Source: an uncultured Gammaproteobacteria bacterium
GTDB taxonomy: Bacteria > Pseudomonadota > Gammaproteobacteria > SZUA-229
Assembly (NCBI GenBank): GCA_963807625.1
Contig: CAWECN010000016.1
Coordinates: 69,824-133,823, forward strand
Direction of reading: 5' to 3'
Length of the DNA: 64,000 bases
The notes beneath the pieces were generated by a model that worked only from the letters and a program-made list of their open reading frames with translations, was not told the DNA's origin and ran no database searches. Shown here one piece after another: positions 1-64,000 of the stretch (the stretch's first letter is position 1; each line of letters begins with the position of its first letter). A program made the position numbers and the translations under genes.

Positions 1-987
1 GATAATAATAGTGATGATTTCGAAGCGGATGAGCCGACACATTACAGTGTGGTCGATGATTCGGAAACACAGGTTACAGTACGCCTGTATTATAACTATA
101 GCCGTTCACAGCCACCTGTTAGCGGAGAAGAAGCACAGTTCTATGTTTCATGGAACGAGGCAGATAATGGAGATATCGAAGGCCGTATGATCATTGATGG
201 TGATGGTGTTGACTGGGATAATCATGATAGTGAAGATCCATCTATGATGCGCATGGATTTTTTCTATACGGACACGCAGCAAACAGCTGATATGTTTCTC
301 CAGTTTGATGATGATAACCTGTGGGCTGATGGCTTCAGAATTCAAATCGTAAAAGACCTTGATACGAATCCTCTACTCAAAGTCTTCGAAGCAAGGGGCC
401 TGATCGATATGAAAGCGCAGTTTGTACCGATTGCTACTATCCCGGAAATTCCAGATGTTCATCTTTATACGGTTGCAGATGCTTTAGGTAATGGTGCATC
501 GATTGCTGAATTCCAGGATATGTCACTACCGCTCGAGCTGAATGCAAATCTGGGTAATCACCTGGGCAACTATATTTTCACCAAAAAAGATGTGTATTTT
601 TTCGAACATGATATGGACTGGGAGTATATTCACAAGACAGTGCTTGCTTCAGAATACCGTGGTGCTCGTACGACACCGTCAACTGGCGGTACATGGCTAC
701 CTTTCGATCCTTCACTCGATCTTATAATCACCGCTTTCAGTCTTGACAGTGATTACTTCACCGGTTCCAAATGTGCTGCTATTGGTGATGATTGTGCTGA
801 CCTGCTAAATGCTGTATTTAGCTTTACCGGCGGATTTGCTGGCCAGGAAGAAAACCAGGGTGCTGATCCACTTGACTGGCGTTCGACTGCAATCAGCACT
901 GCTGATTACCTGACTACTGTTTATCCAAACGGTGTTGACTGGACGGGTGCATTTGAGCATAGTTTTACGCCGGGGGTGAATCCTTAA
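1..987 (+). CDS. Acidic hypothetical protein, 5' end outside window
   Basis: Frame of ORF 49..987 is open back to base 1; Asp-rich; no family recognised. Confidence 0.7.
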   Translation, partial: DNNSDDFEADEPTHYSVVDDSETQVTVRLYYNYSRSQPPVSGEEAQFYVSWNEADNGDIEGRMIIDGDGVDWDNHDSEDPSMMRMDFFYTDTQQTADMFLQFDDDNLWADGFRIQIVKDLDTNPLLKVFEARGLIDMKAQFVPIATIPEIPDVHLYTVADALGNGASIAEFQDMSLPLELNANLGNHLGNYIFTKKDVYFFEHDMDWEYIHKTVLASEYRGARTTPSTGGTWLPFDPSLDLIITAFSLDSDYFTGSKCAAIGDDCADLLNAVFSFTGGFAGQEENQGADPLDWRSTAISTADYLTTVYPNGVDWTGAFEHSFTPGVNP

Positions 988-1076
988 GGTTTGATACTCA
1001 TAACGATATTTAAGATATCGCATATAGATTCGAGATTACAAGGTGGTGTAATTTCCTAAAACTTGAACTTTTTACT

Positions 1077-1114
1077 CTAAATACCTGTCTTCTTTACTTG
1101 AAGGCAGGTATTTT
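1077..1114. terminator. Probable intrinsic terminator
   Basis: Hairpin aaaatacctgtct...aaggcaggtatttt downstream of ORF 1..987. Confidence 0.55.
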
Positions 1115-1203
1115 ATTGTCTGCAACATAATCACTTTTGATTTTTGTTAAAATACCTAATATCGTAGCCCGGTCAAAATCAAAACTTCTACAAAGAATTT
1201 CTT

Positions 1204-1593
1204 ATGGTTACTTATCTATACTGGTTTGGCATCATCGCCCTGGCATTGGGCCTTTTTTATTTTATTGGTTTGAAGATCGATGAGATTAAGATCGCGGCAA
1301 TTGCTGGTTTTTCTGTCTTGCTCATCGGTTTTGTGGCGTACCACTTTCATTTTCAGCAGGTATTCGTCAAGAGGTATGGTGGTGTGATGACCATAAAAGT
1401 CCCTGAAGGTGAAGTCCACCTGGCAGCAACATGGAAAGATGATAACCTGTGGATCGAAAACTATAACCCTGAAACGAATACCTGCCACTTCAGAGAGTAT
1501 TCACGCGGCAACCTGTTACAGGGCCAGGTGACCATTAAAAACTGTAATCCCCTGCTACGGCAACCTGCTGGCGCAGTACAATCTTATCAATAA
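1204..1593 (+). CDS. Hypothetical membrane protein (2 N-terminal TM helices)
   Basis: 129-aa ORF, two hydrophobic segments then a soluble domain with 2 Cys. Confidence 0.7.
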   Translation: MVTYLYWFGIIALALGLFYFIGLKIDEIKIAAIAGFSVLLIGFVAYHFHFQQVFVKRYGGVMTIKVPEGEVHLAATWKDDNLWIENYNPETNTCHFREYSRGNLLQGQVTIKNCNPLLRQPAGAVQSYQ

Positions 1594-1612
1594 CAACCTT
1601 CTGCTTATCTAT

Positions 1613-2566
1613 ATGATGTTGAGTTTTCAATTAATTGCTTTATTTAGAAAGTCATTTTTTTGCCTTTCTATATCGTTTCTGATTTTAGGTAATGTGCACG
1701 CGGCTGATAGTGACACAAAAACAAGATCACAGTTTAGTCGTGATGATTTCGCGCACTGGTTGGATGCTGCGTATATTGCAGATGCTACCTATAAATCCAG
1801 GCAGGATATCGAACAGGTACTGGTCTCACAAGGTTACACTCTTAATCATTTTAAACAGCTTGACGGTTATTCTGTCGGTTATGTCATTGCCACCAATGAT
1901 AAATTGAGACAGCATATCATCGCTGTGCGAGGTACTTCCAATGTTGAAAACGTTGTCGTTGATGCGGCATTTGTCCTGGTGCCAGACAAGATTACCGGTA
2001 TCGATATCCACCAGGGTTTTCTACTCTCGGCGAGAGATATATACCAGCAGATTCTGCCAGAATTGACTCCGGGTTATACGATCAACACCATAGGTCACAG
2101 CCTGGGCGGTGCAGCCGCTCTGATCATAGCTATGATGCTGGATGCGCATGGCCACTCGATCGGCGAAGTCATAACTTTTGGCCAGCCAAAAGTGACCAAT
2201 ATCTCAGGTACTCGAGCATTTAAGCACCTGGATGTGAAACGACTGGTTACCCCGAAAGATATCGTGCCACTCGTCCCGCCGCTTGACCCGATGGAGATGA
2301 TGAACCTGAGTATTTTCTGGCACCAGGGAACGGAGATCATCCTGTTCAAAAATAACCAGTATTCTGTACTGACAGGCATCGATAGCATGATACGTGCGAC
2401 TGACTTTTTAAATGATATGCCCAGTGAGCAGCATATAAATAACCACTTCATGTCGACCTATATCGCGCATCTTAAAAGCAAGCAGGATTCAGCAGAACAG
2501 ATCACGTATAAAAGTGATTTTAAATTTTCAGACTGGTTCAGTCCTTCTTCGAGTAAAGTTAAATAG
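1613..2566 (+). CDS. Secreted class 3 lipase
   Basis: Signal peptide; AVRGT, IHQGF, GHSLGG nucleophile elbow, TFGQPKV, DIVPLVPP, C-terminal His. Confidence 0.9.
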   Translation: MMLSFQLIALFRKSFFCLSISFLILGNVHAADSDTKTRSQFSRDDFAHWLDAAYIADATYKSRQDIEQVLVSQGYTLNHFKQLDGYSVGYVIATNDKLRQHIIAVRGTSNVENVVVDAAFVLVPDKITGIDIHQGFLLSARDIYQQILPELTPGYTINTIGHSLGGAAALIIAMMLDAHGHSIGEVITFGQPKVTNISGTRAFKHLDVKRLVTPKDIVPLVPPLDPMEMMNLSIFWHQGTEIILFKNNQYSVLTGIDSMIRATDFLNDMPSEQHINNHFMSTYIAHLKSKQDSAEQITYKSDFKFSDWFSPSSSKVK

Positions 2567-2736
2567 AAAAATCCAGTGTAATCAGGGTGTTCAAGGCGTC
2601 CGGTCAAATCATGGTATCGTCTACACTTTTTACTGGAACAACACCTGATACAAGGCTAATATAGGAAACCCGATGCCAGCCAATAAAATATTGGCTGGTA
2701 GATACAATCATAATCTTATTTGGAGTACAGAGAATA

Positions 2737-3429
2737 ATGAGCGTAAAGAAATTATCAATTGCAGCATTGACCTTTGCTTTTAGTACATGCACTTTCACTG
2801 CGCAGGCCAATAACGATAGCGGGCGTACCTGGGCACCAGGTCAGCCAGCTAACCCATACTGGCAGGCGCCTAGCTGGCCTGATCGTAATGCACAACGTCC
2901 CGCGCCCTCCGCGCCTCCAGTAAACAACTCAGGTTATCCGGGAAATAATTACCCACAGTACAATACTGACAGTAACACACCGCCTCCTCCGACAGGCCCT
3001 TATAGAGGCACCCCCGCACCTCGTAATCCTGCCCCTGCACAACGCCAGGTGCAGCGAACTGAACCTTATTACAGGGGCGCTCCAGCGCCACGGCCACCTG
3101 CTGGATATAACGGACCATCAGCATTTTATACTCCAGGTTATAACCCATACAGAGACAACCGCAGAAGCAATAATCGCTGGGGTGGTAACAAGTTCTGGGG
3201 AAAAAGCGGTCCAAGTTCATGGATGAGCCCGAGTAAGAACAACTGGGAGAATAGCTGGGACGATATGATCAATTCGCCGAGCCGTATGGGTGAGATGCCT
3301 GGCGGCTGGACGGCGCCTGAAGTCTCAGTACCCAACCCGATAGACATGGGTGACCAGATGCAGGACAACGCACAGGATCTGCCTTCTCAGATGAAAGATG
3401 GGAATATCGGTAATGACGTTTCGAACTAG
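2737..3429 (+). CDS. Secreted Pro/Asn/Tyr-rich low-complexity protein
   Basis: Signal peptide ending AQA; Pro-rich middle; Trp/Met-rich C-terminus; followed by terminator. Confidence 0.75.
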   Translation: MSVKKLSIAALTFAFSTCTFTAQANNDSGRTWAPGQPANPYWQAPSWPDRNAQRPAPSAPPVNNSGYPGNNYPQYNTDSNTPPPPTGPYRGTPAPRNPAPAQRQVQRTEPYYRGAPAPRPPAGYNGPSAFYTPGYNPYRDNRRSNNRWGGNKFWGKSGPSSWMSPSKNNWENSWDDMINSPSRMGEMPGGWTAPEVSVPNPIDMGDQMQDNAQDLPSQMKDGNIGNDVSN

Positions 3430-3449
3430 ATAATGATTGTCAGCATCTG

Positions 3450-3480
3450 AAAAAAACCCTGCCTTGCAGGGTTTTTTTTT
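3450..3480 (+). terminator. Intrinsic terminator
   Basis: aaaaaaaccctgc-ctt-gcagggttttttttt. Confidence 0.85.
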
Positions 3481-3816
3481 CGTGTAGGTTCATTTGCCGA
3501 AGAATGCGCAGCATATATTTTTCTATATATGTCTATCCAAGGAGATAATTCAGTTATATGCTGAGATAATCCATTAAATACTTTAAATACAGTAACATAT
3601 ATCTTTTATTGAATGTATTACATTACATGTTGTCAGTTATTGTTGTCTAGAAAAAATCCAACAATAAACAGATATTTAGTCTATTCTTATCTTTCTGAAA
3701 CAACATCTTTTCAGTTGTAACGCACCCAAAATGTAAATGAGTTTTTTGCGTACTTAAATTATTACAGCAAGTATTAATTTGTAATAGGTAATTGGTAAAA
3801 ATAATTTTGCATTTCT

Positions 3817-5901
3817 ATGTTTAAAAAATTCACACAATTAGATTCTGACTTGTTGCAAAAACAGGTCAATCCTCTTTTTGAAGCGACACGATCAGGTGGA
3901 TTAGCGAACATATTTGCAGCATGGCTAGTGTATGCGCTTTTATTTGGTACACACCACCAGGAAAATGCGTTGTTGCTGAGTATCGCTGTCACATTCCTAT
4001 CGGTTGTTCGTATTCTATTTTCAGATGAATATCTACGAGTGTGTAGTAAGAATGTTAAATTATATCTTGGAATTCATCTCTCTCTAACATTTGTCATAGG
4101 TATTGCATGGGGTTTGTTTGCACTTATGCAATCAGCACATGATGATTCAGTTATCAGAAATATGGTTTTCCTGATTAACTTTGGGATGATCGCAGGTAGT
4201 CTCGCGACACTATCGATATGGGTGCCTGCATATGTCGCTTATATAACACCTCAAGCAGTCTGTATCTTTGCTGTATTGGCAATTCAGAATAATAGTATCA
4301 GTTCATACATGGCCGCCGCATTTTTTGTATTTATTATAATAATGATATCTACCAGTCTAAAAGTAAGCCGTGGCCATAAGCGCGAGATGCTGCTCAATTT
4401 AAAAAATAAAGAACTGATCAACGATCTTAATGATGAAGTAATTAACAGAACACGCACACAGGTCTTATTAGAAGATAGTAAGCGCGATCTCGAAGATAAG
4501 GTAAGAGCAAGAACGATACAACTGGAAAACATTAATGAATCCCTGGTAAAAGAGATCTCAGACAAGGAAAAGGCCGAAGAAAGCCTCGAGTATATCGCTT
4601 ATCATGATGAGCTCACCAATCTGCCAAACAGGAACCTGCTGATCGACCGTATTAATGACACCATCGAGACGGCACATCGCAACAATGAAAAACTGGGCAT
4701 CCTGTTCCTTGACCTTGACCGGTTCAAGGCTATCAATGACAGCCTGGGCCACCATATCGGTGATAAATTAATTCAGGAAGTTGCTAAACGTCTACTACAT
4801 ACATTACGTAAGGAAGACACCATCTCACGTAATGGCGGTGATGAATTTGTCGTTGTCATAAAACGTATGCAGAATAGCGACGAAGCAATTTTGATCGCCC
4901 AGAAGCTGATCGAGAACCTGACAAACATATTCGAGATCGATTCACATAAGATACATATCGGCGCCAGTATCGGTATTAGTGTCTACCCAAATGATGGGGA
5001 ATCAGCTGTAGAACTGGTCAGAAATGCTGATACAGCAATGTTTAATGCTAAAAAGAGTGGCGGTAACCGTTTGCAATTCTATGATGAAAGCATGTCAAAC
5101 AGATTACGTGAGCGCCTTATCCTGGAAAATGAACTGCATACGGCCCTTGAACGGGATGAATTCCATATGGCTTACCAGCCGCAGGTTAACTGTTTGACGG
5201 GGCAAACAGTTGGTTTTGAGGCACTTCTCCGCTGGTCCAATAAAAACCTCGGTACTATCGGTCCTGACCAGTTTGTACCACTGCTCGAAGAAACTGGCTT
5301 GATCTATTCTGTCGGCAAATGGGTCATTAAAGAGGTGATCGAGTTTGTACGATCAGGCAAGACCAGAGATCTTTCGATTTCGATAAATCTATCAGCACTT
5401 CAATGTGGTGATATTGCTCTGGTAGATTTTATTAATAATGAGATCATTACATCAGGCATCAACCCTGCCTGTATTGAATTTGAGATAACGGAATCTCTAC
5501 TGATAAATGATTTTGAAACCACCGAAGTTTTTTTGAGTGAGCTAAATAAGTCTGGCTGTTCGATCGCATTAGATGATTTTGGTACAGGTTATACTTCGAT
5601 GAGCTACCTAACCCGACTGCCGATCGATTGCATTAAAGTTGACCAGAGCTTTATCAGCAATATCGATAGTAATATGACTCTCGAAAACATCGTAAAAGCT
5701 ATCGTGAATATGAGCACTAGCCTCGGTATGAAAAATGTTTTTGAAGGCGTTGAGACAGAAGCTGAACTCGATAAGATCAAACAGCTAAATGGCGTCATCG
5801 TGCAGGGCTACCTCTATAGCAAGCCACTTGATGTGCATGGTGTTCTTAACTGGCTGGCTGCTGACAGGTTGAACATCACTCAACAGCACGCTAAATATTA
5901 G
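3817..5901 (+). CDS. Membrane-anchored diguanylate cyclase/phosphodiesterase (TM-coiled coil-GGDEF-EAL)
   Basis: About 5 TM helices; HDELTNLPNR, RKED I-site, GGDEF, FEALLRW, DDFGTG. Confidence 0.92.
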   Translation: MFKKFTQLDSDLLQKQVNPLFEATRSGGLANIFAAWLVYALLFGTHHQENALLLSIAVTFLSVVRILFSDEYLRVCSKNVKLYLGIHLSLTFVIGIAWGLFALMQSAHDDSVIRNMVFLINFGMIAGSLATLSIWVPAYVAYITPQAVCIFAVLAIQNNSISSYMAAAFFVFIIIMISTSLKVSRGHKREMLLNLKNKELINDLNDEVINRTRTQVLLEDSKRDLEDKVRARTIQLENINESLVKEISDKEKAEESLEYIAYHDELTNLPNRNLLIDRINDTIETAHRNNEKLGILFLDLDRFKAINDSLGHHIGDKLIQEVAKRLLHTLRKEDTISRNGGDEFVVVIKRMQNSDEAILIAQKLIENLTNIFEIDSHKIHIGASIGISVYPNDGESAVELVRNADTAMFNAKKSGGNRLQFYDESMSNRLRERLILENELHTALERDEFHMAYQPQVNCLTGQTVGFEALLRWSNKNLGTIGPDQFVPLLEETGLIYSVGKWVIKEVIEFVRSGKTRDLSISINLSALQCGDIALVDFINNEIITSGINPACIEFEITESLLINDFETTEVFLSELNKSGCSIALDDFGTGYTSMSYLTRLPIDCIKVDQSFISNIDSNMTLENIVKAIVNMSTSLGMKNVFEGVETEAELDKIKQLNGVIVQGYLYSKPLDVHGVLNWLAADRLNITQQHAKY

Positions 5902-5904
5902 TGT

Positions 5905-7113
5905 TTAACCAACACTGGCCTTTAACACCATTATCGCGTTCAAACCACCAAAAGCAAAGGAGTTGGATATAGCAACATCGACTTTTTGCTGGCGTGGATC
6001 ATTCGCTACATAGTCCAGATCACATTCCTCATCCACTTCAGTTATATTAACCGTGGGTGGAATCAAGCCGTGATGTATCGTCAGTGCTGTAGCAATGAGC
6101 TCTATTGCACTGGATGCACCCAAAGCATGACCGTGCATAGACTTGGTAGATGACACTGCAAGATCTTTGGCATGATCGCCAAAGACCTGGTGGAGTGCCT
6201 GCGTCTCAGCCAGATCATTTGATTGCGTTCCTGTACCGTGTGCATTGACATAGTCTACGTCTTCAATATTCATATCGGCATTCTGTAGCGCGTTTTTAAT
6301 TGTTTGCGCGATATTATCGACATCCGGGCGAGTGATGTGTCCGGCATCTGATGACATAGCATAACCGGCAATTTCTGCATAGATTCGTGCACCACGCTGT
6401 TTAGCATGTTCTTCAGATTCGAGTACCAGGATACCGGCACCCTCAGCCAGGCTCATGCCGTTACGATTTTTACTGAAAGGACGGCATACATCGTTCGAAA
6501 CCACACGCATAGCATCCCAGGCTTTTAATAAACCATAGGGAAACGGTGCATCGGTAGCGCCAACCACGGCCACATCAACCAGACCTAGTTGAATCATCAT
6601 GCTGGCCTGAATAATCGCATGTGCTCCTGATGAACATGCGCTTGCAACAGAGAATACTGGGCCTTTTATACCCAGGTGTTTACTTACACTGCTCGCCACC
6701 GCACTGTGCATACCCTTGGGAATCGAGAGTGGGTGAACTCGTGGACGATTATTTTTATAGAGTTTTTTATAGCCTTCTTCATCAGTGTGCTTGCCACCAC
6801 CGCCACTGCCTATTATTGCAGCAGCATTAAGAAGGCATTCATCGTTTTCCAATCCAGCATCAATGACTGCCTGATTAGCAGCCAATATAGCCAATTGTGA
6901 AAACCTGTCTAACAGGGGAAGTTCATCAGCAGAAAATAGTTCAGTTTCATCGTAATCAGGCACTCTTGCGCCGATAGAAATTTTTACACCTTCTAATGGT
7001 GTAAAAGGTTTAATGGCACAATGACCGTTACTGATACCTTGCCAAAACTCATCCAGGGTTAAACCAAATGCTGAAACAACACCCAGACCAGTGATCATTA
7101 CTCGGTGACTCAT
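5905..7113 (-). CDS. Beta-ketoacyl-ACP synthase, FabF/NodE-like
   Basis: ASACSSG active Cys, NAHGTGT, KSMHGHALGAS, SNSFAFGG; LLKAWDAMRVV..DVCRPFS resembles NodE. Confidence 0.9.
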   Translation of the reverse strand: MSHRVMITGLGVVSAFGLTLDEFWQGISNGHCAIKPFTPLEGVKISIGARVPDYDETELFSADELPLLDRFSQLAILAANQAVIDAGLENDECLLNAAAIIGSGGGGKHTDEEGYKKLYKNNRPRVHPLSIPKGMHSAVASSVSKHLGIKGPVFSVASACSSGAHAIIQASMMIQLGLVDVAVVGATDAPFPYGLLKAWDAMRVVSNDVCRPFSKNRNGMSLAEGAGILVLESEEHAKQRGARIYAEIAGYAMSSDAGHITRPDVDNIAQTIKNALQNADMNIEDVDYVNAHGTGTQSNDLAETQALHQVFGDHAKDLAVSSTKSMHGHALGASSAIELIATALTIHHGLIPPTVNITEVDEECDLDYVANDPRQQKVDVAISNSFAFGGLNAIMVLKASVG

Positions 7114-7138
7114 TGTATTAGGCTCGACTAAAAGTTTT

Positions 7139-7366
7139 TTAGTGATGAATGCCTTTCAACCTGTTCACGATGTCACTAACTGTGACGATGGAAGGAATAA
7201 CTTCATTTGGAATTTCGACATCAAATGCTTCTTCAAGCTCGAATATGACGGTAATCGCTTTTAGAGAGTCTATTCCCAGTGTCATCAATTCAGACTCTGG
7301 TTTAATGTCTTCTATTTTACAGTGGGAAATTGTGGCAATAATTTGTGCTACTTTATTAAAAATCAT
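7139..7366 (-). CDS. Acyl carrier protein (NodF-like)
   Basis: LGIDSL phosphopantetheine site, ELEEAFDVEIP; directly upstream of the KS. Confidence 0.9.
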   Translation of the reverse strand: MIFNKVAQIIATISHCKIEDIKPESELMTLGIDSLKAITVIFELEEAFDVEIPNEVIPSIVTVSDIVNRLKGIHH

Positions 7367-7640
7367 AGTTTTACTTCAGGTAATAGTTATTTAATAACGT
7401 ATAGCCTATCAACTGAGTTGCTCACAAGATAACTAAATCCCGCCTAGTCCATTAACATCCATAGAGCCTATTCCTTTCAGTACGCAGAAAATAAATCAAT
7501 ACAGCATGTACTAATAGAATCTCTTAATAATACGTATTTAACGGACATTCGTCCATGATTTTTTTCATATATTTCAAGTAGATTGTAAATATTATTAAAA
7601 TAAAAATTAATTTGCTGTTTTAAGTAAAAATTGCCAATAT

Positions 7641-8732
7641 ATGGGTGCAACTTATATCGATTTTATAATAATAAAGGTAAATCCAGTGAAGATTGACCAT
7701 GAAGTAGCTGCCGAAGAGCAGGTAAAAGAACCCGAGAGCAAAGCCAGCAGTACATATAAAGAATATACTCAGTTCAGTACGCGCTATGACCCTGATACCA
7801 GTGCTATCTGGTGCTGGATGCAGCCGGAGCCGCGCCCTTGCCTGAATACCACGCTTATCGATGAGCTTGTACAACTGCAATATCAGCTCACCACCACATA
7901 CAAAACTCAACATCCGGATAACATCTGGCCGTTCCGCCATCTCATCCTGGCGTCTAAAACACCCGGCATCTACAATCTTGGTGGTGATCTTGGCTTGTTT
8001 AAACAATGTATCGTAAATCGTCAGATCGAAAGGCTGAGAAACTATGCATATAAGTGTATTAATTTACTGCACAGTAACATCGATAACCTCGACCTGCCGA
8101 TCACCACCGTTTCTCTGATACAGGGTCAGGCCCTGGGCGGTGGTTTTGAAATGGCTCTGTCCAGTGATGTCATCGTTGCTGAGCGAAGCTCAAAGATGGG
8201 ATTCCCGGAGATCCTGTTTAATCTTTTTCCCGGCATGGGTGCGTATAACCTTCTCACTCGCAGGATTGGATCAGCACTAGCAGAACGGATTATCCTCAGT
8301 GGCAAGACATATACTGCTGAAGAACTCTATGATATGGGGGTAATCGATGTGTTGGCTAAAGATGGTGAGGGTGAACAGGCGATAGAAGATTATTTAAAGA
8401 GTCATAACCAGTCACATAATACTATCCGTTCGATCAAAAAGATCCGTCAGATCGTGCACCCTATCACGCGTCAGAATCTGTCTGATATCGTCGATATCTG
8501 GGTCGACGCTGCCATGGACCTGAGCGACAAAGACCTGGCAAAAATGGAACGTCTATTACATCTTCAAAAAGATATGAAAGACAGTAAAACTATCGAACAG
8601 CAGAATAATGTTTTAAAGTCACGCCGAGGAGACTGGCGTAAGATCAGTGATGTAAGCTTTCCCCTGATCACCCATCTCGGTGAAAACGTTTCGCGTAACA
8701 GAAGAAAGAACCAGAGTCGAAGACGGGATTAG
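7641..8732 (+). CDS. rpfF: RpfF-type crotonase (DSF synthase-like enoyl-CoA hydratase/thioesterase) with C-terminal extension
   Basis: PRPCL, NLGGDL, QGQALGGGFE and GFPEILFNLFPGMGAY with both catalytic Glu; true start may be GTG 7686. Confidence 0.82.
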   Translation: MGATYIDFIIIKVNPVKIDHEVAAEEQVKEPESKASSTYKEYTQFSTRYDPDTSAIWCWMQPEPRPCLNTTLIDELVQLQYQLTTTYKTQHPDNIWPFRHLILASKTPGIYNLGGDLGLFKQCIVNRQIERLRNYAYKCINLLHSNIDNLDLPITTVSLIQGQALGGGFEMALSSDVIVAERSSKMGFPEILFNLFPGMGAYNLLTRRIGSALAERIILSGKTYTAEELYDMGVIDVLAKDGEGEQAIEDYLKSHNQSHNTIRSIKKIRQIVHPITRQNLSDIVDIWVDAAMDLSDKDLAKMERLLHLQKDMKDSKTIEQQNNVLKSRRGDWRKISDVSFPLITHLGENVSRNRRKNQSRRRD

Positions 8733-8778
8733 AATAATCAACTGTCTATAAGGTATTACCTGGGCAAGGGAGCGATGG

Positions 8779-9531
8779 ATGTTTAAATTCATAAAAAACC
8801 TCATTGTATTGCCCATCACCTGGCTTTTGCTCATCATCCTGAGTGTCATACTGTACGTACTATCGCATCTGCCACGAACATTTTCTGGACGTTACTACCA
8901 TTTCCTCGCCCGTTTCTGGTGCCGCCTCTTCGTAAAGTCATTAGACGTTGATCTAAAGCTGATTCATAAAAACATACAACCATTGCCTGAGCAGTTCATC
9001 CTGATAGCAAACCACCCGTCGGCACTGGAAGACTTTGCTGTCCCGGCCCTGTTTGACATCTATCCACTTGCCAAGGCCGGTGTCCGAGACTGGTTAGTTC
9101 TTGGACGCATCAGTGATTATGCTGGAACGATCTATGTTGCCCGGAGCAGCGCGAGTTCTCGTCAGGCGGCTAAGGAGGCACTGTCTGAAGCGGTGAAATC
9201 TGGTAAGAATATCGTTATATTCCCCGAAGGCGGCTGCAAAGGTGCTCGTATATTCGAGAAGTTTCATACTGGTGCATTTGAGATATCGTTACAGACAGGC
9301 ATACCGATCTTGCCAGTGTTTCTGCAATATATCGATCAGCAAGCTTTTGTATGGCAGGATGAGCCTCTGGTTAAAAAGCTTTGGCAGATATTTAAATCAG
9401 ATAATAACCAGGTCAATTATTATGTTTTTGATGCCATCCGGTCAGATGGTTTTAACGATAGAGAAAGTTTCGCAGAACACGCGCACTCTTTATACCTGCA
9501 ATGGCAGAAAGAATACCTTGATAGTTTATGA
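8779..9531 (+). CDS. Lysophospholipid acyltransferase (PlsC family)
   Basis: NHPSALED (NHxxxxD-type) and IFPEG motifs; N-terminal TM. Confidence 0.88.
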   Translation: MFKFIKNLIVLPITWLLLIILSVILYVLSHLPRTFSGRYYHFLARFWCRLFVKSLDVDLKLIHKNIQPLPEQFILIANHPSALEDFAVPALFDIYPLAKAGVRDWLVLGRISDYAGTIYVARSSASSRQAAKEALSEAVKSGKNIVIFPEGGCKGARIFEKFHTGAFEISLQTGIPILPVFLQYIDQQAFVWQDEPLVKKLWQIFKSDNNQVNYYVFDAIRSDGFNDRESFAEHAHSLYLQWQKEYLDSL

Positions 9532-9611
9532 TGCTGAGTACTTCGTAGTATCACAGTATGACTGTCTGAGCATCACTCAGGACTCGTCCTTGAGTCGATA
9601 GTGTCTACTTA

Positions 9612-10424
9612 CTACTCTGCGATAGCTGTGAGCTTGGCGTTGCCGAACCACTTGAGTGTCAGGGCTGTGGTTACACCGACATTTTCAGCACGAACCAGGA
9701 AGTTCTCAGCCAGGTTAACGAATAGTGGATCATTCGCTGGTAATGCGATTCCAATAGGCTCATATGTCAGCAGTGAAACCACTGATTGGAAACCACTGTC
9801 AGGGTAACGTTTCATCACGCTCAAACAGATCGGGAAATCTGTAAGCATGGCTTTAGCTTTACCGTTTGCGACCAGGTTTGTGCCTTCATCGGCATCTGCA
9901 ACCGGTATACGTTTGAGTTCCGGTAGCAGCTCTTTTACAAAGTTTTCACTGGTGGTACCTTTGACCACGGCCATCGTCAGGTCAGCCTCTTTTAAGTCGG
10001 CCGCTTCGTCAGCTTTAGCCATGGTCTCTTCTTTAGTGATCAGACATTTTCCTGAAACAAAATACGGGCCGACAAAAGCAACACGCATATTTCTATCTAC
10101 AGTCATCGTCATATTTGATAGCACGATATCGACCTTGCCACTTTCCAGGGCCGGTATCAGTTCTTCGAATGGTAGAACTTTTGTTACCAGTTCTACATCC
10201 ATGCTTTCAGCGAGAGCATTTGCCATATCGATATCGTAACCGATGACCTCACCAGTCATGGTCTTTTCAGACATGAGCGGCATGGTTCCCGATGTACCGA
10301 GAACCAGTTTCCCAGATTTCTGAATACGAGATAGTACCGGTGAATTATCAGCAGCATATACGGTACTGCTGATGACGAAGAATAATGTTGTACAAGCAAG
10401 TATTAAACGTGCAGGATATTTCAT
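9612..10424 (-). CDS. Amino-acid ABC-type periplasmic binding protein (family 3)
   Basis: Signal peptide; GYDID, LIPALESGKVDIVLSNMTMTVDR, KGTTSE. Confidence 0.88.
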   Translation of the reverse strand: MKYPARLILACTTLFFVISSTVYAADNSPVLSRIQKSGKLVLGTSGTMPLMSEKTMTGEVIGYDIDMANALAESMDVELVTKVLPFEELIPALESGKVDIVLSNMTMTVDRNMRVAFVGPYFVSGKCLITKEETMAKADEAADLKEADLTMAVVKGTTSENFVKELLPELKRIPVADADEGTNLVANGKAKAMLTDFPICLSVMKRYPDSGFQSVVSLLTYEPIGIALPANDPLFVNLAENFLVRAENVGVTTALTLKWFGNAKLTAIAE

Positions 10425-10747
10425 AGTTATTTCCTGGGTTTTTTGTGAGTTATTATAAATTCGCCGTGCAAATTATCTGGTAAGCGCACACTAGTCAATA
10501 GGATAAAGCGTAATTTACTAATTACTGTGGACAGCAAAGGTGCCTCATATTAGTAAATATTAATATTTAGTCGCATTTATCAGGTAAGTTCATGTATAAT
10601 CCGCGTTCAACTTCTGGTGCACTTCGGTCTGCACCTGTATTTTTAGAGCAGTAATCTATTACCGCTTACCCTGGAACTAACACGTTTCCGCCTGGACCGA
10701 CCCAAACTTAAGTGTATTGGGCGGGCCGATCCTTAGAGAATATTACA

Positions 10748-12097
10748 ATGTCATTTGAATCCCTCGGCCTTATGGCTGAATTACTCCGTGCTGTATCTGA
10801 AAAAGGTTATAGCTCTCCCACTCCGATACAGAAACAGGCTATTCCTGTTGTCCTGCAAGGTCGCGACCTGATGGGTGGCGCGCAGACAGGTACCGGTAAA
10901 ACCGCAGGTTTCACCCTGCCCTTGCTACAACGTTTGGTAGAGACTGATGTGCCACGCAAAGGACGCCGTCCACTGCGTGCACTGATACTGACCCCAACCC
11001 GTGAACTGGCAGCACAGGTATCAGATAGTGTCCGTGATTACGGTAAGCACCTGGCATTACGCTCTACAGTCGTATTTGGTGGTGTCAGCATCAACCCACA
11101 GAAGATGAAGCTGATCAAAGGTGTCGATATACTGGTAGCAACTCCAGGGCGACTGCTCGATCATGTCGGACAACGCTCTGTCGATCTTTCACAAGTTGAT
11201 ATCCTGGTGCTCGATGAAGCTGACCGCATGTTAGACATGGGTTTTATTCACGATATCAAAAAAGTGCTGGCGCTGGTTCCTAAGAAGAAGCAGACATTAC
11301 TGTTCTCAGCCACTTTTTCTGATGAAATTAAACAACTTGCCAATGGTTTGCTAAAAGATCCTGTACTCATCGAAGTGGCTCGACAGAACTCAGCAACCGA
11401 TACCGTCACACAGGTCATACACCCCGTCGACAAAAGTCGTAAACGTGAACTACTCTCTTTCCTGATAGGTTCGAACAACTGGCAGCAGGTACTGGTGTTC
11501 AACCGTACCAAACATGGCGCCAATCGACTCGCCGAACAACTGAACAAGGATGGCATTACCGCTGTTGCGATCCATGGTAACAAGAGCCAGGGTGCACGTA
11601 CCCGTGCACTGGCCGATTTTAAAGCCGGCAAAGTGCGTGTACTGGTTGCGACCGACATCGCTGCACGCGGTATCGATATAGATCAGCTTCCGCATGTGGT
11701 GAATTTTGAGTTACCCAATGTTGCGGAAGATTACGTACATCGTATCGGCCGTACCGGTCGTGCCGGCAATGAAGGTGAAGCCATGTCACTGGTCTGCGTC
11801 GATGAGCTGAAACTGCTGAAGGATATCGAGAAACTCATCAAGCGCGAGATCCCTAAAGACGTGATCGAAGGTTATGACCCTGACCCATCGATAAAAGCAG
11901 AGCCCATAAATAAAGGACGAGGTCAGCAACAACAGAAACGAGCTCCTCGTAATAAAGCTGGCAGACCAGGCAAGAATGCCAGGAGAAATGCTACTACTGA
12001 TAATGCTGCGGGAAACAATTCGCCGTCGCCATGGAAAAAACGCACTAACAATAAGAAACGTACGAGTAACCATAATCGTACCAGGGATGCTGCCTAG
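10748..12097 (+). CDS. rhlE: DEAD-box RNA helicase RhlE
   Basis: Q motif, [29 protein letters not shown]; basic tail; ATG start MSFESLGL. Confidence 0.92.
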
Positions 12098-12169
12098 CAG
12101 GATGCCGTGGAATAACGTCCGCAATTAATAAACATCGTATTAAATAAACAATATATTCGGAATAGAACA

Positions 12170-13786
12170 ATGTTAATAACTGCAAATCTAACTATGCAAT
12201 TTGGCCCCAAGCCACTATTTGAAAACGTCTCTGTGAAATTTGGCGAAGGTAATCGTTATGGTCTGATAGGTGCCAATGGCTGCGGTAAATCGACCTTCAT
12301 GAAAATCCTGGGTAGTGACCTTGAGCCGACTGCTGGTAATGTGTCAAAGGACCCGAACGAACGTATCGGCAAGTTGAAACAGGATCAGTTCGCGTATGAA
12401 GAATTCAACGTCATCGACACTGTTCTCATGGGGCACGAAGAATTATGGGCGGTCAAATCTGAAAAAGATGCGATCTACGCAAATCCCGAGATGAGCGAAG
12501 AAGATGGTATACGTGCCGGTGACCTGGAAGCTGAATTTGCTGAGATGGACGGTTACTCTGCAGAAGCACGTGCCGGTGAATTGTTACTGGGTGTTGGTAT
12601 TCCGATCGAGCAGCACTATGGTCCGATGAGCGAAGTTGCACCGGGCTGGAAGCTACGTGTCCTGCTGGCACAGGTACTGTTCTCCGAACCTGACATCATG
12701 TTGTTAGACGAGCCGACCAATAACCTTGATATCAATACTATCCGCTGGCTGGAAGACACCTTGAATGCCCGTAACTGTACCATGATCATCATCTCGCATG
12801 ACCGTCACTTCCTGAACAGTGTCTGCACGCACATGGCTGACCTGGATTATGGTGAAGTACGTATCTACCCGGGTTCGTATGATGAATACATGACAGCTGC
12901 AACACAGGTTAAAGAACGTCTGCAGTCTGAAAATGCCAAGAAGAAAGCACAGATCGCCGAACTGAAAAGTTTTGTTAGCCGCTTCTCTGCAAACGCATCA
13001 AAATCCAAGCAGGCTACTTCCCGTGCGAAACAGATCGACAAGATACAACTGGCAGAAGTGAAACCATCAAGTCGGCAAAACCCTTACATCATTTTTGAAG
13101 AAGAGAAAAAACTGCATCGACTGGCACTTGAAGTTGAAGGCCTGACAAAGGGATATGATGATGGTGATTATCTATTCGCAAATCTCGATATGATGGTCGA
13201 GGTCGGTGAGCGTATCGCTATCATCGGCCCTAACGGTATCGGTAAAACAACATTATTGAGATGTCTTTATGGAGATCTGGAACCTTCTGCGGGTACAGTT
13301 AAATGGTCTGAGAACTCGCAGCTAGGTTATTATGCACAGGATCACGCCTCTGACTTCAAAGAAGATAAAACATTGATCGACTGGATGAGTTATTGGGGCA
13401 AAGATAGCGATGACGAACAGTCTATCCGAGGTACACTTGGACGTCTGCTGTTCTCATCTGATGATATCAACAAAAAAGTCAGCGTTATCTCAGGTGGTGA
13501 ACAGGGACGTATGCTGTTTGGCAAGCTGATGTTACAGAAAAACAATATCCTGCTGATGGATGAGCCGACTAACCATCTCGATATGGAGTCCATCGAATCC
13601 CTGAACCTGGCACTGGAAAATTATCCAGGCACCCTGTTCTTCGTCAGTCATGACCGTGAATTCGTATCGTCATTGGCTACACGGGTCATCGAAATGACAC
13701 CAAAAGGTCTTGTTGATTTCCGTGGTACTTATGAAGAATACCTGGCTAGCCAGGAATTAGATCAAGGGAAACGCAAGGCATCATAG
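12170..13786 (+). CDS. ybiT: ABC-F family ATPase YbiT-like
   Basis: Two ABC domains ([23 protein letters not shown]); [18 protein letters not shown] linker. Confidence 0.9.
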
Positions 13787-13801
13787 AAATATTTATCGTG
13801 G

Positions 13802-13836
13802 AAAAAAAACGGCAACCATAATGGTTGCCGTTTTTG
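13802..13836. terminator. Bidirectional intrinsic terminator
   Basis: aaaaaaaacggcaacc-ataat-ggttgccgttttt between convergent genes. Confidence 0.85.
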
Positions 13837-13864
13837 TTTATGGCCCTTTGAAATACAGTAGAAC

Positions 13865-14341
13865 CTATGTACCTTGCGGTATTATTGGTGCTGGTGCTGG
13901 TGCTGGTAGTGGAGCGTTCTGCTGACTACCCTGGCCACCACTTCCCATACCACGGCCATTACGATAACGGTACTGATGCTGGTATTGGTACTGGTTAGGA
14001 TTACCCTGGTTACCTGCGCCACTTCCTTGACCACCCTGTCCGTAACCGCCCTGGCCGCCTTGACCACCGCGACCATAACCCTGACCACCTTGACCACCTT
14101 GACCACCACGACTATAACCCTGACCGCCCTGGCCACCTTGACCACCGCGAGCATAACCCTGACCGTATCGATCCTGTCCGCCACGGTCGTAACTTTGGCC
14201 ACCCTGCCCATAACCACCCTGGCTGCCTTTGTTATAGCCACCACCTTGACCACCACCGCCTTTAGCAAATACGTTTGATGCAGCTGCAACGGCTACTGAC
14301 AGAAAAATGCTACCAATGGCGGTTTTAATTTTTGAATTCAT
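13865..14341 (-). CDS. Secreted Gly/Gln-rich repeat protein (paralog A)
   Basis: AGGAG RBS; signal peptide ending VFA-K; GGQGGQG(Y) repeats; QYQYQHQY; APAPAP tail. Confidence 0.8.
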   Translation of the reverse strand: MNSKIKTAIGSIFLSVAVAAASNVFAKGGGGQGGGYNKGSQGGYGQGGQSYDRGGQDRYGQGYARGGQGGQGGQGYSRGGQGGQGGQGYGRGGQGGQGGYGQGGQGSGAGNQGNPNQYQYQHQYRYRNGRGMGSGGQGSQQNAPLPAPAPAPIIPQGT

Positions 14342-14542
14342 GATTTAGAACTCCTGTGTTATGTTTTCAAAATGAACATGATTTGTCATAAGCAACCCTG
14401 AAGCCATAAATAAAGCCTGCGCGCCTACGTAATGTTTTTTAGTGTAACAATATGTTGAAACAGTCGCATTGATCAATATCATATTTATATATTCTGTATA
14501 ATCCGAAACTTACAGGATTAACTGTAGGTTTGGATTCCATCC

Positions 14543-15016
14543 ATGAGAAAAATTGCCATTTTCGTCGATGTACAAAATATTTATTACACAACTCGTGATA
14601 TGTATAGTCGTCAGTTTGATTACAGAAAATTTTGGACACGATTATCCAAACAGGGCGAAATCATTATCGCCAATGCTTATGCTATCCAACGCGATGATGA
14701 TCGACAAAAGAAGTTTCAGGATGCTCTCAGACATATCGGCTTTACCATAAAACTTAAGCCTTACATACAGCGCAGTGACGGTTCAGCAAAAGGTGACTGG
14801 GATGTCGGTATTACCATCGATGTAATGGAGGCTGCCAGAGATGTTGATACGGTGGTATTACTCTCTGGTGATGGAGACTTCGACCTGTTACTCGATAAAA
14901 TAAATAATGATTACGGTATCAATACAGAAGTATACGGTGTACCGGCACTGACTGCGAACTCACTTATCGAGGCCGCAGGACGGTATCACCGTATAGATGA
15001 AGAATTATTGTTATAG
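14543..15016 (+). CDS. NYN/LabA-DUF88 PIN-fold protein
   Basis: IFVDVQN, KGDWDVGITID, LSGDGDF acidic motifs. Confidence 0.88.
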   Translation: MRKIAIFVDVQNIYYTTRDMYSRQFDYRKFWTRLSKQGEIIIANAYAIQRDDDRQKKFQDALRHIGFTIKLKPYIQRSDGSAKGDWDVGITIDVMEAARDVDTVVLLSGDGDFDLLLDKINNDYGINTEVYGVPALTANSLIEAAGRYHRIDEELLL

Positions 15017-15034
15017 CTGCCGGGTTATAAGCTA

Positions 15035-15674
15035 CTACGGGGCAAGTCGATTATTTGACCACTCACCAGCCTCATCTCTACGGTAAATAAAGCGGTCATG
15101 CAGTCGACTCTCTCTTGCCTGCCAGAACTCTATCGTCTTCGGCGTGACACGATACCCTCCCCAGAATGGCGGTAGCGGAACTTCCTGGTTTTCATATTTC
15201 TGCTTCATCTTGTCGACCATCGACTCCAGGATAGAGCGGGAATTAATCATCTGACTCTGATGTGATGCCCAGGCACCGATCTGGCTGCCACGTGGCCTTG
15301 TAACAAAATATTTTAGTGACTCAGCAGTCGATATCTTTTCTGCCTGGCCGGTTATCTTTACCTGACGACCGAGGATGTGCCAGGGAAATAACAGGCTGAC
15401 GTTTGCATTAACAGCATATCTGGCCTGCTTTTCGACTCTCGTAATTTGTAAAAAAGACGAAACCATTCTCATCGAACAGTTTTAACAAAACGATGCGTTG
15501 CCATGGCTGGCCGTCTTCATCGACCGTAGCAAGTGACATGGCACCAGGTTCATGTACCTCGGCATCTATTATCTCTGCATACCACTGTTCAAACTGCTGT
15601 ACCGGGTCTGCAGCCATATCATCGTGGTTGATGCCCTTGTCCATTAAACGTTGGCGTAATTCGTCTTTATTCAT
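15035..15674 (-). pseudogene. pdxH: Pyridoxamine 5'-phosphate oxidase, frameshifted near 15415
   Basis: N-half ([22 protein letters not shown]) and C-half ([33 protein letters not shown]) in different frames; removing one base restores the frame. Confidence 0.85.
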
Positions 15675-15788
15675 AATGTGAATAGTGTATTTCTAATTTG
15701 TTAACTGATATTTAATTCATATCAATTTTTACACAATTATCTCGGATCAGATACGTCGTTAAGTTATTTATCTTCAAATAGTTTATTC

Positions 15789-15805
15789 GTTCAGCTTTCA
15801 TTCAG
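15789..15805 (+). promoter_or_regulatory. PhoP/OmpR-type direct repeat box
   Basis: GTTCAG-N5-ATTCAG about 70 nt upstream of the His-rich gene. Confidence 0.6.
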
Positions 15806-15872
15806 CCAGCAGGCGATAAATTACAGTCATCGGGAAACAACCCGGTTTAATGAAACTATCTGGAGATTAACA

Positions 15873-16319
15873 ATGAATATTAGATCTACGATTAAAAGCT
15901 TGCCTGTAATCGGTATCCTGGCATTAGGGCTCGCTCTTTCATCTAATGCTGCGATGGCTGATAAAGGTGACCGAGATGGGCATAAAGGTAATATTACACA
16001 GCAATTTTCTCATCAGGCTGATAAATCACATAACAATACAGGTAAATATACTAAACGATATAAAGAGCATAGGTATAACAGAAATGACCACAGAAAAGGA
16101 CACAAGGATCGAAGTCGCAAGTACTACAGCAGCCATAATGGCCATAAACACAAAAGCCATAATAATCATGCGCACCGGGACAACCATAGACACGGCTATA
16201 GAGGACATTCGCATAGTCACAATGTCGTGAATCATCATGATCATTATGTCGGCTTTGATGACCTTCGCTTCATGGTTGGCCTTCATACTGATAGATTCGA
16301 TATCATCTTACGTGACTAG
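15873..16319 (+). CDS. Secreted His-rich protein
   Basis: GGAG RBS; signal peptide ending AMA; His/Arg/Lys-rich mature part. Confidence 0.8.
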   Translation: MNIRSTIKSLPVIGILALGLALSSNAAMADKGDRDGHKGNITQQFSHQADKSHNNTGKYTKRYKEHRYNRNDHRKGHKDRSRKYYSSHNGHKHKSHNNHAHRDNHRHGYRGHSHSHNVVNHHDHYVGFDDLRFMVGLHTDRFDIILRD

Positions 16320-16447
16320 CAGTAACCATACCGGCTGTCGACCTGCTTATTCATGAGGTTCTCAGCCGGTATATGTTTCTGCTTCGATTTTGTGACTCGT
16401 ACTAGTTCAGTGTAAGCTTCACTAGTTGAACTTATATGGCTGTGTAC

Positions 16448-16708
16448 ATGAAAAAAATACTCAAAAATCCCTTACTCGCATTCACATTAGCGCTTACTCT
16501 ATTTTCAGGAGGTGCTGCGCTGGCAGAACCAGAGATCAATGTCAGTAAACAACAGGCAGTCAATATCGCACAGCAGTATTACCCGGGTCGCGTACTCGCA
16601 GTTAAACTCAAAGGTAATATCTACCAGGTGAAGACCCTGAATGATAGTGGTGAAGTTCGCATTATCACTGTTGATGCTGAATCTGGAAAAATCCTCTCCG
16701 AAAGATAA
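16448..16708 (+). CDS. PepSY-domain periplasmic protein
   Basis: Signal peptide; VSKQQAVNIA..PGRVL..YQVK..VDAESGKIL. Confidence 0.85.
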   Translation: MKKILKNPLLAFTLALTLFSGGAALAEPEINVSKQQAVNIAQQYYPGRVLAVKLKGNIYQVKTLNDSGEVRIITVDAESGKILSER

Positions 16709-16709
16709 A

Positions 16710-17393
16710 ATGCGTATCCTTGTAATAGAAGACGAACTGAACCTGCAGGCAGATATCAGGACTGCTCTCGAAGCAGAATCATATTCTGTAGACTGCAGCG
16801 CTGATGGTAATGAAGGCTATTTTTTTGCTACCGAATATCCGCTTGACGCAGCTATCGTCGATATCGGTCTGCCTGGATTAAGTGGTATAGAGATCATCCA
16901 GAAATTACGCGAACAAGGCAGCACGCTTCCGGTACTGATACTGACCGCTCGAAGCCGCTGGCAGGAAAAGGTAGAAGGCCTGGAGGCCGGTGCCGATGAT
17001 TACCTGGTCAAACCTTTCCAGATGGAAGAGCTGCTAGCCAGGGTAAAAGCCCTGTTACGTCGCGCTACGGGTTCACCGACCAGCGAGCTACAATGCGGTC
17101 CTGTTTCACTGAACCTGGGCACCCAGCAGGTACTGCTGAACGATGAAATAGTTGAAGCTACTGCCTTTGAATATCGTATGCTGGAATACCTGATGCGCCA
17201 TTCGAACGAAGCCGTATCGAAGGCTCGGCTTTCAGACTACCTTTACCCGCATGATGATGATCGGGACAGCAATGTAATAGAAGTTCTGATAGGAAGGTTG
17301 CGAAAGAAACTGGATCCCGAGGGGACACTCAAACCGATAGAAACCTTACGTAATCGCGGTTATCGTTTTACCCTGTGCGATAGCCGTAGTTAG
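16710..17393 (+). CDS. OmpR/PhoP-family response regulator
   Basis: MRILVIEDE, VDIGLPG, LTARSRWQEKVEGLEAGADDYLVKPF, winged-helix ETLRNRGYRF. Confidence 0.92.
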   Translation: MRILVIEDELNLQADIRTALEAESYSVDCSADGNEGYFFATEYPLDAAIVDIGLPGLSGIEIIQKLREQGSTLPVLILTARSRWQEKVEGLEAGADDYLVKPFQMEELLARVKALLRRATGSPTSELQCGPVSLNLGTQQVLLNDEIVEATAFEYRMLEYLMRHSNEAVSKARLSDYLYPHDDDRDSNVIEVLIGRLRKKLDPEGTLKPIETLRNRGYRFTLCDSRS

Positions 17394-17416
17394 CAAGCTT
17401 ATACGAACTCGATCAA

Positions 17417-18736
17417 ATGTCTCTCAATCTTCGAATTATCCTGAGTGCGACACTGGTACTGGTGATCTTTATCAGTCTGACAGCCGTCACGCTGGAACGA
17501 GCTTATGTCGATAGCAGTGAAAGCGCTCTGCGTGACAAGTTGACCAGCCAGCTATATGCCTTGATGGCTGCTGCCGATGTCGATGATAACGGAGTGAGCA
17601 TGCCTTCCAGTGAGCTTGACGCCCTGCTCGGTCTACCTAGTTCCGGCGTATATGCATACGTGACCGATCAGGATGGTAATGCAATGTGGAGCTCATCTTC
17701 TGTTCTCGGTGCAAAACTACCAAAGCCGATAGCACTACAGAGCGGTAAGCAGCGTTTTATCAAAACGACTGTCGATGCAGTGGAGTTCTACAGTTTTGTC
17801 TATGGCGTCAGCTGGGCGACGGATAACAGGGACCTGGCACTGACATTCAATATCGTCACTGACCTGCAATCGTTCGATAGACAGCTTACAGAATATCGTA
17901 CCACACTGCTTTCCTGGCTCGTGGCCATGGCAGTATTACTGCTAGTCACCCAGGCCGTGATCTTACGCTGGGGCTTATCTCCCTTGCGTAAGGTCGGCAG
18001 AGAATTAAGCCTTATCGAGAGCGGCGAGCAGCAGCAGATAAAAGAAGATTACCCACAGGAGATCGAACGTCTGACCGATAACATCAATATCCTGTTACAG
18101 CAGGAGCGCGATCAGAAGACACGTTACCGGAATGCACTCGGAGACCTGGCGCATAGCCTTAAGACTCCACTCGCTGTTTTGCAGAGCGCTTTAGCCAGTC
18201 ATAAAGACAATAAATCAGATGATTCGATGCAGGAGCAGATAACCCGCATGAACTCGATCGTCGAGTACCAGTTGCAACGTGCAGCAACAGCGGGAGCTGC
18301 CAGCATTGGAAAATCTGTCGATGTTAGCTGCATTATCGAACGCATCCTGAAGTCATTACATAAGGTCCACCAGGATAAGTCGATCAATGTCACGATAAAT
18401 ATCGAAAAGGATACGATCTTCAAAGGTGATGAAGGTGACCTGATGGAAGTCCTGGGTAACCTTCTTGAGAATGCATTTAAATGGACTGAACACCAGATCG
18501 AGATAAGGGCTTCCAGCGATGAGGGGAAGTGTCATATTAGTATCAGTGATGATGGTCCCGGGGTGGCTCAGAGCAAAATCGATGATATCCTCAAACGTGG
18601 CGTGCGTGCGGACCAGTCGATAGCAGGCCATGGCATCGGCCTTTCCATCGTGCAGAATATTGTCGACGCATATCATGGCAGTTTAAAGATGACGAAAAGC
18701 CAGTCTGGTGGTGCCGAAGTACATATCGTACTGTAA
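17417..18736 (+). CDS. PhoQ-like sensor histidine kinase
   Basis: 2 TM, HAMP, DLAHSLKTPL H-box, GNLLENAFK, DDGPG, GHGIGL. Confidence 0.92.
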   Translation: MSLNLRIILSATLVLVIFISLTAVTLERAYVDSSESALRDKLTSQLYALMAAADVDDNGVSMPSSELDALLGLPSSGVYAYVTDQDGNAMWSSSSVLGAKLPKPIALQSGKQRFIKTTVDAVEFYSFVYGVSWATDNRDLALTFNIVTDLQSFDRQLTEYRTTLLSWLVAMAVLLLVTQAVILRWGLSPLRKVGRELSLIESGEQQQIKEDYPQEIERLTDNINILLQQERDQKTRYRNALGDLAHSLKTPLAVLQSALASHKDNKSDDSMQEQITRMNSIVEYQLQRAATAGAASIGKSVDVSCIIERILKSLHKVHQDKSINVTINIEKDTIFKGDEGDLMEVLGNLLENAFKWTEHQIEIRASSDEGKCHISISDDGPGVAQSKIDDILKRGVRADQSIAGHGIGLSIVQNIVDAYHGSLKMTKSQSGGAEVHIVL

Positions 18737-18764
18737 TAATAAATCTAACGATCTCCGTCGTTTT

Positions 18765-18781
18765 GTTCAGCAGCTGTTCAG
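18765..18781 (+). promoter_or_regulatory. PhoP/OmpR-type direct repeat box
   Basis: GTTCAG-N5-GTTCAG about 60 nt upstream of 18844. Confidence 0.6.
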
Positions 18782-18843
18782 CTGCATGATGATGTAATAG
18801 TCCCGTGTTTTGAATACTTTGTTTAACAATACGGGAGACGTCG

Positions 18844-19629
18844 ATGTCATCAACAGCAATCAAAAAACAGGTTCTATCTTTAACTACATGCGCTGCACTA
18901 GTATTGCTAACTACTCCAGTAATGGCTGAAGAAAGTGGAGAGTTACGTAGCACCAGATCGGTGACTTTCAGCAAAGACGCAGAACTCGATGTAGCCTCAA
19001 AAGACGTGCTGTTAAAACAGGCTGATATAGAAAACCTTCCAGCACTTAAAAGCCAGGGCTTTCGCGAGGAATCAACGGTGATGGCCGCACATATTATAAC
19101 CACTGAATATAGCAGTCATGGTGACGTGGCCGTTTACGATGTGTCGACTGAGCTGATCAGTGACTTTGATTATGACGGTTATTTTCACCGTTATAGTGTT
19201 GCTATCGATGCCGATACGATCTTTGATACTTCATTCATCTATGCAAGGTTATATCTTAGTTATGAAGGTGGCCCATGGAATTATTATGCCAGCAGTGATA
19301 ATTATCATATCCACGGTGATAGCGAGATGGATACTTTTATCATCGAAACAGAGCTGGCTGATGGCTACCCTGCTGGTTACTACGATCTACGAATCGAGAT
19401 CTACGATGCAGAAACAGATGTCTGGCTGACCAGTTACGGTCCTTACGATGATGCATCGTTAAGCGCTTTACCATTGGAGGACAGCTATGATGATAGCCCT
19501 CGTGAGATTGCCTGGTACCCTGTTGAGACGGAAATCGTCGTTGCAGCACATGGCGGTTCGATGAGCTGGTTGATAATCACATTGCCAGTCTTGATTGTAG
19601 TCATGAGGGTATTCACCCTCCATCGATGA
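18844..19629 (+). CDS. Choice-of-anchor H-like secreted protein with GlyGly-CTERM sorting signal
   Basis: Signal peptide; DFDYDGYFH..DADT; LPLED; C-terminal HGGSMSW + hydrophobic helix + basic residues. Confidence 0.75.
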   Translation: MSSTAIKKQVLSLTTCAALVLLTTPVMAEESGELRSTRSVTFSKDAELDVASKDVLLKQADIENLPALKSQGFREESTVMAAHIITTEYSSHGDVAVYDVSTELISDFDYDGYFHRYSVAIDADTIFDTSFIYARLYLSYEGGPWNYYASSDNYHIHGDSEMDTFIIETELADGYPAGYYDLRIEIYDAETDVWLTSYGPYDDASLSALPLEDSYDDSPREIAWYPVETEIVVAAHGGSMSWLIITLPVLIVVMRVFTLHR

Positions 19630-19726
19630 GCTGCTGGATCCTGAGAGCGAACGATGACATCTAAACATGCAGGTATGGACGAGACAGTTATCTGGTTTTC
19701 GAATACTATTACTCGTAATATAGATA

Positions 19727-20314
19727 TCAGTCTGCGTTCTTACCCGTGATACCTGCTGTCAGAGCGAAGCGCATGGCTTCTTCCATAGTCATTTTTACAG
19801 GTCGTACGTGTTCGCGCGGGATGAATACGGTAAAACCACCGATCATATAACTCATAGGAAGGTAGACAAGGACTTTATCCTGCTCGCGAAATGATTCTGG
19901 TAATTTTTTCTCATCTGTCTGAGTGACGAAACCGATCATCTCCGCACCGTTATAGGTTACAGCGACCACTTCACCAAGCCCCTGTTCTTTCGGAGTAAAG
20001 AAATCGAAAAGGTCACGCATCGCGCGATACACGGTTTTTATCAACGGTAACTGGTACAGGATTTTTTCACCGAACGAAAAAATCTGACGGATCAGGATGG
20101 CCTTCATCAGTAGGCCGACGACAAATACTACGATGAGACCCGCGATCATCCCCAGTCCGGGGAAATAGGTCGCATTGGGTAATACCCAGCGCAGTGCAGT
20201 GCCCATGACGTTTTCTGATGACACGGCCAGCCAGTACAACAGGTAGATGGTCAGTATCACCGGTAATAATGTGATAAAGCCTGTGAGCAAAATTTTAGTG
20301 ATTGATTTGATCAT
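19727..20314 (-). CDS. DUF502 membrane protein
   Basis: LTGFITLLPVILT, LPLIKTVY, VYLPMS, MEEAMRFALTAG. Confidence 0.82.
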   Translation of the reverse strand: MIKSITKILLTGFITLLPVILTIYLLYWLAVSSENVMGTALRWVLPNATYFPGLGMIAGLIVVFVVGLLMKAILIRQIFSFGEKILYQLPLIKTVYRAMRDLFDFFTPKEQGLGEVVAVTYNGAEMIGFVTQTDEKKLPESFREQDKVLVYLPMSYMIGGFTVFIPREHVRPVKMTMEEAMRFALTAGITGKNAD

Positions 20315-20401
20315 GAGAACACCATAAATCGTGATTTTTAGTTAGTGAGCGTATTATAAGTTCTAATACAGGAGAATCTACCGTAGAGAATGACCGGTGA
20401 T

Positions 20402-21265
20402 TCATGGCCTGTTTTTTTCCAGAAGCCTGAAGATCACATCTACCGTTATTTCGATAGCTGACAGTTCACATGCTGCTTCCCTGCCTTCTTTAGATGCACG
20501 GTAAAAATGCGGTGTCATGATGAGTAAATCATTAATTGACGCATTATCAGATATCTTTGTTTTGAACTGAAGTTTTTCACTATCGATCTGCTGAAAATCA
20601 TTATTTACTGCATGGAAAGTTTCAACTGTATCTGCTTTTTTAATCTCAGGATAGATGATCTGTCTCAGCTCTTTAAGATGCTCAGGTCCAGGATCGACGA
20701 GTATGATCCTGCCCCCGGGTTTTAATACCTTGTTAAATCCATCAGCACTGAAGAAACCAAATAGACATAAGATGATATCGACGCTCTCATCACGTATAGG
20801 CGGTTGTCTGTTCGTGCCGACGATCCAGCTGATCTGTTTATTTCGCTTCGTTGACTGGATGATGGCGTCTTTCGAGATATCCAGCCCGATGAATGACAGC
20901 TTAGTCGCTGCCGGCTTCATCGTCAGCGAGTTATAGAGAAAGTCAAAATAATATCCTTCACCACAACCAGCATCGAGCAGGCAGACCTCGTTTTTATCGC
21001 AGATCTGTGTATAAACAGTCTCGGATAATCTTTCAGCGATTGGCTGATAGATACCGCTGTCCAGGAACCGACTCCTGGCGACCACCATGGCTTTGCTGTC
21101 CCCGGGTTGCTTTGATCGTTTATGTTGCACCGGCAGCAGGTTGACATAACCCTGCCGCGCCAGATCAAAAGTATGGCCGTTATTACAGGTGAGTTGCTTG
21201 CCGGATGATTCCAGGGCATCACCGTCGATCGGACAAGCGAGATTCTGTACTTCAATGATGTTCAT
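20402..21265 (-). CDS. RlmA-like rRNA guanine-N1 methyltransferase
   Basis: N-terminal Zn-finger-like CP..C.NGHTFD.ARQGYVNLL; LDAGCGEG; MTPHFY. Confidence 0.85.
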   Translation of the reverse strand: MNIIEVQNLACPIDGDALESSGKQLTCNNGHTFDLARQGYVNLLPVQHKRSKQPGDSKAMVVARSRFLDSGIYQPIAERLSETVYTQICDKNEVCLLDAGCGEGYYFDFLYNSLTMKPAATKLSFIGLDISKDAIIQSTKRNKQISWIVGTNRQPPIRDESVDIILCLFGFFSADGFNKVLKPGGRIILVDPGPEHLKELRQIIYPEIKKADTVETFHAVNNDFQQIDSEKLQFKTKISDNASINDLLIMTPHFYRASKEGREAACELSAIEITVDVIFRLLEKNRP

Positions 21266-21379
21266 GCGTGTTAGGTAATCAGGTTAATTTTTTTTGTTTA
21301 ACTATGTTGTTGCGATAGTAAAAGATAATCTTTATTAAACCATGGATATAGTGACCTGTGCTGTATAAGATTCGCACCT

Positions 21380-22573
21380 ATGTCAGATAAAAGCAGTAAA
21401 ACAGATGTTGTTATCATCGGTGCCAGTGCATCCGGCTTGATGTGTGCGATAGAAGCCGGCAAACGAGGACGTAAGGTCATCGTTCTGGACCATGCAAACA
21501 AAGCAGGTAAAAAGATACTCATGTCGGGTGGCGGGCGATGTAATTTTACCAATATGCATGTCGATGCCGGTAATTTTATCTCGCACAACCAGCATTTTTG
21601 TAAATCTGCCCTCAGCCGATTCACACAGTGGGACTTCATCGCGATGGTGAACGCTCATAATATCCCCTACCATGAACGCGACCTCGGCAAGTTATTCTGT
21701 GATGATAGCGCTAAAGATATCCTGAACATGCTTCTTGCGGAATGTGAAAAGTCTAAAGCGAAAATACAGCTTAACTGCGAGATCAAAGATATCGAAAAAA
21801 AGGCTGATGGTCTGTATAACATTCATACTACGACAGGTAACTATCACTCGAAGTCACTGGTCATCGCCTGCGGTGGTCTGTCGATTCCAAAGATGTGTGC
21901 CAGCCCCCTCGGTTATAAAGTTGCTGAACAGTTCGCTCATAACATCTGGCCAACTTCACCCGGGCTGGTACCATTTACCCTGCAACCGCATGATAAGGAG
22001 CAGCTAGAGGCACTCTCTGGCGTATCAGTGGAATGCCTGGTCAGCAATGGACGCATCCAGTTTAAAGAGAATATCCTGTTCACTCACCGTGGTCTGAGTG
22101 GTCCGGCGATACTGCAGATATCTTCTTACTGGAAGCCGGGAGAAACGATTGAGATCAACCTGCTACCTGATATATCTGTCGTCGAGCAGTTGACCATTCG
22201 AAGACAGAAACAGCCACAGCTAAAATTAAAAACCGTCCTGGCCGAAGTGCTGCCAAAACGTCTGTTATCGGCTTTGTTAGGAACAGATATGATCGAACAA
22301 CCGCTACAAAATCTTTCTAAAGACAGGATTGATGCGATCGCCGTGAAATTACAGCAGTGGAAGATTAAACCGAACGCAACTGAAGGTTATCGAACCGCTG
22401 AAGTAACGTTGGGTGGCGTTGATTGCGATGAGCTGTCATCGAAGACCATGGAGTCAAAAAAATCACCAGGACTGTACTTTATCGGTGAAGTCGTCGATGT
22501 TACCGGCTGGCTGGGAGGCTACAACTTCCAGTGGGCCTGGTCGTCGGGCTGGTGTGCCGGACAGGTCGTTTAA
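21380..22573 (+). CDS. HI0933/YhiN (BaiN) family flavoprotein
   Basis: GKKILMSGGGRCNFTN, LFTHRGLSGP, VTLGGV, GGYNFQWAWSSG. Confidence 0.92.
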   Translation: MSDKSSKTDVVIIGASASGLMCAIEAGKRGRKVIVLDHANKAGKKILMSGGGRCNFTNMHVDAGNFISHNQHFCKSALSRFTQWDFIAMVNAHNIPYHERDLGKLFCDDSAKDILNMLLAECEKSKAKIQLNCEIKDIEKKADGLYNIHTTTGNYHSKSLVIACGGLSIPKMCASPLGYKVAEQFAHNIWPTSPGLVPFTLQPHDKEQLEALSGVSVECLVSNGRIQFKENILFTHRGLSGPAILQISSYWKPGETIEINLLPDISVVEQLTIRRQKQPQLKLKTVLAEVLPKRLLSALLGTDMIEQPLQNLSKDRIDAIAVKLQQWKIKPNATEGYRTAEVTLGGVDCDELSSKTMESKKSPGLYFIGEVVDVTGWLGGYNFQWAWSSGWCAGQVV

Positions 22574-22576
22574 TAG

Positions 22577-22777
22577 TCAGATCGTCTTGCTGCCAAACTC
22601 ATCCGCAAGTTGATCGACGATACCCCTGATAAAATCGATAAATTCATCAACACCGGCCTGATCCTTGTTGCGGCGACATTCGTTCATCGCTGAGATGGCA
22701 AGATTGATCGCGGCATGGTAATTGCCTTTCTCGAGGTGTGTATTGATACTATCTTTCTCGGATTGAATATCCATCAT
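22577..22777 (-). CDS. Small hypothetical protein
   Basis: 66-aa helical ORF after icd, with an RBS-like AAGGGG. Confidence 0.65.
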   Translation of the reverse strand: MMDIQSEKDSINTHLEKGNYHAAINLAISAMNECRRNKDQAGVDEFIDFIRGIVDQLADEFGSKTI

Positions 22778-22807
22778 TAATACCCCTTCTGGCAATAGCT
22801 CTATATG

Positions 22808-25051
<2,244 letters not shown>

Positions 25052-25178
25052 TCAAGATTGAAAATATGGCACGTTTCTATATAAGGTACGCATTATATTC
25101 TAGAATGCTGATGGAATCACGCCGGATTAGACCTAACCTGCTACGGACGCTCAGCGGGATAACTAATATCTAAAAGGA

Positions 25179-25706
25179 TTACTTTTTCAACGCCATGATT
25201 GATGCCAGGGTAGCACAGGAAGTGAGCAGTACGAGCAGGATCGAGAATACCATCAGCGCTTCGGCAATGGTTATTCCAAAGACGATCTCGGGAGTATAAC
25301 CACAGGTGGTTTCTACACGATACAACCACGGCAGCCAGACATCGACAGCCAGCCAGGATGGTAGTCCCAGGTCAAAACCACAGTCACTAAATACGAAACC
25401 TCGCTCTGTGCCCAGTAGCTGATATGCACGCTCGGTCAGGCTGAGTGCGACCAGTACAGTCGATACGTTTGCCAGTACATTCACGACCGGATGATTTCTA
25501 GTTAACAGTCCGGTAACAGCGATAATTATCAGCAATGTAAATAACAGTCGCGCCTGTATGCACATCAAACAAGGTGGTTCTTCGCGGATATACTGGAAAT
25601 ACAAGGCTGTGGCTAATAGACACAGGCTTGCAATGATATACAGCAACCAGTACCAGCGGGCATGGTGTAAATCTTCGAGTCTTTTCAGGATAGTCAACGC
25701 TTTCAT
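25179..25706 (-). CDS. dsbB: Disulfide bond formation protein DsbB family
   Basis: 4 TM; PCLMCIQAR CxxC; second periplasmic Cys pair. Confidence 0.82.
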   Translation of the reverse strand: MKALTILKRLEDLHHARWYWLLYIIASLCLLATALYFQYIREEPPCLMCIQARLLFTLLIIIAVTGLLTRNHPVVNVLANVSTVLVALSLTERAYQLLGTERGFVFSDCGFDLGLPSWLAVDVWLPWLYRVETTCGYTPEIVFGITIAEALMVFSILLVLLTSCATLASIMALKK

Positions 25707-25845
25707 TACCTGTTCAGTGGGTCATTAGCATAGCGCTCTTTCGGTATTTACAAATATAGCCTAGATTGGCCATAACATCATTATTAAATATCATGTATTA
25801 TTTAGGATTGTATGAAAAGATTAAATGATGCATATAGGTGAAATC

Positions 25846-26100
25846 ATGCGCTATACAGAAGAACAATTGGCTGAGATGGATATTCTGATTCGCTACAACC
25901 TGCAGAGTACACAACAAGGTATCAAAGTGCATTCACGTGCAAATAAGGAACAGATCGCAGCTGTGCAGCGTTTATTTGACAAAGGGCTGGTCACGGCCGT
26001 CGATGGTGGTTATCTAACTGATCTCGGTAGAAAAGCGGCTGAACATGCACAGGCGCTGTTATTGATGCTGGCGCCACATCAGCAGAGCATGGCGAGTTAA
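25846..26100 (+). CDS. TIGR02647-like small winged-helix protein
   Basis: QGIKVH..RLFDKGL...DGGYLTDLG. Confidence 0.78.
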   Translation: MRYTEEQLAEMDILIRYNLQSTQQGIKVHSRANKEQIAAVQRLFDKGLVTAVDGGYLTDLGRKAAEHAQALLLMLAPHQQSMAS

Positions 26101-26195
26101 CAAGCTATAAGATTAGTCGTTATCCTGAGCAAGGCGAACAGTGACAAAACTATTTGCCTGACCTATGCGAATTTCTAAACTAGTAGTAAAAACTT

Positions 26196-26825
26196 TTACT
26201 CCTTGCTGGCATAGATGACATGCTCTCCCCAGTTCCAGGTCCGCTGAATCTTTTTACCGGTTAACGGAAATAATTCTACCGTCATTTCCGGTAATCGCAG
26301 TATCGCGCAACAGTTGTTAAATACCGTACTGCCAGGGTTTATCACGAGCATACCGGCTATTTTTTCGACAAACACCTGATGTGTGTGCCCGACTATGAGG
26401 ACGTCGTAATCGAAGGATGATAAGGTCTCAGCCCATTGTTTCAGTTTATCTGCTATCAGCTCACCGTTCTTATCCAATAATTTAATGCCGCCATGACAGC
26501 CATCGGGTGGTTGGGCATGAACCATATATACTTTCTTGCCTTCGATGACTGCTTCATATGAAACCGGTAACTCTCTGAGAAAAGTGATGGAATCGTTCGA
26601 TTCTCCCTGGTTATGGTCGAGATACAAAAGATCGTGATTACCAACGACAGTCTTGCAGCCACGTGCGCTTAGCAGTTTTATTGTCGGCTCGAGTTCATCC
26701 ATATACCCCGCGATGTCGCCGGCACAGAGAACCTCATCGACCCCTGCCTGTTCGAAAATGGCGAATGCCTGGATGACGGCTTCTGGCGCTGCGTGTACAT
26801 CGCTTATTAAACCGATCTTTGTCAT
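26196..26825 (-). CDS. YfcE/MJ0936-type metallophosphoesterase
   Basis: SDVH, AGD, GNHD, GHTH, INPGS. Confidence 0.9.
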   Translation of the reverse strand: MTKIGLISDVHAAPEAVIQAFAIFEQAGVDEVLCAGDIAGYMDELEPTIKLLSARGCKTVVGNHDLLYLDHNQGESNDSITFLRELPVSYEAVIEGKKVYMVHAQPPDGCHGGIKLLDKNGELIADKLKQWAETLSSFDYDVLIVGHTHQVFVEKIAGMLVINPGSTVFNNCCAILRLPEMTVELFPLTGKKIQRTWNWGEHVIYASKE

Positions 26826-26988
26826 AGTAGCGTTTCATCAGGATTCATAATTTACGATTCTGCGACATTGCACGTGATGAAGCAATGTCGTCTCAAGGTA
26901 TTGCTTGACATAATCAGACAATTGCATTACTTTATTGCTTCACTATCAGACATTCGTCCAACTTGTACTAACATTATAGGATCATAGC

Positions 26989-28083
26989 ATGAGCGAAAAA
27001 GACCTGTTCAATGAAGTAACTATCGGTAATCTTAGCCTGAGCAACCGGATTGTAATGGCTCCGATGACTCGAAACCGGGCAGCTGAAGGAAATATACCCC
27101 AGGCTATGAATGTCGATTATTATCGCCAGCGTGCCAGTGCCGGCCTGATCATCACTGAAGCGTCACAGGTCTCACCCGAAGGCGTAGGTTATCCAGCAAC
27201 ACCCGGTATATATAATCAGCAGCAGGTCGACGGATGGAAGATGGTCACTGATGCTGTACATGACGAAGGTGGTCACATCTATCTCCAGCTATGGTATTGC
27301 GGGCGGATATCTCATCCAGACCTGCTACCGGATAACCAGATACCTGTTGCCCCTTCAGCGATAAGACCGGAAGGAGAAGCGGTGACATTTGAAGGTATGA
27401 AAGCCTTTGTCGAGCCACGAGCATTAACTACTGAAGAAATTCAGGTCATCGTGTCTCAGTATAAAAACGCAGCGCAGAAAGCAAAACAGGCCGGTTTTGA
27501 TGGTGTAGAAGTACATGCGGCTAATGGTTACCTGATCGATCAGTTCCTGCGCGATGGTAGTAATCAGCGGACCGATGAATACGGTGGCACCGTCGAATAT
27601 CGTATGCGACTGTTGAACGAGGTAATCGATGCCGTCTCAGAGGTCTGGAATAGCAAGTGCATCGGTGTCCGCCTGACACCAGAGAACAGTTTTAACTCGA
27701 TGTCAGATTCTGATCCCCAGTCGCACTTTAACTATTTTATCACGCAGCTGAATAAACGTGACCTGGCTTATATACACCTGCTCGAAGGCGACATGATGGG
27801 TGCAACAAGAAACGTTGATTACCGTACCCTGCGTGACGCATATGATGGTATCTATATGGCAAACAATGGTTACGATAAGAAGCGCGCACTGGCAGCGTTA
27901 GATAAAGGTGACTGCGACCTGGTCGCAATCGGTGTACCTTTCCTGGCAAACCCCGACCTGGTATATCGTTACCAGCATGATCTGCCACTCAACGAAGCAG
28001 ACCAGTCGACTTTTTATGGCGGTGACGAGACCGGTTATACCGATTATCCAACTGCCCAGCTGGGTGTTACTGAAACAGCCTGA
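26989..28083 (+). CDS. nemA: Old-yellow-enzyme alkene reductase (NemA-like)
   Basis: NRIVMAPMTR, GFDGVEVHAANGYLIDQF, ANPDLV, GYTDYP. Confidence 0.9.
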   Translation: MSEKDLFNEVTIGNLSLSNRIVMAPMTRNRAAEGNIPQAMNVDYYRQRASAGLIITEASQVSPEGVGYPATPGIYNQQQVDGWKMVTDAVHDEGGHIYLQLWYCGRISHPDLLPDNQIPVAPSAIRPEGEAVTFEGMKAFVEPRALTTEEIQVIVSQYKNAAQKAKQAGFDGVEVHAANGYLIDQFLRDGSNQRTDEYGGTVEYRMRLLNEVIDAVSEVWNSKCIGVRLTPENSFNSMSDSDPQSHFNYFITQLNKRDLAYIHLLEGDMMGATRNVDYRTLRDAYDGIYMANNGYDKKRALAALDKGDCDLVAIGVPFLANPDLVYRYQHDLPLNEADQSTFYGGDETGYTDYPTAQLGVTETA

Positions 28084-28265
28084 TGTTTGATATCGTCGTG
28101 TCATCCTGATAGTCAGTGCAGGCGTTTTAGAACTGACTGTTAAGGTCAGCTTCACTGGTGTTCAGAATGGCATTGGCGAAAGCTATGTGTTGATTCAATC
28201 TACAGATAAGCAATCTCGATAATTCAGCTATTGAATTAATGTGCGGAAGACGGCATGCTAATGGT

Positions 28266-28994
28266 ATGCCTGTAAAAAAAATAGTCGTCTCTTTATTTGT
28301 TCAGTTGATTCTCGTAGCCAATGCTATAGCAGATGATTTCACACTGCTGCGTCTGCAGATGGTGGCCGAGATCGAAGCTGATGTAGAGATAACGGCAAAA
28401 TATATCAATAAAAAGTCATTAGATCCGGCCGTTATCACCGCCATGAAGACCGTTCCACGGCATGAGTTCGTACCGCCCGACATGCGCATAAATGCCTACG
28501 AAAACCGGCCACTGCCTATCGGGCATGGCCAGACGATCTCACAGCCATATATCGTCGCCCTGATGACTGATCTTTTACAGCCTCGGGAGGACCATCGTGT
28601 ACTGGAAATCGGCACCGGGTCTGGTTACCAGGCGGCAGTTCTGTCACAGCTGGTCGACGAGGTATACAGTATCGAGATCATCGAAGCACTGGGTACATCT
28701 ACATCTCGGCTATTAGAGCGACAGGGTTATCACAACATTACGACAAGTATTGCAGATGGTTACAACGGCTGGCCAGAGCATGCACCTTTCGACAGTATCA
28801 TGGTAACAGCAGCCATCAGTCATATCCCGCCGCCACTGGTTCAGCAGCTCAAGAATGGCGGGCGTATGGTGATCCCAGTAGGGACTCGGTTCCAGACGCA
28901 GCAGCTGACACTGGTCGAAAAAGATATGCAGGGTAAGGTCACTACACGGCAGCTGCTACCGGTCTATTTCGTACCTTTTACCGGCGGCCACTAG
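28266..28994 (+). CDS. pcm: Protein-L-isoaspartate O-methyltransferase with putative signal peptide
   Basis: VPRHEFVP, GQTISQPYIVA, VLEIGTGSGYQAA, APFD, FVP; start 28239 or 28266. Confidence 0.9.
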   Translation: MPVKKIVVSLFVQLILVANAIADDFTLLRLQMVAEIEADVEITAKYINKKSLDPAVITAMKTVPRHEFVPPDMRINAYENRPLPIGHGQTISQPYIVALMTDLLQPREDHRVLEIGTGSGYQAAVLSQLVDEVYSIEIIEALGTSTSRLLERQGYHNITTSIADGYNGWPEHAPFDSIMVTAAISHIPPPLVQQLKNGGRMVIPVGTRFQTQQLTLVEKDMQGKVTTRQLLPVYFVPFTGGH

Positions 28995-29008
28995 ACAATA
29001 CTTACAAG

Positions 29009-31477
29009 ATGCAAACCTTGGCAGATAAACAGGTACCAGCACCACCGTTAGTATCTATCTTAATCCTGTCCGCTGCTGCCCTGTGTTACGAAGTCCTGCT
29101 GATAAGGCTGTTTTCCATCATTCACTGGCATCATTTCGCATTCATGGTGATCAGTATCGCACTACTCGGTTACGGAGCCAGCGGCAGTTTCATCACCATA
29201 TTTCGCTGTCGGTTGCTAGATAACTATGACCGGGTATTTATCGCCAATACCCTGCTATTCGGACTTTCATCAATCATCTGTTTTATCATCGTCCAGCAAC
29301 TGCCGTTTAATACCCTGGAAATAATTTGGGACAGCTCACAGTGGCAACGGCTGTTATCGAGTTATCTGCTACTCACGCTGCCCTTTTTCTTTGTCGCCAA
29401 TGTAATAGCGCTTACTATCATGCGTTTTCATCAACAGATCCCGCAGGTCTATGGTATTGACCTCATCGGTGCCGGTATCGGTGCCTTGCTGGTAATGTTA
29501 TTGCTGCAGCTGTTTACGCCAGATGACATACTGCGTGTATTGTCGGCCAGCGCCATGGTCGCCGGCTTTTTTGCACTGCGAAATCTGGATAAAACACAGA
29601 AGCAATTAACGGTATCGATACTTATATTAGGTATACTCGCAGTCTTTATGGTGCCGCAGAAATGGCTGGATCTGCGCATGTCAGAATACAAAGGTCTGGC
29701 ACAGACACTGCAGGTGAAAGATACCGAACTACTCTTATCTCATAGCTCCCCCCTCTCCCAGACGGATGTCATCGATAGCCCATTTATTCCATTTAGAAAT
29801 GCGCCAGGTTTGAGCCTGCAGAGCCCGGCTTCACCGCCCGAACAACTGGCAGTATTCAGAGATGGTGACGAAATGACTACCATCGATCATGTGACAGATA
29901 AGAGTTCACTGGAATATCATGACTATATGAGCTCTGCACTGCCATACCACACGCACCGATCACCAAAAAATATCCTGATCCTCGACTCAGCTACCGGCGC
30001 TCAGATACTGCAGGCACAGTATTACGATATACCGCAGATAGATGCCGTCGAACCGGACAGGAAACTCAGTCAGTTGCTCACTGAACAGTATGCCGATTAC
30101 TTCGGCTGGTTAAATCTGAAAGACAAAGTAAAAATTCACACCATATCAGCTCGTGGATTTAGCGCATCACCCAATAGCTATGATCTCGTCATCAAGGGAC
30201 CTTCCGGCGGTTCTACTGGCGGTTCGGCAGGCGTGTATGCACTCTCTGCCTCATATGACCTTACTGTCGAGGCGCTGCAGTCCTACCTGTCTCTGCTCGC
30301 CCCTGACGGTCTGTTAAGTATCACCCTGTGGACAAATACCCCTGCTCATGGAAATTTGAAGTTATTTGTGACCGCAGTGACAGCAATGAAGAACGCAGGC
30401 ATCAGTGACCCTGAAAAGAACATCGCATGGATCCGCAGCTGGAATACCGCAACACTGATATTAAAAAGAACCGTTTTAACCGACGACGAGATAAGCCGGG
30501 TACGAGAATTCAGTATGTCTCGCAGCTTTGACCTGGCATGGTTGCCGGGGATCAAGCAGGAAGAAGTCAACAGGTACCAGCTGTTGCAGGAGCCTGTTTT
30601 TTATCTTGCAGCCCGTTCACTAATGAATATGCCCGGTGCGGATATGACGGAAAACACTTTTGTCCAAAAATATAAATACGATATACAGGCGAGTACCGAT
30701 AACCGGCCATATTTCAATAATTTTTTCAGCTGGTCGAGCCTGGAAGAATTCCTGTCCATGCCCGGGCAAACTGGTATATCCATGATCGGTGTCGGTTACC
30801 CGACCTTGCTCGTCACCCTGTTACAGGCGATTGCGGCTGCATTCTTTCTTATATTGTTACCATTGTTTTTTGTACGAACCGATAAAAACAGGTCGGACAG
30901 GATAGATGCCAGAGACAGTCGCAAGAATATTATCATCTACTTCATGGCGATTGGCCTGGCTTTTCTCTTCATCGAGATCGCCATTATCGAGAAGTTTACC
31001 CTTATTCTTAGCCAGCCACTGTATGCCGTCGCCGTCACATTATGTGGCTTCCTGATTTTTTCGGGGCTTGGCAGTCTGTATGTCCAGCACTGCATGAAGA
31101 CTGCGACACCTGCTTTCATGCCAATCATGTTGCGCCGAGCTGTACTTCTGATCTCTTTGATTGTTATCGCTTATATCGCTGTTTTACCATTTATCAGCAG
31201 TGTGGTGATGGCTTTACCCGAAACGGCACGGATAATTTCAGCATTTGCGCTGGCAGCACCACTGGCATTCGTTATGGGTATGCCCTTTCCGCTGGGTATG
31301 GCCAGGGTACAGCAGAGCAACCCTCAGCTGATACCCTGGGCCTGGGGTATCAACGGCTGTGCCTCCGTGCTGAGTGCAATAGTAGCAGTTTTGCTGGCGA
31401 TCGAAATCGGTTTTAATGGCGTCATGTTAAGCGCCGTCGTGCTTTACATGGTAGCGTGGTTTAGTCATAAAATGTAG
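29009..31477 (+). CDS. Multi-TM membrane protein with central spermidine-synthase-like SAM-fold domain
   Basis: FAFMVISIALLGYGASG, YGIDLIGAG, VEPD, STDNRPYF, MGMPFPLG, WAWGING. Confidence 0.8.
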   Translation: MQTLADKQVPAPPLVSILILSAAALCYEVLLIRLFSIIHWHHFAFMVISIALLGYGASGSFITIFRCRLLDNYDRVFIANTLLFGLSSIICFIIVQQLPFNTLEIIWDSSQWQRLLSSYLLLTLPFFFVANVIALTIMRFHQQIPQVYGIDLIGAGIGALLVMLLLQLFTPDDILRVLSASAMVAGFFALRNLDKTQKQLTVSILILGILAVFMVPQKWLDLRMSEYKGLAQTLQVKDTELLLSHSSPLSQTDVIDSPFIPFRNAPGLSLQSPASPPEQLAVFRDGDEMTTIDHVTDKSSLEYHDYMSSALPYHTHRSPKNILILDSATGAQILQAQYYDIPQIDAVEPDRKLSQLLTEQYADYFGWLNLKDKVKIHTISARGFSASPNSYDLVIKGPSGGSTGGSAGVYALSASYDLTVEALQSYLSLLAPDGLLSITLWTNTPAHGNLKLFVTAVTAMKNAGISDPEKNIAWIRSWNTATLILKRTVLTDDEISRVREFSMSRSFDLAWLPGIKQEEVNRYQLLQEPVFYLAARSLMNMPGADMTENTFVQKYKYDIQASTDNRPYFNNFFSWSSLEEFLSMPGQTGISMIGVGYPTLLVTLLQAIAAAFFLILLPLFFVRTDKNRSDRIDARDSRKNIIIYFMAIGLAFLFIEIAIIEKFTLILSQPLYAVAVTLCGFLIFSGLGSLYVQHCMKTATPAFMPIMLRRAVLLISLIVIAYIAVLPFISSVVMALPETARIISAFALAAPLAFVMGMPFPLGMARVQQSNPQLIPWAWGINGCASVLSAIVAVLLAIEIGFNGVMLSAVVLYMVAWFSHKM

Positions 31478-31480
31478 CTG

Positions 31481-31834
31481 CTATTCATCAGGCAGTGCAT
31501 ATTCTGTCTGCGTGCCCACATTCGACTGATCATCGAACACCCGGTATTCATAGCTGCAGATCTTGATAGCATCGCCATGTTTTATCTCTTTTTCTCTCAC
31601 AGAGATATTATTCACATAGGTACCATTGGTACTATTCAGGTCGTAAATGGTTAAATCGAGCTGCTCTGGCAGGTAGTTATTGGGGACCAGTTTTATCAGG
31701 GCATGCTCGCCGCTGACCTCACCATCATCCAGCTGTAAGCTGTTACCGTGGTTACGTCCGATGGTGAATTCGCCTGCAGATAAATCGATCTCTGAAACGA
31801 CAGCACCGTTAATAATATGTTTAAGTTTTATCAA
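31481..31834 (-). CDS. Stand-alone FHA domain protein
   Basis: TIGR, VSGEHA, DLNSTNGTYVN. Confidence 0.88.
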   Translation of the reverse strand: MIKLKHIINGAVVSEIDLSAGEFTIGRNHGNSLQLDDGEVSGEHALIKLVPNNYLPEQLDLTIYDLNSTNGTYVNNISVREKEIKHGDAIKICSYEYRVFDDQSNVGTQTEYALPDE

Positions 31835-32045
31835 GATAAGCTCCTAACACGTGTACAAAAAATACTGTAATTTAACCATAGACTAATTAAAAAGAATTGG
31901 GCAACAAAACCATGCATAACGAATTAGATAGTTTCTAATATGAAGATATTTTGACAAATATCACATTTCTTAATAAATCTCGGCGATAAAATTATAGTTG
32001 TTAGCAGAAGGCTAACGATAAATGAGACTAAAAAAGGAGGATTGT

Positions 32046-32153
32046 ATGGAAGAAAAGAAGCAACTAGAAGATGAAACGAGGAAGCTAACATTTGTAGTGA
32101 TTTTAATGTCGTTATTCGTGGCAGTGTTGTTCGGTCTTGGGCCGCTAATATAA
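32046..32153 (+). CDS. 35-aa single-TM micropeptide (paralog 1): MEEKKQLEDETRKLTFVVILMSLFVAVLFGLGPLI
   Basis: Translated by hand; AAGGAGG RBS 5 nt upstream; clear paralog at 33225. Confidence 0.8.
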   Translation: MEEKKQLEDETRKLTFVVILMSLFVAVLFGLGPLI

Positions 32154-32201
32154 GTGTTAGCAATATGTAACGATGGTGCTCACCATCATTTAAACAGGTA
32201 T

Positions 32202-32234
32202 TACGGCGACTTTCATAGTCGCCGTATTTATTTT
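32202..32234 (+). terminator. Intrinsic terminator of micropeptide 1
   Basis: tacggcgac-tttcata-gtcgccgta followed by a T-rich tract. Confidence 0.75.
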
Positions 32235-32256
32235 ATAAATCCGTTATCATTACTAC

Positions 32257-33018
32257 ATGTCAGAACCGATCAGCATCCGTTTTCATGATCAACTCGATTA
32301 TTTTTTGCCGGCGGAACAATGTGGGGAAGCATTTGATGTCGAGTTCAAAAAAGCTCGCTCCGTTAAAGACCTTATCGAGTCTATTGGTATTCCACATACA
32401 GAGGTCGATCTGATCATAAGCAATGGCATATCGGTTGATTTTGCTTACCAGGTGCAGCCAGGTGACAATATAGAGGTCTACCCTGTCTTTGGATCGTTGG
32501 ATTTTTTGCAATTCGAGCAAGCGATAATACATTGTCAGCCAGAACCATTACCTGAGGCTCGCTTCGTACTGGATGTACACCTGGGCAAACTTGCTGCTTA
32601 CCTGCGCATGCTTGGTTTCGATACCCTGTATCGTAATGACTACGATGACCCTGCTCTGGCATTTATATCTGCTGAAGAACACCGGATATTACTCACCTGT
32701 GACAGGATGTTACTCATGCGCAAACAGGTCAGTTATGGCTATCTTATCCGCAACAGGAAACCTCAGCAGCAGCTACTGGAAATACTGTCAGGTTACGACC
32801 TTTACGATGAGATCAAACCGTTCAGTCGATGTATGCATTGTAATGGTAATACACGAGCAGTGAGCAAACAGGATATAGCAACACAGTTATTACCAAAAAC
32901 AAAAAAATATTACGATGAATTTTATCAGTGTGATTCATGCAACAAGATCTACTGGCAAGGAAGCCATTACCTTCGCATGCAGGACATGATCAACAAGGTA
33001 AGAGATGACGCTCATTAA
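32257..33018 (+). CDS. Mut7-C RNase with N-terminal ubiquitin-like domain
   Basis: SVKDLIESIGIPHTEVDLI (Ub-like); FVLDVHLGKLAAYLRMLGFD, LLTCDR; Zn ribbon CMHCNG..CDSCNKIYWQGSH. Confidence 0.9.
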   Translation: MSEPISIRFHDQLDYFLPAEQCGEAFDVEFKKARSVKDLIESIGIPHTEVDLIISNGISVDFAYQVQPGDNIEVYPVFGSLDFLQFEQAIIHCQPEPLPEARFVLDVHLGKLAAYLRMLGFDTLYRNDYDDPALAFISAEEHRILLTCDRMLLMRKQVSYGYLIRNRKPQQQLLEILSGYDLYDEIKPFSRCMHCNGNTRAVSKQDIATQLLPKTKKYYDEFYQCDSCNKIYWQGSHYLRMQDMINKVRDDAH

Positions 33019-33224
33019 TCGTTACTCGACAATGATTAAACCTGGAAGCAACATACCCTCTTTATAAATTTATAATTATATAAGCGATAACTGATTACGT
33101 ATCATGTTTATACCGTTTGTCTTATTATCCATATAAGGCCTTGTTTTTATGTAAACATCGGGAGTATACTTACTGTCCGCTTTGCGAATAGCTGGCGATA
33201 AATGTGCAAAAAAAGGAGGGTTAT

Positions 33225-33341
33225 ATGGATAAGAAACCACTAGAGGATGAGCGAGAGGACGAGACGAAGAAACTGACCTTCGTTGTGATATACATGTCGA
33301 TGTTCGTACTCGTATTATTTGGCCTTGGCCCAATGATATGA
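33225..33341 (+). CDS. 38-aa single-TM micropeptide (paralog 2): MDKKPLEDEREDETKKLTFVVIYMSMFVLVLFGLGPMI
   Basis: Translated by hand; AAGGAGG RBS; paralog of 32046..32153 with many synonymous differences. Confidence 0.8.
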   Translation: MDKKPLEDEREDETKKLTFVVIYMSMFVLVLFGLGPMI

Positions 33342-33385
33342 AAGATGACAATCAAAAGTAATTGTCATTACTAGATAAAATATTT

Positions 33386-33413
33386 CAGCGGCTTAAATGG
33401 CCGCTGTTTTTTT
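33386..33413 (+). terminator. Intrinsic terminator of micropeptide 2
   Basis: cagcggc-ttaaatg-gccgctg-ttttttt. Confidence 0.8.
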
Positions 33414-33450
33414 GTCTACTACAATATTCTAACCTACATTTCGTGTAACC

Positions 33451-33482
33451 AATAGCGGCAACCATCATAGTTGCCGCTATTG
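33451..33482 (-). terminator. Terminator of Gly/Gln-rich paralog B
   Basis: aatagcggcaac-catcata-gttgccgctatt; core nearly identical to 13810-13830. Confidence 0.7.
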
Positions 33483-33517
33483 TTATAGTCTAATAATGAT
33501 AAGTACTTTTCTAGTTT

Positions 33518-33856
33518 TTACTCAGCCAGGGTGGGTGCTGTGGGTACTGCTTCCTGCTGACCAGCCTGGCTGCCCTGCCCACCGCCACCTTTCTGATTCC
33601 TATTCTGGTTCTGGTTCTGATTTTGATGCTGGTACTGTTTGGACTCACCCTCTCCTTTACCACTTTGCTCGGAACTGCTCTGGCTACGGCTATAACTTTG
33701 GCTGCTTTGATCACCCTTGGTAGCTTGACCGCCGCCCTGACCGCCTCCCTGGCCACCACCTCCGCCACCGCCACCTTTGGCGAATGCACTGGAAGAAACT
33801 GCTACTGCGAGTGCTACGATTAAACTGCCCATGACTTTTTTCGTTCTTGTGTTCAT
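33518..33856 (-). CDS. Secreted Gly/Gln-rich protein (paralog B)
   Basis: AGGAG RBS before MNTRTKK; signal peptide ending AFA-K; GGGQ repeats; QYQHQNQNQ. Confidence 0.8.
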   Translation of the reverse strand: MNTRTKKVMGSLIVALAVAVSSSAFAKGGGGGGGGQGGGQGGGQATKGDQSSQSYSRSQSSSEQSGKGEGESKQYQHQNQNQNQNRNQKGGGGQGSQAGQQEAVPTAPTLAE

Positions 33857-34015
33857 GACTGAGAACTCCTTTATAAAGTTATAAATCTGAATAATCGGTA
33901 ATAGAAAGTGCAGTATTACTAACATAAATGTAAAGACTTCTTATACCATCAAGTTCGATGTTAACAGTTTATTTTATAGAAAGAATTGACGAATATCATA
34001 TGAGAAAAGTATTTC

Positions 34016-34873
34016 TCACTCGCCTTCCCAACCGATCTCAACAGTGAATCCTGCAGCATTTTTATGGCCACCACCACCATATTTTTTTGCCACTTCGGCG
34101 ACATCGATACTGCTGACATCGTCCTGGCCATTTGAGCGCAGACTAAATGAACGACCATCAGCATGGTCCCAGTAACAGGCTGCAAAAGGCTCGCCCACCG
34201 ACATGATATGGCCAGCATCAGATACGTAGGCTGCTGGTGCATTGAGCACGGGCACATCGTAACCGGCTATGCGCATCCGTCTGACACCAGATGCGATCAG
34301 CTGTTTGATGTCTTTTTGTAGCTTGCGCTCGATGGCTTTACCTTCGTGTTTAAGAGACTCAAGTGCCTTGTCGTTACTGGACATGAGCCTGTCCCATAGT
34401 TTGAAATCATGCGGGTAAGAAGATAATGCGGAACAGATCTCCCTGGCGTCTTCCAGCTTGAACGACCACAAATCTCGATCCTGAATGTATTCGATCAAGG
34501 CGGGTGCCTGCTGACCCTGATTAAACCATTCCCATGCCAGCATGGCGCCGGATTTGTTCATGTCGAACAGACCGTTTATTTTTCCAGTCTCTAATAATTC
34601 GCTCAGGTCTTCTGCTGCAGATACGTGGTGATCGAGTATGGTGATGCTTGCCGCAGTTTCCAGCATGTCCAGCAGTAATTCTTTCTTATAAGAGAAGTCG
34701 ACCAGGAAAACGTCCATACCATCAACACAAGGCGGTCGTTGCGCATGGATGCCTGCAAAAAAGCTAACACCCTCACCTAGTGCATGATGGACAGCCCATG
34801 CTGCGCCAAAACCATCGAGGCAGTTAGCATGATAGATACATAACTTGCCCGGCTTAACGCTGTTAGTTGACAA
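34016..34873 (-). CDS. DHH/DHHA1 family phosphoesterase
   Basis: YHANCLDG, VDFS, ILDHH, QDRDLW, SLRS, GGGHKNAAG. Confidence 0.88.
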   Translation of the reverse strand: MSTNSVKPGKLCIYHANCLDGFGAAWAVHHALGEGVSFFAGIHAQRPPCVDGMDVFLVDFSYKKELLLDMLETAASITILDHHVSAAEDLSELLETGKINGLFDMNKSGAMLAWEWFNQGQQAPALIEYIQDRDLWSFKLEDAREICSALSSYPHDFKLWDRLMSSNDKALESLKHEGKAIERKLQKDIKQLIASGVRRMRIAGYDVPVLNAPAAYVSDAGHIMSVGEPFAACYWDHADGRSFSLRSNGQDDVSSIDVAEVAKKYGGGGHKNAAGFTVEIGWEGE

Positions 34874-35732
34874 AGCGGAAGGATAAGTTGGCTTTGATCA
34901 ACTTCATCGAAAGCCATATAAAAATGAGTGGAAAAAGAATCGTCTGCATGGTAAAGACGACGATAAGATCGATGATGTGATTGGTAAGATTATCGGCCTC
35001 TGCTTTTAGCTGCTGGTAATATCTATCAACATCGATAGAGTCTATAGCGGAGTCTATGCTACTGCTCATCACTTCATACCATGACTTATCAGACACTTCT
35101 TCATTGATTGCCTGATTTTCACTGAGGTTGGCTATGTTCGTGTTGGACTGTTCCAGCTGCTTCGTTGATTCGATATATGTCGGCTCAAGAAATGCTTTGT
35201 ACAGGCCATCATTGGTAATTGCCATCAGTGGGATAAAAAAACGCAGGATAATCAAAAAGGCAGCGACCCGGTATAAGGTGTTTTTCAGGTTTATCGATGA
35301 TTGTTGATTCCTCCAGATAAACAACACTATCATTATGAGTATCGTTGACACAGCTATCGAAAAATAGAATGAAGAAAATATATTCAACAGGATCGTTTGA
35401 ATACCGAGTGATATCGTGCATATGAGCATTACCCAGGAAAATCGTTCGATCAGGTCGTTAACCGGATCAAGGATCTGTCCTGGTGTCAGTATCACACCGA
35501 CGCCGACAGGTTCTATTGCAACCTCCGTACCCTGTACCACTGATATAAGTCCGTTGAGTCCTTTCGCAATACCAAATGCTGCTAATGAGCGTGTCAGTCC
35601 CTCTTCCGTATATCTTTCTCCGAAGGTATCAAATGAAAATGTATCGAATAGTTTTGATACAGAAAAAAAAGCTAATAACAGTAAAAATACAGTGATGGTG
35701 ATTTTCTGGTAATTGTCTTTTGAAAAATTCAT
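34863..35732 (-). CDS. Conserved hypothetical membrane protein
   Basis: Several TM helices; LNGLISVVQGTE..PGQILDPVNDLIERFSWVM. Confidence 0.75.
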   Translation of the reverse strand: MNFSKDNYQKITITVFLLLLAFFSVSKLFDTFSFDTFGERYTEEGLTRSLAAFGIAKGLNGLISVVQGTEVAIEPVGVGVILTPGQILDPVNDLIERFSWVMLICTISLGIQTILLNIFSSFYFSIAVSTILIMIVLFIWRNQQSSINLKNTLYRVAAFLIILRFFIPLMAITNDGLYKAFLEPTYIESTKQLEQSNTNIANLSENQAINEEVSDKSWYEVMSSSIDSAIDSIDVDRYYQQLKAEADNLTNHIIDLIVVFTMQTILFPLIFIWLSMKLIKANLSFRFVN

Positions 35733-35804
35733 ATGATCACAAGCTAAGGCTGAGCAGAAGATATTTAGTGTCCATAATACAAACTATCACGTGGTAGGCC
35801 CAAG

Positions 35805-38702
35805 TTAACGGGCCGAACCTGAGCCAAATATATCACTTAACAGCTCAGGCTCGTTGATATGGTAACCTTGCGCGTAGTCTACACCGAGTTTACGTAAGTC
35901 CTTTAAGATATCTTCACTCTCGACAAATTCGGCGATGGTTTTTATCCCCATGCGATGACCTATCTCATTGATCGCCGAGACCATAGCAGCATCGATAGGA
36001 TCATTGACCATGTCTTTGACGAAGAATCCATCGATCTTGAGATAATCGATCGGTAGCTGTTTAAGATAGCCGAATGAAGAAACACCGCTGCCAAAATCAT
36101 CCAGCGAGAACAGGAAGCCAGCTTCATGCAGTGCTTCGATAAACTTGAGTGCTTTAGTAAAGTTAGCGATTGCTGCTGTCTCTGTTATTTCAAAACAGAA
36201 ATTTGATGTCTTCAGATTCATATCCGCTGCCAGATCAAGGACAAAACTCATGAAACTTTTGTCACATATAGAGTTGCCGGAGATATTTATCGATAACATC
36301 ATATCTTCAGGTATCTTGTTTTCATATACCCTGGTGAAAACATTCTCGACGACGTATTTGTCAATATCGATGATGACATCGTATCGCTCTGCGGCAGGTA
36401 TGAAACTGTCAGGCAGTATATAGGTTCCGTCATCCTGACGCATTCGCGATAAAATTTCGTAATGGCTGCCAAATCCATTCTGCAGCGAAATAATCTCCTG
36501 TGCGAACAGGATGATGTCTTTCTTTTCTATGGCATGTTTGACACGAGTTGCCCATTGCATCTCAACCTGGCGCTGCTCAAGTACGGCGTCATCCTTGGTA
36601 TAGACATGGACGCGATTTCGACCGTGATCCTTGGCTGCATAACAGGCGATGTCCGCTTCTTTCATCACAGTATTGATATTTTCAGTCTGAGGCGTTATCT
36701 CGACGACACCGACACTGGCACCGACATGGAAGAATTTGCCTTCCCAGGCAAACCGGAAATCCTGTACAGCCTGTATAATCTTCTGTGCCGTCGCCTGAGC
36801 GATGGTCGCATCACAACCACGCAATAAAACACCGAACTCATCACCGCCTAATCGTGCCAGGGTGTCTGCCTGTCGCGTATTGTCACTGATTATAAGTGTC
36901 ACCTGACGCAGCAGCTCATCGCCAGCAGTATGGCCACAGGTATCATTAACTACCTTGAATTGATCGAGGTCGAGGTATAACAGCGCATTGTTTTTATTTT
37001 CCTGCTTTGCTATCTCGATGAGTTGCTGCAGCTGAAGTTCAAACTCTCTCCGGTTGACCAGTCCGGTCAAAGAATCGTGGGTCGCCTGCCAGGACATCTG
37101 TCGCGCCATCTCACGTGTATCACTGACATCACGGAATACGACAACGACACCGAGCAGCTGATTTTTACTGTTTTTTATCGGCGAGACAGACTGTTCGATA
37201 TCAGAAACTTTTCCCTGTCGATTCGTGATACGTAGATTTCCTATACCCAGAGAACTATGACCACTTTTCAGACATTGATCGACAACATCCTGTAATGATC
37301 CATTATCATCGGTATCGTCCTCTATACATACCTCGTTCAAGTGTTTGCCGAGCGATTCATTTATCGACCAGCCTGTCAGCTTTTCTGCAACGGGGTTCAT
37401 GAAGTCGATATAACCATGTGAATCTATCGTAATCACTGCATCTGCAATCGAGTGTAGTGTTACCTGCGCCTGTTCCTTCTGATTGATGAGTTGATCATCG
37501 ATATATTGCCGTTCTAATTCTGCACTGGCTCGTGCTGCAAAGACTGGCAGGATAGCGCGTGCCAGATCGATCTTCCATGCGGAGGCTCTATGTGAATCAA
37601 CCAGTACCAGTACACCGATAACTTTGCCTTCATGGTCTTTCATGGCAACACCCATATAACTTTCAGCATCCAGCCTTTTCATCATCTCATCTTCTGGAAA
37701 CAGGTTCTGTAGACCAGACTTGATGAAGTGCTCACCCTCACTGATAGTCATTTCGCACGGTGTCCCAGTGACAGAGCAGTTCCCACATTTTTCGATAAAG
37801 TGGCTGTCCCAGACAGCCAGTGGGTTAAGCAGGTCAGGATTAGTCTCATCAAGTTTTGCCAGCAGGACAAAACGTGTGCGGAGTACGTCAGATAAGGTAT
37901 GTGCCAGGCTCTTGAAAAAATCCATACCGACTGTATCTGATGTGCCGGCAAGCAAGGACTGCAATGCACTCTCGATACGTTTACGATCACTGATGTCTGT
38001 CATCGTGCCAACAGCTCGTGTAGGAGCACCAGATTCATCAAATTCTACTGCCTGTCCCCGCCACTGTACCCATACCCAGTCGCCCGCAGCATTCCTCAGA
38101 CGGAACTCATCAACGAACCTGGGCGCATCGCCATAGAGATGCAGTTCGAGTTCATCTAAAACTCTTTTTGCATCATCCGGATGCAAGGAGCTACGCCAGG
38201 TCTCAAGGTTTAGTGCGACCGAATGCTCCTCATAACCCAGGATCTGTTCCCAGCGTGGACTGTAATAGACCTTATCTGTTTTTATGTTCCAGTCCCAGAG
38301 ACCATCCTGAGAACCATTGATGGCATATGACAGACGTTGCTCCTTTTTAGCATGTTTCTTACGTTGTTTTATCTCGTTGATCAGCTCATCTTCTTTATGC
38401 GCTAACTCGATGAGCTGTTTGTACTGTTTGTCCTGCATGAGACGTATAGTGGTATAGAAAAAGCCAATGCTTGCTCCGACGAGGATGGGAATAAAGAATT
38501 TCTGTAGAGTCAATTCCTGGAACGGAATGTTTAGTACATATAGATGCTGACCAAAGGCCATGATCAGCACAGCGGTTACAGAAAATAATATTCGCCAGAG
38601 ATAGCCTTTCCAATGTCTATATATGAGCGCTAGAATTCCTGATTTTCTTGGAGAAATGTCTGTCATCATCCTTATTACATCGCTGTTATTTGGGAGACTC
38701 AT
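35805..38702 (-). CDS. PAS/GAF/PAS-GGDEF-EAL signalling protein
   Basis: 2 TM; DGLWDWN PAS; GAF; HDSLTGLVNR, RLGGDEF, EIL-type EAL, DDFGSG. Confidence 0.92.
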   Translation of the reverse strand: MSLPNNSDVIRMMTDISPRKSGILALIYRHWKGYLWRILFSVTAVLIMAFGQHLYVLNIPFQELTLQKFFIPILVGASIGFFYTTIRLMQDKQYKQLIELAHKEDELINEIKQRKKHAKKEQRLSYAINGSQDGLWDWNIKTDKVYYSPRWEQILGYEEHSVALNLETWRSSLHPDDAKRVLDELELHLYGDAPRFVDEFRLRNAAGDWVWVQWRGQAVEFDESGAPTRAVGTMTDISDRKRIESALQSLLAGTSDTVGMDFFKSLAHTLSDVLRTRFVLLAKLDETNPDLLNPLAVWDSHFIEKCGNCSVTGTPCEMTISEGEHFIKSGLQNLFPEDEMMKRLDAESYMGVAMKDHEGKVIGVLVLVDSHRASAWKIDLARAILPVFAARASAELERQYIDDQLINQKEQAQVTLHSIADAVITIDSHGYIDFMNPVAEKLTGWSINESLGKHLNEVCIEDDTDDNGSLQDVVDQCLKSGHSSLGIGNLRITNRQGKVSDIEQSVSPIKNSKNQLLGVVVVFRDVSDTREMARQMSWQATHDSLTGLVNRREFELQLQQLIEIAKQENKNNALLYLDLDQFKVVNDTCGHTAGDELLRQVTLIISDNTRQADTLARLGGDEFGVLLRGCDATIAQATAQKIIQAVQDFRFAWEGKFFHVGASVGVVEITPQTENINTVMKEADIACYAAKDHGRNRVHVYTKDDAVLEQRQVEMQWATRVKHAIEKKDIILFAQEIISLQNGFGSHYEILSRMRQDDGTYILPDSFIPAAERYDVIIDIDKYVVENVFTRVYENKIPEDMMLSINISGNSICDKSFMSFVLDLAADMNLKTSNFCFEITETAAIANFTKALKFIEALHEAGFLFSLDDFGSGVSSFGYLKQLPIDYLKIDGFFVKDMVNDPIDAAMVSAINEIGHRMGIKTIAEFVESEDILKDLRKLGVDYAQGYHINEPELLSDIFGSGSAR

Positions 38703-38857
38703 CTAACACATGCGTTAGAATAAGTATAACATCAATAATAGTATGGTTTATCTGGTACTTTTAATCTAATTAATTACAGAAATAGTACGTAATTTCTCTG
38801 ACAATATTACATGTGTTATTTACTGGTTTTTACGTCACGATATAGTTCAGCTCCCGG

Positions 38858-39050
38858 TTATGTAATTTCCCCGGCATAAAGCTCCATAGTACGACCACTG
38901 AGTGGTAAATGCTCAGGCACCTTCGAAGCTTTGATGAACATGTCCGTTCAGGTATCAGTAATCACTTTTTCATCCATTGTTGAGGCTTCGTTAGCATGTG
39001 AAGTGATTACTGCGGTTGCACTTATCAGTTTATTGATGACTATAATCGTA
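38858..39050 (-). pseudogene. Remnant resembling the C-terminus of an MBL-fold metallohydrolase
   Basis: Hand translation VINKLISATAVITSHANEASTMDEKVITDT*TDMFIKASKVPEHLPLSGRTMELY; internal stop, no start; family assignment from memory. Confidence 0.4.
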
Positions 39051-39082
39051 TAGTCTGGATAATTGCCATCTGCCCGCCCTTC

Positions 39083-39295
39083 TTATAAACCTGGTTTACT
39101 GTTCGCTTTTACACAAAACATTATAAAAAATGCGTTCCAGTTGTCATAACCATCGATATCAGCGATATCTGATAATAAAGACTGGCCTTTTAAATACGCG
39201 AGTGATTCTTCGATCTGTTTATCTTCGATTCCATTTAACCTGATCAGATCAAGCGCAGATTCGGATGGTGTCCATTCGTTTAACAAATTACTCAT
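39083..39295 (-). CDS. Small protein, possibly DnaT-like DNA-binding domain
   Basis: WTPS..LDL...GI....I.......WNAFF pattern. Confidence 0.5.
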   Translation of the reverse strand: MSNLLNEWTPSESALDLIRLNGIEDKQIEESLAYLKGQSLLSDIADIDGYDNWNAFFIMFCVKANSKPGL

Positions 39296-39308
39296 TTCGC
39301 AACGATGG

Positions 39309-40127
39309 TTACCTGTTGAACAGGTTCTTTAACTTGTCTTCAGCTTTCTTTATCTCTTCTTCTTTCCTGGCATCGGCCTGTGCTTCGAGTTTCGCCTTCT
39401 CTTCGTCGACCCTTGCCTGAGCCTTATCTTTGAGTTTGTTCAGCTCCGCGTCGATGATGTCTTTCTGTACCACCTCACTGGCGCGATCGGTTAGACGTTT
39501 TAATATTTCACTGGCCAGTTCAGATCCGGTAGCACCTTTGCTGCCACCGAGATCATTCATATCCAGGCCAGGTAATTTGAGCTGATATTCCTTATTTTGC
39601 AGCGCTGCTACCTTTGCCTGGATGCTGCCATCAGTGAAAGTTACACGTCGGATGATCAGACGTGGTTCCTTCGCACTACTTTCAGATGCCGGCTGATCTT
39701 TTTTCTGTGATGACGAGCTGCTGGAGGAAGCGGCTGCCAGGTTCTTCTTTAGTTCGTTTAGATTGGTCTTGTTACCCTCATTGATCTCGACGAACACCTG
39801 TGGCGCAAGTATGGTGATCTCATCGATGATGTAGGGCTCCTCTTTAAGAGATTGCAGATCGATGCCCGTTCTTATTTCGCCGAGTGAAAACGCATACGGC
39901 AGAGCAAAACCTTTCGGGTTAGCGATGGTTAAGCCACTGATAGCGCCAGCGCCATTACTGAGATCGATCTTTACACTAGCAACACGAACAGCGGTCTGTG
40001 TGGCTTCGCTGCCATGCTTTTCGATCGCTGCTTCGACCAGGGCATCGAGATTAGTAAGCACATAGTAGACACCTCCGGCGATCGCGAAGATGATAACCAG
40101 CACCAGGCCGAGAATGACTTTTTTCAT
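39309..40127 (-). CDS. AsmA/DUF748-like envelope protein
   Basis: N-terminal TM; GLTIANPKGF; start MKKVILG with RBS. Confidence 0.75.
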   Translation of the reverse strand: MKKVILGLVLVIIFAIAGGVYYVLTNLDALVEAAIEKHGSEATQTAVRVASVKIDLSNGAGAISGLTIANPKGFALPYAFSLGEIRTGIDLQSLKEEPYIIDEITILAPQVFVEINEGNKTNLNELKKNLAAASSSSSSSQKKDQPASESSAKEPRLIIRRVTFTDGSIQAKVAALQNKEYQLKLPGLDMNDLGGSKGATGSELASEILKRLTDRASEVVQKDIIDAELNKLKDKAQARVDEEKAKLEAQADARKEEEIKKAEDKLKNLFNR

Positions 40128-40218
40128 GTGTTGTCCCCTATATATTTGTTCGTCAGTCGAGAATAAATGCGAGAGTATCAGATTGGTTCTGAGTTCGCAC
40201 TTACATCGATTTACTATT

Positions 40219-40923
40219 TTACTTCTGTAACAGGTCGACACGGATAGGCATCAAAAAATGTGCCCCGTCGTCGCCGACATGCTGTTCGAACCGCTGCTTG
40301 ACCAGGTCATACAGTGCTTGATCAAGATTATGTTCAGAATGTGTCGCCCTGATGGTATTGTTTTCAAATTCCTCGAAATTTTCAAAGCGCATCGGCGAGT
40401 TGAAAAATACCTCTTCGACCAGTTGGAATAAACCGTCATCGACAGATTTTTTAACGTTATCGAAGGCAGCCTGGCGAACTTCCTGCTCATCATGAAAAAG
40501 ACGAAGCAGCTCGTTAAAATCACCGGCAAATACAGGTTCCGAGATATAAGCCAGGCCACCGGGATTTAACACTCGCCTTATCTCCCGCATCGAAGGTTCC
40601 ATCAGTTCCTGCGGTACATGATGCAGAGACTTGAACATGAACACCACATCGACCGATTCATCTTCCAGTGGTATCTGCTGTGCACCAGCCAGGGCAAATG
40701 TCACGTTAGGCAAGTCAGTGATCTGCAGGTTATTGTTATGTGCGATCTCGTCGACTTCCAGAGCCGTAATCTTGATATTTTCACCGGAGTTAGCGATATC
40801 ACGAGTGATGTCAGCACTGCCACAACCTAGTTCGAGGATGTGTTTACCATCCAGTGTTAACAGGCGATTGTATATATCAGATTCTGGGCAGCTTATTTCG
40901 ATCTGCTGTGTAGATATTTTCAT
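40219..40923 (-). CDS. Class I SAM-dependent methyltransferase
   Basis: ILELGCGS, SLHHVP, RRVLNPGG. Confidence 0.88.
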   Translation of the reverse strand: MKISTQQIEISCPESDIYNRLLTLDGKHILELGCGSADITRDIANSGENIKITALEVDEIAHNNNLQITDLPNVTFALAGAQQIPLEDESVDVVFMFKSLHHVPQELMEPSMREIRRVLNPGGLAYISEPVFAGDFNELLRLFHDEQEVRQAAFDNVKKSVDDGLFQLVEEVFFNSPMRFENFEEFENNTIRATHSEHNLDQALYDLVKQRFEQHVGDDGAHFLMPIRVDLLQK

Positions 40924-41414
40924 CAGGGTTTAGCCCTTAATATTTCGAAATTAGTGTATCGGTCAGATAGTATAACGTTACCAGATACGGCTTTTACCTG
41001 TAAAACCATGAAAAATAGAAATATATTTTTAATATTTTGAGAGGAGTAAACTATTTAATCTTGTATCTACAACCGTTCGAGATACGGACAATCAAAATTC
41101 TCGGTATCATATGACTCATTTCTACCCCGAAATAAGGTATAGTAGTGCTTAGAGTACAGGTCTGTGTTGAACTACATCAACTTCTCGATGCAGTACGCTT
41201 CTCCTCAAGACTGACACCATAACAAGGTTCGTGGCGTAAAAACCTTTCACAAACTGTCATTCCAGATACACAGCATCTAGCTGGGAAACTCAATTTTAAA
41301 AGATTGGCACATCTGTCTCATACAGAGAAACAATCGCAGATCATCAACATCGCGCAATTATTTAAATATTCAGGCCATAGCGCAGATAATATATAAATTT
41401 AGAGGTATAGAGAC

Positions 41415-41642
41415 ATGCAGAGTAAAACAGCAGAATATAAATATAATGTAACATCAATAGAAAAGATCACAGCCCCGGAAGGCATGACCGGCGATGACTG
41501 GTATCTCTATATTATCGAAAAAGGTAATTCGGTAATGGAATGTAAAAAATCAGGTACCCTAAAGTCAGTTACAGAGCACGCGGAAAATGCGGCCGAGCTG
41601 ATCAATGCACGCAACGTCAGAGGCAGTCAGAAGAAGAAGTAA
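41415..41642 (+). CDS. Small hypothetical protein
   Basis: GAGG RBS; 75 aa; preceded by a long intergenic region. Confidence 0.7.
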   Translation: MQSKTAEYKYNVTSIEKITAPEGMTGDDWYLYIIEKGNSVMECKKSGTLKSVTEHAENAAELINARNVRGSQKKK

Positions 41643-41670
41643 GCAGGCCCGACCTCTTCAGTCAAAACGA

Positions 41671-42789
41671 CTATCTATCAGCTGATTGTCCGTACATCTC
41701 TTTCAGCTGCATCATCAGTGCGCCAAGCCCCAGCAGCAATAGTACAAAGATCAAGAGACCACCGATCAGTGGTATGTTACTTAGTAGGCCCAGTACGATG
41801 ATAGCCAGTGACACCGAAATAAATCTTCGTCCGGTCGTTGATATGTCTTTATTGAAACGCTTCGCTGCCCAGTCGCTGACGAAGAAACAGGAACTGAGGA
41901 AACCGACGATCAATGCCACCAGGTAAAGCGCCATAATACTCAGGCCTACCCAGAATCCCAGAACAATCCCCATCAACAAAGCTGCCGATAGCGGCGCGAT
42001 GATCAGCACCAGGAAACCAGCACCCAGGCTTTTCAACGGATCACCAGAAATCCTGGCAACTGTGGACATGGTGAACACTGGGAATAGTTTATACAGGACG
42101 ATACTGGCAACGATCATGGTGATGACAAAGAAGATACCAGCGCCACTATGAGGACGCTGCCATTCGACCTGTTCATATATGATATCGCCAGAGATCTTTG
42201 CATCAGCATGTATATTGGCTTCATGTGGGCTCTTGTAGCGTAAGTTGCCATCGATGAAAGCGCCTTCCAGGATATGTATCTCACCGGCTTCGATCGTCAC
42301 ATCACCATGGACGAAACCAGATATTCGAACGCTACCGGCACCGATGTGGACATTGTTGTTCACCGTACCGGCGATATTTACATCCCCCCCTGCCAGCCAG
42401 GCTTCACCAGCCACAGCGGAACTTGAGGAAACATTGATCCGGCCACCGCTTGCGATAAGGTCATCACCAATATTGGCATCGATCAAGATGTCTCCACCAG
42501 CAACACGCACATCATCCTGAATGTCTCCGCGCAGGTTAACAGAACCGCCAGCGGCAATGACATCACCTTTGATATGATGTCCGATAAATAGCTCACCGCC
42601 GGCGACGACGACATCGCCCGAAATGAGAGCATTGATATCAACGGTACCACCGGCTGCATAATAATCATCGTTCACCGTACCGCGCTGAGTCACCATCTCC
42701 CCGCTCTCTGGCATAGCGAAAGCTGACGAGGGTAATAAGAGCATCAAGGAAACAGCTAAGATTGTGATAATATTTTTGTGTGTACGCAT
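41671..42789 (-). CDS. Bactofilin-like beta-helix protein with C-terminal TM domain
   Basis: Signal peptide; repeated GDVxxAGGxVxI units; about 4 C-terminal TMs. Confidence 0.78.
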   Translation of the reverse strand: MRTHKNIITILAVSLMLLLPSSAFAMPESGEMVTQRGTVNDDYYAAGGTVDINALISGDVVVAGGELFIGHHIKGDVIAAGGSVNLRGDIQDDVRVAGGDILIDANIGDDLIASGGRINVSSSSAVAGEAWLAGGDVNIAGTVNNNVHIGAGSVRISGFVHGDVTIEAGEIHILEGAFIDGNLRYKSPHEANIHADAKISGDIIYEQVEWQRPHSGAGIFFVITMIVASIVLYKLFPVFTMSTVARISGDPLKSLGAGFLVLIIAPLSAALLMGIVLGFWVGLSIMALYLVALIVGFLSSCFFVSDWAAKRFNKDISTTGRRFISVSLAIIVLGLLSNIPLIGGLLIFVLLLLGLGALMMQLKEMYGQSADR

Positions 42790-42898
42790 TTCGTCACCAG
42801 TTTTATTATTTCATATGGCTAATTGTTTATACATTACGCTTTTTTAAACTATTGTAAAAGATTTTGTTCCAAATGATGATAGCAAGTCAGATAATACG

Positions 42899-43804
42899 AT
42901 GAATAACGGCGGTAGTATGAGAGACACTTTAACTAAAATTTTCCAGGTATTAATAGTTTCAATCACACAGCTTGGCAATGTTTCTGCATCGGAAATATTT
43001 GCCGATAGCCATATACATTTCAACTGGGATCAACGTGTAGAAACATCCTCGCAAGAAGTCGTCGATATATTGAAACGGCATAATGTTGGTCTCACCATCG
43101 TCGCTGGTACCCCCTCCGAGTTAGCGCTGGAACTCAGAGAAAAAGGCGGTGACTGGATCATTCCCTTCTTCAGCCCGTACATACATGAACTAGGAAAACG
43201 TGACTGGTACATGGATGAGCAGGTGGTCAAAAATGCCGAGCAAGGGTTAAAGAACGGCCAGTACTACGGCATCGGCGAAGTCCATTTCATGAATGGTTTT
43301 CAACCGAAAACAGACAACACGATATTCCTGCAACTGATCAAACTTGCAGAAAAATATGATGTACCGATGCTAATACACATCGATTCGGGAAATGAGAAGA
43401 CCTTCCAGAAGTTGTGCCTGGCGAACCCTGCTATCAGCATGATCTTCGCCCATGCCGGCGGTAACCTGCGGCCGAGCCATATAGAAAAGATACTGCTCAG
43501 CTGTGAGAATGTCTGGATAGACTTCGCTGCACGTGATCCATGGCGCTATGACGGTATCAGTGAAGAAGATCACACGCTGCTACCTGAGTGGAAAAAACTG
43601 GTTTTGAAATACCCGGATCGATTTATCACCGGCACCGACCCGGTCTGGAAAGTTACCCGCTGGTCGACCTGGGATACTGACGATGAAGGCTGGACACACT
43701 ACCAGGAGTTATATGCTTACCACTGGGCCTGGTTGAATGACCTGCCTGAGGATGTCAGAAAGAAGATAGCCTGGGAGAATACGCAGACCCTGCTCAAGAG
43801 ATAG
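42899..43804 (+). CDS. Amidohydrolase-family metallohydrolase
   Basis: DSHIH, GIGEVH, IHID, AHAG, GTD. Confidence 0.85.
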   Translation: MNNGGSMRDTLTKIFQVLIVSITQLGNVSASEIFADSHIHFNWDQRVETSSQEVVDILKRHNVGLTIVAGTPSELALELREKGGDWIIPFFSPYIHELGKRDWYMDEQVVKNAEQGLKNGQYYGIGEVHFMNGFQPKTDNTIFLQLIKLAEKYDVPMLIHIDSGNEKTFQKLCLANPAISMIFAHAGGNLRPSHIEKILLSCENVWIDFAARDPWRYDGISEEDHTLLPEWKKLVLKYPDRFITGTDPVWKVTRWSTWDTDDEGWTHYQELYAYHWAWLNDLPEDVRKKIAWENTQTLLKR

Positions 43805-43821
43805 CCTGTCAACAAAAATAT

Positions 43822-46380
43822 TCAGGCACGGCCTTCCCGCAAGGTCACTACCGGCGGCGTCGTTAATACGCTCCTCGTTCCCAGGATCCCGGCGATGACT
43901 ACGATCAGGATGCCGCTGATAAAACCGGTCAATGCAACAGTGATGTCGAACTGGTAATCAAAGCGAAATATGAACACGGCGAGTAGCCAGGCTAATGATG
44001 TTGCCGCCAGGCCAGCGAGCAGACCAGACAATGCACCGAGCATGGTGAACTCAGCAAACAGGCCGAGCATCAAAACTTTTTTGCTGGCGCCCAGGGTACG
44101 TAATACGGCGCTCTCAAAACGCCTCTCATCCTGGTTGGACTGTATAGCAGCATACAGCACAGCGAGTCCTGCCAGTAAGGTAAACAGGAAGATGAACTCG
44201 ACTGCCAGTGAAACACGATCGATGATGTCGCGTACCCGCTGCATGATGGTCTCGATATCGATCAGGGTTATGTTAGAGAATTCACGTACCAGTTTATCCA
44301 GTTGCTGGCGTTGTTGTTTATCGAGGTAAACACTGGTTATCCAGTTAGCCGGTTGCTGTTCGAGCACACCCGGTGGCACGACGGTGAAAAAATTCACATT
44401 GAACGTATCCCAGTCAACACTGCGCAGGTTAGTTATGGTGAAATCGATCAAACTGCCATTGATGTCAAAACTGACTACATCGTTCACATCCAGTTTCAAT
44501 GTCTGTGCCAGCTGCGCCTCGAATGACATCAACGGTCGGCCATGATCTTCCTGCTGCCACCATCGACCCGCGACCACCTCATTGTCAGGTTGCATCTGTG
44601 AGGCCCATGAGAGATTAAATTCTCTGGTCACAAAACGTTTTGCACGTTCACTCTCGTAATCAGAGGTACTCACCTTCAAGCCATTAATCTCGACAAGACG
44701 TGCGCGTACCATGGGGTACATTTTTGTGTTCTCTACGCCCATCTCTTCGAAGTATTTTGATATGTTTGCTACCTGGTCAGACTGTACATTGATGACAAAA
44801 TAATTTGGCGCATCGTGCGGCAGGCTGCGTTGCCAGTTATCCAGCAGATCGGATCGTACCGTCGATAGTAACAGCAGCACCATGATACCCAGGCCAAAAG
44901 CCACGATCTGTATAACACTGCTGCCGGGGCGTCGCGAGATATTTGCCAGTCCGAAACGCCAGGCCACACCAACGCGTGCCCGCAGACGATTTAACAACAG
45001 GATGAGTAGATAGGCAGCAGCAGCCAGCGTTGCCAGTGTCGCCATGATGCCAGCGATGACGATACCCACCAGTTGCAGATCACCGATCTGCCAGTACAGT
45101 AGCAGCGACATACATAACACCACAGCAAGATAGACCGACCACACACTAGGCGGTCGTGTCGGCACATCCTTGCGCAGCACATGTAATGGCGGCACCCGTC
45201 GAAGTGACAGTAATGGTGGTAATGCAAACCCGATCAGCATGACGACCCCGGTTGCATAACCCAGCACCAGAGATTTCAATGAGGGTGGCGGTAATTGTCT
45301 CAATACCAGCTGATCCAGCAACTCTGTGATAACGACCTGTGTCAGCATGCCCAGTAAACAACCCACCGAACTGGCGAGTAACGACAGCCACAGCATCTCC
45401 ATCGTGAAAAGTCTGATGATAGTATCCTGTGATGCGCCCAGGCAGCGCATCATGGCGCTGGTATTAAGATGGCGCGAACTAAAACGATTTGCTACCGTCG
45501 CCACTGCCACGCCAGCGAGCAATACGCTGATCAGTGCCGCCAGTCCAAGGAACTGCTGAGCACTTCTTAATGCAGTATTGAGTTCCGGTCGACCTTCTTC
45601 AATGCTGAGCAACTGCTCACCCGCTCTCAGGCGTTTCTTGATTACATCTCGATAACTTTCGATACTGTCGCTGTCACCGGCGATCAATATTCGGTAACTG
45701 ACCAATGCGCCGATGCCGATCAAACCGGTAGCATCGAGATCTGAACTGTTCATCATCACCCGTGGTGCAACGCTGAACAGGTCACCAGCACGGTCGGGTT
45801 CATAGCGGATGAACTTACGGATGGTGAAAGTCGACGTACCAAGATCAACACTGTCGCCGATCTCAAGATCCAGTAACTGTAATAACCTTGGTTCGACCCA
45901 AAGTTCACCCGGTGCAGGTATACCCGTGGTCGCTTCATCATCGCCAAAAGCCGTATCACTGATCCTGAGCACTCCGCGTAACGGATAACCGTCGCTCACA
46001 GCCTTTACTTCAGCCAGCTGAAGACGCTCGCCGGCAAGTACCACGCTACGAAATTGCTGGGTCGTCGTTACCAGGAAATCATTCGATCGCGCCTCTGAGA
46101 TGTAATCATTAACATCAGAACGCCCAGAGGTTATCACCAGGTCACCGGCGATCAGTTCAGCTGACTGCATCTGCAGGCCACGTTCTATCCGGTCAGTAAA
46201 GAACCCTACTGCCGTGATACTGGTGACAGCGATGATAAGACCAATTGCCAGGATAGTAAGCTCACCGCCACGCCAGTCACGCCATAACATGCGCCATGAT
46301 GCATACCAGTAAAAACTGAAGCCCTGTTTATTGCCGGCCCGTTTTTGATTTGATCCAGGCACTGGCCTAAACCGCCTCAC
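43822..46380 (-). CDS. ybbP: ABC permease YbbP (FtsX-like)
   Basis: RDWRGGEL, KAVSDGYPLRG, APNYFVINVQ, LRSVDW; operon with ATPase. Confidence 0.88.
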   Translation of the reverse strand: MRRFRPVPGSNQKRAGNKQGFSFYWYASWRMLWRDWRGGELTILAIGLIIAVTSITAVGFFTDRIERGLQMQSAELIAGDLVITSGRSDVNDYISEARSNDFLVTTTQQFRSVVLAGERLQLAEVKAVSDGYPLRGVLRISDTAFGDDEATTGIPAPGELWVEPRLLQLLDLEIGDSVDLGTSTFTIRKFIRYEPDRAGDLFSVAPRVMMNSSDLDATGLIGIGALVSYRILIAGDSDSIESYRDVIKKRLRAGEQLLSIEEGRPELNTALRSAQQFLGLAALISVLLAGVAVATVANRFSSRHLNTSAMMRCLGASQDTIIRLFTMEMLWLSLLASSVGCLLGMLTQVVITELLDQLVLRQLPPPSLKSLVLGYATGVVMLIGFALPPLLSLRRVPPLHVLRKDVPTRPPSVWSVYLAVVLCMSLLLYWQIGDLQLVGIVIAGIMATLATLAAAAYLLILLLNRLRARVGVAWRFGLANISRRPGSSVIQIVAFGLGIMVLLLLSTVRSDLLDNWQRSLPHDAPNYFVINVQSDQVANISKYFEEMGVENTKMYPMVRARLVEINGLKVSTSDYESERAKRFVTREFNLSWASQMQPDNEVVAGRWWQQEDHGRPLMSFEAQLAQTLKLDVNDVVSFDINGSLIDFTITNLRSVDWDTFNVNFFTVVPPGVLEQQPANWITSVYLDKQQRQQLDKLVREFSNITLIDIETIMQRVRDIIDRVSLAVEFIFLFTLLAGLAVLYAAIQSNQDERRFESAVLRTLGASKKVLMLGLFAEFTMLGALSGLLAGLAATSLAWLLAVFIFRFDYQFDITVALTGFISGILIVVIAGILGTRSVLTTPPVVTLREGRA

Positions 46381-47062
46381 TCTCGAGCATGCTTCCGGCT
46401 TCGAGTCGAATGCGCTGCCGGCATAGTCTCGAAAGCTCTATATCATGTGTAGCCATGATCAGTGTCGTGCCGTGTTCTGAATTCAGCTCGAATAGTAACT
46501 CGATGATGCGCTTGCCGGTTTCACTATCCAGGTTGCCCGTTGGCTCATCCGCAAACAGGCAGCGCGGCCTGGTCGAAAAGGCACGCGCGATAGCACATCG
46601 TTGCTGTTCACCACCGGACAGTTGATTCGGATAATGATGCAGACGTTCCTGCAGACCAACCCGTGTCAGCAGTTCTTCAGCTGTCTGACGCGGATGCGGC
46701 GCCTGCGCCAGTTCCAGCGGCAGCATCACGTTCTCCAGCGCCGTCAGACCAAATAATAACTGGAAGTTCTGAAAAACGAATCCGACCAGTTCCGCCCTGA
46801 GTAATGCACGGCCGTCTTCATCAAAGTCATTGAGGTTATTATCATCGAGCAGGACTGCACCCTGTGTCGGTGTATCCAGCCCTGCCAGTAATCCCAGCAA
46901 GGTGGTTTTACCTGAACCTGAAGCGCCCAGTATCGCAACCGAAGTGCCCGCTTCAATCTTAAAATTGATATCATGTAGCAGAGTCAGCATCCCGTCTCGG
47001 GTTGTGACCTGCTTGCCTAGCTGACGGGCCTCAACAAAAGACCTGGAAACTTCATTCGTCAT
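46367..47062 (-). CDS. ybbA: ABC ATP-binding protein YbbA
   Basis: GASGSGKTT, LSGGEQQR, ADEPTGNLD; divergent from tesA. Confidence 0.9.
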   Translation of the reverse strand: MTNEVSRSFVEARQLGKQVTTRDGMLTLLHDINFKIEAGTSVAILGASGSGKTTLLGLLAGLDTPTQGAVLLDDNNLNDFDEDGRALLRAELVGFVFQNFQLLFGLTALENVMLPLELAQAPHPRQTAEELLTRVGLQERLHHYPNQLSGGEQQRCAIARAFSTRPRCLFADEPTGNLDSETGKRIIELLFELNSEHGTTLIMATHDIELSRLCRQRIRLEAGSMLESEAV

Positions 47063-47756
47063 GATACAAAAAAACTCCGATTACCTGTTTTCAACACTTA
47101 TTCCTGTACTGGGGTTCCTGATAATGACAAGCACCGTTGTCATAGGTTCAGGTCTGATGCTTTACCCTACTGCATATGCAGCAAGTAAAACACCGGCAAC
47201 TATTCTGGTTTTAGGTGACAGTCTCAGTGGCGCCTATGGCCTTAACGCCGATGAAGGCTGGGTAGCACTTTTACAGCAACAGGTTACCAAGCATGGCTAT
47301 AATTACAAAGTGATCAATGCCAGCGTCAGCGGTGATACCACACGAACAGGCCTTAGTCGTATCGAACCGGCACTGAAAACACATCAACCGGATATCGTCA
47401 TCATCGCACTCGGCGGTAACGATGGTCTGCGAGGGTTGCCGTTCAGTGAGATCGAAAGCAGCCTGGCCAGGATCATCGAACTTGGTCAAATGCAAGGCGC
47501 GCAGTTACTGCTGGTCGGTGTTCGACTGCCACCAAACTACGGCCAGGTCTATAATCAAAAATTTGCAGCGCTCTATCGGCGCCTGGCTGACGAATACGAA
47601 ATACCATTAGTACCGATGATACTGGAACAGGTCGCTGAAAACCGCGCACTGATGCAACAGGATGGTATACACCCAAAAGCTGAAGCACAACCACGAGTGA
47701 TGCAAAATGTCTGGACAGGTCTAAAACCGGTACTGGATCAAAATATTGCTAAATAA
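47061..47756 (+). CDS. tesA: Arylesterase/thioesterase I (SGNH)
   Basis: GDSLS, NASVSGDTT, LGGNDGLRG, DGIHP. Confidence 0.9.
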   Translation: MIQKNSDYLFSTLIPVLGFLIMTSTVVIGSGLMLYPTAYAASKTPATILVLGDSLSGAYGLNADEGWVALLQQQVTKHGYNYKVINASVSGDTTRTGLSRIEPALKTHQPDIVIIALGGNDGLRGLPFSEIESSLARIIELGQMQGAQLLLVGVRLPPNYGQVYNQKFAALYRRLADEYEIPLVPMILEQVAENRALMQQDGIHPKAEAQPRVMQNVWTGLKPVLDQNIAK

Positions 47757-47763
47757 TAGACTT

Positions 47764-47979
47764 ATGAATCGGATCAATCCAGAAAAACTGTTGTTGTCTA
47801 AATGGACCACATTGAAGCCAGTTAACAAAGAGCGGCATTTTATCGTCACCAGGCTGTTACGCAGTGATGATGAAAAGGTCATCGCTTGCGAACTGGAAGC
47901 AGTGATCAATAAAAACAGTTATGAAATCGACTGGCAACGGCTCAAAGATCCATCGAACTGGGTGATGGGATGGAAATGA
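47764..47979 (+). CDS. TIGR02450-like Trp-rich small protein
   Basis: NPEKLLLSKWT..P.NKERHF..LEAV..W..GW. Confidence 0.82.
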   Translation: MNRINPEKLLLSKWTTLKPVNKERHFIVTRLLRSDDEKVIACELEAVINKNSYEIDWQRLKDPSNWVMGWK

Positions 47980-48045
47980 GCGGCCAGGACTTATGTCACG
48001 GGTCTCTTGATCCTGGTTCGCATGATTCCGGCACGCATTATTAAG

Positions 48046-48954
48046 TTATCGATTTTCAGCCAGCTCGGTAAAGATGCGGATATAGTCATCCGTCTTGTTC
48101 ATGAAATACTCTTTTTGATCTGTTGTCGCAGCGTGCACCAGTTTTACCGTCAGTGATGCTATTACCCGTTTATTTGCTTTATCTGCATCAGACAATGCAT
48201 CTGCCTGCTCGGTATTGAATGCCTTGAAGAAAACGCGTAACCGTTCTGACTTTATCTCAGTAGCATCATCAGAATACAGGATCTCTCGAATGTTGCGCTG
48301 CCATTTTTTTCTCTGCTCCAGTCGCAGGTGGGCACTGGTATGAAACCTGTACGCGGCTTTTTCTATGTCAGCTTCCTGCTGTTCGGTTAGCTCCCCCAGC
48401 CAGCTCTCGTAATTCTCGAGCAAACTATCGGTATACTCTTCGATCAGCTCAGCTTCATCGAGATCAACATACTCATCATAAAAATCTTCATTCTTATCAT
48501 CGATACTATCGAATAATTCCTCGAGCTGCTCATCGTTGAGCAAGGGCAGTAGAACAGCCATCTCTACATTCAGTTTTACACCCAGAGGTTGCCATAACGA
48601 CTCCATAGCGGTCATATGCTGTGAGACTCGTTCCTCTGTCAGCTGTGGACCAAAGTCCTGCTGATAGTCTCGCAGCAGGTCGGCATATTGCTTTAGCTGG
48701 GTATTACGGTGCCAGTTGATGAGGACCTGCGTTCGCTGTTCGACGTGTTCCTCGAGCATGTCATCCAGTGATACCATGCCTTCGACATATGACGGGATAA
48801 GATAGTCCAGATTGTTATAGACAGACTTGAACGAACACGCGCTAATGATAACGACGAATGAAATAATGAAGATGAATTTTGAATAAAATGTACTCAAGAT
48901 TGACTTTATCGATGATCCGCGGTTACGAGTAGTCGGTCCTGCTATTGCTTTCAT
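48046..48954 (-). CDS. DUF6279-like lipoprotein
   Basis: Lipobox ISAC; YNNLDY, WHRNTQL, WLGELT. Confidence 0.72.
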   Translation of the reverse strand: MKAIAGPTTRNRGSSIKSILSTFYSKFIFIISFVVIISACSFKSVYNNLDYLIPSYVEGMVSLDDMLEEHVEQRTQVLINWHRNTQLKQYADLLRDYQQDFGPQLTEERVSQHMTAMESLWQPLGVKLNVEMAVLLPLLNDEQLEELFDSIDDKNEDFYDEYVDLDEAELIEEYTDSLLENYESWLGELTEQQEADIEKAAYRFHTSAHLRLEQRKKWQRNIREILYSDDATEIKSERLRVFFKAFNTEQADALSDADKANKRVIASLTVKLVHAATTDQKEYFMNKTDDYIRIFTELAENR

Positions 48955-49067
48955 TGCTCAACTTCTGGATTGCCCAATGCTGATAATGGCAGTTATTTTC
49001 AAAATAAGTTCAATGTCTTCTTCGTTAGACACGGCGTACGAAGATGATATTGCTAACAGATAGCGTG

Positions 49068-49859
49068 TTACCCCATCACCACGCTATCAAGCCGTGCCGA
49101 ACGTGTACCGGGTATCGGGTGATTGTCTGCATCATGATAGCTAAATACCAGCGAGTATTTAGGATCATTGGTTTGATTTGCACCGGCGACATGAAATGTC
49201 CGGCAATGGAAAAACAGCGCATCACCTGCGTTCAATTTTGCGTCTACCGCCTGATCCAGTAATTCCCGGTTTTCCGGCAGGTCATCTCGCAGGAACAGTT
49301 CGGCATCAAATCGACCACGATCGAGCTCGAGCTTGTGAGAACCCGGTATAAACTTCATACCGCCCTTCTCTGCATATTCATCACCCAGCGCCAGCCAGAC
49401 ATTGACCAGTTCAGGACGATCAAAACTCCAGTAACGCATATCCTGATGCCAGCCGGTCCTGGTGCTATAGGTCGGCATCTTGGTCATGATGCAATTATGA
49501 TGATTCTGGGTCAGTGACAGTTTATCGGTTCCGATCAACTGCTTAAGTGCTGTTACTACATCAGGATTACTGGCCCACTCGCGGAATACCTCATCACGCG
49601 CATAGGCATTCAGTAAACGTCGCGGTGTGGTACCACCGGGCGATAACTGATCTGGCGGTGCACCCGGATAAGAGAGATCAGTTTCATATTCCAGCGGACC
49701 TAAGGCAGGCGCCATAGATGATTCCACGGCTTCGATCATGCGTCGACGTAAACTCTCATCGGCAAGCCCGCGGACGATCAAGTAACCATCGCGCTTGAAC
49801 TGTTGCACCTGCAACTCAGACAGGCCTTCACTCAACACTAATTTTTGTGATTTAGACAT
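49068..49859 (-). CDS. Phytanoyl-CoA dioxygenase (PhyH) family
   Basis: FKRDGY, WHQD, WLAL, PGSH, GDALFFH...H. Confidence 0.88.
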   Translation of the reverse strand: MSKSQKLVLSEGLSELQVQQFKRDGYLIVRGLADESLRRRMIEAVESSMAPALGPLEYETDLSYPGAPPDQLSPGGTTPRRLLNAYARDEVFREWASNPDVVTALKQLIGTDKLSLTQNHHNCIMTKMPTYSTRTGWHQDMRYWSFDRPELVNVWLALGDEYAEKGGMKFIPGSHKLELDRGRFDAELFLRDDLPENRELLDQAVDAKLNAGDALFFHCRTFHVAGANQTNDPKYSLVFSYHDADNHPIPGTRSARLDSVVMG

Positions 49860-49915
49860 ATCGCTATTATAAAATCTGGAGCTTGCGCATACCAGCATTT
49901 TAAGTGCTCGAATCC

Positions 49916-50260
49916 TTATTTTTCTATCTTATTACCGTCATCGGCATCCGGTCTGTCCGCATCATCGAGCTCATATGCATCGGCGACATAAGCCGGCCCC
50001 TTCATCAAAACGACGGTGATACAGCCGATCGCAACCGTTATGACACCACTCAAGACTGCGAAAAATATCGAGATAGACAGTATGTCGATACTTATCAGCA
50101 GTTTTGATATGTCGGCCTCTGGCCTGACAAAAGGAAACAGCCGCACAAGAGCCGATAAAAAAAGTGGTATAAAAATACCAGCAGCCATAACCATAGGCAG
50201 CATTTTCAGAATACGCCATTCAAGACCTGCCGGATGATGCTGGTTATGTAACTTTCTCAT
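49916..50260 (-). CDS. Hypothetical 2-TM membrane protein
   Basis: GLEWRIL; GCITVVLMKGPAYVADAY. Confidence 0.7.
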   Translation of the reverse strand: MRKLHNQHHPAGLEWRILKMLPMVMAAGIFIPLFLSALVRLFPFVRPEADISKLLISIDILSISIFFAVLSGVITVAIGCITVVLMKGPAYVADAYELDDADRPDADDGNKIEK

Positions 50261-50324
50261 ACATATCTCTTCTGCCCTGGCGAATTTTTCAGTAGAGCTA
50301 ATAAAGTAACTCGGACGCAAGTGC

Positions 50325-50888
50325 TTAAAACTTTACCCGTCTCAGTTCGGTCTTAATCGTATCAATTACCTGTGAATCCAACGGGTCGATTGCACTTTTA
50401 TAGCTCGTGACGAACTTGCCATCACTATCGATGAGATATTTATGAAAATTCCACTGAGGGTAAGTACCAGAGACCTCAGCAAGCTTTCGATAAAAAGGGT
50501 CTGCATTACGGTAAGCAACCCGCGTCTTTTTAAACATTGGAAATTCAACACCATAGGTCAGTTTACAAAAAGATTTTATCTCTTTTTCAGTACCTGGTTC
50601 CTGATGACCGAAATCATTGGAAGGGAAACCTAAGACAACGAATCCGCTGTCTTTATATTGTGTATATAGTTTTTCCAGAGAGTCATATTGATCAGTGTAA
50701 GCGCATCGGCTGGCCGTATTAACCACTAATATCACCTTTCCCTGGTATTCTTCACACAGGTTTACCAGTTCATCTTTACCTAACTTCTTGACATTGAAAT
50801 CGAGTAACTCTGAACAGTCTTTCGCATACAGCTGCACATTAAAAAGCAAAGTCATTATTAATATAATTGATCGCATGACATACCTCAT
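50325..50888 (-). CDS. Glutathione peroxidase (Cys type, signal peptide)
   Basis: VNTASRC, LGFPSNDFGHQEPG, WNFHKYLID. Confidence 0.92.
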   Translation of the reverse strand: MRYVMRSIILIMTLLFNVQLYAKDCSELLDFNVKKLGKDELVNLCEEYQGKVILVVNTASRCAYTDQYDSLEKLYTQYKDSGFVVLGFPSNDFGHQEPGTEKEIKSFCKLTYGVEFPMFKKTRVAYRNADPFYRKLAEVSGTYPQWNFHKYLIDSDGKFVTSYKSAIDPLDSQVIDTIKTELRRVKF

Positions 50889-50910
50889 CTATCACCAATA
50901 TTGACCCGCA

Positions 50911-51774
50911 TCAGCACGGTAACTTTTCAAACGAAGTGAACCTGGTGACACCGTTGGGTAATTTACGCATACGCTTTACGCCTTCGCCGCCTAACCATAG
51001 ATCCACATTTTTCGGGATTGAATCACGCAATTCGTTTATGTTGCTGCGGATATTTTCATATTTATATGCACCGCTGAAGGTTACACCTAGAACGTCCGCA
51101 TTCAGACGGTCAACCGCTAAAACGATCTGATCAAGCGGTACCTCACCTCCAAGGTTAGTGACGTTTATATTTCGCGCTGATAACAGCGCCGCAAACATCA
51201 ACAGGCCAAGCGTATGCTCCTCTCCAGGCAGAGTAGCGAGTAAAACACGCGGTTTGCTGGTGTTTTTCTGTAATTCGGAGATCTCACTATTGAGGAAACG
51301 TGTCAGTACTTCAGACAGCAGGTGTTCTTCAAAAATCTGTAATTTTCCCTTTGCCCAACGTTCACCAACGGTATACAGCAAAGGTACGACAGTTTCAGTT
51401 ATGAATGCCTGCATTCCCTGTTGCTGATAGATCTCTGATAAAGCTGCTTCCAGCTCAGAACCATCGCTAGTCTGCAATACGGTCAAAATGTGTTCGATCG
51501 AATCACTGGTTGATGTATCCGGGTAAAGCTCTGCTTCCAGTAAATCCAGGTCCGCATCATTCAGTAATACCACTTTTCCCGGACGTAGGCCCTGGTCAAG
51601 TAGACGCCGAATACGCTGCAGGCGTCGTAATTGTCCTTCCGGATACATGCGCTCGCCTTTATCGTTACGAAGTGGCTCAGGAAAACCGTAGCGACGCTCC
51701 CAGATACGCAGTGTATCGCGCGCTATGCCGCTATCACGCTCAACGGCACCGATGGATAGGAATTCATAATTCAT
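50911..51774 (-). CDS. MerR-family cobalamin-binding photoreceptor regulator (CarH/LitR-like)
   Basis: MerR HTH TLRIWERRYG; W...EH (GERWAKGKLQIFEEH) and ExHxxG (GEEHTLG) B12 motifs. Confidence 0.88.
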   Translation of the reverse strand: MNYEFLSIGAVERDSGIARDTLRIWERRYGFPEPLRNDKGERMYPEGQLRRLQRIRRLLDQGLRPGKVVLLNDADLDLLEAELYPDTSTSDSIEHILTVLQTSDGSELEAALSEIYQQQGMQAFITETVVPLLYTVGERWAKGKLQIFEEHLLSEVLTRFLNSEISELQKNTSKPRVLLATLPGEEHTLGLLMFAALLSARNINVTNLGGEVPLDQIVLAVDRLNADVLGVTFSGAYKYENIRSNINELRDSIPKNVDLWLGGEGVKRMRKLPNGVTRFTSFEKLPC

Positions 51775-51819
51775 GACTTAACTATAACAAAAATACAAAT
51801 AAAAGCAATTTTAATGCTA

Positions 51820-51854
51820 TTTGTCCTAGACAAAAGTAAATAAATCCATATAAT
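51820..51854 (+). promoter_or_regulatory. Sigma70 promoter with overlapping palindrome (candidate LitR/CarH operator)
   Basis: TAGACA-N16-TATAAT; TTTGTC-CTA-GACAAA overlaps the -35. Confidence 0.55.
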
Positions 51855-51933
51855 GAAATCATGGGTTAACGAAATAGAGCAGTAACACCCATCGTTAGAA
51901 AGTTCAGAAAAACCATAAACCGGAGAAAAGATT

Positions 51934-52098
51934 ATGATTAATTATGAAGAACAGAATCTAGCAATCGAACAGTTTTATGATAAGGCCATACTGGCAGCGG
52001 AAGCAGAAGATATCGAAATTTTGTCTTCTGTCGTACCAGGAAGCCGACTACACGAAGTTATCCACAATCCGATAGATAGTGGAATTGATGAAGGTTAA
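51934..52098 (+). CDS. 54-aa acidic small protein: MINYEEQNLAIEQFYDKAILAAEAEDIEILSSVVPGSRLHEVIHNPIDSGIDEG
   Basis: Translated by hand; GGAG RBS; lies between the promoter and a terminator. Confidence 0.6.
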   Translation: MINYEEQNLAIEQFYDKAILAAEAEDIEILSSVVPGSRLHEVIHNPIDSGIDEG

Positions 52099-52171
52099 TC
52101 TCCCTAGTAGGGCTCTGGAATCAGCGCAAACTTCAACCTGTCACACACACTCTGTTGAAAAGCATGAGCCC

Positions 52172-52208
52172 GCCGGAGAGGGTCCTAGACCTCTCCGGTA
52201 TTTTTTTT
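52172..52208 (+). terminator. Intrinsic terminator
   Basis: ccggagagg-gtcctaga-cctctccgg followed by tatttttttt. Confidence 0.85.
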
Positions 52209-52259
52209 ACAACTATGATTAATAAAAACATTACTTAACTTTTATAAAGAGGATATAAC

Positions 52260-52478
52260 ATGCGAATTTCAACACTAGACCCTATATCGATGAATGATGT
52301 TACAGACACAGAGTCGGCACCCTATGTTATCGATGGTGACTTGAAAATTTATTTTGAATCTGAAGCAAATAAAAATGAATATCTAGATATCCCTCTCCAT
52401 GGTGCATTGAATAGTGAAGCTTTGAACAGAGTTTTTGATGATGCATCAGATAGCCCCATTACGGGTTCAATCAATTAA
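52260..52478 (+). CDS. Small YHS/TRASH-like protein lacking Cys
   Basis: GAGG RBS; DPISM...IYFESEANKNEYL. Confidence 0.6.
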   Translation: MRISTLDPISMNDVTDTESAPYVIDGDLKIYFESEANKNEYLDIPLHGALNSEALNRVFDDASDSPITGSIN

Positions 52479-52530
52479 TAGTAATACTCGCATATTTAAT
52501 AAAGCCACTAACTAGTCTAATGTAAATATT

Positions 52531-52932
52531 ATGATACTAACTATTTTTTACGACAGTTATTGCCCGCTATGCAGCGCAGAGATAAATCAGTTGAAAGCCT
52601 ACGATAGTAACAATCAACTTTCATTTGAAGATATTCACGCTGTGGATTTTGTACAGCGCTACCCATACATTGATAAGGTGGAAGCTAATAAATTATTACA
52701 TGGCCAGTTAAGTAACGGTGACATGATCTATGGCCTGGATGTGACCTGTATGGCATGGAAAACGGTCGGCAAACACCGTTGGCTATCGATATTGCGCTGG
52801 CCAGTGATACGCTGGCTTTCTGATCGAGCATATCTACTTTTTGCGCGTCATCGCAACACTATCTCCTGCCTTGTTACCGGCAAAAACAAAGATCTTAATT
52901 GCCAGAGCTGTAAAGCTAAAGTAATTGATTAG
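52531..52932 (+). CDS. DUF393/DCC1-like thiol-disulfide oxidoreductase
   Basis: FYDSYCPLC; AYLLFARHR. Confidence 0.85.
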   Translation: MILTIFYDSYCPLCSAEINQLKAYDSNNQLSFEDIHAVDFVQRYPYIDKVEANKLLHGQLSNGDMIYGLDVTCMAWKTVGKHRWLSILRWPVIRWLSDRAYLLFARHRNTISCLVTGKNKDLNCQSCKAKVID

Positions 52933-52986
52933 CTAGTCATAAAAAAATCGACACCCGTCTGTCTGTTCGTTGACAAAATACGATTA

Positions 52987-53601
52987 ATGAAATCAGAGAT
53001 TTTCACCTGTAAAGTGCGGTTATATTCATTCATGAACAGCCTTATACTGAGCACTGGACTAATCAACAGTGCGATTGCTAATGACATGAATATTCTCATT
53101 ATCGATGACCGTAGCAACAAAGATGTGACATCTAACCTTGGCACGAAATGGCAGCTGGTAACAGATGGTGTCATGGGCGGACTGTCGCAAGGCCTGTTAA
53201 CCCTGGATAACTATAAAGGCAAAAACTGTCTGCGTATGCGCGGCACTGTAACGACGGAAAACAATGGAGGGTTTGTACAGATCGCGCTGTCTCTATCAGA
53301 CCGGGGTGATTTCGATGCTTCAGCCTATAGCGGTGTCGAGATCGAAGTCGCAGGTAATAACGAACTATATAATATCCACTTTCGTACCGGTGAGCTCTGG
53401 TTTCCATGGCAGTCATACAGATCAAGTTTTACGGCCGCTAGTGACTGGCAAACTTATCGCATACCTTTTTCAGAGCTGGAAAAATATAAAACTTTCCATA
53501 AGTTTTCGCAGGACGACATCAAACGCATAGGGCTGGTTGCCATAGGACGTGAATTTCAGGCAGACCTATGTCTAGCGGACATCAGGTTCTACAATGACTG
53601 A
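52987..53601 (+). CDS. CIA30 family protein
   Basis: WQLVTDGVMGGLS, ENNGGF; start uncertain. Confidence 0.85.
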   Translation: MKSEIFTCKVRLYSFMNSLILSTGLINSAIANDMNILIIDDRSNKDVTSNLGTKWQLVTDGVMGGLSQGLLTLDNYKGKNCLRMRGTVTTENNGGFVQIALSLSDRGDFDASAYSGVEIEVAGNNELYNIHFRTGELWFPWQSYRSSFTAASDWQTYRIPFSELEKYKTFHKFSQDDIKRIGLVAIGREFQADLCLADIRFYND

Positions 53602-54343
53602 GTCTGCTGCAATCGTCATCGGTGCCGGCAGCAGTATCGGCGCTGCCCTGTGCAAGAGATGGCAACAGGATGACGCGATCAGCCATGTCTTTGCTGTTAG
53701 CAGAGAGCAAACGTTTGACCACGAACGTAGCGAGCATGCATCGATTCACAACATACGGTGCGATTACAGTGAAGCATCCATCATCGAAGCCTGCCAGGCG
53801 ATAAAAACGCTGATAGATGAAAAACATCTGGGTACGATAAGCCGGGTATGTATCTGTAATGGTATCTTACATAATGAAAATGTCTGGCCCGAAAAGCGCA
53901 TAGAAGAGCTGACCAGCGACTCCCTGATCGAAGTCTTTAGCATCAACAGTGTAACTCCCCTGCTCTGGTTGAAAGCACTAATCACACTCGTAAAAGCACC
54001 ATCTGATTGTGTCATCACGGTATTTAACGCGAGGATAGGTAGTATCGGCGATAACCGTTCCGGCGGCTGGTACAGTTACCGTGCATCAAAGGCGGCACTG
54101 AACATGCTGCTAAAAACCGCTGCCATCGAATATGCCAGGCGGGCAAAAAATGTAAAGCTGATATCGTTTCACCCCGGCACCACGGATACAGCCTTATCTA
54201 AACCCTTTCAGGGCTCTGTAAAAAAAGAGAATCTATTCACGCCTGACTTCGTTGCACAGCACCTCGTACAGATCATGAACAAGCAGAACGTAGACGGTGA
54301 ATTATCATTTATCGACTGGGAGAATAAAGCAATTGTCTGGTAA
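53594..54343 (+). CDS. SDR oxidoreductase (CsgA/C-factor-like)
   Basis: GAGSSIG, ARIGSIGDNRSGGWYSYRASK, HPGTTDTALS. Confidence 0.9.
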   Translation: MTESAAIVIGAGSSIGAALCKRWQQDDAISHVFAVSREQTFDHERSEHASIHNIRCDYSEASIIEACQAIKTLIDEKHLGTISRVCICNGILHNENVWPEKRIEELTSDSLIEVFSINSVTPLLWLKALITLVKAPSDCVITVFNARIGSIGDNRSGGWYSYRASKAALNMLLKTAAIEYARRAKNVKLISFHPGTTDTALSKPFQGSVKKENLFTPDFVAQHLVQIMNKQNVDGELSFIDWENKAIVW

Positions 54344-54770
54344 AGAGAAAACAGCAAAGTCGCTCGGTTATGCCGGCCTGATACCATTTATCGTATTCAG
54401 TATCGGTAGCTGGTTCCAGCTGCCGTTCATATCTGACAGTACTTATATTTTGACTGCATATGCAGCGATCATCCTGTCATTCATGGGGGCCATACACTGG
54501 GGCATCGCCATGTCGAGTACTGAAGATCAGAATGGCAAGTACTTCGTTGCCAGTGTCATACCGGGGTTGAGTGCATGGTTAGCCCTGTTGTTGCCACAGA
54601 GATATGCGATCACACTATTGATGATCGGGTTTATCGCACTCATCATATATGACTGGTCTGTAGAGAAACCACAGAGACTACCCGGCTGGTACATCCCTAT
54701 GCGGAACAGACTGACACTCGTCGTCATAATGTGTTTGACCATCACTCAGTTATCATTCGCGATGCCTTAA
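54333..54770 (+). CDS. DUF3429 membrane protein
   Basis: LGYAGLIPF, YAAIILSFMGAIHWG, WY..MR..LT; probable TTG start. Confidence 0.82.
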   Translation: MSGKEKTAKSLGYAGLIPFIVFSIGSWFQLPFISDSTYILTAYAAIILSFMGAIHWGIAMSSTEDQNGKYFVASVIPGLSAWLALLLPQRYAITLLMIGFIALIIYDWSVEKPQRLPGWYIPMRNRLTLVVIMCLTITQLSFAMP

Positions 54771-54792
54771 ATCTTGCCTGGACGGACTGCTT

Positions 54793-55437
54793 ATGCGATT
54801 GAAAACAGAACAGATCGAAGCACTGGATAAGCGATATCGGGCGCTTTTCATAAACGCACTGAGTGGCTTCAAAAGTGCGAACCTCATCGCCACATGTGAC
54901 GATAGAAAAAATACCAACCTGGCAATATTTACTTCAGTATTTCATATCGGTTCGATGCCGCCACTGCTTGGTATGATATCCAGGCCTCATAGCGTGCCCC
55001 GGCACACACTGGAAAATATATTGCAGACAGAACACTACACCATCAACCATATCAACGAGTCTATCATCCAGCAGTCGCACCAGACATCCGCTCGCTACGA
55101 TGAAGAGATATCAGAGTTTCATGGCACAGGCCTGAGCGAACAATGGGACCACGACTTCACTGCACCTTTTGTAGAACAGAGTCGCATTCAACTGGGCATG
55201 AAATTACGGGAACATCATCTTCTGGCGATTAATAACACCGTTATGATTATCGGAGAGATAACCCATATCAATATAAAAGATGACGTCGTTCATCAGGACG
55301 GTTATATCGATATTGAACGAGCTGGCAGTATCGCGATAAGCAGCCTGGACAGTTATCACCGCACCGATCTGCTATCACATCTCAGTTATGCCAAACCCGG
55401 AAAAATGCCTGCACAGATAACAGATCGTAAAAAATAA
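54793..55437 (+). CDS. Flavin reductase-like protein
   Basis: FINALSGFKSANLI, NLAIF, RHTLENI, LDSYH, LSYAKP. Confidence 0.85.
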   Translation: MRLKTEQIEALDKRYRALFINALSGFKSANLIATCDDRKNTNLAIFTSVFHIGSMPPLLGMISRPHSVPRHTLENILQTEHYTINHINESIIQQSHQTSARYDEEISEFHGTGLSEQWDHDFTAPFVEQSRIQLGMKLREHHLLAINNTVMIIGEITHINIKDDVVHQDGYIDIERAGSIAISSLDSYHRTDLLSHLSYAKPGKMPAQITDRKK

Positions 55438-55446
55438 TACTCAGGA

Positions 55447-56490
55447 TCACGGGCTAGGGTTAGCGTGATTATTATGGATATCTTCGATCGAAGATAATAC
55501 CTCATCCGATAAAGTCAGGTCGATGCTGTCGACATTACTGCGTAACTGTTCCATGGTCGTTGCACCGATAATGGTACTGGTAAGAAATGGTCGGCTATTG
55601 ACGTAGGCCAGTGCCATCTGTGCCGGATCCAGGTCATGATCTCTCGCCAGTGACACGTACGCCCCAGTCGCTGCTACTGCCGCAGGATTACTGTAACGGG
55701 TATAGTCAGGCCATAGCGTTATACGTGCGCCTTCTGGATTACTGCCATCGAGATATTTGCCTGATAACACACCAAAACCCAGTGGTGAATAGGACAGCAG
55801 TCCGACGTTCTCACGCCATGAGGCTTCAGCCAACCCGACTTCATAGAGTCGGTTTAACAGGCTGTAAGGGTTCTGCACACTGACGATACGCGGCAAACCG
55901 GCCAGCTCGGCGAAATGCAGAAACTGCATCACACCCCAGGGGGTTTCGTTGGACAGACCGATATGGCGTATCTTGCCGGCTTTTACCTGTTCAGCCAGTG
56001 CTTCCAGGGTTTCCAGTATCGGCGTTACCTGTTCGTCTGCAGCTGCTTCAAAGCCAAGCTTGCCGAAAAAGTTGGCTTCACGCTGTGGCCAGTGCAGTTG
56101 ATACAGGTCCAGGTAATCTGTCTGTAAGCGTTTGAGGCTGGCATCCAGTGCCTGTGGGATATCTTTTTTATCAAAACGGGTCTTACCACCACGGATGTGC
56201 GGTATCCATTCTTCACCCGGTCCGGCGATCTTGCTTGCCAGCACGATCTTGTCACGCGAACCTCGTGCCTGTAACCATTCACCGATGATCTCTTCAGTAC
56301 GGCCATACGTCTCTGCTTTGGGCGGTATCGCGTAGAGCTCTGCAGTATCGAAGAAATTTACACCTTCGGCAAGTGCATAATCCATCTGTTCGAACGCCTG
56401 CTCTTTCGTATTCTGTTGCCCCCAGGTCATGGTACCCAGGCAGATGACACTTACATCGATGTCAGTATTTCCAAGTTTGCGGTATAGCAT
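55447..56490 (-). CDS. tas: NADP(H)-dependent aldo-keto reductase Tas
   Basis: LGTMTWG, DTAELY, DLYQLHWP, GLSNETPWG, QNPYSLLNR, NPSP. Confidence 0.92.
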   Translation of the reverse strand: MLYRKLGNTDIDVSVICLGTMTWGQQNTKEQAFEQMDYALAEGVNFFDTAELYAIPPKAETYGRTEEIIGEWLQARGSRDKIVLASKIAGPGEEWIPHIRGGKTRFDKKDIPQALDASLKRLQTDYLDLYQLHWPQREANFFGKLGFEAAADEQVTPILETLEALAEQVKAGKIRHIGLSNETPWGVMQFLHFAELAGLPRIVSVQNPYSLLNRLYEVGLAEASWRENVGLLSYSPLGFGVLSGKYLDGSNPEGARITLWPDYTRYSNPAAVAATGAYVSLARDHDLDPAQMALAYVNSRPFLTSTIIGATTMEQLRSNVDSIDLTLSDEVLSSIEDIHNNHANPSP

Positions 56491-56582
56491 GTTGTTTACC
56501 CTGTTTAGATCAGCGGTTTAACCAGGGAATAAATTATGCCATAGAATATGGCTTTTTAAGATTTGATGAATAAGAATATTAG

Positions 56583-57197
56583 CTAGTTAAAATCCGTCTT
56601 TCTTACATACATAGGATTTGCTTCATGCCACTTTTCAAGTACATTTTTAATAGTTGAACCACTGACATAGACTTCATCACTGTTTAAAGCTGCAACAGCC
56701 TGCACGAATCGGTAGAACTTGCCCGTATAACCATTGATAACTGAATAATGACATGTCGGTTTAGTCTTTATCTCTGCTTTCCACAGGTCTGCTAATTCCC
56801 AGACGAACCACCAGACAGGTATGTTTTTAGCGATGATGACTGCCGAAGGGATATTGATAAGGGTGTTTTCGGTTAGGTGCTCAAGCAAAGTTAGATTATT
56901 AGCTACTTCGTATATCAGATCATCGATGCCGTTGTCGTAATTATCCATCAGGCATGACAGCTCGGGTGCACTTAACTTGGAGACGACGCCCTGCATGTCC
57001 TTACTGCATTGATTTAATTCTTTAATCAAGATGGCGGGATCACGAATTGTCCGCTTAGCATAGCTGAATATCTTCAACTGCCAATAAGCATTATTAATAC
57101 CATAACGTAACTCGATCTTATCTATGAAATTAAACTTGACTGCGATGTCAGCAATTTCAGTATCCGTCGGTAAGTAGCTTATAATCTTGTTTTCCAT
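56583..57197 (-). CDS. Orphan hypothetical protein
   Basis: 204-aa AT-rich ORF just 3' of the tRNA-like element. Confidence 0.6.
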   Translation of the reverse strand: MENKIISYLPTDTEIADIAVKFNFIDKIELRYGINNAYWQLKIFSYAKRTIRDPAILIKELNQCSKDMQGVVSKLSAPELSCLMDNYDNGIDDLIYEVANNLTLLEHLTENTLINIPSAVIIAKNIPVWWFVWELADLWKAEIKTKPTCHYSVINGYTGKFYRFVQAVAALNSDEVYVSGSTIKNVLEKWHEANPMYVRKTDFN

Positions 57198-57254
57198 ACT
57201 TAAATATAGTAGCAGTATTTTTTTATTTGCTAAAAAAATCAGACGAATGGAAAC

Positions 57255-57287
57255 ATATATATAACATTAACTAAATGTTATATATAT
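57255..57287. repeat. Perfect 14-bp AT-rich inverted repeat
   Basis: atatatataacatt-aacta-aatgttatatatat. Confidence 0.8.
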
Positions 57288-57315
57288 TTGATATAAAAAG
57301 TATTATTAGAAATAA

Positions 57316-57392
57316 TGGCGGACCGGATGGGATTCAAACGCATGATCTCCGGCTTGACAGGCCGGCATTATAACCAGCTGAAAGACCGGTCC
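57316..57392 (-). tRNA. Degenerate tRNA-Asp(GTC), probable pseudo-tRNA
   Basis: GGACCGG/CCGGTCC acceptor + GCCA; CCGGC/GCCGG anticodon stem with GTC; D-stem and T-arm mutated (TTTGAAT loop). Confidence 0.8.
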
Positions 57393-57514
57393 GTAGGATG
57401 ATATTTACGCTTTGAAGTGGCGATGCTCAACATAATGGGCTTAGTACCAAAGAGAAAGCGGCGCAATTCAATATCATTAAAAACCAATAATATTGTTACC
57501 TGAGTAATTAAATT

Positions 57515-57922
57515 TTATTTACTGCTCAACACGGTCACCACGATATGGCGCTCATTTCGGGGGCCGTCATATTCACAGAAGAAGATATTCTGCCAGGTAG
57601 AAAGCCCCGGCTCGCCGTCGATGATCGGGATCGACTCCGACGGGCCGACCAGTCCGGATTTCAGGTGAGCATCACCATTACCATCCTGCTTGTCATGCTG
57701 CCATACGCCGTTGGGGATCATCTTCTGTAACAGGTTGATCACGTCGGTCTGCACACTGTCATCCCAGTTTTCCTGGATCATGATCGCCGCAGTCGCCCCC
57801 TGGGCATAGACGTTGACCAGGCCATTACGAACACCGCTCTCATGGATGACAGCTTTGACCTGCCTGGTGATGTCGATCAGTACTTCACGCTGATGTGTCT
57901 GGATAGTGATGGTCTTATGCAT
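57515..57922 (-). CDS. yjbQ: YjbQ/UPF0047 family protein
   Basis: ATAAIMIQEN.D, GNGDAHLKS, TWQNIFFCEYDGPR. Confidence 0.88.
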   Translation of the reverse strand: MHKTITIQTHQREVLIDITRQVKAVIHESGVRNGLVNVYAQGATAAIMIQENWDDSVQTDVINLLQKMIPNGVWQHDKQDGNGDAHLKSGLVGPSESIPIIDGEPGLSTWQNIFFCEYDGPRNERHIVVTVLSSK

Positions 57923-58006
57923 AGCAATCAGGTCAATATAATTTTTCACGGCTGGTCAATAATGATAACGTTATTGATCGATAGCTGTCACCCGGTGTTT
58001 ATGATT

Positions 58007-58484
58007 ATGAGATATTCATCCTTAAGATTTCTGATCTTCACACTCTCGTTACTGAGCGGTACTGTAACCTGGTCTTCTGAGATCGACAGCATCATCGCGC
58101 GCGAGCAGACACCTGCGGGAGTCGTGTTTGAGATTGTCAGTGAAGAGGATGGTTTGCTCGGTGAGTTATTACCGTCTGTTAAGGCCGATATTAAAAAGTT
58201 ACGTCAACGTTTCCCCGATCTGCAGATCGCGATAGTGAGCCATGGCAATGAACTGTTTGCCCTGACGAAAAAAAAATCGCAGTACCGAGCCTAGGGCACA
58301 TGACCTGGTCAAAGAGCTGGTCAAGAAAGATGATGTCGATGTGCATGTCTGTGGTACGCATGCCGGCTGGTATGGCGTTTCAGCAGAAGCGTTTCCAGAT
58401 TATGTCGATGTAACAGCAGCAGCACCGGCGCAGATCGATGACTATGAGGCCATCGGCTACGAAGTGATCATATTAACCGAATGA
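58007..58484 (+). pseudogene. Secreted DsrE-family protein frameshifted in an A9 tract (58268-58276)
   Basis: VVFEI..IAIVSHGNE in one frame; VHVCGTHAGW..PDYVDV..APAQI..YE..GYEVI in the next; A8 restores the frame. Confidence 0.78.
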
Positions 58485-58487
58485 CGG

Positions 58488-58925
58488 TTATTTCAACTCG
58501 GCTTTTGCACGTTTCCCCGTGCTCTTGTGATTTGGCGTTGGCGCATTCTTCATCACGAAACGATGATCCTCGATGAGAGTGAGCAGATCAAAAGAACTTA
58601 TAATACCAACTACTTTCTGCTCATTAGTGACTATCAGGTGATGAATCTTATGATTACGCATCATACGGGCCGCAACAGAAACATCTTCATATTCTGGAAT
58701 GGTATAGACGTTATCAGCCATTATATTAGAGATCGGCGTACCCTCTTTCCTGGCTGCTATAAGATCAGAAGCGGAGACGACACCGACAGCTGCATGGTTA
58801 GTTGATACCACAGGGATACTGTTCACATTGCGTTTGGCCATCTTCTCCTTGATATGACCGACAGTGTGGTGAGGTTGAGCAGTGGTGACATCTTTGGTCA
58901 TCAGGTCTTTTATTTTTACAGCCAT
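58488..58925 (-). CDS. CBS-domain pair protein
   Basis: IKDLMTKDV, SIPVV..VGVVS, IHHLIV..VVGIISSFD. Confidence 0.88.
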   Translation of the reverse strand: MAVKIKDLMTKDVTTAQPHHTVGHIKEKMAKRNVNSIPVVSTNHAAVGVVSASDLIAARKEGTPISNIMADNVYTIPEYEDVSVAARMMRNHKIHHLIVTNEQKVVGIISSFDLLTLIEDHRFVMKNAPTPNHKSTGKRAKAELK

Positions 58926-59034
58926 TATCCGGTTTCCGCTAATCAGTATTAAATATTCGTATTCTGGCAGGGTTTTTATCAAAAAACAGGCGTAAAGCAG
59001 TGAAAAACCAGTATTTTCGATGAAAATCGTCGAT

Positions 59035-59289
59035 TTACTCAAACAAGTCTGTCGATGCCTTGATGATCAACATGATACCGCCAACCATCAGTAATAAACT
59101 GATTATATGGTTAAACCGCTTCTGATCGACCCTGATATGAAGATGATGCCCGAGGTATATCCCAAGCAGCGGTATGGCGATCAATCCCGAACCTAAGCCA
59201 GAAAGGTCTTTGAGTGTGTATGCGATAAATCTGATGCTCACCGACAATATGATCTGTACCGGTGTAAGTTGCAGTAACTCGAAAAGCAT
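59035..59289 (-). pseudogene. Internally deleted TauE/SafE sulfite-exporter-family gene
   Basis: N-terminal SGLGSGLIAIPLL joined directly to C-terminal GIYLG..L...FN.II..LL..GG; only 84 aa. Confidence 0.65.
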
Positions 59290-59360
59290 TAGGTTAAAGA
59301 CGTTAGATATTCATCTAACCGTAGTTTATCTGAAAATCAATATAATGAATTCTCTGCTTC

Positions 59361-59406
59361 CGGCCAATAACGGACGGTCATGAATTTTCACTCTGACCCC
59401 TTTAAT
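59361..59406 (+). repeat. Direct repeat copy A plus TGACCCCTTT motif
   Basis: cggccaataacggacggtcat (19/21 to copy B) then ctctgacccctttaat. Confidence 0.7.
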
Positions 59407-59413
59407 GTTTTCG

Positions 59414-60052
59414 TTAGAAGACGCCGCGACAATTTTTTCCTAGATACACATTTATACTGTCTACTTCTGTTGCACCTTCAGGCATATCTGCGTCTTCAAG
59501 TCCAGGATAGGATTCCTGATCCTTCCAGTTCTGGATAGTTGTACTAAAAAACTGTGAAGCGGAAGCATCAGTTTCATAGACAATTAGCTCATATTTTTCT
59601 CCAAGATCACCACCAAACCGGGTAACTACCTGCCATTCTCCATCTCGTTTATAAGATGTATTGGTATGGTCTGATTGAGGATAGTATTTTTCATCTGAAG
59701 GCTTGAGTACTACCCAGATATCTTTCTTATGACCTTCTGGATATACGCCCATGGATAGAATTCTACAATCGACAGAGTCTGCTTCTACAGGTGAAATCAC
59801 TTTAACGGAATCAACAGGGCCTTCAATCTCCAGTTTGTTTCCCCTGGAAACCTGTTCCATCTGGCTACTGACATAGCCCACATCTGATGTATAGCTACCA
59901 AATATGATCATTACTACGCCAAGAACACCCAATGGAATACCCACTTTTGGATGAACGAGTTTTGCGCTAGAGCCCTTTTCGCCAAGACTGTTGAAAACTG
60001 CCAAGCCTGTGAGGACAATGCCCACTAATATGATTAATAGTTGTGCCGACAT
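59414..60052 (-). CDS. Hypothetical membrane-anchored protein
   Basis: 2 N-terminal TMs and a soluble domain; cotranscribed with the transporter. Confidence 0.75.
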   Translation of the reverse strand: MSAQLLIILVGIVLTGLAVFNSLGEKGSSAKLVHPKVGIPLGVLGVVMIIFGSYTSDVGYVSSQMEQVSRGNKLEIEGPVDSVKVISPVEADSVDCRILSMGVYPEGHKKDIWVVLKPSDEKYYPQSDHTNTSYKRDGEWQVVTRFGGDLGEKYELIVYETDASASQFFSTTIQNWKDQESYPGLEDADMPEGATEVDSINVYLGKNCRGVF

Positions 60053-60079
60053 TTTTTTATCTTTTTACCTGTGATTAAA

Positions 60080-61510
60080 TTACAAAGTGCCTCGTCTTGC
60101 TTCCAGCTCTGCTTTTATTTCTCGAGCTTTTTCTTCAGTCAAGTCGTAGTTCCACATGAACAGAATCGCTAAAGCTGCTGTAACAGATGGAATCACGATA
60201 TCTGCTATTCGCAGTTGTGTTATGGTTTCTGCTGATTGAGTGGCGGCATTGCCATCAAATCCTACCCAGCTAAGCACTGCACCTCCAATAATCAGTGCCA
60301 GAGCCTGACCCAGTTTTACGGTCCACCAATAAATAGCTCCGAACGTACCTTCTTTACGTGGCATGCCATTTTCTAACTCGTCCAGATCACAGATATCGGC
60401 CGTCATACTCATCATCAAGGTAAACAAACAACCCAATCCAAAAGCCATTAATGGAAGTGGCAGAAACATAAGGAACGGATTGTCCGGATTGAAGCCCCAC
60501 CATTTCAGAACATACCCGACTATTGAAATCAGGGTGGAGATGATAAATGCATTCTTCTTTCCCCATTTGCCTGCCATCCATGCTACCAGTGGAATCACAA
60601 AGAAAGCTGTAATAATAGCAAGAGTGGTGGAAAACCAGGCTGGCCACGTGCCGGCAGCTGCATAATCGCCATTAAACAAATAGAATAAAATAATGAAAAA
60701 ACTAAAAGATGCGACAATCTGAAACCCATTGAAAACCAGGAACGTAGCACCGCACAACCTCAAGAATGGTTTATGCCTGAAGACTTGAAACATGCCTTTG
60801 AATAAACTTAGAAAAATAGCTGTCATGTTCTTTAACGAAATCTCCTGGCGATTTTCGATTTTACTGGAATCAATACCTCTACAAAAAATGGCCGGTAAGA
60901 CTCCAAAGACAATCGCTATGACCCCCACAATGACGGCGAGTTTTCTAACCCCTTCGGCCTGGGTTGCAAACAAGTTTTCATCTGCGATTAAAACCCAGAA
61001 CCAGGGTACAACCATCCAGGCGAACTGACCTACAATATTGGCCATTCCCATGAGCCTCGTTCGCTCATTATAGTCTGAGGTCATCTCATACCCGAGTCCA
61101 ATAAGCGGTGTGGAGAATGTAGTGTTGGCAAGAATGAACACGCAGGATATGGTAAGGAAATACCAGAAGTTATAATCCTGTGAATTATTCTCATCCATCT
61201 GCCACAGTAAAATAAACAGCAGACCTGTAAGGATGGCACCAATAAAAATATATGGCCTTCGTCTTCCCCAGCGAGTATTAGTATTGTCTGAAATATATCC
61301 CATAACCGGGTCAGACAGGGCATCGACCAATCTTGGTAAACCACCGAGTAGTCCAGCCAAAAAGGGATCCATACCAAAGGCTGTAAGGAGGAAAAACATA
61401 AAAACACCCAAAGCCCCCGGCATTAAATTATTCACGAGGTGACCTGAGCCAAAAGCCGCTTTTTGTATGAGAGGTATTCTGTCCTTTGCCGCTGTTTGGT
61501 GATCTGACAT
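60080..61510 (-). CDS. GPH-family (MelB-like) MFS sugar:cation symporter
   Basis: DALSDPVMGYISDNTNTRWGRRRPY, EMTSDYNERT, ADICDLDE..RKEG; about 12 TM. Confidence 0.9.
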   Translation of the reverse strand: MSDHQTAAKDRIPLIQKAAFGSGHLVNNLMPGALGVFMFFLLTAFGMDPFLAGLLGGLPRLVDALSDPVMGYISDNTNTRWGRRRPYIFIGAILTGLLFILLWQMDENNSQDYNFWYFLTISCVFILANTTFSTPLIGLGYEMTSDYNERTRLMGMANIVGQFAWMVVPWFWVLIADENLFATQAEGVRKLAVIVGVIAIVFGVLPAIFCRGIDSSKIENRQEISLKNMTAIFLSLFKGMFQVFRHKPFLRLCGATFLVFNGFQIVASFSFFIILFYLFNGDYAAAGTWPAWFSTTLAIITAFFVIPLVAWMAGKWGKKNAFIISTLISIVGYVLKWWGFNPDNPFLMFLPLPLMAFGLGCLFTLMMSMTADICDLDELENGMPRKEGTFGAIYWWTVKLGQALALIIGGAVLSWVGFDGNAATQSAETITQLRIADIVIPSVTAALAILFMWNYDLTEEKAREIKAELEARRGTL

Positions 61511-61695
61511 AGTTAGATGCTTATAATTAATGTTTGGTTATATGCTTATAAATAATATTTCAATAGCTTTAGAATCAATAATACATTTTATTTGCTATAT
61601 AGCAACGCTGGCCTTAAGTATTCTCTTTCCTTTTCAATATAAATCTGGTGTGGTGGCTGCCTTTTAGCAGAGGGTAATATTAGAATTCACTAACA

Positions 61696-61719
61696 GTCTG
61701 CTTCGGGTCGACAAGAGAC
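61696..61719 (+). repeat. Short imperfect palindrome related to the direct repeats
   Basis: gtctgctt-cgggtcgac-aagagac; shares ctgcttc with the sequence just before copy A. Confidence 0.45.
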
Positions 61720-61749
61720 ACCCAGGCTTTGAAAACGATTGAAATCACC

Positions 61750-61820
61750 TGACAGGCGGCTGTCGGCCAAAAACGGACTGTCATTGATGATGGTTAAATT
61801 TAATCCTTTTGTCCCCTTTT
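61750..61820 (+). repeat. Direct repeat copy B plus TGTCCCCTTT motif
   Basis: tgacag..cggccaaaaacggactgtcat (61764-61784) then ttgtcccctttt. Confidence 0.7.
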
Positions 61821-61917
61821 ATCTGCCCACCGTCCACTTAAATTTTGTAAAAACGTGGTCTATCCCCTATTGCCATGTATACTTTTGAAAAAATTAATTT
61901 CTTCATCAGGTAACAAC

Positions 61918-62415
61918 ATGGAAAGCTCTAAAAACCCCAATTACAACCACACTGCAGCACATAGACTATTTAAATCTATTGTTTTGCTATCTCTCATGAC
62001 ACTCAACGTAAACTTTATAGTGGGTTGTACAGATAACCAACCAACCATTAATACACCTGAAGGAATGATAAAACTAACGGACATCACAATTGACAACACA
62101 ATAAAATATTCTGATGGTTACTTACTCGTTCATTTCTCATCTTATGACCCAAATTGCGGATACTGCGAAAATTCAAATCCATACATAGACGAGGTCATGC
62201 AGAACCATAAGAATAGCCTCAATGTTGCACGCATAACATGGGAACCTTGGAACAGCTATTCAACAAAGTCAAAATCAATAACAGATCACTACTGGATCAG
62301 AGGCATTCCCATGTTTATACTATATAACAACGGTCAGGAAATCTGGCGCGGCACTGGTCATACAACGGAAAACACAAACAAAATTGAAGAGCTATTAAAA
62401 GAGTGCTGCGGTTAA
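61918..62415 (+). CDS. Thioredoxin-fold lipoprotein
   Basis: Lipobox-like IVGC; CGYC; IRGIP (cis-Pro) FILYNNGQEI. Confidence 0.75.
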   Translation: MESSKNPNYNHTAAHRLFKSIVLLSLMTLNVNFIVGCTDNQPTINTPEGMIKLTDITIDNTIKYSDGYLLVHFSSYDPNCGYCENSNPYIDEVMQNHKNSLNVARITWEPWNSYSTKSKSITDHYWIRGIPMFILYNNGQEIWRGTGHTTENTNKIEELLKECCG

Positions 62416-62417
62416 TT

Positions 62418-63542
62418 TCATGTTTTAATCAGCTCAGCGTTCATCCATTTATATAGTAAATCGAGACCTTCTTTTCCAAAGCCTATATCTTCAACTATCA
62501 GCTCACCAGATGGGCCGTAGATATGTATAAATGGTGTTTTACCAATTTTTAGTTTGTAAGTATTGTATGCGTAATCACCTGACCAATCATAGCCCAAATC
62601 AATCTTTCGAACAGCAACATCTCGTCTTGCGCCAACAAACTGATTTAAATCAGTATTAAGTCTTTTACAACCTGGACAACTGTTACTGTAAAAATAAAGT
62701 ATCGTGTAAGCACCCGGTACCACATAATCATGAGCGTCAAACCTAATCGACGCGCCTTGTATTTCCCTGACACCTCCGATTTCTGCCGAGAGACTTGATT
62801 GGACTTCAAGCAACTTATCTAATTCAGACTGATGATTTAAGGAAACATAAACTCCAGTACAAATAAATCCAAACACTATCGCATGCTGAATATAATTGAT
62901 GTTCATATCGCTGGATCGACGCCATCTGACAAAGTAGACCAGTGCGTATATAAAAACAGTCAACACCAGACCTAATAAAAGCAAATCACGCACATTCAGT
63001 TGTGTTTGCTCAGCAACAGGGTCGCTTACAAGTTCTTCTTTTTCAACAATATTGATAATTTCGCTAATCCCAGCATTTATACCTTCAAACCACTGAGAAC
63101 TGCGCCAATATGGTTCAACTTTTTCGTCAGATAAACTCCGTACCCTTGTATCAGGAAGTACGTGCTGAATCATTGGGCTGGTACCGATAAAATACGAAGC
63201 ATCTTGTGAATTTATTACCATTAGCACGGTGATATGCCTACGGTTATGATTCTCCTCCCAGGCATCCATCGCACGAAAGGTATAATTACTTAGCGGCTCT
63301 CCTGAAGTGGTTGGAACGATAAGAACGACCACCTCTGCGCCATTTTTGCGTTTTAACAACTCAATTTTTTTAATGAGCCCTAACTTCTGATGAATTGTCA
63401 AAACACCATGAAGATCATTAACCGGCTCCTGCATAGTAGGAATAGCGGCATCGTAAACTGCGCCTTGATCAGTAACAACATTTAGGTTAACGCCAATTAG
63501 TAATAATAATAAAAGTGACAAGACTATAATGCGCACCATCAT
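62418..63542 (-). CDS. TPM-domain + 2TM + thioredoxin-fold fusion protein
   Basis: VNDLHGVL..EVVVLIVPTT..GE TPM; C-terminal CPGC and TP cis-Pro; GAGG RBS. Confidence 0.72.
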   Translation of the reverse strand: MMVRIIVLSLLLLLLIGVNLNVVTDQGAVYDAAIPTMQEPVNDLHGVLTIHQKLGLIKKIELLKRKNGAEVVVLIVPTTSGEPLSNYTFRAMDAWEENHNRRHITVLMVINSQDASYFIGTSPMIQHVLPDTRVRSLSDEKVEPYWRSSQWFEGINAGISEIINIVEKEELVSDPVAEQTQLNVRDLLLLGLVLTVFIYALVYFVRWRRSSDMNINYIQHAIVFGFICTGVYVSLNHQSELDKLLEVQSSLSAEIGGVREIQGASIRFDAHDYVVPGAYTILYFYSNSCPGCKRLNTDLNQFVGARRDVAVRKIDLGYDWSGDYAYNTYKLKIGKTPFIHIYGPSGELIVEDIGFGKEGLDLLYKWMNAELIKT

Positions 63543-63754
63543 ATCGCCTCAATAAAATGATTGAGGACCTGATATATTCCTAAAGTTATTAAATCCATCT
63601 TTGATTTCTTTATTTTATTGAGTGATTGCAAGTATAAGTTGTTTCGAGTTGATAGGATTGTTAGGCAACGTCCCTTACCACTATACGATGACTTGAGGAC
63701 ACACCATACTTTCTGGTCTTTCATGGCCATCCTCTTCAAGATCATCTAGTACAT

Positions 63755-63820
63755 TCCCAACGTTTGAGCTAACTTGGCGGCGCGTTTTCTGCGCCGGTCA
63801 AGTTGAGTGATTTGTTAGAG
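63755..63820 (-). mobile_element. Integron attC recombination site (66 bp)
   Basis: Minus strand CTCTAAC-AAATCACTCAACTTGACCGGCGCAGAAAACGCGCCGCCAAGTTAGCTCAAAC-GTTGGGA: R'' and R' boxes, L boxes, central hairpin. Confidence 0.88.
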
Positions 63821-63999
63821 TTTAAACGTATAAATAATACCCCAGTAAGGCCGCCAACTATAATTAGTAACCAGCCAAACATAATGAGCCCGAACATACT
63901 GAAACTTAACCATATTGGAATGATGTCCATTATATACATTTGAAATGGAACACCATAGGCAGCGATTAAAGCATGAATGAATGTATATGATAAAAAAGT
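63769..63999 (-). CDS. 3' end of a hydrophobic gene-cassette ORF running into the attC
   Basis: Open frame from the window edge ...IIVGGLTGVLFIRLNSNKSLNLTGAENAPPS*; stop lies inside attC. Confidence 0.7.
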   Translation of the reverse strand, partial: TFLSYTFIHALIAAYGVPFQMYIMDIIPIWLSFSMFGLIMFGWLLIIVGGLTGVLFIRLNSNKSLNLTGAENAPPS

Positions 64000-64000
64000 A

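Follow-up and report, generated by a model that had tools for sequence, protein, structure and literature searches.

A putative DSF-family signal-synthesis module with a dedicated acyl carrier protein and a NodE-related ketosynthase in an uncultured gammaproteobacterium

Why should a crotonase of the RpfF type stand beside an acyl carrier protein (ACP) and a beta-ketoacyl-ACP synthase (KS) of its own, next to a membrane GGDEF-EAL protein? The locus that raises this question comes from an uncultured sediment gammaproteobacterium and was studied in a window of 64,000 nt, the whole stretch of DNA analysed. ORF calling in this window found all five genes at the coordinates that an earlier note had given for them, and their Pfam domains agree. 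The membrane GGDEF-EAL protein (3817-5901, plus strand, 694 aa; GGDEF 1.1e-48, EAL 4.3e-68) is followed on the minus strand by an accessory elongating KS (5905-7113, 402 aa; ketoacyl-synt N 6.5e-41, C 6.6e-37) and a dedicated ACP (7139-7366, 75 aa; PP-binding 7.4e-13). Beyond an intergenic spacer (7367-7640), an RpfF-family crotonase, the putative DSF-type synthase (7641-8732, plus strand, 363 aa; ECH_1 2e-25), precedes a membrane acyltransferase of the PlsC/LPLAT family (8779-9531, plus strand, 250 aa; Acyltransferase 3.5e-19). As had been noted before, the KS and GGDEF-EAL genes are convergent, with 3 nt (5902-5904) between their stops, and the acp-KS and crotonase-acyltransferase units diverge from an AT-rich spacer of about 270 bp (measured: 274 bp, 28.1% GC vs 45.1% in the whole window). 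The only repeats in the spacer are short and AT-rich, and a scan of 3400-9700 for promoter-like sites gave 14 sites vs 16.6 expected, which is nothing above chance. The crotonase start used in relatives agrees with a GTG at 7686, which is preceded by AAAGG; with this start, the product has 348 aa and the spacer 319 bp.

The crotonase is very likely an RpfF-type synthase, and on this point the earlier note is borne out. The best four PDB matches are RpfF-type, three of them being named RpfF or sharing RpfF sequence: 7zq7 (4e-53), which carries only the title "crotonase/enoyl-CoA hydratase family protein", Xcc RpfF 3m6m (1.6e-50) and Cronobacter RpfF 6dgn and 5fus (~1e-48). The next-best PDB crotonase reaches only 7e-17, more than 30 orders of magnitude behind. 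On NCBIfam, the crotonase scores 365 bits with NF006452/PRK08788 (cutoff 177) and 220 bits with the RpfF equivalog NF053515, under its cutoff of 550; the crotonase of the Methylobacillus rpf cluster scores alike (375 and 236 bits). Both catalytic glutamates, E170 (GGGFE) and E190 (FPE), are invariant across 18 aligned crotonase sequences. The C-terminus is extended by some 50 aa, a basic tail (RRGDWRK..FPLxTHLGE..NRRK..RR) whose conservation is limited to the clade of the window.

The Xanthomonas-type rpf cluster consists of the RpfF synthase, the hybrid kinase RpfC, the REC-HD-GYP protein RpfG and the ligase RpfB. Neighbouring genes were surveyed for 50 loci with more distant homologs of the crotonase, none of them in groups A or B of relatives (see below). 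An RpfC-like HisKA-HATPase-REC-Hpt kinase was found at 44 of these, an RpfG-like REC-HD-GYP gene at 23 and a GGDEF-EAL gene at 16, with at least one of the three at 47; the domain architectures of the neighbours were confirmed by a domain check. Distant relatives of the window crotonase stand in the order rpfF, rpfC, rpfG, and this is the family to which the rpfF gene of rpf clusters belongs. Other c-di-GMP partners in the family are REC-PAS-GGDEF-EAL proteins and, at two loci (L053 and L057), a directly convergent GGDEF-EAL gene. Clusters of the Xanthomonas type have been reported in Methylobacillus, Thiobacillus, Leptospirillum and Methylophaga (PMC4504480).

The ACP and KS are, as proposed earlier, a dedicated pair, additional to the housekeeping acpP and fabF, which adjoin each other on contig C6 (acpP at G000:C6:88076-88309), away from the locus. 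The KS scores 415 bits with PRK07314 (cutoff 387) and 429 bits with the fabF model TIGR03150, under its cutoff of 493.75, and its C160/H292/H329/F388 align to C164/H304/H341/F401 of E. coli FabF (Met1 counted). It is 46-48% identical to NodE, 40% to the FabF and 31% to the FabB-like KS of its own genome, 54-65% to the KS proteins of group B and 64% to that of locus L065. A KS phylogeny including NodE and FabF, which the earlier note had suggested, nests the window's clade (17 rows, support 95/97) in the group-B grade (24 rows, 87/93); NodE stands next to this grade, and FabF and FabB fall outside. The ACP carries a GIDSL phosphopantetheine site and stays under the cutoff of every NCBIfam ACP model. 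Its identity is 74% to the L001 ACP and 45-47% to group-B ACPs, and it is equally far from NodF (31-32%) and E. coli AcpP (33%), so that the description of the pair as NodE/NodF-like holds for the KS but not for the ACP.

Rhizobial NodF and NodE (hsnA/hsnB), a dedicated ACP and KS, make the unsaturated acyl chain of Nod factors. As there, the acp gene of the window lies directly upstream of the KS gene, and the pair is an extra one beside housekeeping fatty acid synthesis (FAS). The locus could accordingly be a polyketide or NodFE-like starter module for a secondary metabolite, in which KS and ACP make a polyunsaturated chain for a conjugate and the crotonase is a tailoring dehydratase/isomerase; the KS does group with NodE, and some metagenome pipelines name its close homologs "nodulation protein E". 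However, the locus has no nod genes, the partner of the pair is an RpfF-type crotonase and not NodA, and no NodA-like N-acyltransferase, PKS, HMG-CoA synthase or other tailoring gene was found in the window or in relatives. With an ACP that is not NodF-like and a crotonase that is specifically RpfF-like in sequence and in both glutamates, we regard such a module as very improbable.

A lack of conserved linkage between ACP-KS and RpfF in other genomes had been named beforehand as the finding that would speak against a joint function. Members of the KS clade have an RpfF-type crotonase as their neighbour in two arrangements, that of the window and rpfF, rpfC, ACP-KS, methyltransferase, rpfG, and as the linkage recurs in both over deep divergence, this objection falls away. 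The order crotonase, RpfC-like gene, ACP, KS occurs in all seven group-B loci, five of which have a CMAS-type methyltransferase and two a REC-HD-GYP gene. The KS then served as query for a reverse search of 399 further gammaproteobacterial genomes and 400 others from the phylum. Both matches with at least 54% identity (G162 and G212) have the crotonase, in the full order crotonase, RpfC, ACP-KS, methyltransferase, with or without a final RpfG; none of the four homologs at 49-52% identity (G275, G642, G721 and G692) has a crotonase nearby. The block of GGDEF-EAL, KS, ACP and crotonase, in some cases with a methyltransferase before the KS, is whole in 11 of the 13 relatives whose sequence is long enough to tell. 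Flank genes of the window are common to most group-A relatives, and part of the synteny is thus plain kinship, but the intact loci include L006, L014 and L019, in which these flank genes are missing or rearranged. The acyltransferase is missing from the clusters of several relatives. The crotonase tree does not tell whether groups A and B form a single lineage (AU p 0.476); the linkage may stem from a single ancient event rather than repeated recruitment. The methyltransferase of many relatives, a CFA-synthase-like enzyme of the CFA/mycolic-acid cyclopropane synthase family, is missing from the window genome and was a point absent from the earlier note.

Since the same ACP-KS pair lies inside rpfF/rpfC/rpfG-type clusters of distant relatives, DSF-type signalling is indicated rather than bulk lipid synthesis. 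On balance, and judging from sequence comparison, the locus would be a module for making a signal of the DSF family (cis-2-unsaturated fatty acid type), in which an RpfF-type synthase works together with an ACP of its own and a NodE-related KS; that the pair feeds the synthase is likely. In such a module, housekeeping FabD would malonylate the dedicated holo-ACP, and the KS, as an elongating enzyme of the Cys-His-His type, would condense an acyl primer with malonyl-ACP and set the chain length or type of the 3-oxoacyl-ACP. Housekeeping FabG would then reduce this to 3-hydroxyacyl-ACP; because the cluster holds no reductase, this step requires that the private ACP be accepted by housekeeping enzymes. 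RpfF/BCAM0581 is described as a dehydratase and thioesterase with 3-hydroxyacyl-ACP as substrate (PMC4504480), and the homologous crotonase, with its pair of glutamates, would likewise dehydrate this intermediate and hydrolyse the thioester to yield a free 2-enoic acid. According to PMC13660987, the RpfF thioesterase depletes acyl-ACP pools and is restrained by the REC domain of RpfC. A private carrier would also protect the housekeeping acyl-ACP pool from the broad thioesterase activity of RpfF. That FAS-type enzymes outside the housekeeping set can contribute to DSF synthesis has a precedent in the accessory long-chain 3-oxoacyl-ACP reductase FabG2 (XCC0416) of Xanthomonas campestris (PMC5941067). 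FabG2, however, is a lone reductase gene far from the rpf cluster, whereas the KS and ACP of the window are physically linked to the synthase, without a reductase.

The window shares with the Xanthomonas system the crotonase clade with both glutamates and, presumably, c-di-GMP turnover as output. It differs in lacking RpfC, RpfG and RpfB, in adding a private ACP and KS (in the published model, the 3-hydroxyacyl-ACP precursor comes from housekeeping FAS) and in having a six-TM GGDEF-EAL protein where the sensor would stand. Literature searches found no description of such a cluster, and the locus suggests that a known type of signalling between bacterial cells exists in a further, undescribed form.

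The acyltransferase shares the strand of the crotonase, begins 46 nt after its end and is probably co-transcribed with it. It has a predicted N-terminal TM anchor, its sole PDB relative is T. maritima PlsC 5kym (1.3e-5; NHPSALED aligned to NHQSLMD), and its NCBIfam matches (AGP acyltransferase; lyso-ornithine-lipid acyltransferase OlsA, 60 bits, cutoff 300) are all under cutoff. It would have a central role if the ACP, KS and crotonase, together with the methyltransferase of relatives, built an unusual chain that the acyltransferase puts into a membrane lipid, the GGDEF-EAL protein being a bystander. The position after the crotonase, which recurs in nine relatives, the weak OlsA match and the methyltransferase, whose known family members modify lipid acyl chains, suit such a specialised lipid pathway, as does the reported effect of the RpfF thioesterase on Xanthomonas membrane lipid balance (PMC13660987). 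However, the acyltransferase is not downstream of the crotonase in six relatives with enough sequence (L006, L010, L014, L016, L017 and L019) or in any of the seven group-B loci. Its family (45-53% identity) stands alone, in unrelated contexts, in about 25 of 400 sampled Gammaproteobacteria, and no cluster gene was found near it in the three cases examined (G331, G068 and G212). The claim that it belongs to the system is thereby weakened; it appears to be optional, and is unlikely to be an integral part. In addition, a thioesterase that frees the chain from the ACP runs counter to acyl transfer from the ACP, and the crotonase belongs to the RpfF clade, with relatives embedded in sensor kinase/HD-GYP clusters. 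We therefore consider the lipid pathway quite improbable.

As the earlier note had remarked, no rpfB, rpfC or rpfG is nearby: among the 60 window ORFs scanned, there was no AMP-ligase, RpfC-type or RpfG-type gene, and RpfR is likewise absent from the window. Whole-genome tblastn with the RpfC-like kinase of a relative matched kinase cores only, from residue ~184, and gave no RpfC-type sensor ortholog; with REC-HD-GYP, the best match covers residues 165-346 only. The GGDEF-EAL protein has six hydrophobic, predicted TM segments (residues 27-183), followed by a coiled linker, GGDEF and EAL, with the motifs GGDEF at 340, RxxD at 331 (I-site position), EAL at 468, DDFGTG at 586 and EGVE at 643. That it has TM helices instead of PAS was confirmed, since no PAS or other Pfam domain was detected on residues 1-240, even at E up to 10. 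The Atlas gave only unnamed clusters (0.95-0.97), with MASE8/2/11 below 0.9.

The arrangement resembles the RpfF-RpfR (BDSF) system of Burkholderia cenocepacia and Cronobacter turicensis, in which RpfF likewise has one GGDEF-EAL protein beside it that would be sensor and effector at once; two of the best structural matches of the window crotonase are Cronobacter RpfF. RpfR, however, senses via a cytoplasmic PAS domain, and its N-terminal domain binds RpfF. To our knowledge, that system has no ACP/KS, and none turned up for it in literature searches. The six-TM domain would read the lipophilic product and alter c-di-GMP turnover, as the conserved position and the wiring of the family suggest, and we tentatively propose the GGDEF-EAL protein as a candidate one-component receptor and output for the crotonase product. 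A comparably tentative alternative is that the locus encodes a signal synthase whose product has its sensor elsewhere or is directed at other species, or an enzyme that is mainly an insulated thioesterase, with the GGDEF-EAL gene kept by shared ancestry or regulation only. Homology of the TM domain to the RpfC-type TM sensor was not detected (hhalign probability 0.3%), and the domain belongs to a broad uncharacterised family, which 64 of 400 sampled Gammaproteobacteria carry as part of proteins of widely varying length, and is thus not specific to this system. The genome has 28 further GGDEF/EAL tblastn matches, so that a single adjacency is weak evidence and the comparative data bear the weight. 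Moreover, the convergent genes are not co-transcribed, and in L016, KS, ACP and crotonase occur without the GGDEF-EAL gene, with cytochrome bd genes in its place. The sensor claim is thereby weakened. What speaks for it is the position of the gene, kept in the 11 informative relatives mentioned, including those with disturbed flanks; every other branch of the crotonase family also has a c-di-GMP enzyme as partner. The convergent gene ends in these relatives lie 0-16 nt apart or overlap. Compared with the closest relative, L002, the GGDEF-EAL and KS segment is the most diverged, at 65-66% identity and with an unalignable TM part, vs 73-83% in the flanks; this pattern fits a putative sensor and a chain-determining enzyme that change together.

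The five open reading frames of the cluster lie where the earlier note had placed them, and each domain was confirmed with Pfam and NCBIfam. The GGDEF-EAL gene (3817-5901, + strand, 694 aa) is indeed convergent with the ketosynthase (KS) gene (5905-7113, - strand, 402 aa), with 3 nt between their stop codons; beyond these lie the genes for the ACP (7139-7366, - strand, 75 aa), the crotonase (7641-8732, + strand, 363 aa) and a PlsC-like acyltransferase (8779-9531, + strand, 250 aa). The divergent spacer between the ACP and crotonase genes is AT-rich, as had been described (274 bp, 28.1% GC versus 45.1% GC for the window), and neither a promoter/terminator scan nor a repeat search of it returned anything above chance. 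The 48 ORFs in the rest of the window include no gene for FabG, PPTase or FadD and none of RpfC/G type. Upstream of the GGDEF-EAL gene lies a class-3 lipase gene (1613-2566), whose position is kept in three related loci (L002, L007 and L078); the ORF between the two (2737-3429) has no family match. Elsewhere in the window, an 822-aa ORF (29009-31477, + strand) without a Pfam match at E 1e-8 adjoins a small FHA-domain gene (31481-31834).

Both its family and its catalytic residues identify the crotonase as an RpfF-type enzyme, which bears out the proposal that the cluster encodes an RpfF-type synthase. It matches ECH_1 in Pfam (2.2e-25), and its four top PDB matches are 7zq7, Xanthomonas RpfF 3m6m and Cronobacter RpfF 6dgn/5fus (E 4e-53 to 1e-48), while the next crotonase follows only at E 7e-17. 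The glutamates of RpfF 3m6m have their aligned counterparts in E170 (GGGFE) and E190 (FPE), both invariant across 18 aligned crotonase sequences; the catalytic glutamates of Xcc RpfF, E141 and E161, are likewise 20 residues apart. The protein scores 365 bits on NCBIfam NF006452/PRK08788, above the cutoff of 177, and 220 bits on the RpfF equivalog NF053515, below the cutoff of 550. The latter model seems narrow, because the crotonase of a Methylobacillus rpf cluster scores in the same way (375 and 236 bits, respectively); a review names Methylobacillus as a genus with an rpfF-rpfG-rpfC cluster (PMC4504480).

At its C-terminus the window crotonase also carries a basic extension about 50 residues long (8586-8729, residues 316-363) with the motif RRGDWRK..FPLxTHLGE..NRRK..RR. 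All 13 group-A crotonases in the alignment (group A being the window's clade) share the extension, which was not found in the group-B or other RpfF-type proteins; Pfam gave nothing usable for this tail at E up to 10, and the AlphaFold2 model of the crotonase, built from a 13-row alignment, is poor (mean pLDDT 42.7). In canonical rpf clusters an RpfC-type hybrid kinase and an RpfG-type REC-HD-GYP protein, or the PAS-GGDEF-EAL protein RpfR, stand beside the synthase, whereas none of these occurs in the window and no sensor ortholog was found in its genome. The C-terminal extension might stand in for the contact that other RpfF enzymes make with RpfC or RpfR.

A synteny search, which had been proposed together with the cluster, found ACP-KS linked to an RpfF-type crotonase in other genomes, in two gene orders. 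To this end 80 related loci were searched by tblastn with the window proteins, the RpfC-like kinase of a relative, a REC-HD-GYP protein and methyltransferases. Group A, made up of 20 crotonase-tree loci and two fragments, L031 and L077 (labelled Gammaproteobacteria or Thiotrichaceae), has the gene order of the window; the KS was found in 17 and the ACP in 20 of 23 loci, a count that takes in L079, which gave zero tblastn matches. Group B comprises seven loci (L041, L051, L065, L066, L069, L070 and L074; labelled Thiohalobacter, Sedimenticolaceae or Gammaproteobacteria) with the order crotonase, RpfC-like kinase, ACP, KS. The kinase is present in all seven; a CMAS-family methyltransferase comes next in 5/7 and a REC-HD-GYP protein is found in 2/7.

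The crotonases of the 50 loci outside both groups are 37-51% identical to that of the window. Here a convergent HisKA-HATPase-REC-Hpt hybrid kinase was found in 44 loci, a REC-HD-GYP protein in 23 and a GGDEF-EAL protein in 16, with at least one of the three in 47. An ACP or KS was detected by tblastn in none of the 50, a set that includes four loci which fall in the group-B crotonase clade (L062, L067, L068 and L072), the first three of them on contigs too short to judge the presence of ACP-KS. The fourth, on a complete chromosome (CP070738.1), is sister to L074 and has no kinase, ACP or KS match by tblastn within 7 kb of its crotonase. Alphaproteobacterial loci carry a REC-PAS-GGDEF-EAL protein where RpfG would stand, and in one locus (L057) a GGDEF-EAL gene is directly convergent with the crotonase gene (architectures from Pfam). 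Groups A and B are separate clades in the crotonase tree (78 rows, quick method, midpoint-rooted). Two independent recruitments of ACP-KS were considered and dropped: the AU test allows groups A and B to form one clade (lnL difference 0.13, p 0.476), and a single origin of the linkage is therefore compatible with the data.

The ACP-KS pair is an extra pair, persistently linked with RpfF-type genes. The housekeeping acpP-fabF genes of the window genome are located at C6:86721-88309, where acpP, whose product shares 76% identity with E. coli AcpP, immediately precedes fabF, and a FabB-like KS is encoded on contig C11. Housekeeping FabF (KAS II) typically sits after acpP in the fab cluster, which the window KS does not. 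The window KS is 40% identical to its own genome's FabF, 31% to the FabB-like KS and 39% to E. coli FabF (162/416 columns), compared with 46-48% to the NodE proteins of S. meliloti and S. fredii, both taken from annotated nodF-nodE regions, and 64% to a group-B KS (L065). It scores 429 bits on the fabF equivalog TIGR03150, below the cutoff of 493.75. Cys160, His292, His329 and Phe388 align with the Cys-His-His triad and the gate residue of FabF.

For the phylogeny of the KS against NodE and FabF, which had also been suggested, a maximum likelihood tree of 31 sequences was rooted on FabB (NodE and FabF, n=2 each). In this tree the 17 group-A KS sequences form one clade (support 95/97), nested in a group-B grade, and both groups together (87/93) are joined by NodE (93/88) along with one long-branch PKS KS of the window's own genome; FabF stands apart from all of these (98/96). 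A KS domain at G000:C19:71004-72296, outside the window, lies within a 3727-aa open frame, a large PKS/PUFA-synthase-like gene. Of the NodE/NodF-like KS-ACP pair described in the earlier note, the KS half therefore stands, being nearer to NodE than to FabF or FabB, but the ACP is not NodF-like: it is equidistant from NodF (31-32% identity) and AcpP (33%), and no nod genes occur in the window. Its identity to group-B ACPs is 45-47%.

The linkage was also examined in the reverse direction, from the KS side. An even sample of 399 other Gammaproteobacteria yielded a KS match at E 1e-120 or better in three genomes. Two of them (G162, KS 63%; G212, 61%) carry the crotonase, RpfC-like kinase, ACP, KS and methyltransferase, and the former additionally a REC-HD-GYP protein. 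The third (G275, KS 50%) has an ACP-KS pair adjoining a KAP NTPase, without a crotonase. In the 400 further genomes sampled from the phylum, KS matches went no higher than 50-52% (G642, G721 and G692), and none of these three had a crotonase near the KS homolog. The KS clade linked to the crotonase is thus rare, since it occurred in only 2/799 sampled genomes, and within it the linkage is 2/2. In the group-B cluster of G212, an integrase-core (rve) gene lies between the KS and the methyltransferase (L116:10182-11093).

Residues 27-183 of the GGDEF-EAL protein contain six hydrophobic segments, and a PAS domain is absent, in agreement with the description of TM helices in place of PAS. Its motifs are intact (GGDEF at 340, I-site RxxD at 331, EAL at 468, DDFGTG at 586, EGVE at 643) and all invariant in 10 orthologs; judged by sequence, the 694-aa protein has the features of a bifunctional GGDEF-EAL c-di-GMP enzyme. 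A second c-di-GMP protein, PAS-PAS-GGDEF-EAL with 965 aa, is encoded 30 kb from the cluster (35805-38702, - strand). An orthologous six-TM GGDEF-EAL gene is convergent with the cluster in 11 of the 13 group-A loci that have enough sequence beyond the KS or methyltransferase (L001, L002, L004, L005, L006, L007, L008, L014, L015, L019 and L078), with gene ends that overlap or lie 0-16 nt apart. This block persists in L006 and L019, where every flank gene of the window is missing, and also in L014, where the single shared flank gene is on the opposite side of the cluster. The two exceptions are L016, with cytochrome bd genes in place of GGDEF-EAL, and L012, which looks degenerate. The L016 contig is labelled Desulfobulbaceae; on it, KS-ACP-crotonase (7171-9227) has cytochrome bd oxidase genes on one side and, on the other, a split ISL3 transposase with a canonical Cfa gene after it, which may reflect transfer or a binning error. 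In L012 (4000-6400), partial KS and methyltransferase matches are split over short ORFs, and the module may be decaying.

We rejected the idea that the cluster combines the sensor of the kinase with a swapped output: by BLASTP and hhalign, the TM domain of the GGDEF-EAL protein is unlike the TM input of the RpfC-like kinase. Pfam gave nothing usable for this domain at E up to 10, and the Atlas returned only unnamed clusters, plus MASE-type leads below 0.9. The domain is a member of a broad, unnamed family of membrane domains that occurs in 64/400 sampled Gammaproteobacteria, a count that takes in two genomes marked unpublished (G141 and G308), which were used for this tally alone. Showing no relation to the RpfC-type input and being widespread, the TM domain speaks against a receptor role.

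In ten group-A loci a methyltransferase gene, whose product of about 350 aa belongs to the CFA/mycolic cyclopropane synthase family, lies either in the KS/GGDEF-EAL gap or in the ACP/KS gap. Genes of this type were located at L001:2674-3720, L002:5399-6451, L065:11988-13148 and L115:10258-11340; on PRK11705 the proteins of L001 and L002, which were scanned, score 116-126 bits (cutoff 400). The gene is absent from the window, L007, L008 and L014, whose KS sequences form one subclade (100/99) together with that of L011, a locus whose contig breaks off about 200 nt beyond the KS. Elsewhere in the window genome only CFA-like genes of 23-28% identity were found; this genome has lost the methyltransferase or never had it. 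The acyltransferase is found downstream of the crotonase in nine relatives and relocated in L015. Among relatives with sufficient sequence it is absent downstream in six, and no group-B locus has it there. Homologs with 45-53% identity occur in about 25/400 sampled genomes, and the three of these that were inspected had no cluster gene nearby. The window protein matches PF01553 (3.5e-19), with every equivalog model below its cutoff. FPEGG is present at the FPEG motif; the HX4D region reads NHPSALED, where Glu, followed by Asp, takes the place of the Asp in T. maritima PlsC (NHQSLMD).

The genes of the cluster form a real and conserved module, and this module is a new form of DSF-type signalling with a putative product and a putative receptor. 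In the current view, RpfF makes DSF-family signals from intermediates that housekeeping fatty-acid synthesis provides. RpfF enzymes are described in a review as dehydrating 3-hydroxyacyl-ACP and hydrolysing the thioester (PMC4504480), and another source states that their thioesterase depletes acyl-ACP pools and that RpfC holds it in check (PMC13660987). In the window cluster, the KS and its private ACP would supply a defined 3-oxoacyl chain, which housekeeping FabG could reduce; the crotonase would convert the reduced chain to a free 2-enoic acid, and the membrane GGDEF-EAL protein may read this acid. A private carrier and KS, joined in many members of the lineage by a SAM methyltransferase, imply signal structures beyond the reach of housekeeping FAS, as well as shielding of the acyl-ACP pool from the RpfF thioesterase. 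The window's clade has a single membrane GGDEF-EAL protein instead of the RpfC/RpfG two-component relay; if this protein is the receptor, it would represent a new, minimal path from a lipid signal to c-di-GMP. Full-text literature searches outside subscription journals yielded no paper that treats NodE, NodF and RpfF together and no description of an rpf cluster that includes an ACP, a KS or a CMAS-type methyltransferase.

A further-reaching interpretation, which we consider rather unlikely, is that the clusters specify "dialects" of a new subclass of DSF-type signals: the private NodE-like KS would set the chain, which the CFA-synthase-like methyltransferase would modify in many relatives, the six-TM GGDEF-EAL protein would be a one-component receptor that reads the signal directly in the membrane, and sensor and chain genes would be co-exchanged between close relatives to give strain-specific pairs. 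It is suggested by the comparison with L002, the closest relative by its flanks, which are 73-83% identical to the window at the DNA level (left flank 73-75%; 7172-14120, 83%), whereas the stretch spanning GGDEF-EAL and KS (4597-6993) reaches 65-66% and the TM-coding part is unalignable. It is also suggested by L001, in which the crotonase is 92% identical to that of the window but the KS only 66%, and by the presence or absence of the methyltransferase among near relatives.

The carriers of the module are uncultured Gammaproteobacteria from sediment, salt marsh and vents, a group with barely explored cell-to-cell signalling chemistry, and without the GGDEF-EAL gene the cluster spans about 3.3 kb, small enough for direct heterologous expression and mass spectrometry. 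Parts of all five genes have 90-98% similar contigs in one metatranscriptome (X20); we rejected these contigs as evidence of expression, as they come from relatives, DNA carry-over is possible and contigs cannot show transcripts. Sediment and salt-marsh metagenome contigs contain the window stretch or near relatives of it.
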